DNA from: Macrostomum lignano | Taxonomy: Eukaryota | Direction: 5' to 3' | NCBI GenBank assembly: GCA_002269645.1 | Contig: NIVC01000834.1 | Coordinates: 124,001 to 188,000 of the forward strand | DNA: 64,000 nt | Part shown: positions 1-64,000 of the stretch, one piece after another | How the letters are laid out: each line of letters starts with the position of its first letter | Numbering within the stretch: the first letter of the stretch is position 1 | The notes under the pieces: model-generated | The model's input: the letters and a program-made list of their open reading frames with translations, nothing else | What the model was told of the DNA's origin: nothing | The model's database searches: none | Translations under genes and position numbers: made by a program

Positions 1-2043
1 CAAAGCCCCTTCGTCGGAAGCCCGATTTCGAGAGTCCCGGTGTGGTGAGCCAGGACGTACGGGCTGGTGGCAGCGGGTTAGCTTAGTCTGCGGATTAGCT
101 AATTTCTACCTTCAGAATACTCCCTGCTTGTCTCTCGCTGTCCCTCTCTTAGCTATAGGACCTAGACTGCTCGCCACACGATCAAGCTACCATGGGGCTG
201 ACCATCTGACAGGAGTGGGGGGCCAGGTCTCTAATTGATTTATTTCTGAGCCTGAGGCCCGAAGGCTTCCCTAACAAGGAGCCCGAAGGTCGAAACCCAT
301 CAATATTAAGATTTTAGTTTAGTCAATTGCTACTGTGCGTGAACTATTGCCTTAATAACCGTCAATAATAAGATCCAGCTCAACCGACCACTTAGTTACT
401 CCGGCCAAGTTAATATTTGTGTGTGAAAACGGTGTCTTAGCCTTCGTGACCGCGGAAGCATTTATTTGACCCTTAGAGGTCTACTGAGAAGCGCTAGAGC
501 GAACTCAAGCTAGTTTCAAGCTTAGAGCTTTTCCCGCGCACAATCGCGGTGGTGGCAGCGACCTACTACTATTAGTAAGACTCTCGACAACAATCTAGCT
601 TATTTTGAAGTTCCCTTGAGTCGTATGCAGAAAGCTCTGTCTAGGGTAGTCCGGTCTTGAAAAGCTAGTCTGGACTTAGATTTGGTATGCAGAAACGCAA
701 AGTTAGACCAGTCTACTATAGCAGAACTAGGCTAGCTAGACCATAGACTATAGACTGAACTACACAAGTCCGGACTAGCTAGTCTGGACTAGGCTTTCTG
801 CATACGGCCCCTTATCGGCTACAAATCTCTGCATTCGGCCTTCTGAACGTCGGCACAACTAGACCGCTCAGCCGAGACCACAGCTACCCTCCCCCTGCGC
901 CTGAGGAACTCAGCAGCGGAGCTCCCGTCATCTGCAAGCCGAGGTTTTCGTTTAAGTTTGTTTGAAACGTCGAAGCGCACCGATTCGAACGGCTGGGACA
1001 AACGAATTAAAACCCACGGCACAGAGCCTTTTTCTTTCAAACCCCCCCCCCCGACCCCAATTGAGCTAATTGCATGCAGTGGTTGCTCAGTGGTTTTGTG
1101 GTAGAATTTAAAATTTATAAATCAAATTATAAATCCTAATTCGCGGGAAATTAATCCACCTAAATCCTAGAAAAGCACGCGCGCAAAAACGGTCAGCACC
1201 AACGCCTCTTTTAATTTTCTGTTTCATGGAATGCTACACAACGTCACAAGGAAGAAAACAGACCACTTTATTTAAGATTAAGACAAGACACGAGCAGACA
1301 CAAACATGGATTATATGAATGAAATTAGCAGAAATATATCAGGCCTAAACTGAATTAAATTGTTGAAAAATTCGAATGCAGAATATTTTTATAAGGCTAC
1401 TTTTTCACTTTCAGTCAGTCCACATCATGGTCTTAGACTCTTAAACTATATAGAGAAAGCTCAGTAACACCCTCTGGCCTCTTTCAATTTCAGTGTTCAT
1501 GTTCACACAAGGCCTCCTAGGCCTAAACTATACATTATTTAAATTTAAATAAGTACCAACAAAACACCAAAATGACTTAATATTTAAGTGTAAAAATTAG
1601 GGCCTACATAAAATTCTACCAAATTGTTCTAATACTAAAGCTAAGTAAATTACTTTATTTGACTAGGCTTATGTCCATTATGCCTGGATGCCTATGCAGC
1701 TATGCTTAGGAGTTAGGCCTAGGCTAGACTAGTTCACTAGGCCATCTTTTTAATTTATATCCTAATATTAAATTATGTTTGGCTAAATTGGACTTATATT
1801 TTTATCCAACTAGATTACTAGAAATAGAAGCTAAGCTATTATCGTAGGGCTTAACTTCTGTCTTTATAAATAATTTCAAAATGCCACCAAAGTTGAAACA
1901 GGCCTTTTAGCTCTCTCTAGAAATCTAGTAAGTCACCAAAGTTGTGTTAGGGATTTGCTTCTATTTCTATAAATTGTCCTAAATGCTTTTAGAGTTATTA
2001 AAGTGATGATTGTTCTTACTATGAATATTCTAAGGCCTACTGT

Positions 2044-2318
2044 CAGTGGCAGATCCAGAGTTTCATTTTGGGGGAGGGGCAGTCCAAGTTTGGGGTGCCA
2101 ACATGAGTGTAAGGGGTGCCAATTTTTAAGCTAGGCCCTAGGGAGTGCTAAAAATGTGCATAAAGGGCAAAAAATCAAGCTTAAAGGTGCTATAAAGGTG
2201 TTTGGAGGCAAAAAATCACATTTAGGGGCACAAATTTAGGTTTTTTTGGGGGCACAATGTTTGGTTTGGTTAAGCTATTTTGGGGGACAGCTGCTCCCCC
2301 ACCCTAAATCCACCCCTG
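2044..2318. mobile_element. Non-autonomous hAT-type MITE (275 bp)
   Basis: Degenerate TIRs CAGTGGCAGATCCAG (2044) and CTAAATCCACCCCTG (ends 2318). Flanked by an 8-bp TSD, CCTACTGT / TCTACTGT (1 mismatch). 8-bp TSDs and CAG termini are typical of hAT elements. Confidence 0.75.
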
Positions 2319-2408
2319 TCTACTGTTGTCACTAAGTTGTACTATAGCTAAATTTATTATACTAATCTTGCGTGTTCTCAATGTTAGTAGCTACTACCAA
2401 GATTATTC

Positions 2409-3711
2409 TACAAGGGTTGTTTAGAAAGTCTGCAATCAAATGTGTCTAACAGTTTAAGGGATTGAACAAATGTAACACTACTCTTCCTGCTTCTCAATGT
2501 AGGCACCTTTGAGGCTTATGCACTTGTGCTACCTCTCAGGCAACTTCTCAATGCTAGAAACATAGAAATCGGCAGGTGACCCCCTGACCTACTGGCTGAT
2601 GGCCGATGCTGTAGAGAGCTGTACTGGCAACCTCGGAAGGTTTTTTCATCTTTCTGAATAGCCAGAAGTCACTGGGTGTGAGGTCTGGCAAGTAGGGTGG
2701 GTGTGGCAGCACTTCAAAGCCCAGGTCCAAAATGGCAGCCATTGTTGCCTAGCTGGTGTGCAGCCTGGCATTGTCGTGCTGAAGCAGGATACCATGGCTC
2801 AGTTTGCCACGCCGTTGGGCCTTGATGGCTTCACGCAACTTCTGCAGGACTTGGATGTAGTACTCACTGTTTATTGTGGCACCATAAGGAAGCCATTCAA
2901 TGAGCAGAAAACCCTCCTTGTCCTAGAAGATGGAGGCCATTTGCTTGCTAGCTGAAGGTGCAGTCAGGGCCTTGACAGGTGTGGGCTCATGGCTGGCCTT
3001 CTACACACTGCTCTGCATCTTGGACTCTGGCTCACTATAATGAAACAAGGATTCATCCCCAGTCACAATCTGGTCCAAAAAGTTGGGATCACTGCAATAT
3101 GACTGGAGGAGCTGCCAACACACCTAGACCCACTCTCGTTGCTGCTGGTCAGTCAGAAGTTTCGGGACCCAATGAGCAACAATGCATGACATACGGAGCT
3201 CAACCATCAAGATTGAATGAATGGCCATTGATGAGATGCCAGTAATGGTTGACAACTTTCGCACTGTAGCTTGGCAGTCAACATCTAGAGCACGATGCAC
3301 AAGCTCAATGTTTGACCTGTTGACCGTGGTGACAGGCTAGCCATTCCATGGAAGGTCATTGACTATCTCCCAGCCATCTTCAAAATGCTGCACCTTCTTG
3401 TTGACCATTGTTTTTGATGGTGCACATTTGCCATACATTGCTTGCAACTTGCAAAGAATTTCTGCCTGTTGCTTTCCTTGTTTCCACAAAAACCAAATAA
3501 CACTTTGCTTTGCTTTTTCGTTATTTAGCATAGTGATGGAATTCGTGTGACTAAAAACACTGCAAGAAGGAAATTCCTGGCTTAAACAAGACCACTCTTG
3601 ATTTAAAACATTCAGGGTATGATATTTGTCTATGGTATAAAGTTTCAAGACAGAGTAGTGACTCAAAAAATATATGCATGTTTGATTGTGGACTTTCCGA
3701 ACAACCCTGTA
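2409..3711 (-). mobile_element. Decayed mariner (Tc1/mariner, DD34D) transposon, ~1.3 kb
   Basis: TA at both ends. ~33-bp TIRs: CAAGGGTTGTTTAGAAAGTCTGCAATCAAATGTG versus the reverse complement of the right end, CAGGGTTGTTCGGAAAGTCCACAATCAAACATG. The internal minus-strand frame carries mariner motifs. Confidence 0.93.
2640..3531 (-). pseudogene. Mariner transposase pseudogene
   Basis: One continuous frame from ATG 3531 gives an HTH region (VIWFLWKQGK..EI...YG), WVPKLL, IVTGDE, HDNAR and HPPYLPDLTPSDFWLF. There are 34 residues between the 2nd and 3rd D. Five in-frame TAG stops (3337, 3124, 3001, 2923, 2749) and an apparent frameshift after KMKK. Confidence 0.93.
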
Positions 3712-4363
3712 TTAATAAATTATGAGTTTATTAATCTTAGAATGAGTCTATTAAATAATATTATTTCTTAGAATATATCTGAGTATTTGTCTAAGTATAA
3801 TTCTTGGAATACCATTTAGCTTTTACAAGTATTGTTTTTCTGTTATTCTGGTAGCATTTTATTAGTAATTTGGCCTGGGTGGTATATTGCCATTGGCTTA
3901 CTGGTATATATATTGCATATATTTTCCAAATCCTAGACGTAACTGAAATCAGAGGGTCATAGCCTCCAGTTATTCTTATATATATTGATTTAGGATCTAC
4001 TTTGTATTCTTTTACTACTTCTACTTTTTAGTAGTATATAGTGTATATACTTCGGTTTACTTTCCTCTTACTTTTACAAATGAATAACTCAGAAAACGGC
4101 TTCACTTATATTTGCTTAGAACACACCTTTCTTAGTATGCTCACTGATTACTTCTTTCTTAGGAACTGCACTAGAGCAAATTGCTCTCTCCTTGGCTTAG
4201 ATTGCATCTATTTATACTAAATTTTTTAGTAGTTTTAAACAAAAATTAATTTGCAAAAATATCTTGAAAAATATATATATTATAACAAATTGTGTTTCTT
4301 AGTTTTTTGCATGTTTGGCAAAATTGTATAATATAAACTTGAAGGCAAGGCATCTGTTACACT

Positions 4364-4656
4364 ATTATAACATTTCCCAGTTAATTTGGTCCTAGAAGCA
4401 CTCAATTAAATCTGAAATAGTAAATTCCAATTCATTCTGCCATCACTAAAGATATGTCTATGGCCGAATATGCTGTTTCATTCCACTCAATTTAATCCTG
4501 GGGCACTTATTTTGTGTATTTATTTTAAATTAAGTAAAACAAAATAGTATATTTGGCCATAGACATATCTCTAGTGTTAGCAAATTGAATTGGAGTTCTC
4601 TATTGCAGATTAAATTAAGTGGTTCTAGGACCAAATTGACCAAGAAATGCTATAAT
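4364..4656. mobile_element. Foldback element/MITE with ~115-bp imperfect inverted arms
   Basis: 4364-4478 aligns without gaps to the reverse complement of 4541-4656. Mismatches are mostly transitions. Confidence 0.75.
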
Positions 4657-5229
4657 ATTATTATCAGTTAGATAATGGAATTAATGGATAACATATTAAT
4701 AATTTAAACTAGCAAAGATTGTAGTTATTGCTTTTTATAAGCCAAATATGGTAGTTTTTAATTATTTTTTTGCTTTATCTCAATTCCTTTCTATTTGTAC
4801 AATAACAAATCTAGGATACTAGGCCCTAATATTGGCTGGGATCCCAATCATCTTATCCCACCTGGCTTCTATCACAATGTATAATATTATCTTAATTGTT
4901 ACTAATTTATACCATTTTTTGTTTGTTAGTGATTTGCATAGCAGCTAGGTTTTTTGTGTCATAGGCATGCCATGAAATGTCAAAACTAAAAATGACATAA
5001 TGATTTTGATGCTATTACGAGCCTCAAATGCTACAATGGCTTAAATGATTTTTGCCATTATGCCATTGCCAAATTGCTAATGCTGAATCCCCAATTTAAA
5101 TTTCAGTTTTGCTTTTAAATCTGTTCAAATATTATTCTAAAAAGAAACAGTAAAATGAACTTACAAAGTGCTATTTTATATTTAATGTCAATGGCATATC
5201 AAAATTGAAAATGACAACAATTTTGATGA

Positions 5230-6500
5230 AAAAACAGCATTAATTTGTTTTGTATATCATCTTTGCAGCTTTTTTCAGCACTTTTGCAGCTAGCTTATCT
5301 TGAGTCATCAACTTTCTCTTTAGTAACTTGGCATCATCATATAGAGCTCTGGCCTCTTGCTCTTTTAACAATTTTCTTCTAGTACTCAAGTAGCATAGCT
5401 AAAGTAGCTTGCTTCTTAGCTTCAATTTTTCATGCTCTTTAGCCAACTTTTTAGCAACTTCTAATTCTATCTTCTTTTTGTTTACTTCAATCTTAGTAGC
5501 AAGCTGCTCTTCTATCTGTTTTATGCATCTTTCTTGGCCTTATTAGCATTTTTTTTGCTATTGAAGGAATTCTATAAATGCTAGCAAGCCTTCCTAGCTG
5601 ACTGAATGTAGACATTTGTCAATGGAAAGTTTTTGCAGGTTACAGACTCTTTTCACTAGCTAGCCCAGATTAGTGTACATAGTATCAAACAAAAAGGTAG
5701 GCATCAATCAACAATTCACTAAGCTTGTTGAATTTTTTGTTAAGAAGTTCAATAGCTTACTAAAGACTTGCTTAATTGTAGCTTTGCCTAGCTGAATGGT
5801 CAGAGTACCCAAAGCTAGTTGGGTTAGTATGTCATATTTTTTTGATTACCAAGCTCTAGTGCTAACATGCAAAGCCTCTATATTGATGTTCCTTATTACC
5901 CAACTTCCAATAATCAAGGAGCAATCACTTCTAGCTCTGTAGCTAGGCAACCCAGTAAGTCAACTGAAGGTATTCAATTACCTTTAATCCAGATTCGTAG
6001 CTCTCATCCTTGAGTAGTTCTCAACTATAGATCTCTCAGTAGATCTTGTAGACTTCTAGACGTCTTCAGGTATAGATCAGGTCCGAGTTTCCTTCTTCTC
6101 TTCTGTAGAAGTTAGTTCTGGCCAGAATCTGTCATTCGGACCAATAGGAAGCTTCCAAATTAACAATGGGTACCCTGAGCCAAACTGCCATTTAATATAA
6201 GCCTACTCCTTCTAGCAGTGCCTCTATGCACTCTAGGTATAGCTCCAGAAACCACTGATAGTCTTCTAAGATAAATCAGGGGCAGTCCTTCTGGAGACTG
6301 CAACCAGTGGAGTCTAACTAGACTCAAGAGTCTCAACAGACTCAAATAAACTCAAGTCACACTAGACTTGAGCAAGATGTCTCACACAATGGGCGCAAAT
6401 GAGTAAGGCTTACCACAAGAACTCAACCAAGGCTCGGTTGACTTGATTCTAGGAAGTCCAACTATGGCTTCCTCTTTGGAGCTTCTCTCTCTTGGAGAAG
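5230..6500 (-). pseudogene. Possible heavily mutated coding remnant (helical/coiled-coil; origin unknown, possibly TE)
   Basis: One minus frame (6160 to ~5530) reads protein-like (ELLKDESYESGLKVIEYLQLTYWV..., AIELLNKKFNKLSELLIDAYLFV) but has 17 stops. A K/E-rich coiled-coil-like tail follows. A TATA-like GCCTATAAATAC lies upstream (~6532-6543). No homolog recognised. Confidence 0.35.
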
Positions 6501-7768
6501 TTGTTGGCTCTGGGTCCATTCCGGACCACTTGTATTTATAGGCAATCAGACCCTCATGGGGTTATTAATTGTGCACTGGGTACAATTTCTGAAAATGTCA
6601 AAGGTTCAGCTTCTGGCCGCTGTCAAGCATGACAGGGCAGAAAGTTGCGCAACTATTCTAGTGTAAGCACAAATGATTGGTTACCATATCTGGTGTTTTT
6701 CTATAGCATTTGATTGGTTTGCTTGGTGCAGACTGGGTGCAAGCCAGATGATGAATTGCAGATAGGGTTAGACTTGACAATTGTGGGTCACGAGTGATTG
6801 GTTGGTTACTAAAATAACATGACCAACTTTTCGCAGTTTCAATTGGTTAACATAAGTGTAGTCATGGTTCAATACTTATTTTTGTACGTGCTCTTTGCTA
6901 TACTACTGAATAAAATTTATAAGTAGTACATTAACAATTTGTATGACTTTTCTTGGGAGATATAGCACTCTACAATATGTCCTCACATTCCAAGTCTTAT
7001 AAAACTTTTCCTAGGGTTTCATTTTGTATAGCTAGAATCCTAGAGCATAATCATAAGGTACTTAATTACTAATTAACTTATTAATTTGTCTTACTGACTT
7101 ATACTAAAATCGAATTAAATTATTATTAAATTTCATTTTATCTTATCTATATTTCTAGCATTATTGAAACCTATAAAAAGTTGTATAGACATAAAAATTA
7201 TTTTAATTAATTTTTAAGTTATGTTTTAGACTATGATATATTATTATATCTTATAAATATACCAAAAGTGACTATGTGACTTACACAAAGATCATAGAGA
7301 AATCAAGTATGCTCATTGAAGCTATTTTATATTGTCATTGTTTGAGAACTCTGGTTAAGTTTATTATACAGAAAAAATATTCTGATAGGGTATATCATTA
7401 AAATAAGCTAGTTGCTTTGTAATCTATAATTCTTTTGTTTAATCTTTTGTGTTCTTTTGATGAAGATTGAAGTAATTCCCTAAATATCTAAAATCAAATC
7501 TCTTTTTTAAATCTTTTCAAAATAATAGATACTATCAATACTTTTCTCAAAAATGGCATCTTGGAGATTTTGTGCAATTTTTTTACTTTGCTATCTCATA
7601 AAAATTGATTCAAAATACATTAAAAACTTTGTTAGAATACTCTTAAAATAAAAAAAACAAAACAAAAAGGTTAAAACAAAATATTGTTATAAAAACCTTA
7701 TAAAAGTTCTATATTTTCTCCCAATATTCTCATGTCCCAAACAAATCCCAGACTATCTAGTCATCAGC

Positions 7769-10700
7769 ATGTCTGCTTACATTGACGCTAGTCAGACTGC
7801 CTCAATCACTGACAATGAAGAAGTTGATCACGTCGACCTGCAGGACGATGCGCAGGTGACCACCGCTGATGGCTCAACCATAGACAACTCATCTGGCAGT
7901 CAGCCAACAATCAGCAAATCCGAAGCTCTGATCTCAATTGCTGTACTGTGCTGCATTAATTTGCTCAACTATATGGACAGATTCACCGTAGCAGCAGTAC
8001 TCGATCGAATCGAAAAAGATTACAAAATAGACAATAGTAAAGCTGGCTTATTGCAAACTTCATTCATTGTATCCTACATGCTGCTTAGTCCGTTATTTGG
8101 CTACTTGGGCGATCGCGGCAGTCCTGGCAGTCTGTGGAGCCGCAAGACCATCATGATTGGCGGTGTGCTCGCCTGGTCTGCGGTCACTTTGGCCAGTTCG
8201 TTCGTGCCTAAGAACCAGTTCGGCCTGTTCCTGCTAACCCGTTGCCTAGTTGGCATTGGCGAAGCCTCTTATATTACGGTGTCAACACCTATTGTGGCCG
8301 ATTTGTTTGTGGGCGACGCTCGCACCGTGGCATTGATTGTGTTCAATCTGCAGGTACCCCTGGGCAGCGGTCTGGGCTACGTGGTTGGCGGCCAGGTGGC
8401 TCAGGCAGCCGATAGCTGGAGATCAGCGCTACGGGTCACGCCAGGTCTTGGTGAGTTTCAAGTTTTAGGATTGTTGTTTTGCTGTTCAAGAGGATTGAGG
8501 TTGTTAAAGGGCTTATTATCCTGCTGCTGGATCTCTGTAATAGTATCTGGATCCTCAGATAGATTATCTCGGTATATTCAGGTAGATTATCTCCGAATCT
8601 TCAGGTAGATTATTGGACTTTCAGGTAGATTAATAAAATTTTCAGGTAGATTATTGAAATCTTCAGGTAGATTATTGAAATCTTCAGGTAGAATAAATTG
8701 AAATCTTCAGGTAGAATAAATTGAAATCTTCAGGTAGAATAAATTGAAATCTTCAGGTAGATTATTGAAATCGTCAGGTAGATTAATAAAATCTTCACGT
8801 AGATCTTCAGGTAGATTATTGAAATCTTCAGGTAGATTATTGAAATCTTCAGGTAGATTATTGAAATCTTCAGGTAGATAATTGAAATCTTCAGATAGAT
8901 AATTGAAATCTTCAGGTAGATAAATGAAATCTTCAGGTAGATAATTGAAATCTTCAGGTAGATAAATGAAATCTTCAGGTAGATAAATGAAATCTTCAGA
9001 TAGATTATTGAAATCTTCAGGTAGATTATTGAAATCTTCGGGTAGATTATTGAAATCTTCGGGTAGATTATTGAAATCTTCAGGTAGATTATTGAAATCT
9101 TCAGGTAGAATATTGAAATCTTCAGGTAGATTATTGAAATCTTCAGGTAGATTAAATTGAAATCTTCAGGTAGATTATTGAAATCTTCAGGTAGATTATT
9201 GAAATCTTCAGGTAGATTAAATTGAAATCTTCAGGTAGATTATTGAAATCGTCAGGTAGATTAATAAAATCTTCACGTAGATCTTCAGGTAGATTATTGA
9301 AATCTTCAGGTAGATAATTGAAATCTTCAGGTAGATAATTGAAATCTTCAGGTAGATAAATGAAATCTTCAGGTAGATAATTGAAATCTTCAGGTAGATA
9401 AATGAAATCTTCAGGTAGATTATTGAAATCTTCAGGTAGATGAATGGAATCTTCAGGTAGATTAATAAAATCTTCAGGTAGATCTTCAGGTAGATTATTG
9501 AAATTTTCAGGTTGGGTAATGAAATCTTCAGGTAGATTATTGAAATCTTCAGGTTTAGTCATGAAATCTTCAGGTAGATTATTAAAATCTTCAGGTAGAT
9601 TATTGAAATCTTCAGGTAGATTATTGAAATCTTCAGGTAGATTATTGAAATCTTCAGGTAGATTATTGAAATCTTCAGGTAGGTTATTGAAATCTTCAGG
9701 TAGATTATTGAAATCTTCAGGTAGATTATTAAAATCTTCAGGTAGATTATTGAAATCTTCAGGTAGATTAATAAAATCTTCAGGTAGATGAATGGAATCT
9801 TCAGGTAGATTAATAAAATCTTCAGGTAGATCTTCAGGTAGATTATTGAAATCTTCAGGTAGATTATTGAAATCTTCAGGTTGGGTAATGAAATCTTCAG
9901 GTTGGGTAATGAAATCTTCAGGTACATGTAGATCTTCAGGTAGATTATTGAAATCTTCAGGTAGATTATTGAAATCTTCAGGTTGGGTAATGAAATCTTC
10001 AGGTTGGGTAATGAAATCTTCAGGTACATGTAGATCTTCAGGTAGATTATTGAAATCTTCAGGTTGGGTAATGAAATCTTCAGGTACATGTAGATCTTCA
10101 GGTAGATTATTGAAATCTTCAGGTTTAGTCATGAATTCTTCAGGTAGATTATTGAAATCTTCAGGTGGATTATTGAAATCTTCAGGTATTTTATTGAAAT
10201 CTTCAGGTATTTTATTGAAATCTTCAGGTTTAGTCATGAAATCTTCAGGTAGATTATTGAAATCCTCAGGTTTAGTAATGAAATCTTCAGGTAGATTATT
10301 GAAATCTTCAGGTAGATTATTGAAATCTTCAGGTGGATTATTGAAATCTTCAGGTATTTTATTGAAATCTTCAGGTATTTTATTGAAATCTTCAGGTTTA
10401 GTCATGAAATCTTCAGGTAGATTATTGAAATCCTCAGGTTTAGTAATGAAATCTTCAGGTAGATTATTGAAATCCTCAGGTTTAGTAATGAAATCTTCAG
10501 GTAGATCTTATCAGAATCTCCCAAACCCTTTCCAAGGCGTCGTCTGCGTCCTGTTGCTGCTGCTCCAGTTCCGGGAGCCGGCCTGCGGCCAAGCCGAAAA
10601 ATCCACGCACATGCACGCCACCTCCTGGCGGGACGATGTCCGCCATCTGCTGCGCAATCGCAGCTTCATGCTCAACACCCTCGGCTTCACCGCTGTTGCC

Positions 10701-11468
10701 TTCGTAGCCGGCGCCCTGACCTGGTGGACACCGCTGATGCTGGACTTGGATCTGCAATTGCGCGGCGGCCCAGTTAAACCCGACCAAGCCGCCCTGGGCT
10801 TCGGCATTGTCACCTGTGTGGCTGGCATCGCCGGGGTGGCGCTGGGCAGCGAGATCGCCAGGCGGCTGCGCCATCGAATGCCGAATATTGATCCCATTGT
10901 GAACGGCGCAGGCCTGTTGCTGGCTGGCCCGTTTCTGTGGGCCACCCTGTACCTGGTGCCAGTTAGCGTGTACCTAACCTTGGTGCTGATGTTCGCCACG
11001 GAGTTGCTGCTGTGCTTGAACTGGGCTCTGGTTAATGAGATCACACTGAGAGTGACAGTGCCAACCAGGCGGTCAATGGCTACTAGTATCAATATATTGG
11101 CCAGCCACCTGCTGGGAGACGCCGGCTCGCCTTACCTGGTTGGCCTGGCGTCGGATCTGATTGCCAAAAACTCGGCCTCGATAGCTGTGAAATTCAGCGC
11201 CCTGCAGCTGGCCATGTACTGCTGCTGTTTCGTGTCCGTGCTGGGTGGCGGCGCCTTCCTAGCCTGCTCGCTGACTTACCTGGCCGACTGCGAGAGAGTG
11301 ATTCGAATTGAACGGGAAGCGAATCGGTATTATCGAGCAGAGGGCGAGGCTTACACACCGCCCGCTAGCTTGCAGGCCTCCTCCTGTGATGGGGATCCGC
11401 AGCAGCAGTCTCCTACTGATAACAATGGCGGTCTGGTGGTTAACTGGGATGCCAATGCTATTGCTTGA
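7769..11468 (+). CDS. SPNS1: Spinster-family MFS transporter (SPNS1-like), 537 aa; exons 7769-8450 and 10537-11468
   Basis: Spinster motifs INLLNYMDRFTVA, GLLQTSFI.SYM..SP.FGYLGDR, TRCLVGIGEASY, ALRVTPGLG, NWALVNEI..RVT.PTRRS.A and SHLLGDAGSPYLVG. Donor G|GTGAGT at 8451 and acceptor TTTCCAAG| at 10536 join in phase 1 to restore TPGLGVVCVLLL; total 1614 nt. The symbol is a family-level assignment. Confidence 0.93.
8578..10508. repeat. 21-bp minisatellite (TCTTCAGGTAGATTATTGAAA)n, ~90 units, filling the spinster intron
   Basis: Directly visible. It explains the PEDFNNL, SSGRLLK and YLKISII repeat ORFs. Confidence 0.97.
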
Positions 11469-12130
11469 TTTGGCTGGGGTCGGTGGGGTACACAGGCTCC
11501 AAATAATGTAGAGTTCGACAAAATGACAAATATAAAAATGACGCAAGTTCAAAATGACATAACTTTGAAATTACGAAAAAAACTCTTGAAAGGACCAGGT
11601 TCGAAATTACATAAGCTGGAAATGACAAAAATTTCGGCAAGATTACAAGCTGGAAAATTTCCTAAACCCGATAGTTTTTTTTACTACTCGTACAATTACC
11701 AGCCTTACAAGCTCGCAGTTTCGCATATAAGCAAACCCCATAGGTTAGCTTGAAACCAATGCTACACAACGCTTGTGGATTCATCGAACTGCGGACCTAC
11801 ACTAGTAGATTACTAGTACGAGCTATTTGTGTCATTCTCTATTGTATAAAGATTTATCGATGTTTTAATCTAACGTTTGATTCCCGGATGAAGCGAGTAT
11901 ATTTTGATTTATTACCTTTGCTTGGTGTTACTTACAGAAACTGACATAACTAGATGCGTCACTTTAAAAAGTTGTGAAAAAGTAGGCGTCTACTCTTTTT
12001 CAGTAGTTTTTCTGCGCTACTGAAAAGTGTCACTTAAATTTATGTGGCTTTTCTTTCCTCTGGGTTTGCGGCCCGAGAATATTGGGTTGAGAATGAACAA
12101 CAGGCATTTAATTCGATGTAATTGAACACA

Positions 12131-12805
12131 AGACGGACGAAACTCAGCCTAGGGGGAGCAGCCCAATCTAGCCCAGCCAATGAGGGAGCACTAGGGAGAG
12201 AGGTCAAAATTAGACGGACGAAACTCAGCCTAGGGGGAGCAGCCCAATCTAGCCCAGCCAATGAGGGAGCACTAGGGAGAGAGGTCAAAATTAGACGGAC
12301 GAAACTCAGCCTAGGAGCAGGCCCAATCTAGCCCAGCCAATGAAAGAGCAGGAGAGAGGTTAAAGTTAGACGGACGAAACTCAGCCTAGGGGCAGGCCCA
12401 ATCTAGCCCAGCCAATGAAAGAGCAGGAGAGAGGTTGAAGTTAGACGGACGAAACTCAGCCTAGGGGCAGGCCCAATCTAGCCCAGCCAATGAAAGAGCA
12501 GGAGAGAGGTTGAAGTTAGACGGACGAAACTCAGCCTAGGGGCAGGCCCAATCTAGCCCAGCCAATGAAAGAGCAGGAGAGAGGTTAAAGTTAGACGGAC
12601 GAAACTCAGCCTAGGGGCAGGCCCAATCTAGCCCAGCCAATGAAAGAGCAGGAGAGAGGTTGAAGTTAGACGGACGAAACTCAGCCTAGGGGCAGGCCCA
12701 ATCTAGCTCAGCCAATGAAAGAGCAGGAGAGAGGTTAAAGTTAGACGGACGCCACTCAGCCTAGGGGGCAGGCCCAATCTAGCTCAGCCAATGAGAGAGC
12801 AGTAT
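12131..12805. repeat. 75-81-bp tandem repeat, ~9 copies
   Basis: AGACGGACGAAACTCAGCCTAGG... starts at 12131, 12212, 12293 and 12368, then every 75 bp. Confidence 0.95.
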
Positions 12806-14399
12806 GATAAAATGTCAAAGTCAGACACAAGCGGGCATGAGAAAAGTCCAACTGTTTATCAGCCTGGCTGGGGGCCGGGGTGCCATCCCTTTTCTCTCTT
12901 GCTCGCTCTGCAAAAGCACTGGCTTTAAGTGTAGCTTCAGAAACTAAATGTCTTCATAAAAAACAATTTTATAAATAAAGGCAGAAAACCTAAATTTGCT
13001 AATGAAAAAGAATGAATAGGCGAATTTTAGCGACTGACCTATCTAGTTGTTTCAGTGATCTTTCCTGTTTGATGTCACGCACTAATTTTATAAAAAAAAA
13101 CTCCGATTCTATCATCTCTATTTTTATCCTGTAAATCATGATTGCAGAATTGCGATTCAATTTGTGCAGTTTCCATTCAAATATTAAAAAATACAGTATT
13201 GTTAAATTGGAAACCTAAATTGCCAATAATGTATAATGCTAATCTTTTCTATTTTTAAGAAAATAATTTTACATTAGATGTATCTGATAGTAGTAAATTA
13301 TGCATAAAAATTGTTTTCTTATAATTCGGTCTCACATTTCTTTGATTGTCGTGTCCTAAGCACACTCGCTGCACACTACTTATGCTGCAATTTCTACTAA
13401 CTTGAATATCATCCAGGTGTGTACAGGTGCGTTGACTGCTTACGAAGTTCGTATTTTTTAGATATTGTGCTTTCATTATCTGACGTCTGTGTTTTTTACT
13501 GTACTATATATTTTGAACTATTTTAGACATCATTTGGCTAAGTGTCATGCTAATTATTTTTATCTTGCGCTACCGATTCTCCTCCACAAGTGTAATTATT
13601 TTTAATTTGTGTGAATCTTGTCAGCAAATTTGGTCATATTTGTAAAGATAATATATTGCTACCCGATGATTAAAGTTCTTGATCGGGTTGTCAGTATAGC
13701 TAAATAGCTTTGTCACATGTGGCACTAAATTTGAAATTCATTTTTAATATCGATAGTTTTAATAATAAATTGACTCGATATAGTACCATGAGTGTACATT
13801 GTTAGGGGCGAATAAAGCAGTGAAAGAGGCACAGTTTAGAGCAACCACCATCAGTGTACATTGTTCGGAGTGAATAAAGCAGTGCAAGAGGTACGGTTTA
13901 GAGCAACCACCATCAGTGTACATTGTTCGGAGTGAATAAAGCAGTGCAAGAGGTACGGTTTAGAGCAACCACCATCAGTGTACATTGTTCGGAGTGAATA
14001 AAGCAGTGCAAGAGGTACGGTTTAGAGCAACCACCATCAGTGTACATTGTTCGGAGTGGATAAAGCAGTGCAAGAGGTACAGTTTAGAGCAACCACAATC
14101 AGTGTACATTGTTCGGAGTGGATAAAGCAGTGCAAGAGGTACAGTTTAGAGCAACCACAATCAGTGTACATTGTTCGGAGTGAATAAAGCAGTGAAAGGG
14201 GCACGGTTTAGAGCAACCACCATCAGTGTACATTGTTCGGAGTGAAGAAAGCAGTGCAAGAGGTACAGTTTAGAGCAACCACCATCAGTGTACATTGTTC
14301 GGAGTGAATAAAGCAGTGAAAGGGGCACGGTTTAGAGCAACCACCATCAGTGTACATTGTTCGGAGTGAAGAAAGCAGTGCAAGAGGTACAGTTTAGAG

Positions 14400-15879
14400 C
14401 AGTGTTGCCACCACTGCGATTTTTTATCGCTCAGCGATAATTTTGTCTATTTTGCTCATTTCCTGCGATTTTTGTGGACACCAGTCTTTTCAACTTTTTT
14501 CAAGTACTGTGTTTCATTTTGTGCTCAATTCAAGTGTCATGAATGTCATCAATATAGCGTGAGGCTATGCAAGCCTCCGGTTTTGAAGCTCGGCGAAAGG
14601 AGATTGAGCATGCTGCGGTCGAGCGAGCACTGAAGAAAGCTGCTGACGAAACGGCTCGGCGAAAGAGACAGCCGGAGTTCGGCGCTCAATCTGTCCTGCC
14701 AAAGGTTCCAAAGAAAAAATGAACATCCACTGAAGAGCCTGCAGTTTTGCCTGACTAACGTTTGACTAGCCAAAGATTCACGTAAAAGTATTTCTTCCCC
14801 TACAGTAACCGACATTGATCAACAATTAAAATATTAAGAGAATTCATTTCAGCTATATAGAATTGAGAACAGATTCAGACAACTGGAATATAGCACAAAA
14901 TTTAGTTGTAAAATTGTTATTACTCATCAGCGGTCGTAGGTAGCGTCTTGTGTTTTAGTTGGTTGCTCGGGTCGGTTCCATAATGAACATCAGTATTCTA
15001 TATTATGCACTCAGCAACAGTCGGAGCCGCCGCCCTACCGAGAGAGGCGACTTCTCTCTCACCTCAACTGCAAGTGACGTGACTTGCGCCACGGCGTGGC
15101 TGAAGCTGGGTGAGAGTGAATGCAGGAGAGGGCAATCAGGGGATACCCCATCTGCTTCTTTCATCCCACATTAGACGGAGCAGGGTGGCTGGCGCAGTTG
15201 GAGTTCGCCTGACAATCCGCAGCAGACGTCGATTTGCCCTGGCTGTTGAGCCGCGGAGATCATGGCGCTGGCTGCCTATGGCTGCGTGCTGAACACTACC
15301 AGTCTCTTGGGACTTCGTTAACAGCGCTTGAATTGTTGAACGTGATTGGCCAAATTGGCGAGCAACTGCGCTGATGGATGCACCAGCTTCTAGCATGCCA
15401 ACAGCGCGCCATCGTTCAGCGTCTGTCATATGCCTGACCATTGTCACGTGTACTGTTGCACTCCCAACCCCAACCCCAGTCCATTTTGTACTCTCATCCT
15501 GGAATTCACTCTCACCCAGCTTTGGCCGCGCCGTGGTGCAAGTTGCGTCACTTGCAGTTGAGGTGAGAGAGAGGTCGCCTCTCGGTGGGGTGGCGGTTTC
15601 GACTGTTGCTGAGTGTATGTATGCCTGTCTTCCCTTAAGAAAATGCTTGTGTTGTATGATTACTTCACTGATTCGGCGTAAATGAGAGTTGCATGCAGTT
15701 ATTGCAAATTGTAGTAGTTTTTTTAGTCAAATAGAAGATGGAATTAGAAATGGAAAGCTAAAAAAGAAAGTTGTTTTCGCATACTGGCGCCTTTTTCTCT
15801 ATGACAAATAAGAAATTTGTTCCTGCGATTTTTTTCTTATCCTGCGATAATTTCTTTGGTTGCTGTAGTGGCAACACTG
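14400..15879. mobile_element. Non-autonomous hAT element (1480 bp including a nested Tc1 derivative)
   Basis: Perfect 12-bp TIRs CAGTGTTGCCAC / GTGGCAACACTG. Perfect 8-bp TSD GTTTAGAG (14392-14399 and 15880-15887). Repeated subterminal CTGCGAT motifs. Confidence 0.93.
15008..15615 (-). mobile_element. Internally deleted Tc1-like element with ~120-bp TIRs
   Basis: Long TIRs CACTCAGCAACAGTCG... / ...CGACTGTTGCTGAGTG. The right flank is TA and the left flank is TG. ORF 15136-15447 encodes a paired-like HTH N-terminus of a Tc1 transposase (MTDAERWRAVGMLEAGASISAVARQFGQSRSTI...ETGSV); no DDE domain is present. Confidence 0.88.
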
Positions 15880-17584
15880 GTTTAGAGCAACCATCAGTGT
15901 ACATTGTTCGGAGTGAATAAAGCAGTGCAAGAGGTGCAGTTTAGAGCAACCACCATCAGTGTACATTGTTCGGAGTGAATAAAGCAGTGCAAGAGGTACA
16001 GTTTAGAGCAACCACCATCAGTGTACATTGTTCGGAGTGAATAAAGCAGTGCAAGAGGTACAGTTTAGAGCAACCACCATCAGTGTACATTGTTCGGAGT
16101 GAATAAAGCAGTGCAAGAGGTACAGTTTAGAGCAACCACCATCAGTGTACATTGTTCGGAGTGAATAAAGCAGTGAAAGGGGCACGGTTTAGAGCAACCA
16201 CAATCAGTGTACATTGTTCGGAGTGAATAAAGCAGTGAAAGAGGCACAGTTTAGAGCAACCACCATCAGTGTACATTGTTCGGAGTAAAGCAGTGGAAGG
16301 GTGATCAGTTGTGACGATTGGAAAGGGCATCAAGTTAGTACAATACTCGAATTAGCCCCAAAATAATCCCAATAACTTTGTTGCTTTACGTAGGTGGAAG
16401 GGAGGGACCAATGAGATAACCTCCTTAAATAAAGGGGCCTTGGCCCTTAGCTGCCAGCAGCTCAAGCATCAGAATATTGGTTAGCCCCGCTCCTGATCTC
16501 GTAGCAGATTAGGCAGGTCCGCTGTTACGAGCGTGCAGTCTCGGTAATGAAAAGATCGCAGAACGCTCCTTCTATGCCTTCCATTTTTGGGGGAGACCCC
16601 CCCCCTCAAAAAATCACTCGGTAGCGCCACCTGAGGAGCAAATTAGACACGAGAGGTTGAGTTTCGAAATATTATAATATATTTAGACACAGTTAATAGT
16701 GGCTATGCGCGAACTAGCAGGTTTTTGAGTGATAGCCTTTCTGAGTCGGAAGTCTAGTTATGTGATAATTCATGAAATCGTGAAATCATTTTAGCTCCTA
16801 GATATAGTTGTACCTAAGTCAAGGTAGTTCAAAGTATGAGTTTGATTCCAATAATAAAATCTAGAATTGCAATGATGATGACTTACCAGTTCGACCCATA
16901 ACCATGCTATACGTTGAACTTTTTTCGGTAGTGACAGACTTAGCAGAAAAAAGTTTTCTCGTATAAGGATTTCCTACCAGCAATTCCCAAAAAAGGGAAC
17001 TTGCAATACACTCGTAACAAAAAGTTAGAAGTTAGCAAATTAGCAAAGACGAACCAATCATCAGTTTCCCGACAGCCAGGCCAAAGATTCAACAATTTAT
17101 GCCTTATATTTTTAGTTTGTAGTTAGTATAATACGTGGTGTATACGTAGATTATACTGTGATTGCTACTAAAACGTTCTTTCGCCTTTTGTAAAGTAAGT
17201 GCTCAGGTATACGACTAAAAAGAGTCTAATAAGAGCTTTCTGTCAGACAGTGTACGAGCTAAGATTTATAAGTGCAAACTGTGTGCTCAAAAGAGTTCAA
17301 ATCGCGAAAGCCTTTATATAGACTGGTTAGCCAACCTTAATGCTCGTACGAGCTATCATTTGTAAGATACGCTTAACACTCTTTTCTTGCTACTCTTTAT
17401 TAGGCAATCCCCTACACATGTATACAGGATGCCCTATGTATTTTTGCTTTTCTTTCTCAGACTTTCTAAGAAACAAGCTATCCAATCTTTCTACTCCAGA
17501 AAAGTTGAATTCATTGTAACTTCGACGTAAGATATTCAAATCATCTTCATATATGCATGCATGTACGACGTACATGCCATTTGT

Positions 17585-18346
17585 TCACAGCTCAGTGATG
17601 AGTTGCTCGTGTCTGCCGTCTCTACCAGTTGTCTCCACCTGGCGCTGATCTTCCAACAGTTCCTTGGCCTCACCAAAGTCTGAGACCGACGACTGATCGA
17701 CTGCTTCAGTCGTTAGATCGACGTCGCTTTCAATGCAGATCTCAGGCAGGAAGCAGCCGTAGCTGTGGCGCTTCACCTTCGGATCCGCGCTGACGGCCAG
17801 CTGACTTGCCTCAGGCCGGCTCGGCGGCCACAGCTCAACAGTTTGCTGGTGGTGACAGCGCATCGGCTCTCTCTGATCCAGCACTGGCGATGGAGACGGC
17901 GATGAACAGCTCAGGCCGGACGAGTTCGAGCTCACTCGATGAATTCCCGGCAGCATCGGAGCCGCTTTTAGGCCGCTGGTAGCCGTGGAGTCGCCTCGAC
18001 CGCTGCTGGTTCCTCCCGCGCCGGACTGGAGCAGGCTGATGAGGCGCAGAATCTTCTCCTTCCGAGTTCGACGCTGCACAGTTTGAATCTCCTTCAAGTA
18101 CAGCGAGACGTTGTTGTCCATGCGGTTCTTGCGCACGTAGGACGCGATCATGAGGACGATGGAGAAGCCCCAGAGAAAAACGACGGCAACAACGTAGAGA
18201 ACCTCGCCGCCCTGATCGCCTTTGGTCCGGTTGCCAGCCCCAGCCATGGCTTCGGGATCGATCTCGGCGATGAAGTAGCTGTCATTCAGCTTGCGGATGT
18301 GCAGGTTGAGCGAACCGCTCAGGACTTGGTCGCGATGGAATTTCAT
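17585..18346 (-). CDS. Single-pass membrane protein, KCNE/MinK-like, ~253 aa (start taken at ATG 18346)
   Basis: 843-nt CpG-rich open frame. One hydrophobic helix (VLYVVAVVFLWGFSIVLMIASYV) is followed by basic RKNR. N-glycosylation sequons NDS and NRT lie N-terminal to it, and there is no signal peptide. An acceptor-like TTTGCTTTGAAG lies just upstream of GCCATG. The CDS is well supported; the family call is tentative. Confidence 0.72.
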   Translation of the reverse strand: MKFHRDQVLSGSLNLHIRKLNDSYFIAEIDPEAMAGAGNRTKGDQGGEVLYVVAVVFLWGFSIVLMIASYVRKNRMDNNVSLYLKEIQTVQRRTRKEKILRLISLLQSGAGGTSSGRGDSTATSGLKAAPMLPGIHRVSSNSSGLSCSSPSPSPVLDQREPMRCHHQQTVELWPPSRPEASQLAVSADPKVKRHSYGCFLPEICIESDVDLTTEAVDQSSVSDFGEAKELLEDQRQVETTGRDGRHEQLITEL

Positions 18347-18934
18347 GGCTATTTCTTCAAAGCAAATCACAGGTAGCTCGTAACTCCGGCTTGACCTATA
18401 TCTAAATACATGTAGTTGTCCGGACATTTTCTCTCCCCATTAACTGTACGCTCTGGTCCTAGCTCCACACACAGTACAGCATTATTTCCTTTACCTTCAT
18501 CGAGTCTTCTTACCAGCTGCTCATGCCCCTCTCCACCTTGTGTCTTCTTTAGCTACGCATTCGTCTCCCATCTTTCCTGTTCCAGCATTATCATTCCCCA
18601 TCCTTTCCGCTCTAGCTATCTCAACTTCCTCTCGTCCCCGCGAAGACCCCAGATTCATTCTTTGCCATCTATCAGATGCATGTAAACTGCGTTTACAGTG
18701 TTTTCCTCTTGCTGATTTCACTTTCTCGCAGTCTTCACTTTCTTCAAAGTAACTCAGAACTGAGTTGGATATCCCTCAAACAGAATGGATTGATTAATTC
18801 TTATCTTGAGATGAGACACAAACAGCCTTAGTTAATTAACTTCGAATCCTAAAACTGAGATAAATTTCTTTGACTTTGAGACCGCTCAGGATGCTGGGCC
18901 TTTTGAGTACTTGTTAGCTTGAGAACCCAAAAAT

Positions 18935-19645
18935 TCTAACAGTGAGATCTGCTGTAACAGATGGTCTAACCCGTATCTAACAGTGAGATCTGGTGTAACA
19001 GATGGTCTAACCCGTATCTAACAGTGAGATCTGGTGTAACAGATGGTCTAACCCGTATCTAACAGTGAGATCTGGTGTAACAGATGGTCTAACCCGTATC
19101 TAACAGTGAGATTAGCTGTAAGAGATTAGCTGTAACAGATGGTCTAACCCGTATCTAACAGTGAGATCTGCTGTAACAGATGGTCTAACCCGTATCTAAC
19201 AGTGAGATCTGCTGTAACAGATGGTCTAAACATCTGTGAGATCTGCTGTAACAGATGGTCTAACCCGTATCTAACAGTGAGATTAGCTGTAACAGATGGT
19301 CTAACCCGTATCTAACAGTGAGATCTGCTGTAACAGATGGTCTAACCCGTATCTAACAGTGAGATCTGCTGTAACAGATGGTCTAACCCGTATCTAACAG
19401 TGAGATTAGCTGTAACAGATGGTCTAAACATCTGTGAGATCTGCTGTAACAGATGGTCTAACCCGTATCTAACAGTGAGATTTGCTGTAACAGATGGTCT
19501 AACCCGTATCTAACAGTGAGATCTGGTGTAACAGATGGTCTAACCCGTATCTAACAGTGAGATTAGCTGTAACAGATGGTCTAACCCGTATCTAACAGTG
19601 AGATTAGCTGTAACAGATGGTCAAAACCGTATCTAACAGTGAGAT
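18935..19645. repeat. 41-bp minisatellite (TCTAACAGTGAGATCTGCTGTAACAGATGGTCTAACCCGTA), ~17 copies
   Basis: Unit starts at 18935, 18976, and so on. Confidence 0.95.
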
Positions 19646-20283
19646 GAACTCTACTGTAACAGTTAATCCAAGAGACTGAGTTTAAAATCGGTAATTTTTT
19701 GGTAATATACTTCGTGTATTTGCAGAGTTTGCCACCTGCCGATGAGTCGGTGTGAGTCCAAACGGTGGGCAGAGTTAAGTGAAACAGAGAGCACGAATTC
19801 ACAAATTCACAAATTCACAATGAAGTTAATTAATGTTACACAAGCGAACTGGTTTCAGATTGGGCAGGAATTTGGGATAGAGCAAAACGCTTCAGACAGA
19901 AGCCGCAACAAAGTCTTCAGCAAGTTAATCATCAAAAAACATCTAAAGGTGAGACACTTGTGAGTTGCCATGCGGAGAAAAATAAAGCATTAAACCAACA
20001 ATTCTTTCTTGGGCTCTTGTCGCATTGTCTGGTTTGGTAAAAGAAAAGTTCAAACAATATGACAGGTCCTGAGGTGGCATAATAAAACCTGGGAGGGTTC
20101 AGGCCAGATAGAAGATGTTTATCAGATTAGTTTATTGGACTTAAGGATAATTAATTAATTGTAAACCAATGAGATCGAAGTTAATGGCGAATTCCAATGA
20201 AGTTAGTGAACAGGTAGAGGTTTGCTATGATGAATTGAAGCTATGTTAAATCAAAACTGTTTGATAATAATGTTGGGGACAAA

Positions 20284-20657
20284 GGGGGGCCGTAGCCCAG
20301 CGGTAGCGCAGCTGCTCTAGTGTGCCGCGACCCAGGCTCGATTCCAAGCGCAGCCACATTAATTTGGGGCTGGATTGGAATCTTGGCTTGGCTCGCTTGT
20401 GCAATTAACGGCCTTGAGAGCCAACCCCCCCCCCCAAGGCGCAGTGAAGTGTACATGCCTAACAATTGATAAAGTTAGGGCCGCTGTACACTCCTGTGTG
20501 AGTGTGTGCCTGCGTACGTATCCGCGCGCGCTTGTATGCCTGCTCAGGGGAGTCGGCGGAATGGGCAGTAATGCCTCTCGCCGGTTGTGTGCCTATGTCG
20601 CTTAAAGTGCGCCAGGGTGCACACAACCCCCCTGCCTTTAATAAATAATAAATAAAA
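20284..20657 (+). mobile_element. tRNA-derived SINE
   Basis: tRNA-like head with Pol III A box (TAGCCCAGCGG) and B box (GGCTCGATTCC). A ~300-bp body ends in an A-rich tail, TTAATAAATAATAAATAAAA. No clear TSD. Confidence 0.6.
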
Positions 20658-21058
20658 GACGCGTTAGTTAGATGGGCTATGCTGATTCTGAGAATGTCAC
20701 CTGATTTTATCCAGAGGAAGTACAAAACACTACTGAAATCACCTGGCACATTAGAAGGTAAAAAAAATTATTTATCCGCGAATAAGTTTTACACGATGGC
20801 CCCACCTGATGGCAAACAATCGGACGACCTGTCGGTATTGAATGGCGGGTTAAGAGAACGCATCGCCGGCGGTGAGAAGGTTGGGGCGCATCCGAAGGGA
20901 AGCTGTTAAAGTGTAGAGAAAGGCAAGGGTGCTCAACTGTTACTGCAGCTGCAGTGCGTGTAAATTTCTGTTTGTTTCCGGCGCATTCGATGCGGTTCTC
21001 GTCTGTAAAAGAGCACAGGTTCGTTGACAAGACAGACTGCAGGCAACGCAACGACGGC

Positions 21059-24000
21059 TCATGCGGATCTCTGGTGCTGCAGGCCTCCCGGAGGCGGCCG
21101 GCCAATTGAGGAGCCACCGGGGCCGCCGCTTGCTGCGCCGCTGCCGTGGCTGTGCCGGCCCTCGTGCTGGTTGGTGAACCGCTGCAGGCAGACCACCCTA
21201 TCCGACAGCAGCACCGGGAATTTGGCCGGCGGATTCGTGATGATGTAGCGCTTCTTGAGCGTCTGCTTGCCCTCTTCCGGCGGGGTGAGCAGCCGGTACA
21301 GGCCGATGCAGAGGATGCCGTACCGGTGCAGAGCGCCCAGAAACAGGTCGGAGTACACCGCCCCGGCTCCGGTGACAAATTCTCGAAGTCGTTCGTCGTC
21401 AACCGCCAGCTGGGAGACTCGCGATCTGTCCCGGTTTGCCAACGACTCCGGCGTGCTGAAGCCGCCGCGAATGCCGGCGCCCTCGGCCAGGATCTGCTCA
21501 AGCTCAGGCGTTGCTCCGCCCGTGATGAGCGTCCGGATTAGCGTCAGCGCATTCTCGTTGAAATAGGCCGTGCTCATGAGCGAGTCGAGCACGCTGATGG
21601 CAAACGAGGTGCCGCAGGCGAACGGCTGCGTCATGTACAGCTCGATGTCGGGGTCATCGTCGTCGTCCTGCTCGAGGAACTGGACGTTATCGTCCATGGA
21701 GAGCTCAGTCAGGATTCGGACATTGTTATTGGAGCTCGGTGGCGTGGTGGCGACCTGCTGAGTCGGTGGAGCCTCGGTGTCGAACTTCATCGCCTTGATG
21801 TTCAGCGAGCACAGAATGGCCTCCTTATCGGCCAGAGTCGGGTCGTCCAGATTCGAAGCCTGCTTCGAGCTCAGCACCACGCAGATCTCGGCCAGGTTGA
21901 TGTTGACCGCGCGCAGGTTGGACCGGTTGAGCGGGGAGCCGGGGAAGATGCTCAGCTTGGGAAAATTCATCAGCGTCTTCCACTCGCGCCGCATGTAGTC
22001 GGCGTTGCCTACGAAGATCACGTGCTTGAGGTCGTGATAATGAAAGTTGCTCGCCCGAAGCGGCATCACGAAGTTGCGCAGGCCGATCAACGGGCTGCCA
22101 GCGTCGGCGAACAGGCAGACGACGATGTGGTTAGAGTACACCGTCGCCGTGACCTGCTCGCGGTCCAGAATCGCGTCCTCGAAGTTCACATCTGGACACC
22201 AGTGGAACATTCCAGTGGAGTCGAACTTGCGGTCCATCTGATCGTGCAGCTTCTGCAGCGAGATCGGGTTGGTGTGCGCCACAGAGAGCTTGCCGTGCCG
22301 GCTGCTGTGGCTGATGTCCCCCGGCTCCGGAGCCGATCCCGGCAGCTGCAGGTGCCGGCCAGGACTCGCGCCGCCTCCGTCGCCCAAGCCGCCCGTAGCA
22401 ACCGGTAGCGAGTTCTGGCCCTGGCCCGGGTGATTTCTGCTCCTGGGATTTGCTGCCTGCTGCTGATGCTGCTGCTTTTGCTGCTGCTGTTGTTGCAGTT
22501 GCTTTTGCTTTGATTGCGACTTTGACTTGGCCGTTATCGCCACAGAAGTTTTGCAGCGGCACTTCTTTATCAGACGCGAGTCTTCGACGTCGCCGTGGCA
22601 GCGTTTGCAGAAGAAAAACGCCTTCTTGACCTCCTCGGCCGCTTGGGCGATGAAGAAGCCCTGCGTGCCCTGCTCGATGCGGATGTTCTCCTTGGGGTTG
22701 ATGGCGATGCAGCTCTCCGTGCCCTGGTCGTTCTTGGCCTCTACAGCAATGAGCAGCAGGTTCAGCCTGGTGAAGCAGAGCTCAGCCGCCATGGGAAACG
22801 TCAGGCCTTCGAACGCCGGCGACAGGTACTCGGTGTACATCTCCATGCCGGCGCCCTCCAGGTAGTTGTTGAGCCACTTCGGCATGGCCTTGTCGTCCTT
22901 GTAGCTGCGCATGGTGAATAGGTTGGCCAGCAGGGTGGAGAAGCCGAACGCCAGGCAGCTCTGCGCCAGGAAGCCCAGCTTCAGCTCGGCGATGCAGACG
23001 GCATCATCGCCCTGCTTCCAGTCCCAGCTGGGGATGTTCAGCAGGTAAGTCTTGTTGTGGTACTGCATCAGCTGGATGATCACCTTGATCCGCTCATAGA
23101 AGTTCTTGATGGAGATCACGCGCATGATGTTGGCCGCATCCTCAGCATCCGGGTCGGGGCAGTACTTGTTGGCCAGCACCAGGCAAGCGTCCGCCGTCTC
23201 CAGGCCCACCCGGGACAGGTCCTTGGAGTTCATCACGGAGCCCTGGAAGAACTCCACCTGGGTGAAGTGACGCTTGAACAGGCCCTGCAGCTCCAGGTCG
23301 GGCACGTGCTTGTCCAGAATCACAATCTGGACGTCAACATCTTCGCGGTCCTCGTGCAGGAAGTCGCCGAGGAAGTTGGCCACGGACTCGTAGGTGATGT
23401 GGCCGCACAGCACGATGTGCTGCTTGCCGGCCTCCTTGCGGTAGTAGCCGCCGTACTTGTTGCGCGAGCTGAGAATGTCTGCGATCTCCGGGATGGAGTT
23501 GGCGAACACGGCCAGACCGCCCATGATCACCAGGGCGGAGAACAGCCGGCCGGTGCTCGTGGTGCAATAGATGTCGCCGTAGCCCACAGTCGACATTGTC
23601 ACGATAACAAAATAGATGCAGGTCGGATAGGTCATGTTGAAGCTGATGTTCGGATTGGTGAATGACGGCGGGTCGCCCGAGTTCTCAATCAGGTGCACGA
23701 AGCCGGCCGCGGTGAGCACCAGGGAGGCGAAGAATGTCATGAGTTGGAACAGCCGGATGCTCGTGCTGGTCTTCAGAATGTTCAGGTACTGCAGCACGTC
23801 CGGCAGGCTGAGGATGCGCAGAGCTCGAGTCGAGCGCAGCCCGATCCAGTTGCGGTTCAGGTAGATTGAGACAAACGACGGCGGTATGGTCAGGATGTCC
23901 ACCAGGCTGTACATCTCGAACCAGAACAGCAGCTTGTCCTGGGCGGCGATGAACCGGATGAAGAAGTAGATCAGGAAGATGACATTGAAGGCGAGATCGA

Positions 24001-24544
24001 TTTGCTGGGACAGGCTGTCCGACCAGCGGATGCACTCCTCGGTCTGCTTCATGCTGGCCGTGTCGATGATGTACACCATGAGGGAGGCGATGCTGATCAG
24101 GAACACCAGCACCACCAGGATGCGGCCTGTGGTGGTCTGGCCGGAGATCAGCTCGCCCGCCCAGTCCTTGGCCTCCGTCAGCCAGCCGACTTCGACTTCC
24201 TCTTCGGTTGACTCGTCGGCCTCATCCTCGTCTCCGCTGTCATCCGTTTTCTCCTTGTTCTCCGGCTGCTTGCCGGCGGCGCCGGCCCTGCCGGCCCCGA
24301 TCTTGCCGGCCAGGTGCGACAGCAGGCGGTAGACAAGGACGAACAGGACGCCGCCAAGGAGCACGATGCCGCTGCTGGCCAGGAAGATGTACCACTTGCG
24401 CTGGCCGGTGCAGGCCAGCGGGCCCGCCAGCGACGAGCGAGTTCCGTTGGCGGCTGCCGCGGCTGTCGCAGCTGTCGTCGTTGCCGCAGCCGCAGTCGTG
24501 AGCAGCTTCGTTGAAGCAGAAGCGGCCGTGGTGGCAGTGGCCAT
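21059..24544 (-). CDS. KCNMA1: Slo1/BK large-conductance Ca2+- and voltage-activated K+ channel alpha subunit, 1161 aa, single exon
   Basis: Contains S0-S6 with S4 ([11 protein letters not shown]), the pore [12 protein letters not shown]1 ([18 protein letters not shown]), a heme motif CKRCH, RCK2, the Ca-bowl [24 protein letters not shown] and C-terminal RYIITNPP. The ORF-track start at 24580 is GTG; the first ATG (24544) is in a GCCATGG context. Confidence 0.97.
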
Positions 24545-25785
24545 GGCGCAATGGTTTTGCCGATCTGCCGCTGCCGCCACCAGCTACTCAGCATCGACGG
24601 CTGAGGGCCGATCGTGCGCGCTGTCGGTAGCGCTGAACCAGCAGGAACAGACGGCCCACTTGGCGAGGTTGACAAGCCGCGAGAGCGCTGCTCGAAGGCT
24701 ATGAATGCGAGCTGTCAGACGCTGGCCTATGGACAGCCACTGCAGCAGTGGAAACTAAAATCCACTTTGGGCGTAAATTGCCCGACTCTCCGGTGCTGTA
24801 TCTTATCCCCCGCCCGTTGGTGTGTACTGCAACAGGAAGCGCAACTCTGTCCACCGATGCTCTTAGTGCCGCATCGTCCCCAGCAGCCTCTCCGCTACCC
24901 TCTAGTCTTCGCCCCTCTCCCATTGGCCGCTGCAGTTCGCGAGCGGGGCTCTGGACTGTCCAGTGCAGTTGTGAAGACCGAAAAAGCCGAACAATGCGCC
25001 CGCTGTTCTTCACTGTCCCTTCCTCAACCATTGCTTCTGAAGCTGCACAGGAGGCGCTGCGGGCCGTTCAGTCAGTCAGGCAGCCAGGCAGTATCGGTAA
25101 TCAGCGATCCGTCTGCACTTTTGGTGGGCGCACGGCACAAAAATGCTAAGCTACCCCCTCACTGCTGCTGCTGCTGCTGCTGCAGGCAGTCCATTTGAAG
25201 CCCCACCACGCCCTCTGGTCTGCCTCTCCCTTACAGCAGCCATTACTCGTACAGCTGCTGCAGTCTCTCCCTCTCTCTCGCCTCCCCCTTGTCAGCGTGT
25301 TTTAGGGAGGCCAAGCTTTCGAAGCTATCAAAGCTCTTGGGGCCTCGGGATGGGGGGCAGCAATCTGCCCGGGGGGGACTTTGCGGGCAGGGGGCAGAAT
25401 GGAGATGTTCGCAGTCCGAAATGAATGGCCAAGCAGCCGGGACAAGCATTTTCTCTTCTGGGTTGGCCAAATGTTTCTTAGCAAAGGATAATTCTCCTCG
25501 TTACTTGCCCCCCTGTTTCTGGGTCAGCTCTCGTCTTTTCTCCTCTTATAGTTTCACTCCTTATCCAATTTTAACCATCTGGTCTCCATTCTAACAAACA
25601 GCGCTGCCCCAGCGTGAAATGATTTTCTGGTAAAGAAATCCCCAAGCAACTCCCTTGAACAGCAGAACAAGTGCTGCAATCAATATTGAAAAAGGTCTGT
25701 TGATCTGAATGACTTATCTTGAGGCTTTATTAAAAGGGTTTTGAAACTGTGGTCCGCCTTTGTTAAAACTGTTGCTGGAAGACGA

Positions 25786-26341
25786 AAAACTGGGACTGAA
25801 AAAGCGCCAAAACTGGGATTGAAAAAGCGCCAAAACTGGGACTGAAAAAGCGCCAAAACTGGGACTGAAAAAGCGCCAAAACTGGGATTGAAAAAGCGCC
25901 AAAACTGGGATTGAAGAGGCGCCAAAACTGGGATTGAAAAAGCGCCAAAACTGGGATTGAAAAAGCGCCAAAACTGGGATTGAAAAAGCGCCAAAACTGG
26001 GACTGAAAAAGCGCCAAAACTGGGACTGAAAAAGCGCCAAAACTGGGACTGAAAAAGCGCCAAAACTGGGATTGAAAAAGCGCCAAAACTGGGACTGAAA
26101 AAGCGCCAAAACTGGGACTGAAAAAGCGCCAAAACTGGGATTGAAAAAGCGCCAAAACTGGGATTGAAAAAGCGCCAAAACTGGGACTGAAAAAGCGCAA
26201 AAACTGGAACTGAAAAAGCGCCAAAACTGGGACTGAAAAAGCGCCAAAACTGGGAATGAAAAAGCGCCAAAACTGGGATTGAAAAAGCGCCAAAACTGGG
26301 ATTGAAAAAGCGCCAAAACTGGGATTGAAGAGGCGCCAAAA
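25786..26341. repeat. 23-bp minisatellite (AAAACTGGGATTGAAAAAGCGCC), ~24 copies
   Basis: Directly visible with period 23. Confidence 0.95.
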
Positions 26342-26821
26342 CGGTCATCTGAGAACAACCACAGCATGTTTAACTCGCATCCGGAACTGAGCTGCCATCC
26401 AGCGGTGCACCGAAGCTCTCTGTATGCCGAGTATTTTTTCATCGCTATGAAAGCTGCCCCCGCTGTTGCAATTAGCACAGAGTGCAACAGCCAGCTGGGG
26501 TCTGCTGAGAGGCGAATGCAAAACATGCCAAATTTATTCTGTAGCTCAGCGTATTCCCTCAAGTCTGACTCTTGCCAACACATCTGGCGAATTAACTGCA
26601 AGCTGAGCTAGGGTTATGCTAATCAGGGCTAGGAATTTACGGAGCACAATTAGGAATTGTCTGGCTAGTGAGCGTATTAGTAGCATTTTATCTGTTTGAA
26701 TGCACACTGGCAATAAGGAGCGTTGCTAGCGGCCCCGAATTACCTCTGTAGGATCTGGGAAATCGGGCTGCCAACGATTTCTCAGATGGCCTCTCTACTT
26801 CTCCGCTCCTTTTACTCCTGT

Positions 26822-27160
26822 TCTCCTCTCTCCCCTATTTGCCCTCTCTCCCCTCTTTGCCCTCTCTCCCCTATTTGCCCTCTCTCCCCTCTACCCTCTC
26901 TCCCCTATTTGCCCTCTCTCCCCTATTTGCCCTCTCTCCCCTCTACCCTCTCTCCCCTATTTGCCCTCTCTCCCCTATTTGCCCTCTCTCCCCTCTACCC
27001 TCTCTCCCCTATTTGCCCTCTCTCCCCTCTTTGCCCTCTCTCCCCTTTTTGCCCTCTCTCCTCTCTTTGCCCTCTCTCTCCGCTTTGCCCTCTCTCCCCT
27101 CTTTGCCCTCTCTCCCCTCTTTGCCCTCTCTCCCCTCTTTGCCCTATCTCTCCTCTCTTT
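26822..27160. repeat. Pyrimidine-rich ~18-bp repeat (TCTCTCCCCTATTTGCCC)
   Basis: Directly visible. Confidence 0.9.
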
Positions 27161-27515
27161 CCTCTTTCCACCTCAAAACTACAATTTCCCGTTTCCCTAT
27201 TTTTCTCCCAACCTTCCCATCAGGTTTCCCCCAGAAGCGTCTGCAAGCGCACTGGCAGCAGTACTCAATGCTACAGGAAGCAAAACTGACAAACAGAAAA
27301 TTATACGAAATTTCATAGAAGAGCAGTGCAGCGCGATCCACTCCAGCCGTTCGAATTTTAATCATTTCCGATCGATATCTGTCACCAATACGACTTCCGA
27401 ATAGCCTAACTTTGAGTATTAGCATTGGAGTCACTTTAAATAGTTTTAATGCTATCTAAAAACCCAGAAAGTATGTACATTGATCTCTAGCTTGTTGATG
27501 GGGTATGAAAGCTTA

Positions 27516-29642
<2,127 letters not shown>

Positions 29643-30087
29643 CTATAAGATCTTGGCAGTTCAAGTTGTAGCCCCCCAGATCTGCTGTTAAGATCGAACA
29701 CTGTAGCAGGGAGTGTTCTGGCCCAGCCTAGAGTTCATAAAGAGATTCCTAGATAGATGCTGGCACCGCGGAGACACGGGGGGCAGGGGGGGGGCAATAT
29801 AACCAAACCCTTCACCGCAGGCACGTCGAAAGCAAAGCGAAGATCGGCGGCCCCAAATGCAATTTATTTTCTGGAACGTCAGCAAGCAAAAGAGGATTTG
29901 GTTTTGGTGGCGAGTTTAAAAATAGCTGCAGATTGCTGGACCGAAATCGCACTTCCTTTTAGTACCTGCCCTGATGGCAGCTGCAGATTGTGTGGGACTT
30001 TGGAAAGTATTAGCCTTTGGCTTCCCAAATCTAGTGCGTCCGCGAATAGAGCGTTTGATTGACACAGCGATGTTTGGTGCATTGGTA

Positions 30088-30786
30088 TTCGAACTCGAGC
30101 TCGAACTTGAACTCAAACTCAAGCTCGAACTTGAACTTGAACTTGAACTCTAACTCAAACTCTAACATAAACTCGAACTCGAACTCGAACTTGAACTCGA
30201 ACTCGAACTTGAACTCGAACTCGAACTTGAACTCGAACTTAAACTCGAACATAAACTCGAACTCGAACTTGAACTTGAACTTGAACTCTAACTCGAACTT
30301 AAACTCGAACCTTACTCGAACTTGAACTCGAGCTTGAACTCGAACTTGAACTCGAACTCGAACTTAAACTCGAACTTGAACTCGAACTTAGACTCGAACT
30401 TGAACTCGAACTTGAACTCGAACATAAACTCGAACTTGAACTCGAACTTAGACTCGAACTTGAACTCGAACTTAAACTCGAACTTGAACTCGAACTTGAA
30501 CTCGAGCTTGAACTCGAACTTGAACTCGAACTTGAACTCTAACTCGAACTTAAACTCGAACCTTACTCGAACTTGAACTCGAGCTTGAACTCGAACTTGA
30601 ACTCGAACTCGAACTTAAACTCGAACTTGAACTCGAACTTAGACTCGAACTTGAACTCGAACTTGAACTCGAACTTGAACTCGAACTTGAACTCGAACTT
30701 GAACTCGAACTTGAACTCGAGCTTGAACTCGAACTTGAACTCGAACTCGAACTTGAAATTGAACTCGAACTCTAAATCAAACTCAA
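30088..30786. repeat. Hexamer microsatellite (GAACTC/GAACTT/AAACTC)n
   Basis: Directly visible. The block CCTTACTCGAACTTGAACTCGAGC occurs at 30311 and 30561. Confidence 0.95.
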
Positions 30787-31283
30787 ATTTTGCTAAAGAT
30801 ATTCCTGCACGCAAACCCTACCAATCAGGCGCGAGAATCAGCTACAATTCGACCCAGCAACAGAGGCTATAAAAAATAAATTAATTTTTATCGACATTTT
30901 TCGATTCCCAGCAATTTCGAATTCTCAAGCGGATCTGTCATGATTAATAACCCATGCCAGAGTCTGCTTGTCTCACTGGGCTGATTGCTCAACACGCAAT
31001 GTGGATCTTCTTTCTGGACTTGCCCTCGAGTTGGGTCCGGATTTCAGCCGGAGAGCTCGGGGCGTAGCCAAGAGGGAAGCAATTAATTATTAAATTTCAG
31101 AACAGCGGGGGTCCCAGCAGCTAGTCACAGGCCCAGGACATTGTGCGAGAGATCCTTGTACTTTTCTAGCGTTTTGCTGGCATGGATGGCCTTTCAAGTA
31201 AATATTTCACATATTTTACTTGCCTTATTAACTAATAGATCCATATGCATATATATATTTACGAGCGTATGTATATCCACATG

Positions 31284-31890
31284 CTGGCACTCATTTTAGC
31301 GCCACAGGCACTCATTTTAGCGCCGCAGGCACTTATTTTAGCGCCGCAGGCACTTATTTTAGCGCCGCAGGCACTCATTTTAGCGCCGCAGGCACTTATT
31401 TTAGCGCCGCAGGCACTTATTTTAGCGTCGCAGGCACTCATTTTAGCGCCGCAGGCACTCATTTTAGCGCCGCAGGCACTCATTTTAGCGCCGCAGGCAC
31501 TCATTTTAGCGCCGCAGGCACTTATTTTAGCGCCGCAGGCACTTATTTTAGCGCCGCAGGCACTCATTTTAGCGCCGCAGGCACTCATTTTAGCGCCGCA
31601 GGCACTTATTTTAGCGTCGCAGGCACTTATTTTAGCGCCGCAGGCACTCATTTTAGCGCCGCAGGCACTTATTTTAGCGCCGCAGGCACTTATTTTAGCG
31701 TCGCAGGCACTTATTTTAGCGCCGCAGGCACTCATTTTAGCGTCGCAGGCACTCATTTTAGCGCCGCAGGCACTCATTTTAGCGTCGCAGGCACTCATTT
31801 TAGCGCCGCAGGCACTCATTTTAGCGCCGCAGACACTCATTTTAGCGCCGCAGGCACTCATTTTAGCGCCGCAGACACTCATTTTAGCGC
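31284..31890. repeat. 21-bp minisatellite (GGCACTCATTTTAGCGCCGCA), ~29 copies
   Basis: Directly visible; it is the source of the LILAPQA ORF. Confidence 0.95.
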
Positions 31891-31891
31891 C

Positions 31892-32015
31892 GTGTCCTTG
31901 AGTAAGACACTTAACTCTGCAGTCTTCGGACTGAACAGCCGTACGCAGCCTTCAGATGGGCCGCGCAATAGCTGCGGCTGAGCTGTCGGTTGCACATTGC
32001 CCGTGGGGCCAGGTT
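31892..32015 (+). mobile_element. Truncated SINE (central domain plus 3' end), same family as 38802-39098
   Basis: GTGTCCTTGAGTAAGACACTTAACTCTGC and GGACTGAACAGCCGTACGCAGCCTTCAGATG..CCGCGCAATAGCTGCGGCTGAGCTGTCGGTTGCAC match the reverse complement of the intronic SINE. Confidence 0.8.
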
Positions 32016-32249
32016 TAATCAAACTCGTATTATTATTAATGCAACAAAAATCCGGTTAAAGGTCACACAGTACTTTCATTATTGTCAAGCTTCCAGCAGA
32101 TTAAGAGAAAAAAAGAAATTTACCAACTTGCAGATCCGGGATCGCAAGCACACATGCCAGTTTTACTCCGCCCCTGGAGCACTTAAGAGCTAATAAAATG
32201 CCTCATGTATTGTCAATTAATCACTGTACTCAATGTTCTTTAATAATTC

Positions 32250-35200
32250 ATGATTGCATGTAGAACACTAGCACACCATACTGATTACATGTAGAACACT
32301 AGCACACCATACTTATTGCATGTAGAACACTAGCACACCATACTGATTGCATGTAGAACACTAGCACACCATACTGATTGCATGTAGAACACTAGCACAC
32401 CATACTGATTACATGTAGAACACTAGCACACCATACTTATTGCATGTAGAACACTAGCACACCATACTGATTGCATGTAGAACACTAGCACACCATACTG
32501 ATTGCATGTAGAACACTAGCACACCATACTGATTGCATGTAGAACACTATAGCACACGATTACTGATTACGTGTAGAACACTAGCACACCATACTGATTG
32601 CATGTAGAACACTAGCACACCATACTGATTGCATCTAGAACACTAGCACACCATACTGATTGCATCTAGAACACTAGCACACCATACTGATTACATCTAG
32701 AACACTAGCACACCATACTGATTACATCTAGAACACTAGCACACCATACTGATTACATCTAGAACACTAGCACACCATACTGATTACATCTAGAACACTA
32801 GCACACCATACTGATTACATCTAGAACACTAGCACACCATACTGATTGCATCTAGAACACTAGCACACCATATTGATTACATCTAGAACACTAGCACACC
32901 ATACTGATTACATGTAGAACACTAGCACACCATACTGATTGCATCTAGAACACTAGCACACCATACTGATTGCATCTAGAACACTAGCACACCATACTGA
33001 TTACATGTAGAACACTAGCACACCATACTGATTACATCTAGAACACTAGCACACCATACTGATTACATGTAGAATACTAGCACACCATACTGATTGCATG
33101 TAGAACACTAGCACACCATACTGATTGCATACTGAGAGAACACTAGCACACCATACTGATTGCATCTAGAACACTAGCACACCATACTGATTACATCTAG
33201 AACACTAGCACACCATACTGATTACATCTAGAACACTAGCACACCATACTGATTACATCTAGAACACTAGCACACCATACTGATTACATCTAGAACACTA
33301 GCACACCATACTGATTACATCTAGAACACTAGCACACCATACTGATTACATCTAGAACACTAGCACACCATACTGATTACATCTAGAACACTAGCACACC
33401 ATACTGATTGCATGTAGAACACTAGCACACCATACTGATTGCATGTAGAACACTAGCACACCATACTGATTACATGTAGAACACTAGCACACCATTACTG
33501 ATTACGTGTAGAACACTAGCACACCATACTGATTGCATCTAGAACACTAGCACACCATACTGATTGCATGTAGAACACTAGCACACCATACTGATTGCAT
33601 GTAGAACACTAGCACACGATTACTGATTACGTGTAGAACACTAGCACACGATTACTGATTACATGTAGAACACTAGCACACGATTACTGATTACGTGTAG
33701 AACACTAGCACACGATTACTGATTACATGTAGAACACTAGCACACGATTACTGATTACGTGTAGAACACTAGCACACGATTACTGATTACATGTAGAACA
33801 CTAGCACACCATACTGATTGCATGTAGAACACTAGCACACGATTACTGATTACGTGTAGAACACTAGCACACGATTACTGATTACATGTAGAACACTAGC
33901 ACACGATTACTGATTGCATGTAGAACACTAGCACACGATTACTGATTACGTGTAGAACACTAGCACACGATACTGATTGCATGTAGAACACTAGCACACG
34001 ATTACTGATTACGTGTAGAACACTAGCACACGATTACTGATTACATGTAGAACACTAGCACACGATACTGATTGCATCTAGAACACTAGCACACCATACT
34101 GATTGCGTGTAGAACACTAGCACACCATACTGATTGCGTGTAGAACACTAGCACACCATACTGATTGCATGTAGAACACTAGCACACCATACTGATTACA
34201 TGTAGAACACTAGCACACCATACTGATTACATGTAGAACACTAGCACACCATACTGATTACATGTAGAACACTAGCACACCATACTGATTACATCTAGAA
34301 CACTAGCACACCATACTGATTACATCTAGAACACTAGCACACCATACTGATTACATCTAGAACACTAGCACACCATACTGATTACATCTAGAACACTAGC
34401 ACACCATACTGATTACATCTAGAACACTAGCACACCATACTGATTACATCTAGAACACTAGCACACCATACTGATTACATCTAGAACACTAGCACACCAT
34501 ACTGATTACATCTAGAACACTAGCACACCATACTGATTGCATCTAGAACACTAGCACACCATACTGATTACATCTAGAACACTAGCACACCATACTGATT
34601 ACATGTAGAACACTAGCACACCATACTGATTACATGTAGAACACTAGCACACCATACTGATTGCATCTAGAACACTAGCACACCATACTGATTGCATCTA
34701 GAACACTAGCACACCATACTGATTGCATCTAGAACACTAGCACACCATACTGATTACATCTAGAACACTAGCACACCATACTGATTACATCTAGAACACT
34801 AGCACACCATACTGATTACATCTAGAACACTAGCACACCATACTGATTACATCTAGAACACTAGCACACCATACTGATTACATCTAGAACACTAGCACAC
34901 CATACTGATTACATCTAGAACACTAGCACACCATACTGATTACATGTAGAACACTAGCACACCATACTGATTGCATGTAGAACACTAGCACACCATACTG
35001 ATTGCATGTAGAACACTAGCACACCATACTGATTGCATGTAGAACACTAGCACACCATACTGATTACATGTAGAACACTAGCACACCATACTGATTGCAT
35101 GTAGAACACTAGCACACCATACTGATTGCATGTAGAACACTAGCACACCATACTGATTACATGTAGAACACTAGCACACGATTACTGATTACATGTAGAA

Positions 35201-35946
35201 CACTAGCACACGATTACTGATTACGTGTAGAACACTAGCACACGATTACTGATTACATGTAGAACACTAGCACACCATACTGATTGCATGTAGAACACTA
35301 GCACACGATTACTGATTACGTGTAGAACACTAGCACACGATTACTGATTACATGTAGAACACTAGCACACCATACTGATTGCATGTAGAACACTAGCACA
35401 CGATTACTGATTACGTGTAGAACACTAGCACACGATTACTGATTACATGTAGAACACTAGCACACGATTACTGATTACATGTAGAACACTAGCACACGAT
35501 TACTGATTACGTGTAGAACACTAGCACACGATTACTGATTACATGTAGAACACTAGCACACGATTACTGATTACGTGTAGAACACTAGCACACGATTACT
35601 GATTACATGTAGAACACTAGCACACCATACTGATTGCATGTAGAACACTAGCACACCATACTGATTACGTGTAGAACACTAGCACACCATACTGATTGCA
35701 TGTAGAACACTAGCACACCATACTGATTGCATGTAGAACACTAGCACACCATACTGATTATGTAGAACACTAGCACACCATACTGATTGCATGTAGAACA
35801 CTAGCACACCATACTGATTACATGTAGAACACTAGCACACCATACTGATTGCATGTAGAACACTAGCACACCATACTGATTACATGTAGAACACTAGCAC
35901 ACCATACTGATTACATGTAGAACACTAGCACACCATACTGATTACA
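32250..35946. repeat. 31-bp minisatellite (CATGTAGAACACTAGCACACCATACTGATTG), ~3.7 kb, ~119 copies
   Basis: Period 31 (GTAGAAC at 32291, 32322, ...). Variant units occur in blocks. Confidence 0.97.
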
Positions 35947-36454
35947 CGTGAGGCTACGGGAGGGTTGAATACATTGTATTGCACCAGCCTCTGACAAAAA
36001 TAATTGAAACTGACGTTTTTGGGATAATTCTCCTCTGTGTACCCGGTCCAACCCCCTAAACTCGAGCCGCAGCATCCAGCAACGCGGCAACAGGAAAGCA
36101 TTAAAAGCAAAAGCAGCAGCTGCTATCCGCACCATTTCCTGGTTATTGCTGGTCCTGTGCCTTGCGTAGACAGGAAATATATTGCCACAGCCAATTCAGG
36201 CTGACGACCATAGCTATAGCGAACAATATCTTTCAATTAGAGAATGGAAAAGTGCAGCTAATGCATCTGCATGCACGCGCGTCTGCTTTCATGAGTGCAA
36301 AGACGGAAATTGATATAGTGATTGTTGCACCAGTTATATGAAGGAAGGAAATTCCAGATACGCCAGCTACACATGTACAGTATTGGCCCTGCAAAGTTAT
36401 GTAGTAAGAATTATGGACAATTTAAATGCATGATTAAAACCGGCTCCTTGGCGA

Positions 36455-36740
36455 CCGGTTCTACGCGTCCTTAGCAACCGATTATCGATTCTAGGCGTCC
36501 TTAGCAACCGATTATCGATTCTAGGCGATCTTAGAAACCAATTACCGGTTTTAGGTGTCATTAGAAACCGATTGTCGATTCTAGGCGTCCTTAGCAACCG
36601 GTTTTCGATTCTGTGCGTCCCTAGCAACCGATTTACCATTCTTGGCGTCCTTGGCAACTGATTATCGATTCTAGACTCTATTAGCAAGCCTTCCTAGCAA
36701 CAACACATTTTAAGCATCCTTAGCAACCGATTCTAGACTC
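36455..36740. repeat. Diverged 30-bp tandem repeat (CTAGGCGTCCTTAGCAACCGATTATCGATT), ~9 copies
   Basis: Directly visible; it produces the 10-aa periodicity RTPRIDNRLL. Confidence 0.85.
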
Positions 36741-37414
36741 CAACATATTCACCATCCAGCAATCTTCCGCAGTTGAAGCAAGACCGAAGTCAAGCCTAAT
36801 TGTGTGAGAGCGTGCTGCTGTGCTCTGAAGCTCGTCCAGCCAATGTATAAAATTTGGGATTGGGCAACCCAGCGTCGCTTCCAGGGCCATTAAGGCAATA
36901 CTTGAAATGACAAATGAGTTTAGATATATTCGTCTATGGCAGAAGCAATTCCAGCCGCGCCGTTTTATAGTCTATGGCCGAAGCCATCCGAGATAAATTT
37001 GCCCGAGGCAAAAACAAATACCCGACACAAAAATAAGCTTTGGCTTCAGGGTACAACAAGACGCTAAGAGAGACTAAGAATAGTGGAATTTTGGCGGCAC
37101 TCTCGAACTGCACAGCTGGTAGCTATATATTTAAACAGCATGTTCTCGCTCTCTCTCTCTCTCTCTCCCTCTTTCTCGCCGCTGCTTCACCGTTCTGTGA
37201 AAAGCGACGCTTCTTTTAGGAAGCTACTTGCTAATATAACTATCAACTTGGCGTTGAATTATTTTTTATTAAACAAAATGCGCCAACGAAATGCACATCA
37301 TATTATATTAACAGTTATTATATTTTATCAGTCAAATAACACTCGTATAGACTTAATCGCTTCGGCCAAATTGCAAGAGAACGCCGATTTAATTGTTTTA
37401 ATTGAGTGGAAGGG

Positions 37415-37790
37415 AGGAGATGGGAGAGAGAGATGGGAGGAGGGATGGAAGAGATGGGAGGAGGGGCGGAAGAGACGGGAGAAGGGCGGAAGAGACGGGA
37501 GGAAGAGACGGGAGGAGGGGCGGAAGAGACGGGTGGAAGAGACGAGAAAAGGGGCGGAAGGGACGGGAGAAGGGCGGAAGAGACGGGAGAAGGGCGGAAG
37601 AGACGGGAGGAGGGGCGGAAGAGACGGGAGGAGGGGGCGGAAGAGACGGGAGAACGGGCGGAAGAGACGGGAGAAGGGCGGAAGAGACGGGAGGAGGGGC
37701 GGAAGAGACGGGAGAACGGGCGGAAGAGACGGGAGAAGGGCGGAAGAGACGGGAGGGGCGGAAGAGACGAAGGGCGGTATAGAGACGAGA
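37415..37790. repeat. Purine-rich ~20-bp repeat (GGGCGGAAGAGACGGGAGAA)
   Basis: Directly visible; it begins ~80 bp downstream of the RPF1 stop codon. Confidence 0.9.
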
Positions 37791-37867
37791 TCGCGTGAGG
37801 AAGCACAATGGCAGGCAGTCAGTTAGCCAGCAGAAACCGGTGTGAGACACGCCAGGTGGCGCCAAAA

Positions 37868-40649
37868 TCAGAGAAAGAAGCGCCTCCTACTCTGGTCCAT
37901 CTCGTGCCGTTTGTGCAGCCACTCGTAGCCGCCGCCGGCGCCAAGCGGTCCGGTTTGCAGCGAGCGCAGCTTCAGGGTGAACCTGGGCCCGACCTCTTGC
38001 AGAGCGCAGCGCGGCTTGGCGCCTGGTTTGGCGCCGGACCCAGGCTGGCGCAGGATGTAGCGATGGTGCCGGAAGAACACGTAGTCGCGCTGATTGTGAA
38101 AAGTCACCACACGGGCGTGCCGGCGCACACCGCTGGCGCCTGGGAAGATGGCGGCCAGGCCGCGGGCGACCCGACGGCCCAGACGGGTGTGGAATCGATT
38201 GCAGAGCACCTGCGGCGCCACAGTCTCCGGCTTGTCGTCCTCGGGCGGGCGGGGCAGCTCGCGGGGCAGCCGGACGCTCGACAGGCGGAAGGCGAAGGTA
38301 GGCCCAGCCGGTAGGTGGGTTAGCAGGGCGGTGCACGGCTTCTTGTCGTGCTCGCCAATTATCTGCGTTAGACCAAAGTTACCGATATGTATCGAAATTA
38401 AATTTAAACACAGGATGATTTCCGACCTACGATTAAGACTTTGGGGGTACATCAAATAGAATCAGGGATTTTTTTCTGATCTGAGGCATTGCTAACCTAG
38501 GTAGGATCGATTACCGACATGTATCGAAAAGAACTTTTTTCGGAATGGGGATTTTTATTAAATCTGCGATATATTACGAGATTAGATTGAATCAAGATTA
38601 GATTGAAAAATGATTTAACGATATGTATCGAAAAGTACATTTAAACACTGGAGATTTTTCTAATTTGTCTGTCTTTAAGAAGGCGTTAAAAAGATCGGCT
38701 GCCATTATGTATCGAAATTAACTTTCAACACTGAATTAAGCGTAAGATTTTTCGAGCTGCAATTGATTCAGAATTCAAGAAGTGCATTTAAAGAATATTA
38801 ATAATTGATTACACCTGCCCTAATGGCCAGACGTGCAACCGACAGCTCAGCCGCAGCTATTGCGCGGCGCATCTGAAGGCTGCGTACGGCTGTTCAGTCC
38901 AAAGACTAAGGAAGGGGGGGTTGCCACAAACCCTTAATTACCCCAGCTAATGCTGGCACCCATTTTACAGCTGGGTAAATAAAGCAATGCAGAGTTAACT
39001 GTCTTGCTCAAGGACACAAATTGTTCCGAGTGGGTTGAGAATCGAACCCCCGACCTTTCAGTCGTGTATCCGACGCTCCAACCACTAGGCTACAACCCAT
39101 TGAATATTAAAAGTTAATGATTTAAATAAAGCATCAATTATCGAAATGAGTCCATGGTAACTTTGAACACTAAAGGCATAAATATGCAAGCTCTGTGTTA
39201 TCACAAATACAAGATAAAAAAATGCAATTCGCTCTACTAACAGTAGCTTAATAAAGACAGGCTGCTAAATTGCAAAAACGTGTAGATAAATTATCGCGCA
39301 CCATCACAGCGGTGAACTCCTTGGCCTTGGCGGCGGCGAGCACCCGACCGAGAGGCAGTCGGCGACGCCGGCAGAACACGGCGTTGGGGACGGTGCGCGC
39401 CAGGCAACGGCAGAAGGCGGCTGTGCGTCGGCCGACCTCGTCGGCGTGAGTGACCAGCAGGCGGGGCAGGCGAGCTTGGCCTGGGGGTGGGGAAATCGAC
39501 ATTTTTTCGGGTTTGACCGATTGCAGAAAAATGGCTTCTTAGGTAAAAATATGGAAACCCATGCGTAAGGCAGTACCAATGTGACAAAATGGCACCCCTC
39601 CCTGAGTAAAATGGCACCCCTAGGAAAAATGGCACCCCTAGGTAAATATGGCACCCCTAGGTAAATATGGCACCCCTAGGTAAATATGGCACCCCTAGGA
39701 AAAATGGCACCCCTAGGTAAATATGGCACCCCTATGTAAAAATGGCACCCCTAGGTAAAAATGGCACCCCTATGTAAAAATGGCACCCCTAGGTAAAAAT
39801 GGCACCCCTAGGTAAAAATGGCACCCCTAGGTAAAAATGGCACCCCTAGGTAAAAATGGCACCCCTAGGTAAATATGGCACCCCTAGGAAAAATGGCACC
39901 CCTAGGTAAAAATGGCACCCCTAGGTAAAAATGGCACCCCTAGGTAAATATGGCACCCCTAGGAAAAATGGCACCCCTAGGAAAAATGGCACCCCTAGGA
40001 AAAATGGCACCCCTAGGTAAATATGGCACCCCTATGTAAAAATGGCACCCCTAGGAAAAATGGCACCCCTAGGTAAATATGGCACCCCTATGTAAAAATG
40101 GCACCCCTATGTAAAAATGGCACCCCTATGTAAAAATGGCACCCCTAGGTAAAAATGGCACCCCTAGGTAAAAACAGCAACGCGAAAGAATAAGCCGCAA
40201 TTATCCGGTAGCCAACCTTCGCCTCCAGCGCCAGCAGCGTCAAGAATGTCGGCAAACTCGTCGGCTGCCTCCTCAGCATCGACCTCAGCGTCCCCAGCCG
40301 GGCCAGTCATGGTGGCATCCGGCAGGCGCAGCGATTCCAGCGTGTGTGGCTCCTTGGCTGGGCCGGCAGCGCCGTTGTCGGCACCATTTCGTCGGCGAAG
40401 CTTCACGGCGGCCTCCTTGGCCTTACGCTCGGCCTGTCGGACCTGCTGGTAGGCGGCCTGCCTGCGCTGCTTGTTGCGGATGCTGCTCAGGCGCTGCTTC
40501 AGGCCAACTATGGAGCTGGCATCATCTTTCTTTGGCTTTTTATTAGTTTTCTGTTTCTTATTGTCATTGCTGTCGGGCCGAGGCGGCCCACTATTAGATG
40601 CATTCACTGCCGACTTGTTCTTGTTCGGCATTGTCTTGGTTTGAGCCAT
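37868..40649 (-). CDS. RPF1: Ribosome production factor 1 (Brix domain), 368 aa; exons 40649-40217, 39480-39302, 38362-37868
   Basis: Motifs IRNKQRRQ..Y, PHTLESLR, DEFA, PRLLVT, PNA..CRRRR, HLPAGPT.AFRLSSV, FHNQRDYVFFRHHRY, LQEVGPRFTLKL.SLQ.G and YEW.HKR.EMD.SRRRFFL. GT/AG junctions in phases 1 and 0 give 1107 nt. Confidence 0.92.
38802..39098 (-). mobile_element. Full-length tRNA-derived SINE in RPF1 intron 2
   Basis: On the minus strand: A box TAGCCTAGTGG and B box GGTTCGATTC. The central domain TGTGTCCTTGAGCAAGACAGTTAAC...CCCAGCTGTAAAATGGGT resembles the conserved central domains of CORE/Nin/Meta-type SINEs. Possible TSD GAATATTAA (38793 and 39102). Confidence 0.85.
39587..40172. repeat. 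18-19-bp minisatellite (AAA[A/T]ATGGCACCCCTAGGT), ~31 copies, in RPF1 intron 1
   Basis: Directly visible. Confidence 0.95.
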
Positions 40650-42679
40650 GATTTTAAATATATATTTTATTAGGGTATATGGGCGGTAGTAACTATGCAC
40701 TTAATTATTTCGGCAAATAAGTCGGATTCTAATTAGTTTATTGGTTGCAGTACTTTTAAACTATAAAGTCCTAAATAGAAGGTTTTTAATGGATTGCAGG
40801 CAATCTAAAATTGTCAAGCAACGAGTGGTGAGGCAGTTTAACCTGTTCATCTGACTGCTGAGAACATACCAGCACATTTCCTGTGCCTTGAGGATGGGCC
40901 CTAATGGGCATGAAATGATGTTAAATTTATTGATTTAAAATTAAGAAATGATAATATACATATTAAAAAATTAAATTTTTATTGCAATAAATATTTTGGT
41001 GGTACAGATGAGATGGGGCAAAGGAGGCTGTAGCTCTTATGTGACTTTTTTCCCATCCCCCCTAGAGGGTGATTATTCTCCTATCCCTCCCTAGGTGACC
41101 ATAGTTTTTTATTATGCACATTTTTATAGATTTTTTTAGCCTAACATATTCATACATGCGCAACTGCTGGCCGACCTGGCCGATCTGGCCACTGTAAATT
41201 GTGGTGGACCAGGGGTAAGTCACAAAAATGCCCAGCCTAAAAAATACAGGCGTAGTACTAATTAGATGACGAGGAATTTAGCCCTTATAAGACAGTTATA
41301 GTTACTCCTGCCGTTTACCCAAAATTGCGTTAGGGTTTCTTTTACAGGTAAGTTGCATAGCCAGTGTAAATCAGGGGGGTTGCGCATGTATGAATATATT
41401 GGTCTAATTCTAAAATTTGCAAGGGGGTGACCATCTAATGGGTAGTAGAATATTTATCCACTAGTAGATAAATAGTTCAAATGGAAGTTTAAAAATCATA
41501 ATAAACTTAGAAATATTAATCATAAATCATATTAAACTTAGAAATTTTTTGCAAGTACAAGGAAACTTGCAGAATTAAATATATTATATAGTGTTGGTTG
41601 GGCACAAATCCAATACTTTGATACTATTAGTGATATCTTTTAGATATTAGAATACTAAAAACCAATATTTTTAAATAATATTATATTGCAAAATAGCTAG
41701 CAATACCTTGCTATATCTGGATATACAAAGCCCCCTGTGGCTAAATCAAGTCATTGCTATTAGACTCTAATAACTTCCAATATAATTTTTTCTTAATAAT
41801 CCAATGGCAATTGGAATTGCCATTGAAAATTTGAAAATTTAAACAGACAAAATTTCTTTAAAAATAAAATGAATGAAATAATTTTTATACTTTTATAGAA
41901 GGTAATAATAGCTTATAAATATTTCAATAAATATTTTTTCTTTTTCTTTTTTATCATCTAAAAAAGCATATACTATAACATGAGCTATAATATATTGGCA
42001 TTTGTCTTGACTTGTTTGTTAAACTCTTTTCTCAATGTTTTTTTATTTTGTCCACTTAAGGAACTATTTTTAGCTTATTTAAAAGCTTTTAAACTATTAA
42101 AATGGTATTAGATAAAATAGAAAGTTCTTACAGTTTGTGAAAATAAGACTATAGTTTCTAGAAGCCATGTTATATGTGCAAAAGTATAAAAAGACAATTG
42201 ATTGATGAAAAACAACCCAAGTTCAAGTTTTAGCTACAGTGCTACAATATCATTATATACTTTAAGTACTTCTTCATTTCATAAAAGACTTAAAAAACCT
42301 AGAGAATTTTCTGCTTTATCTAATAAATGAAAGTTTTGTTTTTTATACATTTTAATGACTATATAACATAGTAACATATATACAAGATTAGGAGTATTTA
42401 TGGTAATATGGTATAAAGTGTTAAATGATATTGTCTTAGAACAAAACTTACAAAAGACCATCTATTGATAAGAAAATAATAAGTTAAGCAACTTAAGCCT
42501 AATAATTAGACCCTGGTATTGCTAGTAATTATCATTGCAAGGAATGGTATTATTTATTTATTCATCATTATCTACTATATAGGCCTAGCACTAGTAGATG
42601 AATAGTCTATAGGCAATCTAACTAGGGTAAAAAAATAGTATAGTCCAAAAGACAAATCTAGGCCTAACTTTCTAACCAT

Positions 42680-44050
42680 CTGAATTCCAGTTATTTTGCC
42701 CCTAAACCATTTCAGCTATGGACATTTTGCCCATAGTTTGTTTTGTCTATAAAACAGTTTTGCTATAAGCATTTTGGCTATAATGGTAACTATATAATTT
42801 AGAGATACAAACATGCTGCATATATATGTCTTTAATTTTGTCTTTTTCAATGCTAATTTTTTGTTTTAATATGTAATAAAATATGAATTGCTGGTAGGCC
42901 TACAATAAAAATTAATTATTAAATTGTGTCTTTGTGTCTATTGTAGTTATAAATTATTACAAGTTTTTTTTCTAAGAAAGTCTTGGCTCATTCCATATAA
43001 GCATGGTCGTAACATGACAGGTTATTTTTACTTATAAAATGAAATCTAATAATAGAATATACTAAACCAATATTTTAAATGAAAGATTATTTTGTCTAGA
43101 ATATATTTATAGAGTTTCATATAGATATCATCATTAGTATAGTATGCTATTAAACCTTAAATGACACTTATGGTCGTAACGACAGGATTTTTGACATATA
43201 GAAACTAAAAGGTAAAAGTCTTATAACATTTTTCATTTTTGATATTTTGCAATACATTTTTAAAATTTGACTAAGAACATCTTTAGAAATCATACTCTTT
43301 TATTAGAATATATAAACTCAAAAGGCAACAAAGATACAAAAGAAAAGGCAGCCTTATGGTCGTAACATTATGGTCGTAACATATTTTTTTCTGTCAATTC
43401 AGTAACTTTGAGGTACTAATACATTAAAAATATAATAGATTATTTGGTCACCAATGCTTTTATCTGATGATGCAAGTACTATACTTTTATCTATAGTTTG
43501 TTTCAACCTTCAAAAGCTTTCTATTTGTTTTTAAAAGGTACAAAATCTTAATGATGTCTTTTGCTTCGAAAAATGTCCAAATTTTTACAAAAATGACTTT
43601 TTGCCAATTGATAACATACTAATCCAACATTTTACCATTCCTTTATTCTTAGATTGTATATATTGCACAATATAAACATTTGGTAAAAAAATAGGCTAAT
43701 TAGGCAATGGCAAGCAAAAATATTGACTTTTTTCTATTTTCCAAATATGTCCATCTTATATGGAATGAGCCTCTTTCTTTTCAAAAGCATATAAGGCATA
43801 AGCCATTTTAATCAGAGGATAAGAGAAAAAGAAAGGGTTTTGGTAATACCAGAAATACAAAAAGAATAGGATCTGTCGATTTTTTGCAAATTTGTGCATT
43901 TATTGCCACCTTAGCCAAACTAGTATAATTGACTCAAAGGCGAAATAGTCCATGGCCAAAATGGTCTATAGGCAAAACAGTCTAGGGGCAAAATGGTCTG
44001 GGGGCAAAATGTTCATGGCCAAAACAGTTTAAAGGCAAAATGACTGGTTA
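42680..44050. mobile_element. Decayed inverted-repeat element with subterminal TTTTGCC / GGCAAAA repeats
   Basis: The left cluster of CATTTTGCCC motifs (42690-42780) mirrors the right cluster of GGCAAAA/GGCCAAAA motifs (43950-44045). The ends CCAGTTATTTTGCC and GGCAAAATGACTGG are inverted matches. Boundaries are approximate. Confidence 0.55.
42985..43771. mobile_element. Non-autonomous DNA transposon (787 bp), superfamily unassigned
   Basis: Perfect 17-bp TIRs GGCTCATTCCATATAAG / CTTATATGGAATGAGCC. TCTT on both flanks (possible 4-bp TSD). Internal ATGGTCGTAAC repeats. Confidence 0.8.
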
Positions 44051-44450
44051 CATCTCCCTCCCTAATTCTAACTGGAGGTGCTATACAATACCACAACTAC
44101 TAGCAGTAGCAATGTTAGAACTATTGACATTGACAAGTCATAGGACATAGCCTATGGCTATATAAGGCCTAGAAAAAGCAATATATTCATAATTAGATGA
44201 TGCCTTGCTATCAAACAAACTATAGGCTAGGCCTACTAATTACTATTTGGGCTATAAAAAGAATAAGTTAAGTAGGCCACTGCCAAACATGCAAAGCTAG
44301 CCCTTTTTCTTTTTTATGAATGCTTAAGGTGTTCAAATATAGCCATCTGGCTTTACTATAGAAAATTTACAGATATAGACCTACCCGCCTGGCCCTAGCT
44401 GTGGCCCCTACGCCTAGGCTTAGCTAAAATTAAAAAATCTATTAAATTGG

Positions 44451-47400
44451 TAGGGACTTCAGTGAGATCGGATATATGTGCGATTTTTTTAGAATATGCT
44501 AAAATGTTGCAATTTCAAATTTAAAATACTCTGAAACTATAGTGAATTAAAGAAAAGTGAAATATACTCTGTAATCTAGAAGAAAATTGCAATAGAATCT
44601 AGTATTACTTGACCCAAAAAACTTCATTAATTCGGTATAGTTTACTATGAAAGTGAATCACTCTCGTGCCGCAAAAAAATTTTGTGACCTTTTTTACGGA
44701 AAAAAGGTATAATCGTAAAGTCTAAAGTTTGTATTAAAAACAATGTTTTAAACAAAGTATCTTTGCAGAAACATAAAGGTAGATAAAAATACTACAATAT
44801 TTTGATTTTTTCAGTAAGAAAAAAATTTTCTACATCATAATTTAATGTACTTAAAATATTTTTTTTTATTTTTTTTACGATTTCCAATAGAGAAGAAGAC
44901 AAAATGATTTCAATTTTGTGTTCTGCATGCAAAAATATGTATAAAGAGCAAAAATTTTCGGAAGAAATCTCTGTCGCTCATGGAGTTCTCATTTCTATCC
45001 CAATGTATTAGTTTTGCCATTTAAGATATGAAAAATTAAAATATTTTCTTAAATTTAAAACGAGAAAGCTTTTTGAAGCTATTTTTCTATACTAAATGGC
45101 AAGACAAATCAAATAGAAAAGGTCTCAAAATCCAAGATGTTGTCGCTCTTGATGAAATTTGGGCTCAAATTAGGTAAATACTACAGGTATAAGGCAGGAG
45201 CAACATGTATTATATTTATAGTGTAAAATGCATCGTCATATAATCAATCGTTTAATTTAGAATTGAAGGCAAAGATATAGAAATTTAAGGCTTAAACAAC
45301 AATTTGTAATTTAAATGAGTAGGTAGCAATTGATAATTAAAGTAACTAACAAAGAAGTAACAATTCTCTCATGCAGTGGTATATCCAAATGGGGATAGAG
45401 AATTCTCAAGGCTCTGACACTTCAGTGGCTATATGGTACTCTACTATCTTAATTACTAGCTCATGCTATTTGGCAGCTCAGCTGCCCCACTTGTCTGGCT
45501 ATTAGCTAGTCTATAATACAAACATACCAAATTTGGCTAGTCTACATTGATATCCCAATTTTCTGCATTACTGTGTAGGAACACAACAGATACACACCCC
45601 TGTGGCGCTGAAATGCCCCCAGAATCTCGGCTGTGGCACTAAAAAGTAGTGACTATAAAAATCTTAAAAATCATCCTCCTCATCTTCATCCTCATCTGTG
45701 CTTCCAGAATTCTCTGCAGGTGTCGATAGGACATACAAGTCTTTTCTCATGTAATCGACATAGAGATTATACTTGTATTCCTTGCCTGGGTAGTCGTCTA
45801 AGGCAATAATGAAGCACCGATCGAGGATATCTTTGCCTCGTCCAACAGTGGGGACACGACGGAGGACTTCTCCATGTTCCCAGTAGTCGCCGTCCTCATA
45901 CTGAAACTTCAGCTCAATTCTGCAGCCAACTAAATCGGGCAGGTTTGCAAGATCAGGCTCAGGGGCTTCTACTGGGTTCGTGAGTTGGCCATCAGGTCCC
46001 CTTCTGTTGCGCCTGGGTCCAGCTGCTTGGTCAGCAACGGTTCCTCGATCAGCTCTAGTTGAGCTGCAGCTGCCTCGACCTCTAGCTCTACCTCGCCCAG
46101 TTCCACGTCCACGACCACGACCACGACCACGGCCACGACCACTAGCAGTTTCGGTGGAATTTGCTGCTGGAGCTGGACGTTGCCGAAGTCGGTCAGCAAC
46201 AGCGCTCTGGATGCGCTCTGCTCTAATCTCTGCGGCCAGTAGCTCCTGCGAGGATGGGCTAGGCGACTGAAAAGCATCGGACTCGCTCTCACTCATCAGC
46301 TCAATAACTTGTATTAAATTATTTTTCAGCTGCTGAGCATCGCGAACTACCCGACCCTCGGTGAAATTGAGCAGTCCAGCATTTTCCTTTGGCAGGCTGA
46401 TTTCTGTGAGTTAATTTTTTAAATAGTTTCATATAGTTGTTAATATCGATAGCTGAAAGTAATTTACTATTCACTCGTGCAGTTATCAACATTATCATCA
46501 TTTATAGCTTACTAGTTGCTTTAAAGAGCCGCAGGTGCGCCTTTACCGCGCTTTCGTGCCGATCCTCAGCCAAATTGTTCAGCGCTTGGTGCATTTCCTG
46601 AGTGGTGCGCCATGGACCCTTATACTGGCTGACATCTCGCACTAGCTCAAAGAGGGCTGCTGACTTGGCCTTTTCTTTCCGCTCCTTCTCTTCTATTTTC
46701 GCCCGCAGAATTTCTTCGCGGCGAATTCGGATTGCTTGGGCAGATTGCTTCCAGCGCTGTTCTAGTTTTGGAGCCATGTCGCGCGCTCTGTCCAGGATCT
46801 GCGACTGCTCCAACTCGCCCTTGGCATGCAGCCATTCAGCTGTGCAATTTTGGCCAAACAAAACGGCGGACTCTCTAGCAATAGGCCGCATGTTGGGCTT
46901 GTCAGCAACCGTTTTGTCGAGACACGCAAATGCTTGTTCACCAGAGACGTTGTCTTTTGGCGCCATTGAAGCAAAGGCTTGCTGCTCAGGCATCAGCTGG
47001 CTGAGCTTCCCACCAGGAAGGTGGTCAGCGACTTCGCGCTCCATCAGTACCACCATGTGGGCTGCGAGTACCTGTATGAAACAAAATTGTTCTGTTAATT
47101 TTTTATTCTGAAGTATACATGCCGATTGCTTATTTCTTTATTTTAGCTATGCCAACAGTATACCTGCATTGCCTGTCCGACCAACTCATTTTCCTGGGAC
47201 GAAATCTCGAATGCAGTCAGCGATGCCCAGATTTCTCGATCAACTTCATCGTCGAGTACTTTGGCGGCCAGCTCAGGGAACGGGCCAGTCAGCTCGAAGG
47301 ACACAACCGGTGGTGTGATCGCTATTTGTCGAAGCCAATTGCGGGCTAGTTCATACTTCCCGTTCATATCGATGATGCTGACTGTTTCTCTCTTGCTCCG

Positions 47401-64000: not shown

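Follow-up and report, generated by a model that had tools for sequence, protein, structure and literature searches.

A previously unannotated family of putative single-pass membrane proteins in Spiralia, with a member downstream of Slo1 in Macrostomum lignano

Results

A predicted gene downstream of the Slo1 channel gene

The window, the whole stretch of 64,000 nucleotides analysed here, was taken from the Macrostomum lignano assembly Mlig_3_7 (contig NIVC01000834.1, positions 124,001 to 188,000). It contains a gene for the alpha subunit of the Slo1/BK potassium channel and, downstream of it on the same strand, a smaller open reading frame that we refer to as the candidate. The features of this locus are as follows.

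21059 to 24544, minus strand: Slo1/BK alpha-subunit gene, one uninterrupted open reading frame, 1161 aa from the first ATG (Pfam)
20131 to 20136, minus strand: AATAAA, about 925 nt past the Slo1 stop, likely end of the Slo1 mRNA (pattern search)
18935 to 19645, no strand assigned: tandem array in the 2.7-kb spacer, 41-bp unit, 17 copies, 711 bp (Tandem Repeats Finder)
18355 to 18356, minus strand: AG, possible cis- or trans-splice acceptor, ttgaag/aaatagccATG (read from the sequence)
17585 to 18346, minus strand: candidate coding sequence, 253 aa plus stop, complete single exon (open reading frame listing and family HMM)
17396 to 17401, minus strand: AATAAA, likely poly(A) signal of the candidate, 184 nt past the stop (pattern search)

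The first-pass annotation, made from the letters alone, had named the neighbour as Slo1/BK. Indeed, Pfam recovered four domains in this reading frame (Slo-like_RCK, 1e-71; BK_channel_a, 7e-29; Slowpoke_C, 1e-38; Ion_trans, 9e-22), and the calcium bowl DDDDDPD is visible in the translation. The listed Slo1 reading frame extends to 24580 (21059-24580, minus strand), lies upstream of the candidate and is intronless. The distance between the two genes, put at 2.7 kb on the same strand, was measured as 2713 nt from the Slo1 stop to the candidate ATG. The AATAAA at 20131 to 20136 is the only one on the minus strand between Slo1 and the candidate. A tRNA-like stretch in the spacer was not a tRNA according to ARAGORN.

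The candidate reading frame runs from an ATG at 18346 to a stop at 17585-17587 and encodes 253 aa; an alternative upstream ATG at 18427 would give a protein of 280 aa. The acceptor-like AG that had been pointed out just ahead of the ATG is present at 18356-18355, at a distance of 9 nt. The GC content at third codon positions is 0.71 versus 0.40 for the GC content of the flanks, which is a coding-type composition, and the HMM of the family described below matched the candidate with 97 bits (E 5e-29; the candidate itself is among the profile sequences). Exact-product look-ups with both the 253-aa and the 280-aa version gave no match. The protein was absent from a searched collection of 15 billion proteins and no gene is called at this reading frame in the M. 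lignano assembly record, so that its expression is at most presumed. Judged by its sequence, the candidate is a genuine gene and a member of an unannotated family.

Predicted architecture of the candidate protein

The predicted parts of the protein, all encoded on the minus strand, are listed here from the N- to the C-terminus.

18206 to 18346, minus strand: extracellular N-terminus, residues 1-47, without signal peptide (sequons, hydropathy, AF2 strands)
18278 to 18286, minus strand: sequon N21-D-S on a predicted beta-hairpin, family-conserved
18224 to 18232, minus strand: sequon N39-R-T, the second in the candidate
18140 to 18205, minus strand: transmembrane helix, residues 48-69, EVLYVVAVVFLWGFSIVLMIAS, part of the stretch aligned earlier with KCNE1 (hydropathy, conservation, HMMER)
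18035 to 18139, minus strand: basic cytosolic juxtamembrane helix, residues 70-104, YVRKNRMDNNVSLYLKEIQTVQRRTRKEKILRLIS (conservation table, AF2)
17600 to 18034, minus strand: Ser/Gly/Pro-rich cytosolic tail, residues 105-249, low complexity, sequence unconserved (composition)
17588 to 17599, minus strand: C-terminal ITEL, resembling a class I PDZ ligand (S/T-x-hydrophobic; family terminal-residue statistics)

Hydropathy peaks over residues 49-67 (mean Kyte-Doolittle 2.71), the only such segment in the protein, and both sequons are N-terminal to it. The N-terminus has a mean Kyte-Doolittle value of -0.54 and is not hydrophobic, which argues against a signal peptide. Net charge is 0 over the 15 residues before the helix and +3 over the 15 residues after it. 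These values agree with the topology proposed from the first reading, namely a predicted glycosylated N-terminus, no signal peptide and a basic juxtamembrane segment. The conserved residues D44 and G47 lie directly before the membrane, and the family-invariant residues D77 and Y83 sit in the juxtamembrane helix. In an AF2 model (mean pLDDT 84) the core folds as a hairpin, with strands at core residues 4-10 and 13-18, and one long helix in which the transmembrane and juxtamembrane segments are continuous (pLDDT 90-96). A Foldseek search of this model against the PDB returned nothing under E=4, as expected for a model that consists of a hairpin and one helix. Taken together, the candidate is predicted to be an N-out, C-in single-pass membrane protein.

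A family of related proteins across Spiralia

An exhaustive representative search with the candidate retrieved 171 clusters at an E-value cutoff of 1e-3, of which 22 also passed 1e-10; phmmer E-values of these best 22 clusters range from 9e-18 to 1e-10. Named members come from molluscs (Pecten, Aplysia, Mytilus, Pinctada and others), Tubulanus (Nemertea), Owenia (Annelida) and Lingula (Brachiopoda). All of them carry the labels "uncharacterized" or "hypothetical", and none has a precomputed Pfam domain. The earlier suggestion of an undescribed invertebrate single-pass protein was supported, and the sequences establish a previously unannotated family in flatworms, molluscs, annelids, brachiopods and nemerteans. 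A word-indexed homologue search with the single candidate protein had returned one relative only, and the exhaustive representative search was needed to find the others.

Members share a common plan. A predicted beta-hairpin bears the sequon; the transmembrane helix that follows runs on into a basic juxtamembrane helix, and behind it come a disordered tail and, in most members, a hydrophobic C-terminus. The sequon is well conserved (N 0.88, T/S 0.90). Across phyla, Y51, V52, V55, S62, I63, I67 and S69 of the transmembrane helix are near-invariant, and conservation along the helix shows helical periodicity (moment p=0.024). The candidate carries the family signature, that is the sequon hairpin, the helix start D-x-x-G-A-L-Y-Y-V (with A48 replaced by E), S62/I63/I67/S69 and the juxtamembrane motif [RK]-K-N-x-x-D...Y-[LM]-K-[ED]. 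It retains D44, G47, Y51, V52, V55, S62, I63, I67, S69, D77 and Y83 of the near-invariant residues; its sole departure is position 48, which is E in the candidate lineage versus Ala in 93% of the family. The tails of the members cannot be aligned with each other. V, L or I is the last residue in 91 of 150 members, many of which end in S/T-x-V/L; conserved C-termini include ..TEL, ..VSSV and ..EEDExxV. Between the closest relatives, P0001 and P0003, pN is 0.20 and pS is 0.77, a sign of purifying selection on these genes. In the window the coding sequence is uninterrupted by introns, as it is at five of the other seven family loci that were inspected, and several paralogues with divergent tails are found per genome.

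Discussion

A putative auxiliary or adaptor subunit

From phylum to phylum the transmembrane helix is conserved at almost every position, a pattern that speaks for a conserved intramembrane partner. Conservation of this strength suggests that the helix serves as a specific docking surface within the membrane and does not simply anchor the protein, and a protein built around such a surface would most likely act as an auxiliary or adaptor subunit, KCNE-like or Shisa-like in its logic. We envisage that the conserved helix packs against a multi-pass partner, for example an ion channel or a transporter, that the basic juxtamembrane helix would lie on the inner leaflet, and that the C-terminus might tether the complex to PDZ scaffolds; this PDZ-ligand reading comes from terminal-residue statistics alone. 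In Shisa/CKAMP-type subunits, a single helix is followed by a long, disordered cytosolic region that ends in a PDZ ligand. The likeness to the candidate is one of working logic only: Shisa/CKAMP proteins are made with signal peptides, their ectodomains are rich in Cys, and no sequence similarity to the candidate was detected. That the candidate is a genuine gene of an unannotated Spiralia family of single-pass, auxiliary or adaptor-type proteins, and that its adjacency to Slo1 is incidental, is in our view the probable explanation of the data as a whole, although well short of certain.

Published surveys describe no canonical KCNE in invertebrates, and this was restated in the 2026 study of lamprey KCNE0 (PMC13516689). 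For this reason, a conserved multi-paralogue Spiralia family with KCNE-like architecture provides concrete candidates for the auxiliary subunits of invertebrate channels. The family spans animals used in neurobiology (Aplysia and other molluscs) as well as regeneration models (flatworms). Discovery of the intramembrane partner would be a real result with or without a relation to KCNE.

Is the family related to KCNE?

It had been claimed that the candidate aligns without gaps to human KCNE1 over 25 residues. This alignment was reproduced with HMMER: residues 48-72, EVLYVVAVVFLWGFSIVLMIASYVR, matched the human KCNE1 PDB chains 2k21 and 9u7f without gaps and with 10/25 identities (E, L, Y, V, V, G, F, S, Y and R). 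However, the further claim of KCNE membership found no such confirmation. ISK_Channel (PF02060) was the only family returned in a Pfam scan of the candidate at E<=10, with 12.4 bits (E=0.13) versus a gathering score of 22.1 bits, and the E-value against KCNE1 in the PDB was 0.34. With both values in this range, the KCNE1 resemblance, taken alone, is not above chance at the sequence level. As a positive control, human KCNE1-5 all matched ISK_Channel (KCNE1 with 237 bits).

At the level of the family, the signal depended on how the profile was built. ISK_Channel was also the only Pfam match of P0001, the closest relative (E 0.01, 16 bits), and it was the most frequently matched Pfam family among 150 members (26 at E<1, best E 0.0021), but none of the 150 reached the gathering score of 22.1 bits. 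The family consensus gave no ISK_Channel match in Pfam, only noise such as DUF7027 and DUF5305. Searching the PDB (177,635 sequences) with a profile of the core ranked KCNE2 first (E=0.0057) and also listed KCNE3 and KCNE1, whereas the full-length 150-sequence profile brought up no KCNE, only low-complexity and NDUFB11 noise. With hhalign, the family aligned to a pooled KCNE profile (125 sequences) over 42 ungapped columns with a probability of 79%, P 1.6e-5 and a score of 35.6, and none of 150 block-shuffled controls reached this score (18.4 +/- 4.2, maximum 31.7). Against profiles of single KCNE paralogues, however, probabilities were 1-23% and scores 15-27, compared with scores of 36-74 for 9/10 true KCNE paralogue pairs; probabilities of true pairs were mostly 72-97%. 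The kinship thus appears to lie in the twilight zone, with an unstable profile-level signal.

The gene and protein plan is similar in both cases. KCNE/MinK/MiRP proteins (human KCNE1-5, lamprey KCNE0) are small, N-out and single-pass, lack a signal peptide and have an N-glycosylated ectodomain (predicted in the candidate); they have a mid-helix Gly-Phe and, at the cytosolic end, a basic Ser-Tyr-x-Arg/Lys cluster followed by an acidic residue, so that S-Y-[IV]-R-K-N-[KR]-x-D of the family parallels [SG]-Y-x-[RK]-S-[KR]-[KR]-x-[ED] of KCNE. Single-exon coding sequences, several paralogues per genome and divergent tails are further common traits, and KCNE is the best match of the family in Pfam and, for the core profile, in the PDB, albeit below threshold. 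In contrast to KCNE, the transmembrane helix of the family is far more conserved than the rest of the protein, most members end in a PDZ-ligand-like sequence, and the D-P-x-x-x-Y segment is missing at the KCNE spacing, since the distances to the invariant Asp and Tyr differ. The ectodomain is modelled as a beta-hairpin, whereas KCNE N-termini are helical or disordered in structures. Furthermore, E48, which is among the ten identities to KCNE1, is specific to the candidate lineage.

NDUFB11/ESSS, a subunit of mitochondrial complex I, came second in the PDB search with the core profile, nearly equal to KCNE (E 0.04-0.4), and shares a YD...GFSIVL..GS pattern around the helix. This match is confined to the helix, and the sequons, the several paralogues and the PDZ-type ends of the family do not fit a subunit of the mitochondrial inner membrane. 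We rejected kinship and treated the match as a measure of the chance similarity to be expected for such helices. FXYD proteins (Na,K-ATPase gamma-like) were suggested by a Y-D motif 26 residues before the boundary Ser; this kinship was rejected as well, since FXYD was absent from the 25 most-matched Pfam families listed and no FXYD protein was among the PDB matches at E<=10.

In Caenorhabditis elegans, KCNE-like MPS-1 is an auxiliary subunit that acts with KVS-1 (PMC4210162), and BKIP-1 is a single-pass auxiliary subunit of SLO-1 and SLO-2 (PMC5736756). The nematode-specific MPS-1 to MPS-4 and BKIP-1 resemble the candidate family as invertebrate single-pass proteins, and they are K+ channel auxiliary subunits. 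By description they stand apart, given that all named members of the candidate family are from Spiralia and none from nematodes; among the names of the 171 clusters there was neither an MPS protein nor BKIP-1. No literature on KCNE-like genes in flatworms or molluscs was found.

On balance, we consider it doubtful that true but strongly diverged homologues of KCNE are at hand, which would modulate a voltage-gated K+ channel such as KCNQ, or possibly Slo1, through the transmembrane helix in the manner of KCNE1-5. It is unlikely, in our estimate, that the family is the missing invertebrate branch of KCNE with one M. lignano member that may still adjoin and serve Slo1. If the family were such a branch, KCNE-type subunits would date back at least to the ancestor of protostomes and deuterostomes and not to the origin of vertebrates, and the invariant mid-helix Ser-Ile would coincide, in the gapless alignment, with the "activation triplet" of KCNE proteins (FTL in KCNE1, TVG in KCNE3).

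A second, disrupted copy in M. lignano

The exact Slo1 product is encoded on two contigs of the M. lignano assembly (GCA_002269645.1). On the second, NIVC01002151.1, the Slo1 protein is 100% identical, but the candidate has a frameshifting deletion of 386 nt (nt 61-446) that removes the sequon, the helix and the juxtamembrane motif. M. lignano is a neopolyploid (PMC10733133), and the deletion of the second genomic copy shows that the candidate is dispensable at least in one dose. One could accordingly regard the candidate as a decaying, dispensable family copy that merely happens to have stayed intact in the window since the recent genome duplication. Its resemblances would then tell nothing of a present role in M. 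lignano, and the fact that no transcriptome assembly on record has yielded a matching protein would fit with this. The copy in the window nevertheless has an intact reading frame of 253 codons, all family-invariant residues, coding-like GC3, a hydrophobic PDZ-ligand-like end and a poly(A) signal. After polyploidy, one of two duplicates is expected to be lost, and the deletion may also represent an allele or a fault of the assembly. We judge decay of the candidate to be improbable.

Adjacency to Slo1

The first-pass annotation went further and proposed a linked pair of pore and helper, with the candidate as a dedicated accessory subunit of the BK channel that is genetically linked to Slo1 and possibly processed from one precursor RNA by spliced-leader trans-splicing. 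In both assembly copies the candidate follows Slo1 on the same strand after 2.7 kb, which, like the AG 9 nt before the candidate ATG, is in line with such an arrangement. Trans-splicing affects 38.8% of M. lignano genes, polycistronic transcripts make up about 7% (PMC5730564), and an operon of this kind is not absurd in this animal. It is made less likely by the 2.7-kb spacer, which holds the Slo1 poly(A) signal and the 711-bp tandem array.

Single-pass partners of BK exist elsewhere, namely BKIP-1 and the gamma subunits, which have one transmembrane domain (PMC5736756). Like the candidate in the proposed role, the BK beta (KCNMB1-4) and gamma subunits (LRRC26 family) are membrane proteins that tune Slo1, and the gamma subunits share the single helix. 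The beta subunits differ by having two transmembrane helices and a large extracellular loop, compared with the one hydrophobic segment of the candidate. The gamma subunits (LRRC26/52/55/38) have a leucine-rich-repeat ectodomain and a signal peptide, whereas the 47-residue ectodomain of the candidate has neither. Pfam at E<=10 matched neither CaKB nor an LRR family in the candidate.

A conserved linkage to BK was not supported by synteny. Within +-10 kb of seven other family loci (L004, Pecten; L006, Tubulanus; L007, Owenia; L008, Lingula; L010, Aplysia, 71 kb; L009 and L011, two ENA genomes), no Slo gene was called or found by tblastn, with the proviso that, where genes are large, flanks of 10 kb leave room for looser linkage. 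At the edge of L011, tblastn aligned 16 residues with Slo; this match has a stop codon inside and is spurious. The contigs of the closest relatives (L001 and L005, about 2 kb) hold no neighbour able to test Slo linkage. Within M. lignano, an obligatory pair is not supported either, as the second copy has kept an identical Slo1 next to a candidate that has lost its core. A dedicated BK subunit is thus a highly improbable reading, and the proposed pair of BK pore and helper does not hold up. The two genes are ordinary neighbours, and it is most likely by accident that the candidate follows Slo1 at a distance of 2.7 kb in M. lignano.

An undescribed gene next to Slo1

The region around the candidate contains three features:

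17585-18346, minus strand: candidate ORF of 253 aa from the ORF listing, ATG at 18346, stop at 17585-17587
18935-19645, between Slo1 and the candidate: tandem array of a 41-bp unit, ~17 copies
21059-24580, minus strand: complete Slo1/BK alpha subunit gene (Pfam Ion_trans, BK_channel_a, two Slo-like_RCK matches, Slowpoke_C)

Within the window, the candidate is encoded by one exon, with its ATG 2713 nt downstream of the Slo1 stop. The ORF could be extended upstream to an ATG at 18427; family comparison revealed that the starts of relatives coincide with the methionine at 18346 instead. The protein has a non-hydrophobic N-terminus, two sequons (N21-D-S and N39-R-T) N-terminal of its only hydrophobic segment (residues 49-67), a net charge of +3 immediately C-terminal of this helix, and the C-terminus ITEL. 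An AG is located 9 nt 5' of the ATG. The ORF, its topology features, the Slo1 neighbor and the preceding AG, all noted in the first-pass annotation, are thus borne out by the sequence. Slo1 itself is a single uninterrupted ORF of 1161-1173 codons from S0 to the C-terminus and carries a poly-Gln/Gly-rich linker insert. M. lignano genes have on average about 4.9 introns (PMC5730564), and the intronless Slo1 could have arisen from a retrogene or by purging of introns.

Third-position GC is 0.71 in the candidate and 0.85 in Slo1, the GC content of the flanks is 0.40, and an AATAAA follows 184 nt 3' of the candidate stop. When 1.84 billion representatives were searched exhaustively with HMMER, 171 clusters were recovered at E<1e-3, 22 of them at E<1e-10. 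The two closest relatives, both from Logan assemblies, diverge at 77% of synonymous but only 20% of non-synonymous sites. Near-invariant family residues are kept in the candidate (D44, G47, Y51, V52, V55, S62, I63, I67, S69, D77, and Y83). Speaking against a gene, the protein was not found in a 15-billion-protein collection and has no gene call in the M. lignano genome record. Judged by its sequence, the candidate is a real gene from a hitherto undescribed family, in agreement with the first-pass view of an undescribed invertebrate protein.

Family architecture

Named members come from bivalves and gastropods (Pecten, Argopecten, Mizuhopecten, Mytilus, Pinctada, Mya, Sinanodonta, Saccostrea, Aplysia, Patella, Batillaria, Bulinus), the nemertean Tubulanus, the annelid Owenia, and the brachiopod Lingula. 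All are labeled "uncharacterized" or "hypothetical," and none has a precomputed Pfam domain. The family N-terminus consists of an alternating hydrophobic strand, a conserved sequon (N 0.88, T/S 0.90) and F-x-A; AF2 predicts a beta-hairpin here with the sequon at its turn. A variable linker leads to the TM start, [Y]-D-D-x-G-A-L-Y-Y-V, and the TM helix is conserved nearly residue by residue with helical periodicity (p=0.024). The helix extends into the cytosol as [IV]-[RK]-K-N-K-x-D-x-x-x-x-x-Y-[LM]-K-[ED]-[ML]-x-x-[VL]-R. Tails are Ser/Pro/Gly-rich and not alignable, and 91/150 members end in V, L or I, often as S/T-x-V/L. Of seven further loci checked, five have a single-exon CDS, gene length being equal to CDS length (scallop, nemertean, brachiopod, and two ENA genomes). 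The gene models cover 51 kb in Aplysia and 7.7 kb in Owenia; in both, one ORF contains the conserved core.

The predicted N-out single-pass topology, the conserved sequon, the conserved helix face and the PDZ-type end point to a docking or adaptor model. The TM helix would dock on a conserved multi-pass membrane partner, the basic helix would rest at the inner leaflet, the cytosolic tail could serve as a regulated linker, and the C-terminus may link the complex to PDZ scaffolds. We infer that the candidate is an auxiliary or adaptor subunit, and our first guess for its partner would be an ion channel.

Relationship to KCNE proteins

The first-pass annotation had aligned the candidate with KCNE1. 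HMMER reproduced this alignment: residues 48-72, EVLYVVAVVFLWGFSIVLMIASYVR, match KCNE1 chains 2k21 and 9u7f without gaps and with the same ten identities. With E 0.34 against PDB KCNE1, this resemblance is by itself not significant, and one of the identities, E48, is lineage-specific. ISK_Channel is the only Pfam match of both the candidate and its close relative P0001, and the Pfam family matched by the largest number of members (26/150). However, the candidate reaches only 12.4 bits (E 0.13) in the Pfam search that had been suggested as a check, below the threshold of 22.1 bits, which no member among the 150 reaches, and the family consensus has no ISK_Channel match.

Profile comparisons were similarly divided. 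A core profile of 54 sequences retrieved KCNE2 as top PDB match (E 0.0057), with KCNE3 and KCNE1 lower down, while the full-length profile (150 sequences) found no KCNE in PDB. Using hhalign, a 142-sequence core aligned over 42 ungapped columns with 125 KCNE sequences (five human sequences, Pfam-validated 5/5, and 120 database sequences) at a probability of 79% (P 1.6e-5). All 150 block-shuffled controls scored lower (mean 18.4, sd 4.2, maximum 31.7) than the 35.6 of this alignment, as did a reversed control (14.3). Against profiles of single KCNE paralogues, scores were nevertheless only 15-27 (1-23%), compared with 36-74 in 9/10 true KCNE paralogue pairs. Furthermore, the mitochondrial complex I subunit NDUFB11 scores almost as high as KCNE with the core profile, and such similarity therefore arises between unrelated single helices. 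The predicted hairpin ectodomain also speaks against KCNE. A 2026 paper states that invertebrates have yielded no canonical KCNE (PMC13516689), and our literature search for KCNE-like genes in flatworms or molluscs found nothing. We regard true KCNE homology as rather improbable. The family is KCNE-like in architecture and the KCNE label is a reasonable lead, but membership is not established.

Linkage to Slo1

The first-pass annotation proposed a linked pair of BK channel and accessory subunit, possibly transcribed as an operon. Flanks of ±10 kb around the family members of Pecten, Tubulanus, Owenia, Lingula, Aplysia and two ENA genomes contain no Slo gene call, and tblastn with M. lignano Slo1 over these flanks gave no genuine match, the sole weak one including a stop codon; the linkage is hence seen in 0/7 other loci. 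Neighboring genes are unrelated (Branch, TIM, Astacin/CUB, BMT5-like).

M. lignano is a free-living, neopolyploid flatworm (PMC10733133), and its assembly Mlig_3_7 (GCA_002269645.1; PMC5730564) holds a second copy of the region. NIVC01000834.1, to which the window is 100% identical, and NIVC01002151.1 encode identical Slo1 products, but on the latter a 7-nt filler replaces nt 61-446 of the candidate, which takes out sequon, helix and juxtamembrane motif and shifts the frame. The missing Slo genes at seven other loci and the disrupted copy beside an intact Slo1 thus indicate that linkage is not conserved and the pair not obligatory, leaving the pair and operon reading without comparative support. 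Since 38.8% of M. lignano genes are trans-spliced and multi-gene precursors make up ~7% of assembled transcripts (PMC5730564), an operon is biologically possible; co-transcription of Slo1 and the candidate is unlikely. An AATAAA lies ~925 nt 3' of the Slo1 stop, the only one on the minus strand between the two genes.

In the second copy (15811-15878, corresponding to 17900-18286 of the window) the filler TCCGCAA duplicates sequence just 5' of the breakpoint, and the deletion looks like a microhomology or template-switch event; the deleted copy could be an allele, a homeologue or an assembly error. The 41-bp repeat number also differs between the two assembly copies.

Other features of the window

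3337-3666 and 15136-15447, minus strand: short ORFs resembling, by eye, mariner/Tc1-type transposase helix-turn-helix N-termini
7769-11468, plus strand: spinster-like MFS transporter gene, MFS_1/OATP matches in its 3' part
37868-40700, minus strand: Brix-domain gene, ribosome biogenesis
45664-49642, minus strand: four successive ORFs of 184-317 aa
51230-53638, minus strand: CFAP298 gene (cilia and flagella associated)

The two transposase-like ORFs are probably transposon remnants. None of the four successive ORFs matches a Pfam family at E<=0.001; they might belong to a gene restricted to this lineage or to a mobile element without recognizable domains. A repeat block at ~9150-10400, which gives PEDFNNL repeats when read from the other strand, appears to split the spinster-like gene. 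Microsatellite and minisatellite arrays, each several kb long, occupy 25680-26601, 27480-29664, 31245-31901, 58656-59556, and 59781-63883; some show extreme strand skew (GC skew 0.6-0.95), and the arrays give rise to long spurious ORFs in several frames.
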